This document shows, piece after piece, positions 1 to 64,000 of a stretch of 64,000 bases of DNA. The notes beneath the pieces were generated by a model. The model did no database searches. It saw only the letters and a program-made list of their open reading frames with translations, and was not told where the DNA came from. The DNA comes from Oikopleura dioica (lineage: Eukaryota > Animalia > Chordata): the NCBI GenBank assembly GCA_907165135.1, contig OU015568.1, forward strand, positions 15,015,208 to 15,079,207, read 5' to 3'. Both the position numbers and the translations under genes were made by a program. Within the stretch, counting starts at the first letter, position 1, and each line of letters begins with the position of its first letter.

Positions 1-1
1 T

Positions 2-2359
2 ATTTGCTTCGACTAACATGTACCCATTTGCGCGTTTGATGAAATTTATAAGTTTTGTATCGCCGCCAACGAAGTGATACAAAACTGACACCAATGTCGG
101 AAAGAGCACAACAATATCGTACCTCTCTCCAACCCAAGAATAGATTTTTAGCTTGAAAAAATCTTTCAAATATTTGAGCTTTTTTCGTAGACGCGCAGTG
201 TCGTGAATACTTGCTCCTTCTTTCTTGTTTTCGAATTCGATTTTTTCTTCGTAATGAGCAATACCGTCGACAATGCATTGTGGAATAGTGCGCGCCATGT
301 CTTGCTGTCTGCAGATCAAGTAATTTATAAACTCGGTAACCATCACTTCGCATGCTTCGTGTTCCATACCTCGGCGGACAAAGCATTGACGTTCACCTTT
401 ACTGGAATAAGTCGCTACCGATGTAAGACGATGAAACTTTACTCCCTCGGAATAGGGGCCATGCTGCATTAAACACTCAATATCAAAAGTGAGAAAGTAT
501 TCTTGAACATAATCAAAAGCCGGCAAAAATCCTTCTGCCACCAGTTCGTGTACATGATCCATAATTCCAGGCCCTTCTACAGTTTGACGAATAAAATCAA
601 TGGGTTCTGTTCGGCAAACACTCTCATGTTTTCGCATTTTTTGTTTATCAGAATGAGTAAACAAGCAGTTCTTTGTCTTGCACATCGCCAACTCTTTCAC
701 TTGTCGATCGGGGAGAATTCTAACAAGTGTTTCATCGTCGAATACATTTGGCGTCAAGCTCAACACATTACGAATAGGCTTATACTCCGCATACAAACTT
801 GCTTCGACACTAGAATCAGGTTCTAAAAATGGTGCATCGTCTTGTCGTTCTGCTGCCTCTTGCGCAGCATCATTTTCGTCGATCTCTGCTTCGTTCTCAT
901 TGTAATCATTGTTGTCATCACCAGCGCAACACTCATTATCCAGAAAAGGATTTCGATTAAAACTCTTTTCGGAAGTAGCATTTTCCGTCAATTTATCAAA
1001 ATCAAGAAACGAAACATCTGAGCTTTTTTCAGTATCTTGAGAATCAGTATCCATCGGTCGTGGAGCAAAACGTTCCATATCATGAATATCTTCGTGACAC
1101 GGTTCCGTTGCGTCGTGCAAATTGTGTTCCTCGTTTCCAGCCCACCGTAAAATTTGTGCCGCTTTCTTTTCAGTCATATATTGACTACAACGAGCGATGC
1201 GTCTCTGATAATCCATATTCGCCGAGTAAACAGGATAAATGCCTGGGTAATTTTCGAATTCGCGATATGAAATGTCCGTTAACTTTTTAAATTCGAGCGC
1301 AAACTCATCTTCTTGCATTGGGCCAACGAGTAAATTTAATATGATGCAATCAGGTGCACACTCTTTGGCGTAAATGCACGTTTTTAAATTTACATTGTCG
1401 TTAATAATTTTGCCAACAAATAAACGTATATTCACTTTATAACGCTGAGAGATTTTGTGCAAAACACCATCGGCAATAGTAAATTTTGTATTGAAAGCCA
1501 TTTCGCCAAAGAGCTCCTTTTTCATCTCAATTATTTTTTCCATACAAGCATTTTCGTTGTCGCAAATTGCTGGCCATTTTACACTTATGATTGCCCGCCA
1601 AAAACTCGTCCAGTTTTTCTGACGATCTTGAAATGTTCTGCGAGTTGGTAACAAGTGATAAGTTCCTAGGCGATAGAAGTATGGCCGTGCAGATTGAATA
1701 CAAATACACGGACGTACAGTCATAGGCGATGCATTTTCAAGACGAGTAATAATTTGTTGCACGTTTTCTCGTTCATCCATGGGCAAACGATGCGGCCGAT
1801 AACTAATTCCAAGAGGACTAAAAGCTCCTCCGTACAGTGCATAAATGTCGATTCCAAGTTTACGCTCCAATTTAGGCAGGACTGCGCGAGTAGGGCACGC
1901 CCCGAATTCTGCAACCAATTCTGCAGTGTCGACAGAGCTCAGTTGCTGACGTAACGCGCGGTTCATGGTAGTTGGCACTTTTGGGTAAATCGCTTTTAGA
2001 TGATTCCACCAATTTATACCCACAAGAATAACGTGGTAAATATTCGAGTGATTGCGTTCATCACAAGGATCTGCTGGCGAGTACTCAGGCTCATCATTTC
2101 CATCATCATCCTCCTCCTTAAAGATATTGCTACCTGTTTCTTCATCACTGCTGCAAACACTACTATCAAGGGGGTTTCTTTTTGGCTTAAAATTAGAAAC
2201 GCCCTCTTCGTCCTCGCTACTACTATTACGAATAACAATTGGATCTTTTGCGTTTTCTACAATCCGCTGATGGTTGGCATCAGATTGTAGATGTCTCCTT
2301 TTTTTTACGATTTCCTTCTTTGATAGACCTTTTGGCCTATTTGGCAAAAAACGTTTCAT
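2..2359 (-). CDS. Protein-primed DNA polymerase B (pPolB), N-terminal 786 codons; continues off the left edge
   Basis: Manual translation gives an uninterrupted frame from ATG 2359 (MKRFLPNRPK...) to the edge. It contains ExoI-like YFLTFDIECL, ExoII-like IYSWVGERYDIVVLF, then FIKRANGYMLVE, preceded by a C-x4-C...H...C motif (CKTKNCLFTHSDKQKMRKHESVC). It is missing from the ORF track because no stop lies inside the window. Confidence 0.9.
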   Translation of the reverse strand, partial: MKRFLPNRPKGLSKKEIVKKRRHLQSDANHQRIVENAKDPIVIRNSSSEDEEGVSNFKPKRNPLDSSVCSSDEETGSNIFKEEDDDGNDEPEYSPADPCDERNHSNIYHVILVGINWWNHLKAIYPKVPTTMNRALRQQLSSVDTAELVAEFGACPTRAVLPKLERKLGIDIYALYGGAFSPLGISYRPHRLPMDERENVQQIITRLENASPMTVRPCICIQSARPYFYRLGTYHLLPTRRTFQDRQKNWTSFWRAIISVKWPAICDNENACMEKIIEMKKELFGEMAFNTKFTIADGVLHKISQRYKVNIRLFVGKIINDNVNLKTCIYAKECAPDCIILNLLVGPMQEDEFALEFKKLTDISYREFENYPGIYPVYSANMDYQRRIARCSQYMTEKKAAQILRWAGNEEHNLHDATEPCHEDIHDMERFAPRPMDTDSQDTEKSSDVSFLDFDKLTENATSEKSFNRNPFLDNECCAGDDNNDYNENEAEIDENDAAQEAAERQDDAPFLEPDSSVEASLYAEYKPIRNVLSLTPNVFDDETLVRILPDRQVKELAMCKTKNCLFTHSDKQKMRKHESVCRTEPIDFIRQTVEGPGIMDHVHELVAEGFLPAFDYVQEYFLTFDIECLMQHGPYSEGVKFHRLTSVATYSSKGERQCFVRRGMEHEACEVMVTEFINYLICRQQDMARTIPQCIVDGIAHYEEKIEFENKKEGASIHDTARLRKKLKYLKDFFKLKIYSWVGERYDIVVLFPTLVSVLYHFVGGDTKLINFIKRANGYMLVEAN

Positions 2360-2504
2360 AAAAATTATAAAAAGTTACAACATTTATTTGAAACAGTTAT
2401 TTAAAGAGTCAGTACAGAGTTACCACTAACGCCGCCGAGTGTTTCTGTCCATATGCGCAGTGCGCCCCCCTTTGCTGTATTCTTGCCTTCTTGAGAGCGC
2501 TGTA

Positions 2505-4367
2505 TTAGTCCTGTCGGGGTCTCTTGACTCCAACTTGAACTTTTGATTCAACAGAACCAGAAATGTTTCCAACCGATACATCTGGCTTGGAAATACATCC
2601 AAGTACGGATTTTGAGACCACTGTGGCTTCTTAAAACTTTATAAGAATAAAGTAATTTACAAAAAGAATGTTACCGTTTCTTGACGCATCCAATATCAAA
2701 TTGTCCACTGGGAATTTCATCGCAAACGGGCACCAATTGTCCTCCAATCGATTTTTGAATGTTATTCGAACTTCAACAGTGCCCATCATATTCTGACGAT
2801 CACCAAAATACATCGGCACAAACCAGTTTTGTTCGCAAAACTGGAAGAAATCTAAACCCTCCCCTATTGACTTATTTGCATAACGACCATTATGCTGAAG
2901 AAAATTCAGATAATGATCTTGTGCGCTATTCCAAGGAGTACCATGAACATGTTGATTATCTACTAAAATTTCAAATTGTTGAATTTCAAAACCTGGTTCA
3001 AAAAGAGTTGTCCTTGTAATGCACCTATCATAAGAAGGCTCTTTACGACGTTCACTCATTCCCGTGAACATAATCATATCCGGAAAAAGGCCTCTTGAAA
3101 CCTCAATCACATAAGATGTATAACCTTTTGACCATGCTCCAACGCACAATCTCGGATTATAAAATGGTATTTTAGCTTGATGTTTACCAACGGAATACGG
3201 TTTTTCCTCTTTCTTGGGAGTGCAGAATACACTTTCAATCTGGACGTGCCTCAAGGTATCACTATCCAGTACAACTTCATTTCCTGTCTTCCTCCAGAAG
3301 CACGTATACTTGACATTGTCCTCCACTAAAGGTTCAAGTTTAGGGACCATGCGACATACCTTGTGAGCTCGCCATGTAGATTCTATTTTTGTTATATTCT
3401 TAGCCGAATCTGCTGCTCTCCCTCTGTAGTAAAGTTCGTGTTCCCTCGTTTTTGGGAGATAATCGCCGCCGATCCGTTCAATTGCAATAAACTCACCGCT
3501 TGTAAATTTTGATTTTTTACAGTCACAGTCATTCTGTGTCAAATGTTCCTTCCACTCTGGAATAAGCTGCAGATCCTTGGCGTAAGGATATTTCATTAAA
3601 TCCTCGTCCGGTTTATTATCCGCATCATACGAATAAAAATATTTTTCCAATGCGCGACATTTTTGATAGTCACCCCACTTCATTGTTGATCGCGCTCCAA
3701 CAGTTTCCTTTGTGTTGGTTAATTCAACTTCGAACTTGACTCTTGATCCAGATGGAAGCACTCGTGGTTGACGCGCCAAACCATGACTTATAGGAGCTCT
3801 TACCAAGTAACGATGATACAAAGTCTCATATGGAATCGTAGCTTGTGACGTTCCAATTGAACACTTGGTCGGCGAAGCAATCCAGTCCTCCAATGCGTAT
3901 TGTTGCCGATTTTCAACCAAGTTTTTATTGTTGTGTTTACACATTAACGTTAGCAATTGAGAAGCATCTGCATCGTAAGAATCAAAATGCCCTTCCGGAA
4001 ATAATTCAACTTCCTGAGCTTTTGGTGAATAATTTAATTTTTTAACAAAGTTGTTAAAAAACAAATATTCAAGCCCATCTGTCCACGTTTGAAAAATACA
4101 ATCATCCAATATGTAAAAATTGAATTTTTCAATAATCTTTGTAGAAAAGCCATTATCTGGAACGAAGTTGGAAGGCATGCTCATTTGAAATAGGATCATG
4201 CATCGATCAAGTTTAATTGGAAGTTTATCCGGAGGCATTGAGAACATAATTTTACTACCGGTATGGTTACCCACTGCCGACGTGTGTAGAATTTTGTACC
4301 CCGCATAAGGGTCCGAAGTTTTCTTTGATTTTTTCAAATAAAGTAGATTTCCGTAATTTTCATCCAT
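2505..4367 (-). CDS. Polinton double jelly-roll major capsid protein, ~605 aa (exons 4367-2675, 2629-2505)
   Basis: Motifs match the Polinton MCP pattern: FNNFVKKLNYSPKAQEVELFPEGHFD, PISHGLARQPRVLPSGSRVKFEVEL, GLFPDMIMF, FEILVDNQHV, GTVEVRITF...DNLILDASRN. A 45-nt GT-AG intron (2630-2674) adds a tail ending VKRPRQD. Confidence 0.85.
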
Positions 4368-4589
4368 ATTTCTAAAATACAAAATAAAAGTTAGTTTACC
4401 CTACAAACTTATTTCTTAAGAACATTGACAAAAATGGGCGGTAACGATTAAATTCCTTGACTAAAACACTTATATGAGCGTAGATGAGAGAGAAAATTAT
4501 TAATTGCGATAACAACAAAACAACAATCACAATACAAAAATAAAAGAGTTGTCTATCGACCGTATCAAAACAGTTGCACGACCTTCCCT

Positions 4590-4781
4590 CTAATAGCGGG
4601 CTCGTCGGCGCCGTCGTCGACGTCGACGTGGACGTCGTCGATGTCCTGCTCCTCTTGGTCGTCGAGTTTTCCTTCGCCGTCTGCGACGTTTCCGCGGTCG
4701 TTTGCGTAACGGTCGTTTTTTTGAAAAAAGATTTTGCAATCTGCTCAATCTTGGTTTTACAAGATATGAGCCAACTGCCAT
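4590..4781 (-). CDS. Arginine-rich protamine-like protein (63 aa), candidate virion core/DNA-condensing protein
   Basis: About half of the residues are R/K. Arg codons vary at position 3 (CGT/CGC/CGA/CGG/AGA/AGG), supporting this frame. It lies between the integrase and capsid genes, and TTTTAG directly precedes the ATG. Confidence 0.65.
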   Translation of the reverse strand: MAVGSYLVKPRLSRLQNLFSKKRPLRKRPRKRRRRRRKTRRPRGAGHRRRPRRRRRRRRRARY

Positions 4782-4822
4782 CTAAAATTAAGAAACTTTA
4801 AAATATACGCACATTTAAACTG

Positions 4823-6948
4823 TTATTGGTGGGAAAGTTCAGAAAACGGTATAACAAGGTTAAGTTCCGATTCGTAGTAACGCCGATCTAATCTTACGCC
4901 TTTAGAGTTAAGTATTGAAAATGTATAGACATAAGCCCCGTGATGAATTTGAGCGATTTGAAAAAGTTCTCGTGTCCACTTGGCAACCCCTCCTTTTTCA
5001 AATCGTTTTCGTTTTTTACGTGGAAGTCTTACGATATCTCCTACATGAAATTTGGTTTTTGTTTGGCGCTTATGGTTTCGTCGTTTACTCTCAAGGTATT
5101 GAAATAGTAGTCGTGCATTACCACGATGAACATCAGCAGGTTTCATATTTATCGCAGTGTGAACAGTATTATTAATGGCACTATTGACATCTTGTAAAAT
5201 CGGAACCCAACGTTTAACATTTCCTTGCGCTGTAAAAGCTCTTTCCAAACGCTCCTCCAACGTACGACTAAATAAAAGTTGAGTAAAAATAAAGTATTCA
5301 AAAATACTTACTTGAATCGTTCCACCATTGACGCTTTGTGAGGGCCCGTCATGTAAACACGTGTCATTCCCCATTCGAAAAGTAACTTTGAAACGGCTCC
5401 CTGAAATTCACCTCCCTGATCAGTACAAAAAAATGTATGACCAGGTAAGTCAAGAGTTTCGAAAATAGATCGCAAATTTTTTGCCGTTTCTGTTGAATCA
5501 TTAGTGATCATCTTACGCACAAAACTCTGCCGTGACAGAGCATCAACAACACACAAAATATACTTGTAATTATTATTAATCGGCCCATAATTTTTGTAAG
5601 CAACTATTGTATCTGCAAAAAGACTTGAATACAAATCCGGCGCAACTATAGGATTTCGAGTAAACCGAGTCCGAAGAGGTCGATGGAGTGAAATCGGTTC
5701 GTTCATGCGTTTAAACTTTTGTAAATCAAATCCGCTATAAAGTGTGGGCTGCGCTTTATTGTAAAATAAATCTATTGCAAATGGTGGGTTTTGTTGATTC
5801 TTACTGTTAATATCTTGACCAGAAGTTTGTTGCGGTATCGATGACTGGGGAGTCGCTGTCTGCGCTTGCGGATTGAGCGCCGGGCGAGGGGCTCCGAGAT
5901 ACGTCTCTATTTCGACGCCGTTTTCGGCCCCGTTTAGTTCGTTTAGCTGTGACAGGGGCTGGCTTTGGCTTGGGTTTAGGTACGGTAATGACGCTTCCAA
6001 CGGGGCCCTGAAAGCCCTCGCGTCGTCGTTTAAATTTGTGCGCCGGGTTCTCGACAATGACGGACTGTTCTCGGATGCGCTTTCGATTTCTTGTATTTTG
6101 TTTGCTAGGCTCGGCGAGCTGTTGGTCATAAGAATCGGCTGTTGATCCCTCATCGGTAAACGGTTCACCATCATCCGGCTGTTCACTAAATTCGGATTCG
6201 TGTTCGTTTGCCGGGGAAATCTGGTAACGATTAGCTCTTTTGGAAATTTTAGCTCGTTCGTTTGCGGATTTCTTGCCCCTATTAGCTGAGTTACGAATTG
6301 AATCCCGGAATTTTCGGAAATCATCGCTGGTGATAGTATAACCATCGGTTCCGGATCTTTTTGTCTTTTAAGTGGTCGCTGGTAACTCCTCGCATTTGAT
6401 TGACCTTCTTGCTTACTGTACTTGTCCACTGATCGAGTGTCCCTCCGCCTTTTTCTACTATTTGTCGATCGTCGGTTGTATTGAGCTGCGTCGTCGTTGG
6501 CACTTTCGGCATCGTCACTGTCGTTGTCTTCGTTGTTTTCATATTCGTCATCCGAGGCGACTTCGACGTCTCTGTAGTTTGCAACTTCGTCGTCGTAGTT
6601 GTCGACAAATTCGCTGCCGGTTTTGAGTTTCTTGCGTTGCGTGATTTCGCCTTCATCAGAGCTGCCTCTTTCTTCTTCCTCTGGGTCTCTTCCTTTTCTT
6701 TTTCTTGCCACTTTCTTTCCATTGCCGATAGGAATGGTTCTGTTGCATAGTCCCGCAACCAGCCTGGCTGTCCCCTCTTCCTCGGTATCATAATCTGGAT
6801 ACGGTTCTGCCTTCGTTTTCGGAGCCCTCACCCGTACTCTACTAGTCAAGGGATTAATCTCCCAAAATGAGCAAATATTTGACATTTGCGAAAGTGAAAA
6901 ATAACAGCCGCCATTTAAAGGAGCTTTACGCAAATCAATCGATTGCAT
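4823..6948 (-). CDS. Polinton retroviral-like DDE integrase with long N-terminal extension, ~693 aa (exons 6948-5312, 5267-4823)
   Basis: LHRPLRTRFTRNPI, LFADT, YILCVVDALSR and CTDQGGEF are present. Splicing the 44-nt intron 5268-5311 restores the canonical VERFNRTL. The C-terminus has FHVGDIVRL...W...F...YYESEL. Confidence 0.92.
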
Positions 6949-7200
6949 CTTTAATCAAATTATATATACCAAAGTAATTAATCATAATGCATAAAATATA
7001 AATTAAATTAAATTAAAACTTACCTTTTTTAATCTTCTGTTGTTTTTGTGAAAAGGTGTTTTTTCATCAATTTAAAAAGATTAACTAAAAGAAAAGGACT
7101 ACAGTAGCTGTTTTTATGCGCGGCTTACTAGCGCTCCAAGTGAGCTCAAGAATTTTGACTATAAATACGCCGTATTCGCTCGCCAAACCGCAAAATAGCA

Positions 7201-7608
7201 ATGCAGGCTCTTGAAGAGGAAGCAAAAAAAGAATTCACTGGATTGAAGCTTGAAGTAAAGTGCGTGACATCTTTTTCCCCTGAAAAGTACAATCTATTTG
7301 GAATTTTGCGACAGCACAAACTTGGCGACAAAAACTTTGTAGGCCAGGAACGGTTGGCGGATAATCACGAGATACAAATCGCATTCAGTCAGTTTCGCTG
7401 GAATTTGCAGGACACTGAGATCCGAGAGTATTTCCATTCGCCGACAGGACTTGCAAAAGACCTGAAAGATAAAACGATCGTCGTCTACGTGGACTCTTAT
7501 TCTCCACCGACAAACGCTGAACGAAAGAAGCCAGACTCTGTCTACGAAAGCGTTCCGAAAATCGAAGGAACCTACAACGGCCGATTCGTACGATGCATCA
7601 ACATTTAA
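7201..7608 (+). CDS. Polinton ORFan, 135 aa
   Basis: Clean ORF with TATAAATA at 7160-7167 upstream; overlaps the ATPase start by 16 nt. No family recognised. Confidence 0.6.
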   Translation: MQALEEEAKKEFTGLKLEVKCVTSFSPEKYNLFGILRQHKLGDKNFVGQERLADNHEIQIAFSQFRWNLQDTEIREYFHSPTGLAKDLKDKTIVVYVDSYSPPTNAERKKPDSVYESVPKIEGTYNGRFVRCINI

Positions 7609-8328
7609 CTAAATTTCTGCCCGATGTCCGGTTCAAGCACCCCTGTTCTCTTTTCATTGCTGGTTCAACCGGCACCGGTAAGTCTAACTTCATAAAAAAT
7701 TTAATTGAATGCGACGGGATAAAGGGAGGCATAGATGTTATTTACTACTTCATGCCCCGGCTTGAACCGATTCAAATTAGTCCGCTGCAAAATCAACAAT
7801 TATTTCTAATGGAAGGGCTCCCCACTCGTCAGTGGGTTGACGATACATTTAAAATCGGCTCCGAGATAAATAATCTTATAATTGTTGACGACCAATGGTC
7901 TGCATGTATTGAAAGCGATGTTGTTGAGTATTTACTAACATACGGTCGTAGGCATCTCGGGCTGAGCCTCATCTTCGTGGGGCAACATTTTTACGAAAAA
8001 TCTAAGAAAGCTATCACCCTCAGGTATTTATTAACATGTTGTTTTAAATTTAAAATGGTTAAAATCAAGAAATTGTATGACTGCCTTTGTGCTTATGCAG
8101 AATAATACCGACTGCGGTATTAATAAAACAGTTGCAACAAAGTGCGGGGAAGTCGAAGGTTACAATGCTGCAGTGAAATTATTCTCTCAAAGACGAATCC
8201 CCAACTATTTCTACGTAATAATCCTAAGGGACATTCAATACGCGGAACAACCGCGAGTAATGTCAAACTGCTTTGGAGAAGTACCTGGACTTGGTGGAGC
8301 ACCGTGGATATTTGGCCTGTCACAATAA
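7593..8328 (+). CDS. A32/FtsK-like genome packaging ATPase (exons 7593-8023, 8070-8328)
   Basis: DVRFKHPCSLFIAGSTGTGKS (Walker A), LIIVDD (Walker B) and GRRHLGLSLIFVGQ (RH/Q motif). A 46-nt intron (8024-8069) joins ...AITLR to NCMTAFVLMQN in frame. Confidence 0.92.
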
Positions 8329-8329
8329 A

Positions 8330-8391
8330 AATTTATTACACAACTGTAATTTATTACAAAACTGTAATTTATTACAAAACTGTAATTTATT
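8330..8391. repeat. 18-bp tandem repeat AATTTATTACAAAACTGT x3.5 between convergent genes
   Basis: Direct reading. Each junction forms the quasi-palindrome TGTAATTTATTACA and gives AATAAA on the minus strand. Confidence 0.85.
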
Positions 8392-8430
8392 TTATGACAT
8401 GAAACAGAAAAGAATAAAAAAAACAGCAAA

Positions 8431-9475
8431 TCACATAAATTGGCATGGTCCTTCTTTAGGAAGTCTTCGTTTCTTGCAGACATTTTGCCCAGGACAGCAG
8501 ATGCAACGTCTTTCAACCATGAAGGAGCGCAGTTTGAGATGAGAACAACGATGATCGAAAAGCGGCACCACTTCTCCTAAACACACATTAGAAATAAATT
8601 TTTTAAAATGACTTACGTTTTCGCTCAAGCGGTCGAAACCAATACTCTTTCAGCAAGTCTTCATATTCTCCGAAAATTTTTCCACATTCTGGCGCTCTGT
8701 ACAAGAACATTTCTGTGGAAATGTGTTGAAAATTAACCATCGAGTCAGTCATTTTAGAAATATTGTACTCATTTGCTGGAATATTGGAGAAGTCGAGAAT
8801 GGCTGCAATCTCCTTGTTGATTGCACTTGTACGTACAGTAGGATCGTCAATTGTTGAGAATCGGACATTTTTGAGCAAAAGTCCGCGAACCCAGCTTTGC
8901 GCATAAGCAATAAACAAGGCACGTTCACAAGCAAACGAAACCTCAAATAGATTCAGCCGTTGAAAAAAGTAGCGAAGGTTTGGATACTGAACGCATTGCA
9001 GAGTGCACTTTAGGGAATTTTTCTTCTCGTGAGTAGGTGTCCAGATAAATTCGCGGAAAACAGTGCCACCATTCATCCGCTTGAATCCAAAGTTAAAAGA
9101 CCCATTGCGCGTTTGTGCCTGCATGTATTCATGAAATGGAAACATCTTTTGCGAATCGTTCTGACTGCCGTGAAACACACAATTTGGACCTTCAGCGACT
9201 AAAACTCACCTAAGACAGCTAAACAAAAAGCAAGAAAACTTACCGTTGTCCTCAACCGTGCGAATAACTACAGAAGATGTTTTCTTGCCTGTCTCTTTAT
9301 CGACGGTTTCTTTGATGAAAAACGAAATTTTTGATTTGACATAATCAAAGGCGGAACAAGGATAAAGGTATAAAACTGGCTGCTCTTTTTTAAATGTATT
9401 ACGACAGGTTTGAACAAGCGGAAATGAATACGAATGCCTGTGTTGATCTCTTTCAATTTCAAAGATTTTTTTCAT
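8431..9475 (-). CDS. Polinton accessory protein, family A copy 1, ~319 aa (exons 9475-9244, 9198-8617, 8576-8431)
   Basis: GT-AG introns of 45 and 40 nt join three ORF pieces in frame. Paralogous to 9562-10716 (GPxCxFH, YPNL, RxLFxxYAQxWxRxxLxKNxRFxT). Confidence 0.75.
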
Positions 9476-9561
9476 CTTTTATTTTGATTTTAGAGAGCAG
9501 TGAGTTGACAGCGAAAATTTAACTGTTGATGCTATGAACTTGTGGCGTCGCTGAAGAGTCA

Positions 9562-10716
9562 CTAAATAAAAGTTTTAGAAATAAGAAAATTATAATGGCG
9601 CCACCGTGGAATCGTTACTGATCGAACAGGAGTGTAGCGGAATGGAGTGTTTACAACTTCGCCAGGAAGTCGAATTGGATTGTCTTGATTTCGGGCAGAA
9701 ATATCAAGATCCTTTACCTCCTTCAGTGGATTATAGAATCGGTTGAATAATGGCAATTGATCATCCGCGTTGTTTTCCAAGAAGAAAGGCTGAAACTACA
9801 AAAATAAATTTTATTTTGTTCGAGAAACTTTTCATCTTACACAAACGTAATTGTTTTTCCTTGCATGTTCCTCAAGCTTCTTCATGTAATTCACCAACGC
9901 TTTCTTGCTACCGAAGAAAGGCATTTCCTCGAAAATAGCACCGTAATACTTGTTGAAAACGTGTGAGCTCAATCGTCGAACTTTTTCATTAAAACCAACG
10001 TAAATGGCTCGACACGTGGCCAAATGATAAAGAAAAAGATCTTTTGGAGCCTTAAAAATATTGATTTCATCATCCGGCACTCCGATCGAACGTAGCACAT
10101 CATGAATATATGAATCGATCGCTTCGTGGTTGATCGCAAAGTTTGAAGTCCTGAATCGTGGGTTCTTTTCCAAGCGAGATCGTGCCCACAGTTGTGCGTA
10201 CAATACAAATAACACTCGGAATGGTAGCTCAGAATGATTGTGGGGCGCGAATTCTCGAAAAAGTTTTTTCAGATTCGGGTATTTGATTTTTTGATTACAA
10301 ATCGGTTGAGGGTCAATTGCACGATTGTACGTTATTTCTCGCACCGTCTCCTCCCAAAAGATATAATGTCGAAAACCCACATAAAGGGAGTCCCTATTGA
10401 TCTCTTCGTTGATTGTCATTCCGGCCAAATACGGAATATAAGCGTCTAAACGGCAGTTGTACATTGAATGAAAATCGCAGTACGGCCCTTGATCAAGTGT
10501 CTGTTCTTCTTGAGTAACTCGTACAGATTGCTCAAACTCTTTGGTTTCAGAATTGAAGACTGTCTCGACATGAAATTTGATTTTGACTCGGCGTCGGATT
10601 TTTCCACGGCATCTTACAATCTGCAAAATTCGATTTCCACGAGGAGGATAGCAAATCTCAAAAAAAGGAAAGGTGACCTCGCTAGTGTCAACAAAATCAA
10701 GCTCTTTAATCAACAT
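9562..10716 (-). CDS. Polinton accessory protein, family A copy 2, ~369 aa (exons 10716-9841, 9795-9562)
   Basis: Long ORF plus a 45-nt GT-AG intron (9796-9840). Shares motifs along its length with copy 1. Confidence 0.75.
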
Positions 10717-10953
10717 TTTACAAAGTAAGTGAAACTATTTTACGTTCAATCAAGACCCACTCGCCTCGGGGGCGCCGTCAAGTGACATGACGTTTAGTCA
10801 AGTTTTTCTAGAACACGGACGATGATCATTGTTGTTTTTGGCGCTCAATATTATCGCAAAAGAGGATGATAAATCTTGAATATTTTGGGACATGTATAAA
10901 AGGCGCGTTTGATGCTAGTTTAGTTAGATTTTTATAAATCCCGACAGGATAAA

Positions 10954-11139
10954 ATGGCCGGTCAAATACACGTCCATTCACTTGGCATGCTTCAGGAATT
11001 TGTACTTGAAATAAACGAATTCTCGCAGCAGGTTTACCAAGCTGCAAATGACGAATTCGATCTTACGGTGGAAGAAGTTTTGCCCAGAATTACTCCGGTA
11101 ATATTGAAAATAAAAGCGCTAATTAAATATGATAGATAA
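10954..11139 (+). CDS. Small helical ORFan (61 aa)
   Basis: TATAAAAG at 10895-10902 upstream; amphipathic-looking sequence; its stop overlaps the next start (TAATG). Confidence 0.45.
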   Translation: MAGQIHVHSLGMLQEFVLEINEFSQQVYQAANDEFDLTVEEVLPRITPVILKIKALIKYDR

Positions 11140-11330
11140 TGACACGAGTAGCCGTAATTGAGCACTGTTTTACTCACTGCAGCTACTGGGCGAATCTCAC
11201 CCAAAATCCAACGGTAACAAATTTGAAAGAAAAAGTAACCCAACTTTGCGACAACGTACGAATCATTATCAACGACCATTTGCTCGATGGCGATTCATCA
11301 TCTTCCGACGGCTCCGAACACTCAATTTAG
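11139..11330 (+). CDS. Small ORFan (63 aa) with acidic/Ser tail
   Basis: Starts in the TAATG overlap with the previous ORF; followed by a UTR-like tract containing AATAAA. Confidence 0.4.
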   Translation: MTRVAVIEHCFTHCSYWANLTQNPTVTNLKEKVTQLCDNVRIIINDHLLDGDSSSSDGSEHSI

Positions 11331-11498
11331 CATCAAGACTTCTACTCGACCACTCACTTATCTCTCTCACTTTCCTATCTCTCACAACCCATTATCTCAC
11401 CGCATGTACTCACTCTCACAATAAAGACAAAGATAAATGTACAAATTATAAGAAATTTTATTTGCAGCTATTTTCAGCGCAGGAATAAATGAAAAAAA

Positions 11499-11520
11499 AG
11501 CTTTCTCGCGAGAGAAAGCT
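11499..11520. terminator. 9-bp stem hairpin AGCTTTCTC-GCGA-GAGAAAGCT between convergent genes, with a T-tract on the minus strand
   Basis: Perfect inverted repeat read directly, 8 nt after the stop of the minus-strand gene. Function is inferred only. Confidence 0.35.
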
Positions 11521-11528
11521 TGAGTCCA

Positions 11529-12258
11529 TTAGTTGTCCTTCCATCCATCCCCCTTGAAACTGAAAGCGCGACCGTTCTTGGTCAAAAACATAAATTTGAC
11601 CTTGGACTCGACGAGATCGCGCCAGAGGTTGTTGAAGCGACGGTTGTAGGTGTCCTCGATCTCCCAGGCGCGACGCTTGATGATTTCCTTGTCGCGGGCG
11701 CAGAGGTCCTGGGTGAGCATCCGAACGATCAGCTCAGTGGTGGGCTCCCCCTTGAAGTCCTTTTGATACACCGGCTCCGGTGCCTCAACGGGGACGGTTC
11801 GTGCTAAAATATAAATAAATAAATAAAAATCAACATAAGAAAAATGAACTTACAGGTACCAGGCGGGGGCGCCTGCTCCTCTTCGGTGCCGGATCGGCGA
11901 GTGTTCTTGGCGGCGGGGGTCTTTTTCCAGATCTTCATCTTGTCGACCAGTTTTTCGCCGCCGCCTCGTGAAGTTTCCACAGATTCGATGGATGACGTTT
12001 CGGAGAGCCCATCGGACGAGGAGGACGAGAAGAGCTCGGTCGAAGAGGTGGCTTCGGCGAGAGCGTGCTTGGCCTCCTTCAAGTGCGCCTCGGTCTCCCG
12101 GATTGCCTTTTGAAGGGTGGTTAGCCGAGCGGCAGCGCTTCGTGTTCTCTAGAATTATTTGTTTGATCATTTCAATTTCTTATAGAATTACTCTAACTCT
12201 ATTAATTATTATCTATTAATCAAATTATTTATGCGAGAACCCAAGTACTTACAGTCAT
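11529..12258 (-). CDS. Three-exon accessory protein, ~191 aa (exons 12258-12253, 12148-11854, 11803-11529): coiled coil, Ser-rich linker, helical C-terminus
   Basis: GTAAGT donors and TAG acceptors give a continuous frame MTRTRSAAARLTTLQKAIRE...WKDN; strong C/G third-position bias. Confidence 0.7.
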
Positions 12259-12377
12259 GCCGAAAAAAAGCCGTTTGCGTCTTCTCCCTTCGGTGAACAA
12301 CTCAAGACTGACAAATTTTTAATTTTTGCAAGTCATAAACATGTGTTCTAGAGATTTCGAATTCCTGGAAAAAGGAC

Positions 12378-12432
12378 GTTCGAGAGAGAAAATGCATGTT
12401 CGAGAGAGAAAATGCATGTTCGAGAGAGAAAA
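12378..12432. repeat. 20-bp tandem repeat GTTCGAGAGAGAAAATGCAT x~2.8 in a divergent intergenic region
   Basis: Direct reading. Confidence 0.85.
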
Positions 12433-12585
12433 ATAAAATGTTCTCGAGAAACTACTGTTTAGCCCAAGATCTAATCCAAAGTATGAAAAATCATACTGCC
12501 TGGCATTAAGCACACGTGGAGACGGAGGAAATAAAAAAGAGGCCGGATTAATTTTAAATCATTCTTTTCCGTAAATCGGGAGAAA

Positions 12586-13140
12586 ATGGGAGATCGTTCA
12601 ACTGAGCCCCCAATAGAAACTAAACGAGCGATTGAAAAGGAAGCTAAGGAAGGTCCAATAGCTCCTATTGAAACTTACTATGAATATCTCGATTTTGTCG
12701 AAGATAGCATCGGCAAAGAGCCGCGGCGATTTATTCCAAATGAAAACAATCGGCTGTGGCAAGCCGAGGGTGACCCATATCTTTACCCAGCAGCTTCGCT
12801 GAATGAGGCGATTACACGCGCAAATCTTCCATATAGTCGCAAAATGAAAGAAAAGCTAAAACACGGTATGGAATATGATCGTGGACTTATAATTTTTAAT
12901 AAACATCATTATAATTATATTTCCTACAACATCAACAACGATCCTCTGCTAATTGGTGTTATTCGCGAGCTGCGGACAACTACAGAAATGCGGATGCAAG
13001 AAGAAAAACGCCGCGCTCTATCATCTGCAGAATCGGAATCGAACTGCAGCAACTCAAGCTCAGACGACGACGAGAAAAACAAGACGCGAATTACGTGTCC
13101 AAATACTCCTGGTACTGAGAAAACAACAAAACATGAATAA
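12586..13140 (+). CDS. Polinton ORFan, 184 aa, acidic C-terminal tail
   Basis: Long ORF with protein-like composition; no family recognised. Confidence 0.65.
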   Translation: MGDRSTEPPIETKRAIEKEAKEGPIAPIETYYEYLDFVEDSIGKEPRRFIPNENNRLWQAEGDPYLYPAASLNEAITRANLPYSRKMKEKLKHGMEYDRGLIIFNKHHYNYISYNINNDPLLIGVIRELRTTTEMRMQEEKRRALSSAESESNCSNSSSDDDEKNKTRITCPNTPGTEKTTKHE

Positions 13141-13544
13141 ATGTGTCTGTACTCTTTATTGCTTGTCTTTTGCGCCGAAACAAGTTTATCAAGAGGCAGA
13201 TTATCGGGATGGAAAGAGGCAAGAAGGTCGTAGATTTTGCGTTTGAGTCGGGTGAGTCCTCGCTGTACTTGATCGCGTTGCTGCAAGCATTTTCCCATTT
13301 TGGTGCGAATCATTTGCAACATTTGCGGTCGTTTGTAGTTGCATGGGTGAGCAGGCGAGTGGTGACGGTAACTGTCCCATTTGAGAAATCGCTTTTTCCA
13401 CTTTTTCAGCGTGATTTCGTTTTCTTTGAGGACCGCTTCAAGAATTTCAACTTGACGTAAAAAGAGACTAAGGGTTGGAGACGATGGACAGCACCACGAA
13501 TCGCCCTTGCAAAAATTTTGAGTATTTTCAAAAGTGATTTTCAT
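12924..13544 (-). CDS. Polinton ORFan with two coiled-coil-like segments (3' end uncertain)
   Basis: Open frame with helical heptad-like stretches; CCGTATTTAT motif ~30 nt upstream. The last ~70 codons overlap the opposite-strand ORF, so the true 3' end may differ. Confidence 0.5.
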   Translation of the reverse strand: MKITFENTQNFCKGDSWCCPSSPTLSLFLRQVEILEAVLKENEITLKKWKKRFLKWDSYRHHSPAHPCNYKRPQMLQMIRTKMGKCLQQRDQVQRGLTRLKRKIYDLLASFHPDNLPLDKLVSAQKTSNKEYRHIYSCFVVFSVPGVFGHVIRVLFFSSSSELELLQFDSDSADDRARRFSSCIRISVVVRSSRITPISRGSLLML

Positions 13545-13681
13545 TCTTATTTTTGAAGAGCGAGAGCGTAATATAAATACGGACGCTCAGCATGTGCATT
13601 TACGTTTTTCGATTAACGATCAATCTGCAAAAGTCAATTATGAAAGGCAGCTCCCACAGAGAGAAAAATCAATTTTCAAAT

Positions 13682-14059
13682 TTATTTTTTATCAGGCAGA
13701 AGAATGCTTGGGGTCGCATCAAGTGCATTGAAAATGTAGAGCTTTGAATTGTCAGGCCAGATGCACTCGTTGAAGCCCATGATCTCGAGTTCCTTGATGT
13801 AGTGTCGTTGAAGAGCGCAGATCGGATTTGGGCAGAAACAGTTGCCCAGTATTTTGACCACATCGTAGCCCGATTGAGTGATCCAACCTTGACCTCCAGA
13901 GGGTGGGCGAACAAAGCCAGTAGAATCTAAAACAGTGGCAAAATCACGAGGATGCTGGAGCCATTCTCGTGCCAAGACAGCCAACTCAGGGTGACTTTTA
14001 TCGACGATTTTTTTGACCGGAGGCCAGTAGGACAGTTTAGGTTTTTTACGTTGATTCAT
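13682..14059 (-). CDS. Accessory family B copy 1 (125 aa)
   Basis: Shares ELxxLA, GF, TQxGxD(V/I)(V/I)xI, C-x4-C and (W/Y)Pxxxx IF with 14098-14631 and 16460-16855. Confidence 0.75.
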   Translation of the reverse strand: MNQRKKPKLSYWPPVKKIVDKSHPELAVLAREWLQHPRDFATVLDSTGFVRPPSGGQGWITQSGYDVVKILGNCFCPNPICALQRHYIKELEIMGFNECIWPDNSKLYIFNALDATPSILLPDKK

Positions 14060-14097
14060 TCTGAATAATTTTTCTATTTTATTTACGAGAAAAGAGT

Positions 14098-14631
14098 TTA
14101 TTTTTGGAGCTCTTTTGGAACTCGCTTGTTATCAGTGCATTGAGTAGCGTAGAAAATGTACAGTTCTTGTGGATAATCAGGAGAGTGCACATTTTTGTCA
14201 CAGCTAAAAGAAACGCCTTGAATCCATTGATGTTTGAGCTCGCATATTGGATCGCCGCATGAGCCATCTTCGAGAATTTGAATAATGTCGAGGCCTTCTT
14301 GGGTGACTGTAGGAATGCCATTTTTATCCAATGTAAAGCCCTTTTCATGAATGACTCCTTCGTAATCTTCGTAATTGCTACTGTAGTGATCGGCAAGGAC
14401 TCGTAGCTCATCGTGGTTTCTTTCGAGGAGAAGATTGTCATCTATAATGCGCATTGGGCTCTGGGGAGGCTCGCCCGCAGTAGAATTGGCGTCCTCCTCG
14501 ACACCATTGTCGTTGTTGTTTTCATCGCGAGGATTCATTTCCAAAGACTGGCTGCCTGGCTGCTCGTCTTTGGTTAGAGCTGGAAGTTTTGGCTGCTGCT
14601 GCTGCTTTTCGATTGGTATATGATCGCTCAT
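14098..14631 (-). CDS. Accessory family B copy 2 (177 aa, acidic disordered N-terminus)
   Basis: Family B motifs; TATAAAAA at 14668-14675 (minus strand) upstream. Confidence 0.75.
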   Translation of the reverse strand: MSDHIPIEKQQQQPKLPALTKDEQPGSQSLEMNPRDENNNDNGVEEDANSTAGEPPQSPMRIIDDNLLLERNHDELRVLADHYSSNYEDYEGVIHEKGFTLDKNGIPTVTQEGLDIIQILEDGSCGDPICELKHQWIQGVSFSCDKNVHSPDYPQELYIFYATQCTDNKRVPKELQK

Positions 14632-14667
14632 GCCAATGAAATTGAATTCTAGCGATTCAAACGTCGC

Positions 14668-14675
14668 TTTTTATA
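14668..14675 (-). promoter_or_regulatory. TATA box (TATAAAAA) upstream of the family B pair
   Basis: Canonical sequence ~36 nt upstream of ATG 14631. Confidence 0.55.
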
Positions 14676-14990
14676 CAGTATCATCATCCATCTAGTGGCC
14701 GGCTTATTGAAAGGCCCAAGTTATACTACACCAGTATTTTATATATACTGAAAATGTTCTTGAACTTAGAATCCCGGGCGGCAGCGGCGGCTGCGCATAA
14801 TAACATGTGCAGCTCATCATCATCATCATTATGGTCAATTAAGCGCTAATTAACAGCAACCCTCTCAAAATCAGCTTGCACCCTGCTCGCCGCGGCGCTG
14901 TTCTTATCACCTGTTACACCGTATTTATGCGCGAAAGAAACGCTACCTGTCATCAAAATCAAATCAACAAAACAAGAAGAAAAGAAGAAG

Positions 14991-15248
14991 ATGTTCAAAA
15001 AGATGCTCAAGAAGATGTTCAAGAAGATGCTCAAGAATATTTTCAAGAAGCTGCTCAAGAAAATGTTTAAGAACATCCTCAAGAAGATGTTCAAGAAGAT
15101 GCTCAAGAAAATGTTCAAGAAAATAATGACAGCAATTCTTTTTGTTGCTGCTGTTTGGCTTGGACTTTTTCTTAAAAACGTTGTAATCTATCTGTTTATA
15201 GCTTTTTGGGTAGTTGTAACTTTTTTCATGATTACTGCCCTTATGTAA
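14991..15248 (+). CDS. Small membrane protein with cationic (KKMF/KKML)n repeat and two hydrophobic segments (85 aa)
   Basis: 12-bp tandem repeat whose variation falls mostly at third codon positions in this frame, followed by ~40 hydrophobic codons. The upstream region is homologous to that of 16094-16240. Confidence 0.55.
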   Translation: MFKKMLKKMFKKMLKNIFKKLLKKMFKNILKKMFKKMLKKMFKKIMTAILFVAAVWLGLFLKNVVIYLFIAFWVVVTFFMITALM

Positions 15249-16093
15249 ATTAGAAAAAAAACTCACTGTACATTTTTGAACATATGCATTTTTGAACATT
15301 TTAATCACTGTACATTTTTTCACTGTAAATATTTTATTCATCTCATTAAATCATCAGAATTGTATTTTAATAATTTCCTTCTCAAAGCATTTTTTGATAT
15401 GAATTTTGAATTCATTTTAGCACAGTAATAAAAATTTTGTTTGACAACCTTATAAGCTTTATCATTTACATTCATTTTGCCTCATTTTATTTATTTATTT
15501 ATTTATTTATTTATTTTAACGCTTGATTTTCAAAGGACTTTCTGACGTTACTCTCGATTTCATTTTAAAACAGTAATAATTTTGTAAAAACAGTTTTATT
15601 TCAGAGAATGCTGGCTTCACTGGTTATTCGACTTGTCGCTCTTCATTTTAAAAAGAATATTTTTCGTATGGCTACAGGAACTTGCTCATCAACATGCATC
15701 TCGTTTCATTTTGGAAATGAGGAAAAAGTAAGTGAGAAAGTTGATTCAAAAACTATTGCTTACGAGCGCTTTTAGTGGAAAATAGTATTTTCGATTTTCT
15801 AAGCCAGAAAGTATTGACGTAATGATTGATTAAATTTTACTTTTTCAACCGTAAATTTTGGTTGACCTAAAAGTTTTCTTATCGCATCTCAATAACCCTA
15901 ATTAGCAGCGTGATATGCTGATTGCATGCACCTTGTTAATGAAGATTGCTAGAACCTGGAGTGAGGGTAGCGGCGGCGCGTTTCGATCACCTGCTCAACC
16001 ATATTTATGCGAAGCAAAAACGGTACTCTTCATCAAATTCAATTAACTGTTTTTAGCAAAGAAGAAAAAGAAGCCCAAAGAAGAAAGAAGAAG

Positions 16094-16240
16094 ATGATCA
16101 AGTTTATTGAAGGTTTTTGTCATCATATCATCTACTTGTATATTACCATGGCAATTGCATATATTTTTGCCTTTTTTATTGCTTGCACATTGATTACCAC
16201 TTCACTGTATACTCTTGTAAATATAGTTTCATTTTTATAA
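16094..16240 (+). CDS. Small hydrophobic membrane protein (48 aa; frame also open from 16007), probable paralog of 14991-15248
   Basis: Same AAGAAGAAG-ATG context and a conserved upstream block (TCACCTG...CC(G/A)TATTTATGCG...CATCAAA.TCAA); long hydrophobic stretch. Confidence 0.45.
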   Translation: MIKFIEGFCHHIIYLYITMAIAYIFAFFIACTLITTSLYTLVNIVSFL

Positions 16241-16459
16241 ATTTTTTAGTTTACTTTTTAGTTTTCTTTTTAGTTTTCTTTTATGATTTCACTAGTGAAA
16301 ATATGCTACTGGAATTGCTAGTGCGGTGTGGATAGTAAACTTGAGTTGCTCAAAAGCAACTCAATTAAAAAACTTGTTAAACATTTAACAACTTTTATTT
16401 TTATGGTTTTTTAAAATTTTTTGTAGAAGTAGCAGCAGCGAGTTTTAAAGAGAGACAGA

Positions 16460-16855
16460 TTACTGATTTGGCAAAGTCCACTCCGCAGGAAGTCGTTCTT
16501 TTGGCGTTCGATCAAGCAACTTGAAAATGGTCATATCCTCCGGGTAGTGGTATTCTTCGCAGGGTTGGTAAGCGTTGCAATCAATCAAGTCCATCAAGTA
16601 TTTGTGCTTGAAGCGGCAAAAGTCGCTTGAGCAAGAATTGTCGGTGACTATTTGAATTATGTCAAAGCCCGGCTGAGTGACTCCCTCGTTGACGCCAGAG
16701 TATTTGAATCCAGTTTTTGTCAGAATCTCATCACGAGCGTTTTCATCAGCTAAAAGAGCTTGAGCAATTTTGTTGAGCTCTTGGCGACTCTTGAGAACGT
16801 TCACTTGGACATCTTTGTCATCGTGTCCATAACAGCAGGAGAAGCCAGGACACAT
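16460..16855 (-). CDS. Accessory family B copy 3 (~131 aa, from MCPGFSCC)
   Basis: Family B motifs. A 42-nt GTAAGT...TTAAG 5'UTR intron (16859-16900) ends 3 nt before the ATG. Confidence 0.75.
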   Translation of the reverse strand: MCPGFSCCYGHDDKDVQVNVLKSRQELNKIAQALLADENARDEILTKTGFKYSGVNEGVTQPGFDIIQIVTDNSCSSDFCRFKHKYLMDLIDCNAYQPCEEYHYPEDMTIFKLLDRTPKERLPAEWTLPNQ

Positions 16856-17228
16856 GATCTTAAAACGGAATAAAAATCGAAAATGGCACATGGAACTTAC
16901 GGTAACGTAAAAATAGACAGCTCAAATGTCAGAGCAGCGGTGGAATATATAGTCGAGATAATCCCCTCCGGGCGCGGTGGCGGCGGGGCCCAGATGTGTG
17001 GCGGAGCACTGGCACATCCGCGACTCTCGCTTCAAGCCAACAGATCAGTTTGGACTTTTTCACTTTTGAAAGCACAGCAACTTCTTTTTTCTTTATTTTT
17101 GTTGAGTCGAAGAACCATAAACCTAAAATATGATTAGTTGAATGTATAAATATGTAAATATGTAAATAAATTGAATTTTAATATTTTATCAATTTAGTAT
17201 GGAAAAATCGAACTAACACTAATTATGA

Positions 17229-17301
17229 TTCATCCCTTTTTGGGTTCATCCCTTTTTTGGGATCATCCATTTTTTGGGTTCATCCCTTTTGGGTCATCCC
17301 C
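17229..17301. repeat. Subterminal ~16-bp tandem repeat TTCATCCC(T)nGGG x4.5, probably within the right TIR
   Basis: Direct reading; each unit contains a CCC-Tn-GGG mini-hairpin; ~145 bp from the element end. Confidence 0.8.
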
Positions 17302-17430
17302 ACCATGAGTACATTGCAGTCTGAAGAGCAAAACCAGGCCAGAGAGCCGCCTCGGGCCGTGAGTGCCAGGGAACAGTGATCCATTTTCATCAGCCAATGA
17401 GCGACAGAGAAAAACGCCTGAACAACAGTC

Positions 17431-17451
17431 ACTACTATAACTACTAGCGAA
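17431..17451. other. Polinton right terminus ACTACTATAACTACT (17431-17445) and predicted 6-bp TSD AGCGAA (17446-17451)
   Basis: Polinton termini are typically AG...CT with short (AGT)n repeats and 6-bp TSDs. The matching left end is not in the window. Confidence 0.7.
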
Positions 17452-17634
17452 TCCCTTATCTTGACAAGAAGATTAATCATAAAACTGCTGACGATCTTCA
17501 AAGATGGAATGGATGAGAGTAGATTTAGCGCCTCGGTCGTCTGAGGCGCGCTCCACCAGGTGTCGAGCCGAGGCTTTAAATTCGCGAAGGGGTCAGCTTG
17601 AAATGCATTCAAACAAATCGAGCTAGTATAAAAT

Positions 17635-18549
17635 ATGAACATTCAAACTGCGATTTCTTTCCTTTTTGTTCTTGTTTGCACATTCGCGGTTGTTTCCGGC
17701 GCTCGAGCAGTTCCATTTCTTTTCAAGGTATGGCTTTATAATAACAACTGATTTTTGAAGAGATATTATTAAAAAAATAGCTTTTATTTGAAGAAATTGA
17801 ATTAGTTAACGGAAGAAAATTCTTGCTTCTATATTTTTGGCCATTGTTACAAAGTTCACGCCAAAACTAAATGATCGTTATTACTGTAAGATTGCGGAAG
17901 GCGGTCCCATCTAAGCTTGCTTGAGCCTCAGATTAGACGGAAAACTCTCCACAAATCCACTTCGATACCAATCTTTACAGTTTTAACCCGCTTTAAAGCA
18001 TAAGAGAGTGTTTCGAACTCAGCAGAACTCGAAAAATCTGGCTGGCCGGAACTCAGAATAATCTCACTGACCTTTTAAAAGTCGTTTTTGCATTTGTTTT
18101 GCGCCTGTAAAGAGCCACAAACTCGATTTTAAACGTCATTGAGCAATATTTTTAACCTGACAAGAATGGATCACATGATTATGAAGGAAAATCTACAGGT
18201 TGCTACATATCTAGACATCAAGATGGAACATATTCTTAGGAATTAAATGCTGAGCCGAATATGATATCTTATCTGCTAGATTTCATTTGCTTATTTTAAC
18301 TATATTCCTCGATATAGATAGATATGTGTTCGAACTTTACCCCTTCAATTTTAATCTAGATCACTGTCTTATTTTGACAGCCCGTTCATATATTGTCAAA
18401 TATAGCCTTGAATAGTTAATAACATGAATTTTCAGAGAAGCCCGAATTCGGCATTCACTGGAGAAACTGAAGACGGCAGCTACCTCCCATTTCTCCTCAA
18501 TCGACCTCGCTTCGAAACCCGCGGAAGAGCTGTTCCCTTCCTTTTTTAA
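17635..18549 (+). CDS. Putative neuropeptide precursor, 68 aa (exons 17635-17727, 18436-18549), encoding AVPFLF twice
   Basis: Signal peptide MNIQTAISFLFVLVCTFAVVSG, then R-AVPFLF-KR (KR formed across the GT-AG junction), an acidic spacer, LPFLLN-R, and RGR-AVPFLF-stop. Confidence 0.75.
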
Positions 18550-18833
18550 TTCATCATCTGAAGAGCTTCACATCCAGAGTTTTTAATATTTTGACACTTT
18601 CTTGTTATCATGCGGCTCTCAAAATAAATAAACAAAAAATGAAACAAAAAAAGGACACTTTGAAAAATAGCTGAATTTACGAGTTTTGGAGACAAGCAAG
18701 AGTAGTGATTTACGCTATCGTATTAATGCTGAGCATAATGTAAATTTGCTTGAATTTGGGGAAGAGATAAGGAAGACCGCGCGCGTCAGAAATTCATCAT
18801 TCATTTCTCAAGGAGAAAGAGAGAGACTGAGAA

Positions 18834-21800
18834 ATGAAGATTTTCGGATGCTGTCTTCTTTTGGACCTTGTTCACGCCAGCTTGAATTTTCATCGGAAAC
18901 CGGGATTAGTCGCTGAAGGAAATCGGTTTAATCGTTGTATCCGAGTCATAAGTAGATTTAAAACTTATAAATTTTTAAGGATACTAATGGCTTTCTTTAT
19001 TATTAAGGTCTAATTTGAGTCTTGCCACTTTTTAAATCTATCTTCGAAGCTACTAGTAGAATGAACCTTTGGCTGCTATATCATTCGAGAAGATTCTGCA
19101 TGAGACTCAATGAAAAATATACTTTATTTAATGACGCACGTGTTTTTTTTAATCGATATTAAACCGATCAAAGGAGCTAACTTTACGCTTGATGGTGAGC
19201 CAATTAGTTTCGGATTTTATAAGGATAGACTAGCCTTAGCTTGAAGGTGGAATTCCTGCTCTGGACATGTGAAGCTTTGAGTAAGGATGAGACTAGCGGC
19301 GAGTGTCAGATCAAAGCTTTAATATGATTTTTCTTTCCTTTGACCATGCAGTGTTTTCCTTTCTTAAACTCATACTCAAATGATATCAGCCTTTATTAAC
19401 AACGTATAATTGAAAATAACATGCTTAGCTCATAAATTATGAGTCATAATGTTAACGCTGATGTAAACATGTTTAAACATCGGTATATTCTATAGACTAT
19501 AGTTATACCATGTTTTAACTCATACTTTAACCATGATATCAACAAGGAAAACTTAGAAAATCCAAGTACAGGATCTTATCTGGATCGCTTCATTATTTCC
19601 GCGTCCCAAAAGAGTATTGGCGGGATCGACTTGAGAAACTGAAAGGTAAGACTCTTACTGTAGGAGTTTTGACAGATCGTGCATACTGTATGCAGCATAT
19701 AGTATAATCAGGGTATTGCTGCTCACTCCAAGTTGGAATTTACAATATTGACATAAATCGTTATTGGCATAAAAACTTTTGGAGAGTTCAATATTCTTTA
19801 TATCAATGAAATTGCTCATTGGGTATGGAATCACTGAACTGATCTACAGCAAAGTCAAATTAACATTCATTTAGGTGCTGGCTTGAATACTGTACAAACG
19901 TACATTGCATGGGTCAGTGGTGTCGACTTTTTATAGTTGAATAAGGCATTATAAAAATAGTTTTACACCGCTTATTAGAATCTCCACGAGCCCAGAGAAG
20001 GCGAATACATATTTGAAGATGAACTTGACATCTCAGGTTTAATAAACGCCGCGAAATTAAGTCGTCCAGTATTTTATTAGAGTTCCTGTCGATTGCGAAA
20101 GACGTTGGGTTGTATGTTATTATGCGACCGGGGCCGTACATTTGCGCTGAATGGGAATGGGGTGGCTTTCCAGCCTGGCTTCTGACAAAAGAAAATATGA
20201 TAGTGAGACAAACCAAAAGCCAAGCCTACCTAACTGCAGTGGAAAATTGGTTCGCAGTGCTCTTCAGCCAACTTCGAGATCATCAGTGGTCACGAAACGG
20301 GCCAATAATTTCGATTCAAGTAGAAAATGAATATGCTAGCTATAATAAAGACCCTGAATATCTTCCATGGGTAAAGAATTTATTACTGGATGTAGGAAAC
20401 GGTTTTTGCTCTCGTTAAAATCCTCGTTCATTGAACTCATTTGAAAGAAAAAGGGAAAACCTAATATGAGGGGCAACAGAACTTCTTTTTACTTCAGATG
20501 GACCGTATCAAATGTCAAGACCCGGTGCACACCTACTTCCTGACACCTTCCTCACAGCAAACTTTCAGTCTGTAGGAGACGCGTTTCAAGTCCTCGAAAA
20601 ACTCCAGCCGAATCGACCCAAAATGGTCTCTGAATTCTGGGCAGGCTGGTTTGATCATTGGGGACAACAAGGACACTCCACACTGGCTCCGGCGACGTTT
20701 AACAAAACAATGCGCGAAATTCTTAATGCCGGAAGTTCTGTTAACCAGTATATGTTCCACGGAGGCACTTCTTTTGGATGGATGGCTGGGTCGAACTGGC
20801 TTTCAAAGAAACAACGAGGGACGAGTGATACGACTAGTTATGATTACGATGCTCCGTTGAGCGAAAGCGGCGATATTACTGAAAAATGGAACATTACCCG
20901 AGAAATAATCAAGGAATATTTCCCCAGTTATGTCAACGATTCTTTCGTATTCAAACGGCCAGAGATCAAAAAATATGACAACGTTTCTGCTGGTTTCATG
21001 GCGGATATCTGGAATTTTCTGTCTCACAATGAGGAGATCCTGCGGTAGGGAAATAAAACTTTCAGCAACTGAATCAGAATTCAGCGATCTTGAATACGAG
21101 CAGCCGGCAGCATCTCAAGTCTCGTCGATGGAGTTTTTCAACGGTAAGAAAATCAGTGAACTTTACCTGATCAACAGTTGATTAGGGCAATATAGTTTGC
21201 CGTACGGTTACGCAATTTACCAAACGCTTGTCAATTGTGATCGCGAAAACGACATGAGCATTTACAATATACAGTCGGCGCTGAGTCCAAACATGACGCG
21301 TGTGACTATCTTCGTCGACAAGTTTAATATTTCCACCATCAATCTCCTTGACGATATCATCCCCGACGAGATCAAGTTCGACTGTCAAAACGGAGAGCAG
21401 AAGCAAATCAGCTTTCTTGCTGAAAACGCTGGCCGGGTGAATTTTGGTCAACTTGATGGCAATTTTGCTGGACTAACTGATACTCCGAAATTTACTACGT
21501 ATTTTCCACTGTCGCATACTTGGACGCAAACATCTTTACCTCTTAATGCACAGCAAATTAGAATGGTCAAGGCTCAAGAGTAATTATCATCTTTTTCGAA
21601 GTTTTTTTTATGAAAAATAGTGACGAAAACGCAAGTCTCCCAGGATTCTTCGAAGCGATTCTTTATATAAATGAAACTCAATCAGGTACATTTTGAACGG
21701 ATCAGTAAGTTGAGATTTCATAGGGTTTGACTTTCCACACGACACGTACATTGATTTCGGCAAATCTGGTTGGGGCAAAGGCGCTGTCTTTATAAATGGA

Positions 21801-22001
21801 AGAAATCTCGGAAGATATTGGCCATCTGCTGGTCCTCAGCAAACTCTATATTTGGTCAGTTGAGATGGTGTTTGTTAGATTTGACTGCTAGTTTAGCCTG
21901 GTCCGTGGCTGAAGGTTGGATACAATGACATCATGATTTTTGAAGAAGAGAAGATCGGTGGAAAGCTTGTTTTTTCGACTGAGCCCAGATGGTCGAAATG
22001 A
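18834..22001 (+). CDS. GLB1: Beta-galactosidase, glycoside hydrolase family 35 (multi-exon)
   Basis: [110 protein letters not shown]. Could be a GLB1L-type paralog. Confidence 0.93.
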
Positions 22002-22166
22002 ATAAACCGATTCAATAAAAATACCAAACTCTTCCAATGATTAGAATAATTGCACTTCTATTTCAGTTATTCAAGTGAACTAGTATATTTAGGTGTTTAA
22101 AAAACCGTCCTCGAAATAACCTCTCATTCTTTATAAACGTGATGCATCAACGAATTGATCATAAAG

Positions 22167-22736
22167 ATGAGAATCAAAAATTTCCTTTTTTCAGCCGTTT
22201 TTGCATATCAAGTTGACCAACAAGGTCAGCAAGGTGGTCAGCGAGGCCAACAAATCGAACAGAGAGGACAAGAAGGTGGTCAGCAGCCTCAACACTCTCA
22301 ACAACCTCCACAACATTCCCAGCAGCCCCCACAGCATTCTCTACAACGCCCACAGCTTCATCACCAGCCTCGGCAACAAGAAAATCGTCATTATCATCAC
22401 CACCATCAACACCAACAAGGACAACCTGGTCAATACGGTCATCAAGGAGGCCAAGGAGGTCAACATGGTCCAAATCAGCAGCAACACCACAGACATCAAC
22501 ACGATCATCAAAATGAACAACAGCGACAGAAGCAACAGTGGAACCAACATGGGCAACCTGGTCAACATGGTCATCAAGGTGGCCAAGGAGGCCAAAGAGG
22601 ACGACATGGTAATAATCATCAGCAGCAGCAAAAACATCAACATGATCGCCAAAACGATCACCAGCGACATCAGCAGAACTCACAAAGACCCCAGCAACAG
22701 AATCAACAGCCACAACAAAATCACGGAGGAAAATGA
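22167..22736 (+). CDS. Secreted Gln/His/Gly-rich low-complexity protein (~189 aa)
   Basis: Short hydrophobic N-terminus MRIKNFLFSAVFA followed by Q/H/G-rich sequence with a duplicated GQPGQ(Y/H)GHQGGQGGQ module. Confidence 0.65.
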   Translation: MRIKNFLFSAVFAYQVDQQGQQGGQRGQQIEQRGQEGGQQPQHSQQPPQHSQQPPQHSLQRPQLHHQPRQQENRHYHHHHQHQQGQPGQYGHQGGQGGQHGPNQQQHHRHQHDHQNEQQRQKQQWNQHGQPGQHGHQGGQGGQRGRHGNNHQQQQKHQHDRQNDHQRHQQNSQRPQQQNQQPQQNHGGK

Positions 22737-23067
22737 TTTTTGTCAGGTCAATTTTATCAAAAACTTGTTCTTGCATCTGAATAACACAACTTTTGTGTTG
22801 GAGACAACAACGACTTTTCTTCTCTATTTTATTACAGGACATAAAAATTTCAGCGAAAACAGCGAATAATTATAATTTTGCATCAGCTCTAATATTTTAC
22901 AAGTAAACAGATCTTATTATTGAAATTTTGAAGTGAATAAAAAATAAATATTTTAAAAACAGCTTTTGTTGGTTGAAAATACAGCTCGTTCAGCCAGCCA
23001 TTATGGTCGTGAAAGTCTTTGAAGCACCAGTGAGAAAATCAATCGAGAAAGGAAAGCAGAACCCCTC

Positions 23068-26000
23068 TCAAGTTGTAATTTGCATGGTCAGGAAGCATCT
23101 GTTCGCGCTGGTCGTTGGATTCTGCCCAAAATACACCTGAAACAAGTCGTTTTAGATTTAGAACGCGGACACTTTCACTTTCGCTCGAACCCGCGGGCCA
23201 TCCGCTGGGAACATCCGAAACTAGCGGTAAAAAGCAGCTGGCTGCTTACTTGTGTTAGATTACTTGTTGAAAAAATGAGTCAGAAAGTACCTGAATGTTT
23301 CGTTTCTTTTTCAAATCGAGCGCTAGAACTTCAAGCTGCGACAGTTTGAGAACCTCTCCATCATCAACAATGAAGATGCGGCATTTGGAAAGGCGATAAA
23401 GGAGCAAGCTGAATAAAATTGATTAATTTCAAAAGGCGGCGCATGAGAACTGACTTTTCATTCTCTCGCTTGAATATGAGCCCGTAGGTCATTGCTTTTA
23501 AAATTGCATTCGCAGCGTTGTTGAGTTGGGGTTGCTGGTTGTTTTTCATCGCAGGCAACACCATCTTAATTTTTCATGAAAAAGATTGATGGAAGTCTTC
23601 TTACCCGAGTAATCGCCTTTTCGCAAAACTCCTTGTTTGGATATTTGACCTTTAGTGGGTCTTTACTCGAGGTCAATCTGCACATGGCTCGTTCCCTTGC
23701 ATCCCAGGAAAAGACTTCCTTGCCGAAGTATTTGACAGAGAATCGAATATGCCTCGTCTGTTGCTGAAAAAGCTTCGCGACACAAGGGCGGATTGAGATC
23801 TTCTCAGTGTTGCCAATTTTCACCCCTTGTGGCAAAAGAGCCTTGACGATTATTTTCTGTCCGTTGACGGATTTGAGTGTTCTTGACACTGGTGGGGAGG
23901 ACTGAATCGTCGATGGAGGATTAAACGCGCTCCCACAGAACTCAGAAAGGGTAGGGCGAGGAGAAGGGGTGGAGAATTCCATCTCAGAGTCGAGGGGTGA
24001 CTCTGGCCGGAAATTTTCTGTGTTGGTGGATGTGGGAGAGTTTGTCGCGTAGCCATGGTCGAGTCGCTCGTCTATTTCGTTTTCCTTTGCCTCCTGAAAA
24101 CGGAGGATGAGGGCTTCCTTTCCTTTGTTGAAAAGAATCTTACCTTTGACCAAAGATGCCTTGGATAGATTTCATCCGTATCATTCTTTACAAGTTCCGG
24201 CAAGAGTTCATAAACCCTAAACGCTTCCGCTCCGTCGAGTTTCGACAAGTCTTTTCTCTCCAAAACGTCTGGCAGTTTATTCAACGCGCATCGAAGCCGA
24301 GTCTTCCACGTAGCCGGGTCGAACTTGTCAACTCCTTCGATGTACTTGCCACGGTGTTCGGCCCAGGCCTAGAAAGAAGCGCGTTTTAATCGATGGGATC
24401 GACGGGTGCTTAGATTTCTGAAGTGGGCCTTTCAATTCCCGGACATGATCATTTCGGTTTCAGTTTGACAGAATCAGCCCCCGGCACTCCCGCTCATGTC
24501 AAGCAGATGAGCACCCTTTTCAACAGCTCATTAGAGGGGACCGTAAAAATCAAATCATCCTTCTGATTTTTGATTCTTGATTTGAAATTTGAGATCTTCT
24601 TTCTGATCCTTTTTGCTCTTGCTGTCCCAAAATTGACCAACCAATATGGAAATTCTATTGAAGAATTAGAAGTTTTGCCAAGGAAGCTAACTGTAACCAA
24701 TTTCACGGGCTGTTAGTTTCCGTATATGTCAGTGCTACCGCGATCTTTTTGCGAAACTGGCCCGGAAAAAGAGCCAGCCACAAACTGATTTTGAAGTGAA
24801 AAATTAATCAACAAAGCATGTCTATCCGCCCCAAGCCTTTGACTTTTTGCAATGTTTGCAAATTAATTATTTTGTTTATTCTTTGTCGGTTACGGTTGGA
24901 GCAGCCCAAATAACCAACTTAGCGTGTGTGACATTTTCGGGCCTTCGTGAGCCGCCGCCTCGCCGAAACCGACCGTGGTAAAATGCAAAATATCACCAAA
25001 ACTGCCCGGAGAAGTACGAAATGTTAAGAGTATCTTCCCTGCCCAAGGCGTTGGCCAGAGACCTTTACAGCTTTGAGAAGCACATTTCCGTTAGCTGGTA
25101 TTTTAAACCGTGCCAAGAAGTCGAAAACGGACCGACTAAAGGGGGTCTTTCGTGACGAGATCTTGAAAATAGGGTGTCAAAATACCTGACCGACTTTATA
25201 CTCGATATCATTTCGCTTGGAGGCCCCTTAATTCTAGCGTGACATGAAGATATAAAGCCGTTTTCGGGTTGGGCATGCAGATGGGATTCTAATCAGTGCT
25301 ACACGATGTGGTTTGGTTGTTTATCGGTGGCGCGGAACATGAACCGTCTTTTATTGCCTAAATGCTCCGCCGTTATTCCGAAAGATCTATTCGTTTTAAG
25401 CTTTGTCCTTTTCAAGCCAAATCCGAGACACTCGGTGCCGAAACGACTAACTGAAAGTAAAACTGTCGGCTTTCCGCCGAGAAAGTAATCCGCAGCGGCT
25501 CAAGCGTAATCCAAGTCGACGGTGGAGTTACAATAAGAAACACTATCCGTCGAGAGGATTATTAGATGATGAAAAACTAGATCATATGTAGCATAAAAGG
25601 GGAGAAGAGAATGTTCTTGAACGAGTATTTTCTTCTAAATAAATACCCCTTTTGGCTTGTATTAGGTTCAGTCTTCGCGTTCTATTGAATTTTTCTATAG
25701 AGTCCATTGAGTAAGAACACCTTGAATGTCCCTAACCGATCATTTTCCAAAGTATTTTGGAAGGTATACGTTTTGCGGAACCTTTCGCGTCTAATTAAAC
25801 CGGGCAATCGAATATTCTTCGGATAAACGGGCCTCCCGAGACTGCCCGCGGCAATAACTATTTCCCGTCAGAACCGGTTAATTCAATCGGCAAATTTACC
25901 TTGAAGATGAGACAATCTTCCTCTTTCCAGCTAAACTTGCCAGCATGCTTCCATGGGATTCTGAAGACCGTCTTTTCTGTATTCACCCAGTAAAGACCTG

Positions 26001-26117
26001 GATACTTTCCGCTGAAAAACACCTTTTGAACAACGGCTTTCGCTTGCTATCTTACCTATCGATCATCTTCTCAAGCCAAGGGCGAAGTTTTCGAGGGTGT
26101 CTCTCATCGTCTGACAT
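23068..26117 (-). CDS. Interferon regulatory factor, IRF4/8/9-like (DBD + linker + IAD), multi-exon
   Basis: Exons 26117-26056, 26011-25900 and 24368-onward give LRPWLEKMIDSGKYPGLYW...FRIPWKHAGK...KAWAEHRGKY...TWKTRLRCALNKLPD (five Trp). The C-terminus matches the IAD (FSVKYFGKEV..CRL, YRLSKCRIF, KLSQLEV, VYFGQ). Last exon boundaries are approximate. Confidence 0.9.
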
Positions 26118-26864
26118 TCTCTCTTGCAACCAAAAATACGAGAGGAGAAAAATCTGCCACCGGCGGCAGTTAATTATGGAGTGAGATCGAGTGGATTAGT
26201 GTTCGAGGGGCTTCACGGAGAGAGAGAGCCCGCGGCGGATCACCGACTTCTCCACCACCAAGTGGTCGCCACCGACGCCACTTGCCGAAACCACCCAAAG
26301 AACAGCGCTCTAACGCCGCAGGAGCTAACTAACTACCGATTCTTTCAACCTTTCGAAGTCTATTTGATCTTGAACTCCGCCTAAAGGATCTTGTTTGATG
26401 ATTTTAATACTTAGATCTCACGTATTGTATTAATTTTGCCCAGTGATATGAAAGATTTGGAAGAACAGCATTAAAGAAAGCATATTTTTTAAATAGAAAG
26501 ATACCTTTTCGTTATCACTCCTCATAAAATCGTACGTAAATCTGCATTTTTAGTTGATCTATCAATTTATCATGTTGTTCCTTTCCCTAATTTTCAAGTG
26601 CAGTGGTGCTTCAAAAGTCCACCTCCTTTTGATCACCATTATTCGCGCCCTCCAAGGAAAAAATCACGCGCTAACTGCTCCTGCAAATTTGTTGGTAAAT
26701 TCTTTGTTCCTGATCTGATAATGATCTTTTTTGCTATAAAAGAGAACTCACAGCTTCAAAACGCACCAAACAGGATATGCTTTGAATTTATTGTTGTCTA
26801 TAACATGTAACGGTTATCTATTGCTTCTGTTTGTTTCGAGAGTGGCATCCACTGGCAGGAGAGA

Positions 26865-27211
26865 TTAATTTTCCGCTTGCTCGCTCTTGGGAACGACCAG
26901 TTGTTCCAGCTTGTGGCCCTTAGCTTCCAGCTCGGCTCGGAGCTAGACAAAATGCTGATGACTTTTTTGATTTCCGTTAGTTGATCAAACCTGAATGGAG
27001 AAGTCGTCTTCAATATTGTCATCTTCCCAGTTCTCTTCCCAGACTTCATCGACCTTCTCGTCTGAATAAAAATTAACAACAGATCTAAAAAGATCATCTC
27101 ACCATCGTTGACTTGCTTCCAGTCTTCAGCAGGGAATTCCTCGAATTCGTCATCCTCTTCGAGAACTCCGAGATCGTGTTGCTTCTCAACCTTGAGCTTC
27201 GAATCGGCCAT
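26865..27211 (-). CDS. SEM1: 26S proteasome subunit SEM1/DSS1 (3 exons)
   Basis: DLGVLEEDDEFEEFPAEDW ... [24 protein letters not shown]. Confidence 0.95.
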
Positions 27212-27455
27212 GATGATTTTTTGCTAGTCTCTGAATACAAAACTCGCTGTTACTTTTTTTTTAAATATTATCATTCGTGTAAGGGAGGGAATCTTGCTGA
27301 AGCCAAGAAGTGAACAAATGTTGTTTTCGATAAAAACGCACACAAAGCATATTTCAAAGTTTTATAATACAGCGACGAAGAAAGGCGAAGGGAGGGAGAA
27401 CGCATTTTCCAAGCGAGAAGAATTTTTTATTGGTGACGGGTGGTGGATAGGCTCT

Positions 27456-28373
<918 letters not shown>

Positions 28374-28413
28374 TTATATAGTAGGTGACAATAGCGGGAT
28401 AGAATTCTGTTGA

Positions 28414-31400
28414 TCATTCAATCGCAGTTTTACTCTTCCATTTCTTGTGTGTCATAAAATGAGCCACGCACATGAGCAGTGTAAGGCTCAGAAACATCTA
28501 AACACGGATGTTATTGACAAATTATTTCTGACTGAGGTTTTACCAAAAGGGTGATGGAAAAGTAAGAGATAGATAGGCCAACATCCATCCAGCTACCGTC
28601 GTCTCTCACTTGGAAGAAGAATATGAACGCCAAGAGGTCCGAAAAGATAACAAGGAAGTGAAATATTGCTGTGAATGGAATGTTGAGAAGTCTAAACGAA
28701 TTTCCGCTTGGAGACATAGAAGAGTAGTGTTTCTTACCTGATAATGATAAGAAATGCAACACAAACAGGAAGAAATGGCAGAATGACTTTGAAGAAGAGC
28801 AGGAATCCCATAAGAAACGGATTAAAGACATGAACAAAAGGTAAAATTGAGCTGGGCGAGAAACTATTCAGATTGGCTACATTTCCACAGCCAAAGAAGG
28901 CCATCATAATAAAGTAGATAAATGTGAGCGAGCGCCGAACATCGTCTTTTTTGAACTTGCCAATTTCTGAAAACAGCGACGATTTTTCTTTGAAAGAAGC
29001 TTATTTGAGTTCAACTTCCGAACATTGCTTATGTTATGTTGGCATATGGTCCAGATATGACCAAATGTCTAAGGAGCACTTATCATTTAATCTCTAAACT
29101 CATTTCCTGAGTCGAACGTGGCTAGTGGAATTTCGACTCTCATCCACTCGCTAAGCGACCAGACCAAAATCATGTGAAACAGTCCTTCGTAAAATGTCGA
29201 AAGGAGACAATATAGGGAAAAGCAGCTGATGGAAATCGCCTGGAATCTAGCAACCATATCGAATGTCTCCAGGAATGGAAAGATCCATGAGAGGGTGAAG
29301 ACCATCCATGAGATATAGATTGGGAGGTCTTTTCGAGGATAAGAGTTTCATGACATGACGAAATCGAGAGAGACCGGATCCCGGATACTGGACAGATTCC
29401 GTCATGATCTGGCCTCGGAATTCTGACCTGTCTAAAAACCTGAAACAGGTCCTGTTTCCTGTTTTTTGGACCCTGTCCTGTTTCCTGTCTTGCATTTCGA
29501 GACCAAAATAAACCTGTTAACAGGCCTGTTAACAGGAAATACAGGAAATACAGGAAAACACGCCTGTATACAGGAACAGCCCTGTAAAAGTGAAACAGGC
29601 CTGTAAAAAAATTGCAGGAAAACAGGCGAGAAATGGGGAAGATCAGGTATTTTTCGTAAAAATTTTCTTGGAATTTCTTTCAAATATGTTATAAAGAACC
29701 TTTTATAGTTGAAAATGTCTATAGACATGATTATAACGAGAAAAAAAATCTTAATTTTGATTCTTCAAGGAAAAATTAAAACCCTGAAATTTGAGTTTAC
29801 GGGCCTGCAAAGCCTGTGTAACCTGTAAAACAGGACCTGTTCCTGTGTTTTTTATCCTGTCCTGTTTCCTGTCTTGCAAATGGGCCAAAAAATAAAATCC
29901 CTGTTCCTGTCCCTGTTCCTAATTACAGGATTCCGAGGCCAGGTCATGATTACTTTTCCCTATCCTGGAGGCTGAAGAGAGAAAAGATCTGCAACACATA
30001 TGAGTGTTTGGCTGAGTAAGCTCAACCAAAGCAAAAGATTCAATAATCCTTTTGTGCGCAATTTGCTCGTGAATGTTGAAAATTGAAGCAGAACGGCTCC
30101 GATAATTAGGGAAACAACAACGACCCATCGGTGGATTCCGGAGTCAGTAATAGACTATTACTAATAGTCGGCAGCATCGGGAAAATCGAAAGACTTCCAA
30201 AAGATATGTACAAAGAGGGTCGGACATATTTTGAAGTAAGAAGTGAATATAAGAAGGGAAAGGAGACGAATACTAAAAATTGGCAATCATCGAGCTTTTT
30301 TCATTAATCTTACTGAGAGACAAGAACCATCTGTAGTTGAAAATAAGCGTCGTTATAAATGCAAGGAAGCTGGTAGTGAAAATAAGTTTGATAAGATTTA
30401 GCGGTCTTGCTGACAGAATTAACTTTTGTCTGGTTTCTAAAAAGAATTTCTCTGAAAAACGAATCAACTCTAAGAACCAGTTCCTGGAGAATGACTTTGG
30501 AATAAAACGAGAAGAAATAGATTGATATCAACGCTGCAAAACTCCAAAATGAGTTTCGAAGGCTCAGTTTATAGACGATAGGAATGAGAATAAACGGCAA
30601 CGCTGTAAAAACAAAGATTGGCAAGCTAAAATGTCGCATAAGAATATAACTAAATGCTTATGATAAACCTGAATTTTGGTCGGCGCACGTCATCAGTCAG
30701 AAATCGCCCACAAAGGCCTACTGAAGTTAGCTGCCATGCGACCATCATCGAGATTACTAACGTAGACAAAACCGGTCTCAATGCTCTGTGGTGAAAGAAA
30801 ATCCCTTCCACCACATCCTTCAAGGTCTCTGTCTCTAAAAGACCCGAATTTTCCGCTTCAATAATCTTCTCAATCGAAAGCTTTTTGTAGGGGATCCCAG
30901 AGGATCTCGACTTTGCCTCGTACTGATGCCAGAGCTGCCTCAAATTCGTCGCTTTGAGCATTGCTAGATTTTCTTTTGACGCATTGAATATGGAAAACGG
31001 AGCAATGCCGATGGAGTTTGCTGGCAGTGAAGTTCCCAGAAGGAGAGAAATCGTCGGAGAAATGTCGATTTGTCTGATATCATCATGGGCAGGAGTGTGA
31101 AAAGATTCGCATGATTCGAGATCCTGGAAATGACGTATTCCAGAACCCCAAGCAATAAATGGAGTGACTGTTTCGTCCTCTGAGCCTGAACCATGTGAGC
31201 CCCATTCCGTCATGCCATGGTCAGATGTAACAACAAACGCTGTTTCATCATCTTGGAAAAAATCATTGACGATGCGTTCGACGTTCTTGACGATTTTGTC
31301 AACAACATCGACATTGTTGACGTATTGTGGGGATTGTGGACGATGTGCATGTCCGTTAGTGTCTGTTCCAAGAAGATGAAGGAAAAATATGACACCATCT

Positions 31401-32070
31401 TGGTGCACCGAAGCTGGTGGATCCTCCATAAACGCTTGAAACTGATCTTCCACCCAAGTATCGAGGTAGTCTGCGTTCGATGCCGAGAAGTCCTCTAACT
31501 CTTCAGAATAAGTGACGCCATGGACGTGGCTAGGCTCGGAAAATATATCGACGATGTCTGGGCTGCCAAAGGCCCAAGCTTCCGTGCTTAATAAAGTCGT
31601 GAGTATTCGAGAATAACGTTGTTTTTACCTCTTATTCAAGACTGTGTCGAATGGAACTGGATTTTTCTTCCACCCTGCCATGACAGCGGAAACGTCCTCG
31701 CCGAACCCACCGAGGAACGCCACGTGGCCAGGTCTAGACTCTGTCGGCAGCTGGATAGGAAAATTTCACAAAGTTACAGGTTTCCTTCAGCTCAAACCTG
31801 TGTTATAGACCTAGCATAGACTCCTTGATTACAAGCTCTTCCCAAGATATGCTTCGCTCGGAATTCGCCTTCTTCATTTTTGAGCACAAAGGTTCTATGT
31901 CGCATACCATCGATGGACACAATAACAACTCGCTTTGCAAGAGGCTTATTTTTCGGCGGAAGGGATTCCAAACCGGTAATGATCGGGGAAGTCAGAAAAA
32001 TTTCGAAAATCGAGAAAAAGAAAAGAGCATGAAGAATAAAAGTTACGATTACGTATTGTCCAAACTTCAT
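28414..32070 (-). CDS. PIGN: GPI ethanolamine phosphate transferase 1, multi-exon
   Basis: [103 protein letters not shown]. Confidence 0.93.
29409..29942. mobile_element. Non-autonomous DNA transposon (hAT-like MITE), 534 bp, in a PIGN intron
   Basis: 17-bp TIRs CTGGCCTCGGAAT(T/C)CTG, 8-bp TSD GTCATGAT at 29401-29408 and 29943-29950, and many internal CCTGT/ACAGG repeats. Confidence 0.85.
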
Positions 32071-32160
32071 TCTATAAATATGATTTTATTAAATTCAGCT
32101 GAATTATCTGTATTGAATTGCACTAGAAGAATAAAATTTTGAACAGCAAAATTTTTAAGG

Positions 32161-34954
32161 CTACAACTCGTCTTTCATATTCTTTCGTATCTCATTTAGG
32201 TTTTCCATTCGACGAAGCAAGGGGCAAAAAATCTGCGTATCCGGGTCTTCATCTCTTTCCTCCTCACAATTTCCAACGAGATGAGTTTTGAGCTTGAGCA
32301 AAGAATCATCGATGATTTCTGCTTCCTCTTCTGTGCACTTTCCATAAACGGATTCCACGACCGCAAGATACGCATCAATAAAGCTGACGGATTTGCCCAG
32401 CTTCAATTGTTCCGGTATGATTGAGCAAATCCCCTCTCTCAGAAATCTTGATTTAGTATTGAGTGAGCTGTACTGTTCTCTTCTGTCTTTGTCGGTCTCT
32501 TCGTCGGACAATGCTTCTTTTTCTTCGCGCAGTAAATCTGCCAGTAATTGGACGCTCTTCAGGGCTGATTCTTTTTGTTTTGAAAGCTCAAGCAAAATCT
32601 ATATCAGGATAGTAATTATATGTGTTGATATTGACGTTCGTAGATATATGTTTTGTGGTGTTTTATTCCGAGTACTTTCGTCCATAAGGACATCATCAGG
32701 GCTAAGAAAACAGTAAAATAGAGAAAAATTAGAAGGTGCTTACTTACTTATGGGGCGATTTGCTGGCTCCCTTTCCACCTGCAAAACTTGCGTGAACTTG
32801 GTGTTGTTTTTGTCTTGTTTTCGACTGTTATTTTATTTTCAAATCAGTCTGACCCTGCGGAGTGGTCTCCGTTTGCCCAAGTCGCCGTTTGCCCAAGTCG
32901 CCGTCTGCCCAAGATCGCCGTTTGCCCAACTTGGGCAGACGGAGACTTGGGCAAACGGCGATCAAATTGAAAATATAATCATAATTCAATTCAAAGAAAT
33001 TAAATGCAGTCCTCACAAGCGCTAATCCCCAACTTGGTTGAATTGGTTTCCCATATAATATGGGCCATATTGCTGTTTCTTGTGATTCATTTTAGGTTTG
33101 TTCTATTTTTGGAGTTGTTTCTGATTGAAACTGAGGGAATACAGGCATTGTGAGAAGTGAGAAAAAGGGGAAAACTGATGGAACTCTTCCCAAAACCTCC
33201 TCCCAGCGAAGAGGAGTACTCAGGCTTGTTTTACAAATATCAAATGCACAATCTAATGACAATCGAATTACGATCCCGTCTCAGTAAAGCGGAGCCTTTT
33301 TTCTTCTTTTTTCTCTTCCGAGAATAGTTTATTAGGAGTCCTAATCAAACCTAACCAGGGTTAGTCCTAATTTAGGACTTTTATTGAGAATTAAGCGACT
33401 CTCATAATTAAACCATCGATTACGAAGGCTCTTCGTTATCAATGTAAACGATGTCATACTTCGGAAAGCATCCGTAGAGTCCACGATACTGTTTTTTTTC
33501 ATTTCGTCTCTTATTAATGTGTTTATACTAAAGAATTTATTCGAAAATCGGTTCATACTATTGAAAACCAATATAAGAAAATTGTGGTGGTCTTGTCAAG
33601 AATCCACGGTTAATAACCGTTCAAAAGACATCACAGGACAACCTTTGTTTTCACCTGAAAGTTGCAAATCAGACCGCAATCAGCAGACTCAGTGATGATA
33701 ATGAAATTCTCGCCTTACTTCTATCATTTTATGATGAATCAATTAAAAAAAATTCACATCGCCGTTTGCCTAAGATCTCCGTCTGCCCAAGTTGGGCAAA
33801 CGGCGACTTGGGCAGACGGCGACTTGGGCAAACGGCGACTTGGGCAAACGGAGACCACTCGACCCTGCGCCTTTCTCAGTAAGCACCTTCTAATTTTTCT
33901 CTATTTTACTGTTTTCTTAGCCCTGATGATGTCCTTATGGACGAAAGTACTCGGAATAAAACACCACAAAACATATATAGGATAGTAATTATCTTTTCCA
34001 CCGGTATCGACGCGATGAGAACATGTTCTATCCTACCCTGTGCTCCGCCATGACGAAAGAAAATACCCTGCGCGTATGGAAAATCGCGGATAATCGCTCC
34101 CAATGGATAGAGGATCTTCTTGGACCAGTCATGGCTTTTTGCGGTGACGATTTGCGTCAGCAATCGAGAAACAGAGCGCCCATTGATGAATTCGACTTTT
34201 ACTTTTGCGTTTCCTTGCGCTGCGGCAGCGATGGTTTCTGCTGAGAGTCGCTTAATCGTTTCACTTTCTCCGTCTTCAAGATGATCGAGGAGGATCGACA
34301 CGCCATCGAGCTGCATCAAGTCAGCAGCATTGTCGATTTGATGAACTTAAAGAATAAATACCTGATTAAAACAAGCTTAAATACCTAAGAATTCTAGCTC
34401 TTCCAGCGCTCTTTCTTTCACATCAACGCTTTCTGCTGATTTTAGCGCGTTCGTGATGTTTTTCATCAAATCAAAGTCTGCAACAAGTTCAACTCCCAGT
34501 TCATCAAAGTTCCTTTGCTCGCTACTATTATGCTTTAAAATTTAGTTAATATCCATCAAGAGGCAAGAGAAATTACCAATTCCTGCTCATCGAGATAGTC
34601 GTTTATTTTCTTGATTGAAGCCTTCTGAGCCTCTGTTAGTTCTGGTTTCTCCTCTTTTTCAAAGGCTTCGTCTTCAGGCATGACAACGACACTGGTTCTT
34701 TCGGCATCAGGATTTGGCAGCGCGTCGTCCGGATCTAGGAGTTTTGCTTTTCGCTCGCCGGTAGTAAAATCGATGGAATAGTGAAGCCCGGGCGGAAGGG
34801 GCTCATTTTCTCGATCGCGTTTTCATAAACTTGACTTACGTAGCATGAATCGATTGAAATAAAAAAAACGCTTCCCTGGTACGATTTGCCATTCATGAGT
34901 AGCAACAAACTCAGATTTTATCGCCCCAATACCGATTAGAATCGACAAACGCAT
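32161..34954 (-). CDS. SIL1: ER nucleotide exchange factor SIL1, multi-exon
   Basis: FVATHEWQIVPG..LPPGLHYSIDFTTGERKAKLL, AAQGNAKVKVEFING, KKILYPLGAIIRDFPYAQGIFFRHGGAQ; C-terminal KDEL. Confidence 0.9.
32644..33978. mobile_element. Outer MITE with 101-bp TIRs (32644-32744 / 33878-33978) in a SIL1 intron
   Basis: Arms are reverse complements as read; AT/TA-rich ends, so the TSD is ambiguous. Confidence 0.85.
32860..33860. mobile_element. Inner Mutator/Foldback-like non-autonomous element (1001 bp) nested in the outer MITE
   Basis: TIRs GAGTGGTCTCCGTTTGCCCAA... built of 16-bp GTCGCCGTTTGCCCAA repeats; 9-bp TSD GACCCTGCG at 32851-32859 and 33861-33869. Confidence 0.88.
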
Positions 34955-35009
34955 AATGATCTGAAAATATTTTCGCCTTTTCGTCCGTGAAATTTAAACA
35001 ATTCCAGTT

Positions 35010-36081
35010 TTAACTTGAACTCGAAGCATCATAGGATGAAGGAACGACATTGTGGAAATTTTTATCAATGTTGGACTGGGCCATGTGACTTCCATATCCT
35101 TGAACGGTGTTACGTAAATCTTTGGCGGATTTTATCACATCGACCATCTGCTGGAGAACGTAATTTACGGATAAGGAGGACTCGTCATTGCATGGAATAG
35201 GATACGAGATCATGGAAGGATTTATATCCGTGTCAACCAGACCAATCTGAAATTTATTAGTCCTCGTTGTTGTCAATGGGGAATCTTACAATTGGAATAT
35301 TTCTTTCGCAGCATCCAGAAATATGTTTTGGGAGGACACCTGGCGTTTTACCCAGACAGTTTAATAAAATGACAATATCAGGCTCCACTCGTGCTGCCTT
35401 CTCGCTCAGGAAAATTGGCTCGTTGACGGAAGTATCGCAATATTCGCCAGCTTCCTTCGCAGCTTGGAATTTCGTTAGTTTATTTCCAGACAAAGGTCAT
35501 ATGACCAATAGTGCCCTATATTTGATTCTACATAGCTTTTTGATATTACAGTCTATTACATAATACAGAGTTGTTTATTTTTCTCTTTGGCTGATTCGCG
35601 TGATCTGAATATACCTTTTAAAGCTGCTCTTGAATTACTCCCTTCGCTATTTGGCATGAATAGGATCGTTCCACCCCGTAAAGCCACGTGTCCAACAAAA
35701 TTTAATGCGATCATGAGTTGTGCTCGACTCTACAGACGTGTCCTTATTCATGACGAAAAGTTACACCTTGTACCTGATCGAGGTCGATGATGTCGGTTCC
35801 ATTTCGACAGCCGAGAATATATGGCTCCATGAAAGGATTTCGCATGACAACATTGTGTCCCAGATGCATTCTTGCTTTGTACATCTGAATTTATTTTTGT
35901 AAAAATCAAAAGATATTTGACTTACATCTTGCCATTTGATTTTGTTTTTCAAATTGAAGCAGTCCTTTTGCTCCAATAACTTCTGAAAAGCGATGTTGTC
36001 CTTTGCTCGATTTTTCATAACGCTACTGGATGACTGCAGCTGAACAGCGCTTGACTGCTGTCTCAATCCAACTCGCCACAT
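35010..36081 (-). CDS. MRPS2: Mitochondrial ribosomal protein uS2m, multi-exon
   Basis: ARMHLGH...[58 protein letters not shown]. Confidence 0.9.
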
Positions 36082-36267
36082 TCTACAAAATCGACTGAGT
36101 TTTAGATCAAAATGATCGCACGAGTAAATGACGGATTTTGTTAAAGGATTTGATAACTGATTTATTTAGCTTTTATTGAAGTACAGTAGGGCAGCATTCA
36201 TCTCTTTATCTTTTATTGAACTTCTAAACATGTCTAGATAGTTAATGTACAGTTTTTACAGAATCAT

Positions 36268-38781
36268 TCACCCCGAGAAGTAAATTTTATACTCCGCTGC
36301 GATTGGTTTGATGAGTTCGAACATAGATTCAAAACTCATATTAGGATCGAATTCATCGTGACTTCTTGAGGAATTCGGACGGTTTGCGGCTTCACGGCGC
36401 TAGAAAGGAAAGTCTTTATAAAGGGATCTTTCTTTATCAATCCGAACCTGATCCTTCCAATCTCCAAGAAGAAAGACATACTGTTGGTGTTTCTCTTCGT
36501 CGCCGAGGTTAAGATACACATTTATCAAACCTTAGCACAAAATTTGTTAGCCTTTCGATGGTGAGTTGATTTCTACCTGTATAATCGTACTCAAGACCAG
36601 AGTACAGCCCGCCATGGTGTTTCTTGCAAATTTCTATTCCCTTGAGATAAAGTTTTTCCGCCATTTTGTATTTCTAAGAGAAAATAACAAAGAAATAAAC
36701 AAATGGATTTGGAACCTTCATGTCATAGTTATACAGCGATGCGAGGTGGCCAAGACTGACAGCTACTTCCGGATCATCATCGCCAAGGATCTTGGTTTTG
36801 ATTTCTATCGCTTTCTTATGAAGAGATTCTGCGTCTTCGAAATGCTTCATCGATTGGTAGAGACGGCCGAGATTCCCAAGATGCTTGGCGGTTAGCTGGA
36901 GAAAGATTAATGACGAAAGCGAAAGTTTTAATCTGTAATAACTTACGACAGAGTATTCCCCGAAAGTCCTCCTAGCAACTTCTAAACTCTCCTTTTGAAG
37001 TTTATGCGCTTCCTCAAGCCTTTCTGTTTTCAAGATTTTCAATTTTTGCTCTTCGATCTGCAGGTGATGAAGGACGGGAATATCGAGAGCTTCTTCTTCG
37101 ATGATAAGCGCTAGAACTCGCTTCGCCGAGCTGAGTTGCAAGTGATCTTTAGGCAAGATGTCTTGATAGATCGACATCGATTTTCGTATGTAATGTCTTG
37201 CTTCAATGAAGTTGCCAACGCGGTATTTCTTTACATAACAGGAGTAGCTAAAATATAATAACTGACGTTTTTGTTGAAAATGTTACCTTAGATCTTCATA
37301 AACTGATGCTAACTGGACACTGTTATAACGGCCAAACTGTCTTTCCCGAAGAACTTTTGCTTTTTGATAAAACTAAGAGGAATTAACAAGGATAATGGAA
37401 GTTGGCGCAAATAATTACCAAATTTGCTTCATGATTTCTATCGTCCTGCATCAAGCAATAAGCATGATTCAGCAAAGCATCAGCAAATTTATGCTCGAAC
37501 TGGGCCGCATGATAGAGGCATAATCGCGAGAAAACAAGCGCTTTGGAAAAATTTCTAGTGACAGCAAGGGAACGCGACAGGTATCGCAAAACTTCGATGT
37601 ATGTCCGTCTTGAGACTGAGCCTTCTCCAACTGAATAAATGCTTCGCAAAAAGTTTTTATAGAGCGAATACTATGTGCTACGCAGAATGCAGTGATGGCG
37701 AACTTCAGGGCTTGTTGAAAGTTTCCCTCGGCGTAGAAAATCCCAGAGATATTCCCATAGTATTCAGCGCGCAGATCAGCCGGAAAGTTTCTTGCCAAGA
37801 CGATAAGTGAGAGCATTGTTTTGGCTTCTTTTATGTCTCCCTCCATGACGTAGGAGTAAACGAGTCGGTTTTGAACCCGAACCCAGAGATGATGGACGGA
37901 GTCGGTCATCGTTCTGAGACATTTGACTACGACGCTGAGACCTTTACTTTGGGGAAGACGCATGAGAATTTCATTTAACAGCATTGCCGACTAAATTTTC
38001 GAATTTGAGTTCGAAGGGAAGGAAAATTGCGAATAAGCTACCTGTCTGTACCACCCTGCTTCAGCCATAAAATCAGCCACATCCAAGATATATCGAAGGT
38101 GTTCTTGGTCCCTCGGTGGGATACCATTTCTACAGCCAGTTTCGACAACTGATTTGGTGATCAAAAAATCGACTCTGGAAAAGAAGATGTATGCATTGAA
38201 GAACTCCTGAACGATCGTATGAAGCTTGAAACGATCTATGAAGAGAATGATTAGCGGAATGTTCAATGCAGGATCAAACATACCGTATTCTCTCAGGAGG
38301 CGTTGAAAGATGTCTTTTTGGGTAAACGCGGCGTATGAATAAAATGTGAAAGTACTTGTTGCACCGGGAAGGTCCGTTCTGCTGCTCCCAATACGAATTC
38401 CATCGTGAGAGCAAACGCATGATTTTCGCGCTTCATCCAAAATGTCGCCAACTACTTTCGTGGGCATCGATTTCATGACCGCAGTAATGGTGTCAATCTT
38501 TGTAAGGCCCTGGTCGAGGTGTTTCCGAATCGCTAGAGTGTACAAAGAAGGCGGAGAATCTCTTGGCTCTTGGTAGAAGACTTCTTCGATGATCTCGACT
38601 TCCATCTGGTCGTCTTCGAACTCGTCATCGTCTTCGTCGAACTCATGGGCATTCATCTTTATCATTTCAATTGTAACTGAAGAGATGAAAAAGGTACCTG
38701 GAGAATGGCCTCGTCGAGGATTTCGTCGAGCATCCGAACTGCTGGAGGGCCAACGTATTCGTCTTCAATCATCAGGTCCAT
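36268..38781 (-). CDS. APPBP2: Amyloid protein-binding protein 2 (TPR, CRL2 substrate receptor), multi-exon
   Basis: PPSLYTLAI, DFMAEAGWY, AKHLGNLGRLYQSMKHFEDAESLHKKAIEIKTKILGDDDPEVAVSLGHLASLYNYDM. Confidence 0.9.
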
Positions 38782-38847
38782 TCGATTCTGAACAATTTTC
38801 TCCAATAAAAGCACTTGCATGTACATTTTTAAAAAGAGATACAAGGA

Positions 38848-41600
38848 TCAACTTTTCTCGGCAGTATGAATATGTTCAAAGTCAAGCTCTTCAAAATGCT
38901 CTGGCGGGGCTTGGGTCAGCAGTTTTTCTCCTATAACAAGTTTTGCGAGGCCTCGCTGTTTCCCGAGAGGAGCCATGGTATCACCATACCAGGAAGATGT
39001 TATGTAATCGACATTATAAGCAATATTCGAATAGTGACGATCCATTGCATGCAGCGCTAGAAATTGATATTAATCTCGCTTGAGGAGGAGACAAACCTAA
39101 ATCTTTTTCCACCTCAAATCCTCTAACTCCGGCCATATGTGATTTTTCTGATCTGCCAAAGCACATGCCCCAGGCAAAAAGTTGTGTCGCCACTTTTCCC
39201 ATCTCAGAAACAATCCACTGCTGCTCAGGTAAATACGATCCGTACTGCTCGCAATGGAGTACTACATTCTGGGCGAAATCTCGACATGCAAACTCGTAGT
39301 AGATTTTGTTCCAACGGGTGGCGGTATTTCCTTCGTCGGCGAATAATCCAGTGCCGTCCTTTTTCGTGCGGTCGAGAAGATTTTCGACCATTCTTTTTGT
39401 CCACCGACGGTTAACAGAATTGCCTTTTTATAGAAGGAATATCTGAGGAAAGGATTTTCATAGTCTTATTTATTAGTCCTTGTTGTCATCAAAATCGACT
39501 GATTCGAATCACAAATCTTCGAAGAAAAAGAAAACCCGTGTCCAAAAGAAACAAGCTCAGGATGTGTCTTCCTCCAGTTAGCTTTCCAACCCATGATTCT
39601 TCGGAATTCCCTCGATAAGGGCACTGCCTCAAAGATGCGTTTCTCCATGTTTGCAGATTGAGCAAGTGCCGCTTGAAAACCACGAAGTCCTGTTTATAAG
39701 GGTCTTCTAATCGTTTTCAGATGTGACTTTCCATAATTCAAACGTTGACGATTTTACTTTTTATATATCAATTCTAGTTTTGAAATGATACTACGAGGAA
39801 GCCACTCGTGATCCGCCAGATGGGCGATATCACCTGGCTTGAAATCTACTAAGAAAATGACACAAGATATGACCCAATTTTCCTATCGTCATTTCCAAGT
39901 CATTATTTGGTATTTTTGCGCAAAAAGCAGCAAGTTCTTCTCTGTGAGTTTTCCAAGGCTGCTCAAACTGAATCGGCCCGAGAAAACTGACCAATTCATC
40001 ATACCAACGGACGGACGAATTAGCGAGTAGTCTAGCAGCTGCTATTTCCGCCGCGAGTGATTCGGAACTCCACGGCCTTTTTCCGCAGATACAGGTGATG
40101 ATTGATTCAAGAGAATAAATTTCGGACATCAGGTTCGTCAGACTAAGTGACACAAGATCCGTTTTGAGAAGAGTTCTACCGGGATGAAAAAAGTTAAAAA
40201 GGCTCAAAAACTATGAAAATAAATTATTTTTCATCCTTGCCTTCCAGTATTATCCTTGAGATATGAGTATGAATGGCAAGCAGCATCAAAACGCTCTCTC
40301 ATGCAACCAAGAATGGCAGAAGACTCAAGTAGATGTATTGTGTCTTGAAGGTACTGCGTCACGTCTGAAAATGAGTTGATATACAAGCAAAATAAAAAAT
40401 AATTATATAATTTTGTATCATATGTTTATGTATCATAGAATTTAATTAAAAAAAAAAAAGAATTTTTATCGCATCTAAAAGACAGACTGTCTGATTAGGA
40501 TAATGAGGGGCATACATTCATAATCCTGCATTTCCTCATAATGAACACAATACGGTATTCTCAATACCTTGCGAAATAATCTCTTCTCCTGAGATGAATT
40601 TAGTCGGAATAAGCGCATCGAGTGGAATATCAACATCCGACAGAGTAAATTCTCCGCATGGTTTAATTTCCACGCCCCTCGCGTTCTTCGGAATGAGCGC
40701 ATAAGTTTCCCCACCACTTTCCAGCTGAACCTTTGCCAGGATGTTCGTCACTCTCCCGGATGTGAGGAACCGGAGCGAACCTGATCCAGATACTTTTCCA
40801 TTTTCGGAGTAAAAGAGACCACTTTCGAAATATGGAACTGTTGTGAATCCGCTTTGCTTTGTTGGATAAAAATTAGCGAACATTTTTATGCCGTGAAAAA
40901 TAGGCTTCGATCAAAACAAATCGGAGTTTTAAACAACTTTCCTGACAGCATCAATGGATACAATATCAATTTGCTTCTTCGTTCCATACTTTAAAATCGT
41001 ATCAATCGCAGAAGAATGAGCAGCGAACAGAAAAGCAAAAGGAAGATTCGTGCCTAGTCCTTGAATCAGCGCTGATTTGAGCATCAGCGTCGTGCCAGGA
41101 GGACCAGGATCTCCACCGAAATCGACGGGGACGCCATGTAATGGGGCGATAAATCATGATTCTTGAATGAAAACAATCATGGTAGACTTGGTTTCCGGCA
41201 TGTTTCCGTATGTCTGTCTTATTTTTTGTCAATTTAGCGGATAATTTGCACAAATTAACATTGAATTAGAATAGACCTAGAATCATCGCCCCAAGCCTAT
41301 GTCAAACAAAGAGGAATCTTTCAGTCCCAGAAAACATTCATCCAGACCATCAGCCTGGCTAATATGAATTTTAAATGAAGCGGCTTCGGCAAGGATGCGC
41401 TCGGCTAGCCGGTTTGTGGGAAGTGTTGGGTAGGGTGCAAGCCAGTCTAGATCCATTTGTTGACAGAAAAGCGAGTTGATGTAGGAGCGGGCGGGGAGGG
41501 AATCGGAGTTGAGCTCTTGCATGTTGTTGTATTGACGCAACGGAAGTCGGATTCTTGATTGAGGGAGACATGATTTTGAGAGCCGATTTATACGAAACAT
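38848..41600 (-). CDS. ACAD9: Divergent acyl-CoA dehydrogenase 9/VLCAD-like protein, multi-exon
   Basis: Mitochondrial-type leader, SYINSLFCQQMDLDWLAPYP, EIYSLESI, FLGPIQFEQ, and C-terminal EQYGSYLPEQQWIVSEMGKVATQLFAWGMCFGRSEKS resembling the ACAD9/VLCAD extension. Confidence 0.7.
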
Positions 41601-41976
41601 TGTCCGATCTGATAGAGCTATCATTTATTTGATATTCTATTAGCACGAGAATAGCAGTAGTTATCAACCTTTTTTATCAAAAAAATTCGATGGTCTGATG
41701 AGTAGTTTTGCCAGTTAAAAAGATTCTAATATGATCTAATTAACATGATATTATATCATTGATATAACGAACCAAGTATTCTCGTAGAAACGCTCAGAAA
41801 GCTAGATTCTTCCTTTTTTATGTAAAGTCAAAAGTCTATTTTCGGAAGACAAATGCTTTTATTCATTTGAAAATGGAAGTCATGGAGAAAGAGCTAAAAG
41901 TAGAAGGTGCAAACGAAATATTGGTCATGTCAGTAGGAAACAGTCAAGAAAATCAAATTCGTAAATAGATAAAACT

Positions 41977-44356
41977 TTAGACAACAGTAGGAGGCCTGAT
42001 CGAGTTGGTGCTTGAGGAAGCTGCGGATCGTTTGGAAGCGTCGCAGAGATGGGCCAGGTAAGGAAGGATGCGATCTGTTCGCAACTCGAGCACGTCCCTC
42101 GCGGTAAGATGAAATCCACTTTCTCTTGCCGTGTTCGCGAAGCGCTCAGCATTCCGGCTTAGAATCGATGAACCGGTGGCTTTAATGAATTCATACCTTG
42201 CTTTTTGCGATGATAAAGTATCATCATTTGGCCCGGGGAGCTCGACGAGCAGGGCCTCCGATGTTTTCTTTCTCCTTGCGTTGTAGGCGCGGATAAAGAT
42301 GATACCATCCATCAGAGGCGTTGACGGGGGAAGCTGCTTGCGAAGACATTCGGAAAGAGCTTCCAAAAGTTGATGCTCCGTTCTTGAGCTGAACGAACAT
42401 TTTAGAAATGGATGGGTCAAGAGTTGGAGATTTCACGATCAAATGAATCGAAGGTCCTTTGATTCCGCGTCTTGGGTTAAAACTGAGATTTCCTTATCAT
42501 ATCCTGAAGAATCGGAATAAAACGACCTATGAGTCACAGTAAGTTTGTTAATGCTGATGATGATGACGTACTTTTTGTTACACGAGTTTGAGTACAACGG
42601 TTTAGTTCTGTTTTGCGCTCGGACAGAGGTTGGCTTCCGATTGCTGTCAGTAACAATCAGTCGATTAAGTGAGGAGACATGCTGATCAAACCTTGACCCG
42701 TTCTCTTTCTCTGACTGTATTCTTCGATAGTTTTGAAGAGCCGTTTTTCGAGCTGTTTCTGTTTTCTTCGAAGAAGGTTAAATTCGTGGTTCTTTGAAAA
42801 GACGAACCTGAATCTGTAGCTTTTTTGTCTCTTCAGAGAGTGAAGAGATAGAAGACCCATTTGAAGAGATGCTGCTCTTTGAAGATTGCTTCGAGAGCGG
42901 CCTTGGTTTCGGCGGTATTTTGTCGGGCCTCTTTGCGATTGGCGGAGGCTGCACTGAGCTGGTGGGAAGATTGTGCTTGACGGGCGGTCGCTCGCGCTTT
43001 ATCAGGGGACAGACACTGGTCTAACTTCGGCATTAAACTTGTGGTCGCGGAGCAAGAACTCCGTGCCCAAATACGGTCCGGGGATGGTGGAAAAGTTGCC
43101 ATCTATCAGGAAGTCAGTGATTCCCTCCCAAACACGCGGAAGTCTCGCGAGACGGTTGTTGCGGATGTCCAGAGACTCGAGCTCAAGCTGGAAAATTTAA
43201 AAGTCAAGACATCATTTCAAATGTTACATTTCTTGTCAAAGGAAAACTCACATTGTCCAAATTTGGAAGGGAGCAGAGTTTGTTATCGTTGAGTTGTAGG
43301 TTTTGAAGATTCGAGAATTCTACGATGTTTTCGGGAACGCTGTCGAGGAGGTTGTTTGAAGCTTTCAGCGATTGGAGATGTTTCAGCGGTTTTTGGAACT
43401 GAAGAAGAGGATGGAAAGTGAGTAAGGATAAGGGGCTTACTGTTAAGTTATCAATTTTGTTAAAAGAAATGTCGAGTAGCTTGAGCTGAGGCGGCAGTTC
43501 AGGGAGTTTTCGAAGCTGATTGAAGGAGATATTCAGCGTTGAGAGACGACGCAAGCTGACGAAGTGGTCGTGCGTAAATTGAACGATGTCACTGTTGAGA
43601 TTGTTAGCAAAAGAGAAGAGGAGTTAGTGGAACTGACCTTTCTGTCCATTTGATTTCGAGAATGCGGCTGGGCAACTTGAAGTTGATGTTCGATGCACGG
43701 AGGGAAATGCGACGCAGTTGATGGTAGTTTTCGTACTTTTTTGGATCAAAGTTGCGTTCGGCGAAATCTGAAAAGGGTTGATAAGAAAGGTCGGCAAGAA
43801 ATTCGCGTCGGACAAAAACCAGCGCGTCCTTGGAAAGATTGGCCTTCCCAAGAGTGGCTTTTTTACGACAGAATTCGAGGTTTCAATGGTTACTGCCCCG
43901 TGTGGGGCTACAGAAAAATTCAAATACTCATAAGAGTGTCCCTCTCCACGGAATTCTTTAGTAAAAGGCGAAAGAATTATACGTTTTGAAGAGAGACCAG
44001 AGCTGAGAGCTAAGAGTGCGGTTGGAACCCCATATCGACCGGTAAAACTGAGTGTTATGGTTTCTTGATTTCGCTATTTTCAACAATCGAGACAGGAGAT
44101 TCAGGGCGAAACGAGTCCTTTTTACAAGTTTTCTGATTTACGGTGCCTCAAATCAGACAAATAAATAGGTAAATACTCAAAAATTTGTTAAATAATCAAT
44201 ATTTTCGTTAATCTTGGAGAAAAGCATCTTTTTCTAAGAATTTTTATTTAATTTTTCGTAAATTCTGAGAAGAAATTCTGTAAAATTACCATTTGCAAGT
44301 CGCGGAAAAACAGCACAATATTCAGGCAGATGCGAAGGCAACTCTTCCAAAATCAT
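41977..44356 (-). CDS. Leucine-rich repeat protein (multi-exon; boundaries approximate)
   Basis: LxxLxLxxNxL repeats (LRRLSTLNISFNQLRKLP, LKLLDISFNKI, LQSLKASNNLL, LQNLQLNDNKL) followed by helical segments. Confidence 0.6.
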
Positions 44357-45894
44357 TGTTTTCGACTAGTCCTAAATAGTCCTTTCTTCAGTCACAGTAG
44401 CTGCATCCAGTATCGTCTGTATTCTTGATCGGAATCCGAAGTTCACTCTCCCATTCTACAGAACTCTCTGCTTGAGGTTTTCGTTTGTAAAAGAGCTAAA
44501 AGAAACAGAGGGGAAATAATAAAAGGCGGGCGACGAAAGAGAGAAAGAGCTCGACCGGCGAAAACAATAATCAAATCTATTTATCTTGTATGGCAGCGCT
44601 GCAAATTACTCCTCTGGCTAATGAGCCCGGAAAATAAATGCAGAAAACGAAGGAAAAGAAAATACAGAATAAAGACAGCTTCTGAAGGGACTGTGGGCCA
44701 CAGTCTGTGGCTCGTATGAAAAGGCAGATCAGTGATCACTTTAAATTAATAATTATTATAATAATAATTTGCTGATTTTATCGGTTATTCGTAGCGGATT
44801 TTTTTTTGGTACGATACTCAATTATAGTTATAGTTAATTTAGTCGTTTATGTGATTAAATGTAGCAATTAGATAAAAATCCTATAAAAAACCTCTAATTG
44901 TTGAAAAAGAAAGAAATAATTTGTAGCGATAAGACACTTCTATCAAGATTTTTAGAAGGTATCTGAAAATCGTAATGAAAAAATCAGGTGATTAGATGTA
45001 TATATGCCTTAGAGTAATTATTTTTAATTTTTTTTCAGTATATTAATGAAATTCAAGTAAAAAAGCAGGAAGAACGGACGAATTTTGATAATTTTTTCGC
45101 AGAATGAGTCATTTCTCTTTCCGGAATTCTTGAAATCTTCGAGTAAAAATTTCTCGATTCTCTGGATTTTCTGGATTTTCTTGATTTCCAAATTTTCAAA
45201 TCTTCATCAAATCTTCTGGACGCGTTTGATTGGCTAGCCGGGCGCCTTTTCCTCTCTCTCCTCGGGGGCCTTCGCAATAAAAAATTCTCGTTGCTTTCTT
45301 TCTTCCCCTTTAGGTTTCCTTTAATTTAGGTTTTTTCTTTCAATCGCTTTTTAATTTGAACTTGCTGGATGGCCGCCAGCCGCCTTTTCTGGCGGTTAGA
45401 GAAGGTTTCTGCTGGAAAACGATTTGCCACTCATTTCACCACGCCGCTAGACGCCTCAAGAAATACCATTACAGTAACTGCCCCTCAACCACCTCCAAAA
45501 GTGCTCTACAATGCTAAAGTAAGTAAGACCGAATGTTGATCGAATTTATATCTTTTTATAATTTTCCAACAATAGATGTTCTTCCGGGTCAATTTGCAGA
45601 AGAAATTTTTAAATACACTTCTCAAATAAATCTTTTGTATAAAATCAGGCCCCGTGATCCCGAAGGGTCAAGAGATATAGACAGATACTTTCGATACCTT
45701 TCAAGTAAGCTTTGAATTCCTCTAGAATGTCTTTTCTATGAGTTTTCTTCTGTTAAAAAAAATTAGTTTGTTTTCAACCTAAGGAGCTTGCACAAGGACA
45801 GGGCCAAGGACTCGAAACAGGTTAAAGTCCCATTAACCTATTTTGGTAAAACTTTTACCTTAAAAGAGTACGTCATTCTTTCTGCCTGAACTGA

Positions 45895-46000
45895 GCTCGG
45901 CGACCTGTGTAGAAAACCTGAGTCAAGATTTGAAAAAGTAAAATGGATATTTTGGCGATTTTCAAATCCTGACTCAGGTTTTCTACACAGGTTGACGAGC
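45895..46000. repeat. Short inverted-repeat element (~43-bp arms), probable tiny MITE
   Basis: ACCTGTGTAGAAAACCTGAGTCAAGATTTGAAAA pairs with TTTTCAAATCCTGACTCAGGTTTTCTACACAGGT with one mismatch. Confidence 0.8.
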
Positions 46001-46701
46001 CTAGTGCATGAGTCCGTCGATCCCTAAGTTCATTTTGTTTCTTGGGAAGTTCGTTTATCGGAACCCCAAGATTCTCCTTATCGCTTTTTTCGCTTGCATA
46101 TAAAGACGAGGGTTTGCGATTGTTTGACAGTCAGAAAGAGATAGATTTTTAAGGTATCACTTTGTTTTATCATTTTTAGGTCAATTTTGCCTCATAGTGC
46201 CGGAAAAGCATGAAAAGCAAATATCGAACTTGGACCAAGTTACGAAAGTTGCACTTTGGATTATGCATTTATCACAATTTCGCCCGACGTCGATTTATTT
46301 TCAAGTTCATATTTGCGATTTGCAATTCTCAGGGCTGCAAATTGCAAAGTACAGACGTTTTTCTAACGCCTTTGGACATTGCTCGGCAAATAATCGTAGT
46401 TTATAAGCAAGATCTTCTTCTGATCTTCCTGTCTAGCAATAAAGAATTTCTTTATAGCCTTTTTCTACAAACAAAGGGCCTTTGTAGCTTTTTTTTTAAC
46501 AATGGTTGATTTGCGGAGGAAAAAGAGAAAGGTAGCAGATTCTTGTGTTTTTTCACAGAATAAGCAATAAGGTTTACAAAGAAGGAGCTTCCTTTAATTC
46601 AAGCACGAAGCGCACACTTGTTCAATGATTTTGAGTTTTAGTTTTTTTAACGGCGTTACAGTTTCTTGACGTAGCCGCCATACACCCTGTTAAACATGTT
46701 A

Positions 46702-46857
46702 TCTAAACCATCTGAGCAGAAAAAAACACTCTCTTTTTATTAACATGATTATTCTGAGTTTTCTTCTGTTTGAAGTTATCACTCTGATCTCTTACTAGAG
46801 ATCAAAGAACAATCCTGTAATCAAAAAGAATTTTTTTTTCTGCTCAGATGGTTTAGA
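46702..46857. mobile_element. Small MITE with ~25-bp TIRs and TA flanks (Tc1/mariner-like)
   Basis: TA|TCTAAACCATCTGAGCAGAAAAAAA ... TTTTTTTCTGCTCAGATGGTTTAGA|TA. Confidence 0.75.
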
Positions 46858-47496
46858 TAATTTTCTGCTTGAAGATACCATGACTATCATTTCTAAATGT
46901 GTGTTTAATCTGGACTCCAAACAGAAAATTATTAATAAAAGTTTTTTTGATCCACTATGATGACTACCATTTTATTCATGTGCGTCGCATTATGTAACGT
47001 ATGCCATACTGTATGAAGAATATTTTGCTTTGATTTCAATGCTATCTGATGCGCAATAAAAGCTGTTGTTATATTGAAATTGAATTTAATCACATCCGTC
47101 TTATGATCTTTACATAATCGTGACATTGCATAATCTTCCTCGTCATGGTTCCATTTTTTCAAATATCCTTTTGACTGTTTAATATTACTATTCCGCTGAT
47201 TTTATATTGTCACTCGGGAGGGATTTAAACATGGGGCGTTTGAGTTGCATTCTACTGCATCCAGCATTGACATTCTAGCTCGGTAAAAAGATTTTTCGGG
47301 CCTCAGGGTGCTCCACCCTCCCTTTTTTATTACCCCTTATTGGACAAAAGTCGGTCCTGATTTTCGTTAAAATCAATGTTTTAGGCTATCCGAAGTCAGA
47401 GAAACCTCTCCATCCCCAAAATACACCCCAGGTCCGTACTATAAGAAAAAGCTTGGCTTGTCTACCGGACAACTTGTAAAGCTGACTTTTAGAGAC

Positions 47497-49855
<2,359 letters not shown>

Positions 49856-50362
49856 AAACTCTAAGTCCGTGATGATCCTGATCCATGATCGATTCCTGGC
49901 TGAATGATTCAAATTCATGTTTCTGTATGTTTGTTGACCAGTTTCCCGCTTCCAACATTCTCCCAACTGTGCATTACTTACATGTGGATCGAAGGAAAGT
50001 GGCCGTCCTTATTACCGCTTGTCCGCGACCTGTGCAAAATGAAAACAACCTCTCAATTTTATTTTACCTTATTCCACGTCTTTCAATGGCTCACAAAGAT
50101 GAAACATCTTGCAATACAAAAATTCTTAATAATAAACATATGAAAGTTCTATTACATGAATTGTTGTTTTACGAAGACAAAGAAAATATTCTAGGGCTTC
50201 GAGTCTAATGGTTAGGCCCTAACCGTTAGGGTTAAACTTCAACCCCAGTATATTGACCATATTATATTGATGCTTGTATAGACAATTCTGTTTGATTATG
50301 ATGCTTATTTATTGGTTGAAAGAATCAAAGTCAGATATTCAATGATAAATTGTGGCTGTATT

Positions 50363-50674
50363 TTAAACATAATAGTCGCAGCTAATAGTGTGTTGTCTAA
50401 CAATTACTTTGCAGTCAGAAAATTGTCGGAAGTTTCCGTTGAAAATATATTTCATATCCCAAAGAAGATCGCGGCATTCTTGGTAGCGTTCAAAGTTGCG
50501 ATTTCTTCCGCACCAGTAGAGCGCGTTTTTGTAGCTTGAGAGTTTGTAGCGAAGCTCCATCGGTTCAGCTTCGAGAAGATCGACTGTTCGGGGGTGTCTG
50601 GGTGTGAGTTCGGCTGAGTGAAATGCAGCGGCAAATGCGCTGGAGAAGAGAGCGAGAAAGATGGTTGTGTGCAT
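50363..50674 (-). CDS. Small secreted protein, 103 aa, RHPR processing site, 4 Cys
   Basis: Signal peptide MHTTIFLALFSSAFA; R-x-x-R site; single open frame. Confidence 0.7.
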   Translation of the reverse strand: MHTTIFLALFSSAFAAAFHSAELTPRHPRTVDLLEAEPMELRYKLSSYKNALYWCGRNRNFERYQECRDLLWDMKYIFNGNFRQFSDCKVIVRQHTISCDYYV

Positions 50675-51419
50675 TTTGCGTTTGGATTGTTTAGTGTTGG
50701 ATATTTAACTGAAATTGATGCTCGACGACAGACGAAGTTAATTTTTATACTATCAGACGATCCACAAGAGCGCCATCATCCGATCGGCGCTCGTCTTCCT
50801 GGGTCAGGAGAATTTAAGTTCATGAAAATGCAGTAGCACGAAATGGCGCTAGTGCTCCAGAAACAGCTGGCTGCCGAAGTAGCTACACGCCACGTCATAA
50901 CGAAGGTCTACCAAGCAGCTTTACGCTGATAATCTAATAAGAGTCTGATAATACTATAGTCTAAAATAAAAGTGTACGATTATAATTTATAAATCAGAAA
51001 TATACGAATAAATGAACCATCATTTAATAAATAATCTGTTGGATGATTCAAAGCTGTTTGAAAAGGGATGAATAATTCGTTATCATATTGAACTTCTAGT
51101 GCTCTTGCCCCGAGGCAGGTGGAGTAGCACCACCGCGCTCATTCATAAAATTCTCACAAGAGAAATTTATATTTTGAAAATATAAGACAGATGATGTAAC
51201 CAAGAGAAATTTAAATATGAAGCGAGTGAAATATCTCCAATATTTCATTTTTAGCATTTTTGCTAATGCACAAGGTTTGATACAGTGAAATGTAGCCGGC
51301 TTTTGATTATGTATTAGAGCTTGGATTTTCGAATCTTCCGAGTCTTGGAATTTCCGTCTCAGGGACCAATTCACGAGGACCGTCACGTGGAGGGTCTTCT
51401 GCAGACGATTCTAATAGTT

Positions 51420-54400
51420 ATGTCCTTCCTGTGGAAGACATTAATGGCTTTGCTGTTGCTCCAGCAGTTAACAATGTCACGAGCGATATCAATCCCAGAG
51501 ATATTCAAAGTAGAACCCAGGCAAAGAGTTACAAAGAAAATATTCTAATTGAAAAACTGACGTAGAGAGGGCGCTAGCTATCTGAAGCGAGTCCGCACGC
51601 TGTTACTAAATGATGTTAATACATATCATTATGTAGCTTATGATTTCAAAAATGGCTAAACTCTCTTGAAAGGACCGTAACATGCCAATGCCCCTGGAGT
51701 TGGAAAAGCACTCTGCTACTGCTCGATCTTTGGTGCTCCGATTTCGCGAACCCGATAAAACTGGCTCTTACAGTCATTATAAAATCTCAATCGAGAACAA
51801 TGTCAGTCGCCTCGACAAAAACATCAACCGCATTGTTCGAAAGGACAAATTGACATCGACGGACGCAGGAGGCATCAAATACTACTTCATTGAGGTCAAT
51901 TCGAAAGACTTTCTGCCAGGGGTAAAATACATGGTGACGGTTCAAACAATGAGGATCGAGGGCAATCGCTATTTCAATTCGGCGTATGAGATGCAGAAGA
52001 ATCGGATCCAAATGAGAACACTGCCGGATTCTATCACAAATCTTCAGATTTCGCAGACAGAAATGCTTGCCAGATCGATGACTGTTGATTTTCTTGGCAA
52101 ATCGACACGGCAAGACATGGCAATGTACGACTACTTCCGGATCCGACTCATTGAAATGGACGGAGAGGATCAAATCCAAAAAGATTACCTGACTATTCCA
52201 CATGAGACGAAGAGCGTCAGCAATTGGTCGCCAATGCCTGTTCCATATTCGCATACGTTTGAAGGACTCAATTTCGGGACCCAGTATCTTGTTCAAATTT
52301 CGACAATCTCCGACGGCGGCTATTTTAAGAGTAACGAAGAAGAAGCTTCTCCGGCGAAAATGAAGGAGCTAGATATTACCGAGTCTGAAATCAGATCCGA
52401 GTTTTACACGGTTTCTTTTGACGGACCCAAGAACGTCACGAAGCTTGACTTCACTAAGAACTCAATTACGCTCGGCTGGGAAGCGATTGAAATGGATGGA
52501 ATCACGCAGTACCAAATCACCTATTCTCAAATCAATTCGAACAATACAATGGGCGATGATGTAACGCTCAACATTCCTGCAGAGCATATTGGCGGCGGCG
52601 ATCAGGAAATTTACACATTAGAAAATCTCCTTCCTGGGTTTCAATACATGATCTCTATCTATTCCATCCGCGAGGGTTTTCCTAACGGGAATAGATCAGA
52701 AGCTTCCCTCGAGTATTTTCAAACGATGCCGGACGCGCCAAGGCCCGAGCAAATCAATATTACATTGGCAGAGGACGAAATCACCCTCAACTCGTCGCCT
52801 GAGTTTCGAGAAGCGAATGTAACTTGGCCAGAACCTCTCGGTCACGTGTCTTATTACTGCGTGGAATACTTTGATGTGGACAGAGAAGGCGAAGAAGACC
52901 AAGTTGTTGATGAAAATGACCCAGCTGCGGACTCTGCGGAAAGAAAACCGAGTTGTCTGAAAGCTGAAGGAAATTCTCGAAACTTTCCACTGAAAAATCT
53001 CACTCCAGGTGGTTTGTACAATGTGACCCTGACCGTAGGGTCGCGACTGAACAACGACGCCGATCCAACTCGAAATATTGTCAGCCGTCTCTATCGAGTA
53101 AAGCCGAATCCTCCCGAACGAGCTGTTGCTGATTCCACCCGTGGAACAATTCACCTCGCCTGGCTTCGACCACAGGGCATGAGTCAAGTTTCCGGCTGGA
53201 GGTACAGGCTTAGATACGTCTTGAGCGACGTGTCACTCGATGATCCAGAGCAACCGGAAGAAATGGTCAAGTTTATTTCTGCAGGAACGTCTTCTGATTC
53301 CAAATCTTCAATCCCCCGCCGAGACGATTTCTTATCTCGTCTTCTTTCTGGTCGAAAATATATGATTCACATTGAGACAATTTCCGGCACTGGAAACGAG
53401 ACAGTCGTTTCTAACCCACTCGGGCCGCTTTACGTCTATACTCAGCCAGAGCAGCCTACTGTCATTGAATGGTTGCAAGTCACCACTGATCATATTAAAA
53501 TTATTTGGGCGCCACCTGAGAACCCCGAAGGTAAATTCAACAACTATTATCTCAACGTTACAAGACGACGGGCACGGCGTCAGGAAGTCAATTATAAGGA
53601 CCGGTTCAAGCTAGTTTACAGTGATTAGATTGATGCTTATACCAATATCACGAGAAAGGTAGTCACCTTGGAGAATCAGTTCCTTTTCTTATTCGAATTA
53701 TTTCTTCGATTTTTTTACTGAACTTTTATTTGAACTGAAAAAAGGCTGAAAGCTACCATTTCAAATTCGACAAGAACGAAACCAACCATGTCATGAAAAT
53801 AACAACTGGTGCCTTGTACAATCTAACTCTAACAACCATTGTCGGCCTGGAGAAGGGGCAAAAGATGCTTGAATCGATCGTTACCAACGAGAACAAAATT
53901 CTGGAGCTGGAAACATGGAGCCCATATGTGATGCACTCGCCATTTAAGCGGCTCGAATGGAAATTTTCTTCCTGTGGCAAGATAGGACGATTCGGCCCTA
54001 ACCAGGTATTTTTTCCATTTTTATCCGCGTAGATGTTGCGGAAATCGCTTGAATTATAATTTATAAAAAGTGTTTGAATTTCGAATACTTTTTCCTTCAG
54101 TCAGTACAAAAAAATTACAGAGTAGTAATTGACGTATTCATAGGATCAATGTGACGCAGCATATTCCGGTAGCAATCTCCAAAACCTTGTCAGGCTAAAC
54201 GACGGAGTTCAGGAAAGATTAAAAAAAAACGATGATAAAGTTTGTAGTGGTGGCGCTTTTCGGATTTAGAGCGAAAATCATCGGTATTTGACTGAATCAA
54301 TCAGTTTTTGAAAATTTTTGGGAGACATCATCTTTGAACTTTCGTTTTATTTTTTTCAGGTTCATTGTGAAAATAGACACGCTAACCTAGATAACATATA

Positions 54401-57400
54401 AATAATTCAGTCTGTTCGCCAGAGATTCTGGGAACACCTACACATGGAACAATTCCATGTCATTTATGATAATACTTGTTATATAACCTTATTTGTGATT
54501 CAAATGAGCTCTCAGAGAATCATCATTGTCTATTTTCGTATCTACAATAGTACCTCAGCAATAAATTTTAATCGATCAAACAGGAATGGCTCGCTCCTAT
54601 TCGCGGCCTATACAGAATCATCGCTGCTGGAGCAGGATACGATGTTACTGGCGGGCTGGGCGCAGTTGTTTCAGCAACGTTTCATTTTGACGAAGGTGAA
54701 GTGCTGAGGATTCTCGTTGGGCAGCGCGGGGACCAACGTGGCGGAAACATGGTTGTAGGAATAGATGTTTGAAACAAAATAAAATCTCAAGGGAATATTT
54801 TTTATGATGGAAAAACACAAGTTTTTCTATATTCGCCCAAAAAGATGAAATAAGTAACATCCTAAAAAGGCGGAGCTGGAGGATCTTTCGTCTTTGCTAA
54901 CGATTCCACCCCGCTAGTCGTAGCTGGCGGAGCAGGAAGTAGCTCCCCACGAGTCCCACCCGACGAGGCTAGCAACGCTATTTTGTCACAAGTCGGCCGC
55001 GACGCTTCCGAAACTGGCATCAACTTCGGCTTTGGTGGCATCCGCGGACAGTCCGGTCGACGAGGATCAATCGGGACTGGAGGAGGTGCTGGGCTTCTTG
55101 AACATGGGGACAAGCCGTTGCCTAAAGGTGCTACTGATATTGTCTCTGAAGCTGTTGCGCTTTTCGGAAACGCAACATTTGATATAAATGGAAAGGTGCT
55201 TCCAGCCGGATGTGGCGGAAGATATATGACAGGAGAGGATATATTTTTATGTAATACATTTATGTAACTTGTATGATTTTATAGAATTGATTAAATTCTC
55301 ATGGCCTATCTATGCACTGAAGTCACATATCTTATGTGTATTTTTTCTCGTTTAGAAGTGTTAAATACATAGTTGAATGACTTTAGGATAGCCTAAATTG
55401 TTCAATAAAAACATTCCAAAAGTGTTTATATATCTTACAAAAGGAACGGGCGAATTTTCCGAAGGTGGTTTTGGAGGCGGCGGAGCTGGTTATGTTGGTG
55501 CTTCTGGTGGTGGTGGCGGATACTCTGGCGGAGCAGGAGGACCCGAAGGAGGATATTCCGGCGGTGGAGGTTGCTTTCTCAAGTTCTCTGGTGGAGTGCA
55601 GCATGCCGCCCTTGACAACTCTGGAGAGGGTTTTATCGTCATTTCTCTGATTGGCCTTAAAAATGATCCACCGATTCCGATCAATCTCTACATGGGTCTT
55701 TCCGGGATCTTCGGAGTGGGAGTTGCTGCTTGGTGCACTTGCTTGATGACGTGGATCAGTAAATGCCTCGATTGGATCATTGGAGAAGACAAGGAGCTTG
55801 TTCAAATGAAAGCGAATAGAGCAACTCAACTCCGACAAAAGCAGCTCCGTCAGCAGGCCGAGTACGAACAAGCTCTTCAAGATGCCGTGCTCAAACGATT
55901 CGTCGACGACAATTTTGAATCAGGCTTCTCCTCCGAAATATCTTATCCAGTAAGAAGCGAAGTTCGCCGCAGATCTCGAAAGAGCGAGGAACTCATCCGT
56001 CGTGGCAGGAGCCCGACTGTGCGCGGCAGGAAGATAAAGCAGGGGCCTGCTCAGAATATTCCGTACAGAATGGCGGACGCTGGAAGCCCACCACCCAGCA
56101 CAAAGCCTCCTAAATCGACGAAAACATCCTTCAGAAGTATGATCTCTTCCGTCGCATCGGCCTTGAGCATGGCAGAACAGCCCAAAGACGAAGAGGAAAT
56201 TCAACTGGACGACATTGTGGAAATCGAAGATCCGGATTATGCTGTGAATCGTGAAGGATATCGAATTCCAAAAGTGAGAACGATCGACGATCCAGACGAT
56301 GTTGTCGTCGCTTACAAACGAAATTTTGTCACTCCAGAAGAGTTACAAGATCCCGACCGAGCGAAAAAATTCGAGCAGCAAAAAAAAGACTTCAAAAAAG
56401 CCGCAGATAGATTCGGAACTGCCATGTTTCAACAACGCAACAATGCAAAGGCGCCAATAGTTCCAGTGGCCAAGTTGGGCGAAAATACAAGACTGAATCC
56501 GGCCGAAATTCGTGATGGATACGCTGCTGCGCTCGTGCAATCACGTGCTCATCATCGTCAAGAGACTCCGAAAGTCACACAGCCAGCAGTCATAGGAACA
56601 GGTCACACTTATCGTTTATTATTTTTCAAAACGAAATTAGATTATGCAAAGTCCCCGTAACGTTCTTGCTCAAAATGAATTAATTGGCTGGGTCCGCATT
56701 GCCAAGGATCCAATATGGTCCATACTCTCGGTGGGTGAAGGCGCCAAGCCGTGGCAGGGAGATGCAACGTGGCCACCGCCAAGTGCTAACTCCCGCAGAG
56801 GCAGCACCTCGGCACAACTCGAGGGTGGTGAGGCCACTCTCAGCATGTGATGGCTGAGCTGATGGTCAAACATAATGAGCGAGTTGAGCAGATTAAGCTC
56901 AACCCCCGGATGAGCCGCAAGTTTGGAGATAAGGAGGCCAAAAAATTAAATACTCTTAAAACATCGCATGTGGGGTTTTTTGATGCGAGGAGTCCGAATC
57001 TGATGTCAAAAATGATTTCTAATGTCCAGTTTTCAAAGGGCAGTGATTTACGCTAGATTTCCTGCCCTTATAAAGGTATTTTCTCGATCCTGTAATTAAC
57101 TACATGGGACAGATCCGCTCTCGGACAGCAGGTGAGTTTCGCCGCGGGTGATCGGATAAATGTAAAAGTTTCAGTAAATACTAATTTTGTAGAGCAGATT
57201 TCATATCTGTGGTCAAAATTTGAAATGACTTCTCCTTATATCATTAAAATTGACTTGAAAAATCCATAAGTGCAGTCGAATACATCTTCTGTTCCATGTT
57301 AATAAATCCTGGAGGGCTTTTCTACTTTGGACAGGAATCTCGCTTACATTACTGCCCTGTTAAAACTAGACATTTTTGACATCAGATTCGGATTCGTCGC

Positions 57401-60400
57401 ATCAAAAAACCCTACTAGAGAAACTTTCAGTCAATTCAATTTTTTCCCTCCATATCTCCAAATTTGCAGCTCATCCGGGGGTCGAGCTTGATCTGATTAA
57501 TCAGCTCACTTCGCTCATTATGTTTGCACACAGCTCAGCCATCACACGCTTAGAGTAGCCTCGCCAGCGTCGAGTTGGGCCGAGGTGCTGCCCCTGCGGG
57601 AGTTAGCACTTGGCGGTGGTCACGTTGCATCTCCCTGCCTCGGCTTGGCGCCTTCACCCACCGAGAGTATGGACCATATTGGATCCTTGGCAATGCGGAC
57701 TACCCCAATTAATTGTCGAAATCGTCATAGATATCTGTCGCAAACCAGTGCTTATATTTTTTTGTTTCCAAAGAGGAATTTCTCCTAAAAGCACTCATTT
57801 TCAGCGTAAACCGTTCCGCCGAGTATGCCTGGGCAGTGCTGCAAATAGCCTGCTTTCGAGGCTTTTTTTTCATCGAAAGTGTTTCCTTTACATTATATAA
57901 GCTCGACATAAATGCGACAAAGATACATCTTTACCCTTCGTTCTGTATTCGAACCAATTGATGAGAACAGCTAGTAGATCTATCATTTGAAATGCTTAAA
58001 AACACGATGGAACCAATGGCATGTTTTGATTGATTTCATCGGCCTAAATTCTGGTAAAAAATGACCTTCAACAAAGATTTCCCTTGCGAGCGCGCACCAA
58101 CTCCTCCCGAGACAGATTACGATGATCCGGACTATGATTCGGAAGTGGAAGCCGAGAAAAAGCGAAAGAGGGAAGAAGAGGCAATAAAACTGAAGATGCG
58201 GCCGAAATCATCGAACCAGACAAAAGCTGCCTTCGGGACCGGAAAACAGATTCTCAACAAGATGCAGCAGAATGGCTGGACTGTGGCGCCTGGCGGACAG
58301 CTCATCAAGCCAAAGCCCAAACCAAAGCCAAGGACGATGGGGGATAAAGCGATTCTCGTGAGAACGCAGGATGGAGTCGTCGCACTTGGAGGAAAAGAAC
58401 CCATCGATACAGATACAGCAGAGCCAGTGCGAAAATCGCCAAAACTCGAGCCCAAAGTCATCCGTTCTCTTCAAAAAGAAGCTCCAGCGGCTTCTGCCGG
58501 TCCTCCTGCACCTCCCAAGGCCCCGGAAATGGATGATTCGCAAGTTCCTGGTTCTAATCCATCTGCTGATGGAGGTATAATCCAGGTAATAAGACCATGC
58601 TAGTGGAAACTTGCCCTTTTTAGTCACTGAGCGGATCTTAACGTGCGACATTTTAGTTCTCCATCGAGGGTGAAATTGCGAAAATGAAGAAGGAGAATGA
58701 GGCGAAAAAAGCACTGAAAAAGAGTCAACTGGAGGAGCTTGAGGATTTGCCCACACATTTAAATACCAATGCACCGGTATTTGACAGGATTAGAGATCGT
58801 GTGGCTCAAGAAAAGGCAGATGCCCGGAAACAGAATGCTTTTGCTTCCGCTACGGAAACAGAAACGGAAGTAGAATTTGAAGATATACCGCAGGTCAGTA
58901 AATCTGAAAAGATGAGTTTAACCGAGTTTATAGCAATCTACTCATGATGATGAAGCAACAACGACTGACTTTGACGAAGACGACTTCAAGCCTATCAAGC
59001 CCAAGACGGTTTCTGCGTCTTCTAGTCAAAAGAAACCATTGACGAGACAGGAGTCAGAGCTTTCTGAAATGTCTGACTTATCCGACATTCCCACATTGTC
59101 TGATCTTGGAGAATCGGAGATCGACGAAGATATGAGAACTGTGAAGGAACTTGTCGGCGCGACAAACGACAGTCCGAGCAAGGGAATAGACATACGACTG
59201 TCTACAGATGACGAAAGTCAGTCAGAACTTCATCTGACTGACATTGACCCATCAGAAAAGCTCGATTCAAACTCAGACAATGAGTATGCAGCCTCACTTG
59301 TTTCGCGAATGACCGGAGGTACCATCCGACCCGGGCCAGGATACAACACGGGTACAATCAAATCAAATATCTCCGGCTTTACGGTGGCTTTAAATTCCTC
59401 CGATCAAGACGAAATCCGACCAGAGGACATTTTCTCGGACGCAACTGCTACCGAAACCGACTCTGATGACTTGCCACTGCCAACGCCTATCAAACCAAAG
59501 TCGCAAACTTCTGGATCGAGGCCAGTTTCACCAACGAAATCGATCCTTTCTAGGTCGACTCCTCCTATTCCAGAAAAGCCCCCAAGCATCAGACCATCAA
59601 TTAATAATGCAGGAGTGGCTTTATAATTACCACGAACAGCTCAAATCTGACTACTCATAAAATAATTTCTAAGTTTATACTGGAATATAATTGTTCACTT
59701 ATCTGTTTTTAATAACTTTGTTTTCAATCCAATTAGAAAGAGTTAATCCGTCAAATAAAATCAAATTATTCTTCTGAAAAGGATCAAATAAAACATCAAA
59801 TCGCTATGTACCTAGTAACCTAATAGGTTGGTAGTATCAATTAACTCATACAAAGCCTTCCATAAGTACCTATCAACAATCCTTCTCCAACCGCCCAGAA
59901 CTTCACTCCCTTCAACGAGGTAAAACTGAAACCAATCGGAGCTGGGCAGAACTCGAACAAACGCCCAGTAGATCTGAAACCTGTTCTCAAAACATCTTCA
60001 CCGCCGAAACCAGTTGTTGCTCAAAAACAAACTCTTCTAACAACCGATGATGATGATGATCACCTTGTTCTCCCTGATGCCTCCGCAACAGAGGACGAGA
60101 CTGATCTCGAGCTTCCAAAGATAGACACAAACATCATTACAGATACCGACTCAGATTGGCCGGAACCAACGCCAATAAAGCCAATGCAAGTCGTCACTGA
60201 CACCGATTCCGACTGGCCTGAGCCACAAGCGATCAAGCCCAAACCAGCGCAGTTGTCAAAAGCTCCACTCAATTCCCAGCCAATTAGACAATCAAATACA
60301 CTTTCCGCAGTACTAACTCAGAAGAACAATTCGACTTTTGACAAGGCAAATTTCCAACAGCAAGCAAACTAATCGATTAAATAAAAATTCAGCTAAAACC

Positions 60401-60530
60401 AGTTTCACCTAAAAAGCCACCGATGCCCGAACCAGTAGAAAGTTGCCTCTCCGACGGATCCAGCGGATCAGATGCCGACGTTCTTTCTGACGGAATCACT
60501 ACTGAGCACGACTCAGACTTTGTCGTCTGA
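51420..60530 (+). CDS. Single-pass membrane protein: signal peptide, ~6 FN3, ALK/LTK-type glycine-rich domain, TM, long disordered tail; no kinase
   Basis: Signal MSFLWKTLMALLLLQQLTMSRA; FN3 hallmarks (W..P, Y.V, L.PG..Y). GRD motifs WKFSSCGKIGRFGPNQ/DQCDAAY, GVQ/EWLAP..GLYRIIAAGA, LRILVGQRG, PLVVAGGAG, EGGFGGGG, GGGGGYSGG, GEGFIVIS. TM at 55686-55757. Exons can be joined in frame to the stop at 60528-60530; some junctions are non-canonical. Confidence 0.78.
56678..57714. mobile_element. Foldback/MITE-like element with ~270-bp GC-rich inverted arms, in a receptor intron
   Basis: 56678-~56940 is the near reverse complement of ~57445-57714; both ends read AATTAATT. Confidence 0.85.
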
Positions 60531-60990
60531 AATTTCCACCTTTGACCTAACTAACATTAATCTGTACACATGACACTGAAAACATCCCGTCCAAACTTTT
60601 TTCCAAAAAAAATACTCTTGCACCCTTGAAAAAAATTGTAAATTTACTAATAAATATTCCACTTGTCCTCTGATGTTTTCTTCGTTGATTGCAAAAGAAA
60701 GGAAGAAAGGCCTGAAAATGAAGATTGACGTCACAAAAAAGCTCTCGACTAATTAAAAAAGGCGGCTGGCGGCGAGTTGATTGTGTTTTTATGCCCTGTG
60801 GCGTGAGCCTACCATAGCTTGCCCGGCTTTCATTGGTTCATTGATTATATGAAATATCGGCCATGACGTTAAATTGTCTCTTTGACGCGTAACTGCGGCT
60901 CTCTGGATCATTAATCTGCCTCGATCAGAGCGTATTTTCGCCAGACAAATTCTGCTCTTGCCAAAGTAAGCTTTTTATCTAGGATAAGAT

Positions 60991-62092
60991 TTAGTCCGCT
61001 GGGAAATTTGGAAGAAACACACAACCTAGACATATTGAAGGAGAGAGACAGATATAAAGAGAGATAAGAAACGAACAAAAAGACTCAGTCTGAAGAGAGA
61101 AGAAAAAATAGAAAATATCGACAGAATTCGTGAAACCAAACAAGTCCGACAACGAGAGAGATGCTAAAAGGCCTGGGAAACTTGTCTTACTTTTTATTTG
61201 CATAAAGTAATCATTAATTGATATGATCGTGAAAAAGGCCTTTTTATCTTTTTTCTGTTTGTCGGCTTCTTCTTGTTTTACCGGTCTTGAGATAATGCTC
61301 TGTCTTTGATCATGATACAGATTGTTAACTGCGATGATAAACATAATTGAATTTTTTATTCAAAAAATTGCTTTAATTAGATCGGTAACTGATGTTGAAA
61401 GCAGCTTCCACTCAATTCTGTCTAAATTCAGTCAACTCCAGTCGACTCATCCTGTTGAAGCCGCTTTTTTCCGTCCAGGGGCTTGGCCCTGCTAATAACC
61501 TTTTCTCATTAATTTGCAAATCGTTTTCACCATAATCGATAATTTGAGTGGTAATCTGCTGAGCCTCCTCTACTCGTTTTGTGCATTGTTTCTTTTGTGA
61601 GAGAACACTTCTTTCGTCAGAATTTTAATAACGACCGCTTTCTTCATTTTTACGGGCTAAAGGAATCGGGGTACTTTGCTTTAGATATTATCATAATATG
61701 AAGAAATTGGTCGTTAAAAATTACATAAAGGATAATTATTTGCCGCAAAAGTAAATCTGAAAGAAATTTACCGCTACTAAAATACTTAAGTACGTAGATG
61801 AAGATCTTTAATATTGCTGAATTACAAAGAAAAGCTGTTCTTATCTAAGTTTTATTACTATTTAGAACTTTTATTAGGATGATAAGCACCTGATAAGTAT
61901 GATAATATCGATGATTACTTCTGATTTGCTTTTTCTTTTACGTAAGGTTGGATAAGATAAAGGATTCCCAAGAACCGTTAGACACCTAAAATGCCGGCAA
62001 AACTTTGGTATCATCGTTGAAGACACCCTTAATTTGTCAATTAATCTCTTCGCTACTCTTTTTTGCGTAAGTTTATGTACGTCATAAAGCAA
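60991..62092 (-). CDS. Possible multi-exon gene of unknown function
   Basis: Several short open, protein-like segments (e.g. SDERSVLSQKKQCTKRVEEAQQITTQ, LYHDQRQSIISRPVKQEE) with splice-like sites; could not be assembled confidently. Confidence 0.3.
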
Positions 62093-62434
62093 ATGCGCAT
62101 TTGGGCACGCTTACTAAGCGTCGCTTAGAGTGGGCTTGGGCGTCGTTTAGCTATTTGAGGTGGTCTTCTTTCGCCGCGTCGTTTGACGGGGCGTAAAGAC
62201 TACGGTCAATAAAGACAAGAAGATTTGTATTTGGCACTGAGAGGCCACTGTCATCGGGATCCCACCCGTGGTTTTTTTTTACTTACTGAGCGAGAATTTT
62301 TTTGAGAAAAAAAAAGAAGAAAAGAAGGAGAAAAGTTTTGAAGACAAAAGAAAACTCATAAAACAGCTAGAACGGAGCAAAGAATAGAGAATTAGTTTTG
62401 AAAAGACAAGAGAGTAACCCATCTGACAGTAGAA

Positions 62435-62495
62435 ATGGACGTCGACGAAAACGGCAACCAGTCTGGCGATGACGCGATGGACATTGACGATTTGC
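62435..62495 (+). CDS. Possible first coding exon (MDVDENGNQSGDDAMDIDDL)
   Basis: ATG followed by acidic codons and a GTGAGT donor; downstream exons not resolved. Confidence 0.3.
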
Positions 62496-63597
62496 GTGAG
62501 TTACAGTCTTAAGAATTTATAAATTGAAATTATCAAAATTGAAATTTCATATTACTAAATTGTATTTTCTCCATTAATACACCTTATTTTTGACGTAAAT
62601 GCAGAAAATACATGTAGCTAATCTTGAATAAAGAATCTCGGATACAAATATGAAAATTGAGATCTCACATCTTGACCCCAGCTGACAAGGAGCTAATTAA
62701 AAGATATTTTCGGCGATAAACGTAAATTTTATACTATTTTATATAGGCACCTTGTCTGACGCTTGTCAGATAGGCATCAAGAATCAATTGAACTGTGAAT
62801 AGAAAAATGAACTTTCCTTTCAAGAAGAGGAGTTTTCCGTCTTACGCTTCTTCTCGATTCTGATAGAAAAAGTTAACAAGCCGATAACATTTTCATAAAT
62901 TTGGAAAAAGTTCCGAAGTGGCCGGAATCCGAAATTCTGAGCAAGTTCAAGATCGAGGCGCCACTAGAGGGTCGAAAAAGGCGCTCATCAAAGGAGGAGC
63001 CGGCGGCGCGTGTGCCCAAGGGCGTGTGAGACACCTTCAGGCGGATTCGAATGATTTTAGCCTTAGGCGTCGTCTTTCTTTTTGCTAAAACCGCCTTTTA
63101 TGGGAGAGTAAATGACGTCCCTCGCAACTGCCAAGGGCCTGCTCGAACTACATTTTCATAAGGCACACAGAGACGACCAGAAAAAATAAATTCACCATTT
63201 TAAAATCAAGAGTGTCTCTAGAACGCCGATTATTTATTGTTGAAGACAAGGAGGAAAAATAAGAGAGATTCAGTTGAGAAGCGGCAAAATAGGAAAAGGG
63301 CGCATTTTTGATTGATTACTTTTTTTGTAAGAAAATTTTTTATATAAGCCATAAAAATGATAATCGTTGTTAATTATTGACCAAGAAAAAAATTGGGGTT
63401 TATTGAAAATCCAGCAAAAATTTATTGAATTTTTCGAAAGTTTTTTTTTGAAAAAAGTGTTCTGAAAATTGATTTTTTTAGCTGGATTCTATTTACTTTC
63501 CACGGTCATAATCTCGAGTAATTGATTATTTTAACTCTTAGAGCTTAGAGCGGAGGCGATTTAGTTTTTACACTGAAGCAAGCCTTTTTTGAAAGAG

Positions 63598-63775
63598 ATG
63601 AATTTTAAAAAGCTCCTGCCTTGTTGGAACAAGGACAAGGCTGCTCAGGCGGAGCAGGAGCCGGCCACTGAGCCGGAGATCAAGCAGAGCGAGGAAAACG
63701 CCCCAACTCTTAAAAACTCGAAAATCTCGAACTCACAGTCAAACGCCAGCTCGGTCGATGACGAGCCAGATGAAG
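63598..63775 (+). CDS. First coding exon of a gene continuing beyond the window (MNFKKLLPCWNK...)
   Basis: GC3-rich codons, acidic linker-like sequence, GTAGAT donor at 63776. Confidence 0.55.
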
Positions 63776-64000
63776 GTAGATATTTATTGGCTTGACCTTA
63801 CTCCCCTCGCACACTCGCCGCATTATTTATCTTCGACTCTAATGGGTTCAAAACTGATCACTTTTCAAACCAGTTTATCTTCGTTTTCTTTAAATTATCA
63901 ATCTTTCGGGTAAAAGTGGAGGTTTACAATTGTCAATCAAGAGCCGGCTTTTCAGGCGGATTATGCTCATTTTTGAGTTGTCAAATATTATTTAATCCGT

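Follow-up and report, generated by a model that had tools for sequence, protein, structure and literature searches.

Spliced-leader (SL) operons of Oikopleura dioica are the closest described counterpart of the arrangement reported here. In the available sections of published work, the SL of this animal is joined at unpaired AGs, mostly with A as the next base (PMC6389100), and operons are predicted with a distance of at most 60 nt (PMC7986045). Paired acceptors favour cis-splicing, and Oikopleura upstream cistrons often lack AATAAA (PMC1488885, in the part available). The first gene of an operon is not always trans-spliced, according to sections of all three papers (PMC6389100, PMC7986045, PMC1488885).

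Mobile elements provide further comparisons. The mRNA of Cer1, an LTR retroelement of C. elegans with one 5' site, receives the host SL (accessible part of PMC3315495). Tor retrotransposons of Oikopleura must likewise express a downstream structural gene; Tor3a does so by long-range cis-splicing and Tor3b/4b from an internal promoter, and the available sections of PMC4402516 do not report leader joining. Polintons/Mavericks and adintoviruses, residents of animal chromosomes, encode a type B polymerase, an rve integrase, a packaging ATPase, a double-jelly-roll capsid protein and a basic core-like protein (PMC8502044, as far as available); the string 'splic' occurs 0 times in the accessible main text of that paper.

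Here, we analyzed a window of 64,000 nt of O. dioica DNA (the whole stretch under study) that carries an element of the latter kind. An additional comparison is the adenovirus major late unit, in which core and capsid genes form a single array, each ATG has an acceptor ahead of it, and one cis leader is shared. The element has the Polinton/adintovirus gene set, and differs from those elements in at least 12 predicted spliceosomal introns in its visible part, in two-frame overlaps and in operon-like acceptors. Like host SL operons, it has same-strand genes within about 60 nt, unpaired AGs mostly followed by A, and often no upstream AATAAA; unlike them, the unit is virus-like and mobile, with two-frame overlapping genes, and SL joining is predicted for it. 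It is a multi-gene DNA element with internal cistrons, in contrast to Cer1, and shares with the adenovirus unit arrayed core/capsid genes with ATG-proximal acceptors.

Gene content of the element

Judged by its predicted proteins (polymerase, integrase, double-jelly-roll major capsid protein (MCP) and packaging ATPase), the element is a Polinton/Maverick. Only one end lies inside the window, possibly at ACTACT (17445), a motif that we take to be a Polinton terminus. The gene for the protein-primed type B DNA polymerase (1..2388, minus strand; AATAAA at 2388, ATG at 2359) runs off the window. Its visible part, the N-terminal 786 aa, has no Pfam match of its own; ORF 2-2359 is 42-49% identical to an ORF of the related locus L007 that matches DNA_pol_B_2 above the cut-off (E 2.7e-15). 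The packaging ATPase (plus strand; ATG 7593, intron 8024-8069) matches Pox_A32 (E 3e-4) and Adeno_IVa2 (E 7e-4), both under the cut-off, and is 62-73% identical in L001 and L007. Its start is overlapped by a divergent, TATA-headed ORF of 135 aa (7201..8328 region, plus strand), and neither ATG is preceded by an acceptor. GTAAGT at 7679 was rejected as a donor; it sits in the Walker A codons of the ATPase.

Three paralogs lie further along the minus strand. A 177-aa gene (14631-14098), with TATAAAAA at 14675, is likely the head of a two-gene unit (14098..14675). It is followed, within 13682..14097, by a 38-nt gap, two AATAAA motifs, an unpaired acceptor, TTATTCAG then A (14061, score 5.3), and a 125-aa paralog from ATG 14059 (30% identity, E 8e-15). 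The third paralog (16460..16951) is preceded by a separate TATA-like site (16951), and its 5' UTR contains a 42-nt intron (16900-16859), whose acceptor, 3 nt before ATG 16855, is an ordinary intron end beside an ATG. Among the 12 ORFs scanned in the visible part of the element, which runs off the window, there was no Pfam match to a maturation protease or a penton/minor capsid protein, and atlas searches gave no usable family for ORF 9832-10716 or the N-terminus of ORF A.

Organization of the integrase-capsid block

The block lies on the minus strand. It begins with a predicted non-coding exon (7024..7085), with TATA-like CATAAAAA upstream at 7118. The exon contains a 12-codon uORF from ATG 7067 and a further acceptor at 7085; for a candidate second leader intron (7128-7085, 44 nt) the donor is weak (2.5), and relatives show no clear equivalent. 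The exon ends at the GTAAGT donor at 7023 (score 11.6), which pairs over a 75-nt 5' UTR intron (6949..7023) with TTAAAG directly before ATG 6948. L001 has a counterpart at 2299 (donor 8.9); L007 has none that is credible, its leader-region donors scoring at most 3.7.

ATG 6948 opens ORF A (5807..6948), whose start (LNGGCY) and end (NFW) are conserved and which overlaps the integrase ORF in another frame. The integrase (4823..6791) matches rve at E 5.8e-5 and 23.7 bits, under the Pfam curated cut-off because a 44-nt intron (5311-5268), common to L001, L005, L006 and L007, splits the domain; its relatives carry PF00665. In the window copy, the ORF A and integrase frames swap at about 6320-6370, and the integrase is frameshifted relative to L001 and L007, so this copy may be silent.

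A 41-nt gap (4782..4822) follows the integrase stop and ends in an unpaired acceptor, TTTTAG then A (score 9.6), before the ATG at 4781 of an arginine-rich core-like protein of 63 aa (4590..4781). This protein has counterparts of 50-70 aa in five relatives and begins with Met in every locus compared. The -1 frame of the core gene holds a membrane-protein (TM) ORF (4396..4782) of 128 codons with one hydrophobic stretch. The stretch upstream of the MCP is this conserved ORF, and the true gap between its stop and the MCP ATG is 28 nt. The probability that the TM ORF is open by chance is 0.007-0.037 per locus by synonymous re-draw and 0.03-0.28 by codon-order shuffle. Its first Met is at codon 26 in L005, 78 in L001 and 119 in the window, where no ATG lies upstream of the hydrophobic stretch. 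Neither the TM ORF overlap nor the ORF A/integrase pair appeared in the sequence-only reading.

The next gap (4372..4395, 24 nt) contains ACTAAC, which we take to be branch-point-like, and ends in the unpaired acceptor TATTTTAG then A (score 10.3); the MCP ATG at 4367 follows 4 nt further on. The MCP (2505..4367) is assigned a double jelly roll by predicted structure and homology: the model (pLDDT 71) is closest to the capsids of mavirus, Sputnik, NCLDV and adintoviruses (E to 1e-13), and the ATG coincides with the N-terminus conserved among relatives. A 45-nt intron near the C-terminus (2674-2630) is common to relatives, and AATAAA after the MCP (2388 in the window) is conserved across loci. 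No MCP relative was found in the viral contig set, and none of the non-NCBI cluster members examined had a spliced, RNA-derived C-terminus.

Acceptors next to start codons

Acceptors and donors were scored with a matrix built on 49 introns curated by hand, 26 from element and 23 from host sequence, and deduced from reading frames and homology rather than RNA. An acceptor was called at a score of at least 4 within 25 nt of an ATG, a threshold set after the scores were seen. Starts were counted in the window and in related elements of four lineages (36-55% capsid identity). L002 and L004 were left out because they duplicate L001 and L006, with 100% identity in the first 180 residues of the MCP; L003 has no core start. 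All 15 tightly packed downstream starts had an acceptor, versus 2/17 other starts (Fisher p=2.4e-7, the sites not being independent), and 28 of 92 AT-rich background ATGs (30%) reached the same score. Starts without acceptors included those of the polymerase, ATPase and TATA-headed genes. On these counts, the acceptors at 4782, 4372 and 14061 are real, above chance as a class. Taken one by one, the sites are weak (shuffle p 0.004-0.37; 5/15 at or below 0.05). The MCP signal does not reflect bulk identity, since only 17-30 of the 60 letters upstream of this acceptor are common between loci.

The unpaired acceptors also resemble SL sites in their surroundings. A follows AG in 11/15, versus 19/49 cis introns (binomial p=0.007, again for sites that are not independent). 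The stop-to-ATG gap is at most 60 nt in 13/15 (41, 28 and 38 nt in the window); the 60-nt host-operon distance is defined between genes. TATA-like sites 22-65 nt upstream were found at 1/15 downstream starts and 5/17 other starts, and at neither core nor MCP genes. AATAAA or ATTAAA lies within 60 nt of 7/15 acceptors and in 7/49 introns; in many cases the motif shares letters with the stop codon, and it does not discriminate between the models. That 4782 and 4372 lack AATAAA does not count against an operon, since Oikopleura upstream cistrons often lack it too (PMC1488885, in the part available).

Donors were sought upstream of each acceptor. GT is absent between upstream stop and acceptor in 8/15 gaps, and at 34-60 nt upstream no donor scores above 4.1 in any of the 15; the 49 curated introns are 34-104 nt long. 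Real donors have a median score of 7.5, and the three paired 5' UTR donors score 8.4-11.6; against the argument from donor absence, 5/49 real donors score below 4.1. GA donors, about 12% of host introns in the accessible part of PMC4122922, are outside the matrix. The sequence-only reading had seen no donor in the gaps. This holds for credible donors, but GTs occur before the core acceptor at 4820 (39 nt, score 0.9) and 4812 (31 nt, 3.0), before the MCP acceptor at 4408 (37 nt, 3.9) and 4399 (28 nt, 1.7), and before 14061 at 14086 (26 nt, 5.0), and a 44-nt GA-AG pair (4415-4372) is possible before the MCP.

The same reading had placed TTTTAG, TATTTTAG (then AAAT) and AATAAA...TTATTCAG before the three element ATGs, and TTTATAG then AATG at 32072 and TTTTGTAG then AATG before 36081 in the host genes; all are present. 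Its extension of the pattern across element genes applies to the core, MCP and 14061 genes but not to the polymerase, ATPase and TATA-headed genes. The host names that it gave, PIGN and MRPS2, received no support from a Pfam scan of first exons, although the 30650-31624 exon has a PIGN-domain relative.

A model for expression of the block

Gene order, stop-to-ATG gaps of 1-73 nt and acceptors 0-20 nt 5' of the ATGs were seen directly in four lineages. We consider that the integrase-core-membrane protein-capsid block probably has a host-operon layout, with one RNA resolved by the host SL at the unpaired acceptors. Transcription would start from a promoter near 7100-7170, and the introns 7023-6949, 5311-5268 and 2674-2630 would be removed in cis. 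The SL would be joined at 4782 and 4372 and, in the separate two-gene unit, at 14061. Leaky scanning or reinitiation may give access to the second frame where two ORFs overlap (integrase, TM ORF, ATPase). The block would end at AATAAA 2388, with the polymerase driven by its own promoter.

Several observations stand against SL joining. In 6/6 loci the TM ORF can be read from the acceptor onwards, but only L006, L007 and L008 have an early ATG in it; its start could come from a coding cis exon and would not be provided by an SL exon. Phase 2, which the main acceptor requires in 4/6 loci, is also that of the integrase-intron donor. In L006 and L008, an in-frame GT-AG pair of 49-51 nt (score 4.1) spans the integrase stop, and the automatic O. 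dioica model P0016 does likewise. No RNA source was listed for 2400-12300, and raw RNA reads on 1000-18560 were few (14-89 in each of four of the six runs, X1, X3, X4 and X6) and all less than 95% like the window; depth occurred only on host exons beyond 17400, and such reads are uninformative on element expression. As the runs come from another lineage and leave the element uncovered, they give no readout of SL or leader joins.

Alternative explanations

The sequence-only reading had left a choice between the host SL and the element's own leader, with a GTAAGT donor behind a non-coding exon acting as in adenovirus. Under long-range cis-splicing, one upstream donor (the 7023 leader, as in adenovirus, or that of the 5311 integrase intron) would be joined alternatively to 6949, 4782 and 4372, giving mRNAs with a common 3' end at 2388. 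The donor at 7023 is indeed the strongest in the block and strong in 2/3 loci with the region, the AATAAA after the MCP is conserved, three loci have no early ATG in the TM ORF, and in the same host long-range cis-splicing from the LTR yields the Tor3a env mRNA (available sections of PMC4402516). However, 7023 pairs with an acceptor only 75 nt away, and no leader donor exists for 14061 or the L007 post-polymerase gene, the weakness of the L007 leader region aside; the SL rule also fits these two genes, as neither has a non-coding leader in its unit. In addition, a leader-joined capsid mRNA would carry the leader's own ATG ahead of that of the capsid, and known introns here are short (34-104 nt). 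A single leader donor upstream of every unpaired acceptor, as in adenovirus, is not seen, and long-range cis-splicing in general seems unlikely to us. Quite unlikely, in our estimate, are internal promoters in upstream coding sequence, each with a short 5' UTR intron and a weak or non-canonical donor (for the MCP, 4408 GT or 4415 GA). In their favour, an ordinary 5' UTR intron ends beside the ATG in two element genes (7023-6949, 16900-16859), and CATATAA occurs at 4476; internal promoters drive Tor3b/4b env (PMC4402516), cryptic ones occur in host operons (PMC6389100) and GA-AG introns are common in the host (PMC4122922), each in the part of the source available. Yet no donor or TATA-like site holds a conserved position across loci, and candidate donors, where the gap has a GT at all, lie in coding sequence at varying distances.

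It is also conceivable, and to our mind very improbable, that the acceptors end ordinary introns that delete upstream stops, giving an integrase-TM ORF-capsid fusion, or are unused AT-rich sequence. In-frame GT-AG pairs (L006 541-589, L008 152-202, window 4408-4372, L007 4500-4564), the modest single-site p-values and the fused automatic O. dioica model P0016 point this way. Against it, the MCP acceptor lies 1, 4, 5 or 8 nt from the ATG depending on the locus, which gives differing phases, Met is retained at the MCP N-terminus and in all core ORFs, the donors are weak and unconserved, and 15/15 acceptors exceed the 30% background. Automatic models of such elements are fused or truncated (P0016) because of introns and two-frame overlaps.

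Of the models weighed, a polycistronic transcript resolved by SL trans-splicing fits best, and we lean towards it. The proposed polycistronic layout with unpaired acceptors is supported by its conservation in four lineages, and the own-leader branch is weakened; resolution of the Polinton block by the host leader is likely.

Implications

We found no report of SL resolution of Polinton genes in literature listings, subscription papers being outside the reach of the search. If confirmed, this would be a DNA virus-like element that uses the host SL for a multi-gene structural operon, beyond the single-message capping of Cer1. The chances seem evenly balanced that a larvacean polintovirus lineage carries its virion genes as true eukaryotic operons, SL-resolved and with each message two-frame, and that capsid output is tied to the SL snRNP and to nutrient (mTOR) control of SL-capped mRNAs. 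Growth control of SL-capped mRNAs has been described in O. dioica (PMC6883708, in the part available). If the model is true, it would show adaptation of such elements to operon-bearing hosts, would confine them to hosts with a leader, and would place capsid translation under the growth control of SL-capped mRNAs.

A Polinton and Its Surroundings

Part of a Polinton spans the window from position 1 to about 17,400. The element is a Polinton by four tested hallmarks: DNA polymerase B (minus strand, ATG at 2359, extending past the window edge), which shares 42-49% identity with an ORF matching DNA_pol_B_2 at the related locus L007; a major capsid protein (MCP) with a double-jelly-roll fold; and an rve integrase and an A32/IVa2-type packaging ATPase, each with a weak Pfam match. 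A scan of 12 ORFs against Pfam turned up no protease or penton, and one possible end of the element falls in the window. Capsid relatives that carry a species name belong to O. dioica. At least 12 inferred spliceosomal introns of 38-104 nt lie in the visible element (window 2630-16900), and nearby host introns are 34-70 nt long. Integrase, MCP and ATPase introns occupy identical codon positions in relatives at 36-55% capsid identity.

The minus strand at 13682-16891 carries three paralogous genes of a cysteine-containing family that has no name and counts just 6 representatives among 1.84 billion proteins. Small hydrophobic ORFs on the plus strand (14900-15250 and 15980-16240) each follow a duplicated promoter-like stretch, and the former contains a 12-nt repeat coding for (K/N)MFKK/KMLKK units. 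CATCCC-T-tract tandem repeats (17228-17445) and a possible element end (ACTACT at 17445) stand just ahead of a host gene; the RNA runs mapped show expression and splicing of that gene's first exon. Host genes at 26000-37500 are closely spaced, with AG|A ahead of their ATGs; together with the named capsid relatives and the host intron lengths, this points to O. dioica or a close larvacean as the host. Two inserts bounded by inverted repeats, 32644-33978 (101-nt perfect arms) and 56678-57714 (184-nt arms at 92%), are probably MITE-like, and the first appears to break up a host gene of this operon-like run.

Splice Acceptors Ahead of Packed Genes

The acceptors that the sequence-only reading had placed before the ATGs of the arginine-rich core gene (4782), MCP (4372) and the 14059 paralog (14061) were all found, as were the spacings of 41 nt (4782) and 38 nt (14061) from the upstream stop. 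The 220 nt ahead of MCP proved to be coding rather than non-coding: a membrane-protein ORF (TM ORF) in the core's -1 frame reaches 4396, so the true gap is 28 nt. The pattern holds for these three genes; the polymerase, ATPase and TATA-headed genes have no acceptor. The supposed leader donor at 7023 exists, but has its own acceptor (TTAAAG|ATG at 6949), giving a 75-nt 5' UTR intron; a second ordinary 5' UTR intron lies at 16900-16859.

Eight related loci were retrieved; removal of two duplicates left four lineages at 36-55% capsid identity. By a splice-site matrix built from 49 curated introns, 15/15 downstream starts (6 core, 7 MCP, window 14059 and the L007 post-polymerase gene) have an acceptor that scores 4 or more and lies no further than 25 nt from the ATG, versus 2/17 other starts; 28 of 92 AT-rich background ATGs also have one. 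These sites are non-independent, and the threshold was picked once the scores had been inspected. Even so, by our own arithmetic, a 30% background would place an acceptor at every one of some nine independent sites with a chance of roughly 2e-5. Single-site shuffles were weak (p<=0.05 in 5/15), and support therefore comes from recurrence across sites and from no individual site. Within the 60 nt upstream, just 17-30 letters are common between loci. The conserved layout of acceptors before packed genes is real.

Likely Resolution by the Host Spliced Leader

In O. dioica, the spliced leader (SL) is described as joining unpaired AG acceptors, mostly with A next (PMC6389100), and operons have been predicted from gaps of <=60 nt (PMC7986045). 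Here A directly follows the acceptor at 11/15 downstream starts versus 19/49 cis introns, the gap is <=60 nt at 13/15, and a TATA-like site precedes 1/15 versus 5/17 other starts. AATAAA is absent at 4782 and 4372, consistent with upstream cistrons reported without it in Oikopleura (PMC1488885). From these four features we infer one SL-resolved transcript. It would start at about 7100-7170 and end at 2388, lose its paired introns by cis-splicing and be resolved by the host SL at 4782 and 4372; a separate two-gene unit (14631/14059) would be resolved at 14061, and second frames would be translated through leaky scanning or reinitiation. We consider this full scheme somewhat favored, and an SL-operon mechanism for the element likely, judging from sequence. 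In four raw-read RNA runs, from a lineage <95% like the window, coverage is of host exons only. L007 offers, outside the window, another candidate operon junction (12433-12484, plus strand): 50 nt past the polymerase stop, a gene likewise begins TTTCTGTAG|AATG.

GT is absent between the upstream stop and AG for 8/15 acceptors, and at none of the 15 does a donor 34-60 nt upstream score above 4.1 (curated donors: median 7.5, 5/49 below 4.1). Donor-like sites at 61-120 nt score higher, with 7.2 for the window's integrase and 6.1 for both L003 and L005, and lie inside coding sequence, without conservation. The matrix covers GT donors, and a possible 44-nt GA-AG pair at 4415-4372 falls outside it. 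An adenovirus-style shared leader, cis-spliced to the acceptors, is weakened on three counts: donors in the L007 leader region score 3.7 at most, a non-coding leader is missing for the 14061 gene and for the post-polymerase gene, and an upstream ATG lies within the leader itself. Routes other than the SL are less likely but have precedents in O. dioica: Tor3a env is reported to be made by long-range cis-splicing with a GA donor, and Tor3b/4b env from an internal promoter (PMC4402516).

Overlapping Frames

The strongest loose end of the SL model is the TM ORF (4782-4396, minus strand), which overlaps the core gene and has counterparts in six relatives; in the window, as in L001 and L005, it lacks an early ATG. 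It is open from the acceptor in 6/6 loci, beyond expectation under synonymous re-draw (0.007-0.037 each), although shuffling the codon order makes the excess less clear (0.03-0.28). In 4/6 loci its start could come from a phase-2 coding donor, and the 4782 acceptor may therefore serve both trans- and cis-splicing. The TM ORF of L006-L008 holds its own 42-46-nt intron, and in L005 an ATG overlaps the core stop (TAATG).

ORF A (window 6948-5807, minus strand) overlaps integrase exon 1 (6791-5311, minus strand) in another frame, as in L001 (2368-3366 / 2510-3862) and L007 (1843-3051 / 1976-3547). Both long ORFs (332-402 and 450-523 aa) are conserved from lineage to lineage. ORF A, whose N-terminal domain and NFW end are conserved, matches no known family. 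Compared with L001 and L007, the two frames change places near 6320-6370 in the window, so this copy may be defective or mis-assembled. The ATPase ATG falls inside the final codons of the ORF that precedes it in 3/3 loci (window 7593-7608, plus strand; L001 1708; L007 1202), all without an acceptor, which suggests reinitiation or leaky scanning.

Relation to Known Systems

The element, known from its sequence, resembles a host SL operon in two tested layout features, close gaps and unpaired acceptors mostly followed by A, and differs from the adenovirus late unit in showing no shared leader. SL on a transposon's mRNA is already known from Cer1 (PMC3315495); in the literature searched, no report of operon-type SL resolution in Polintons was found.
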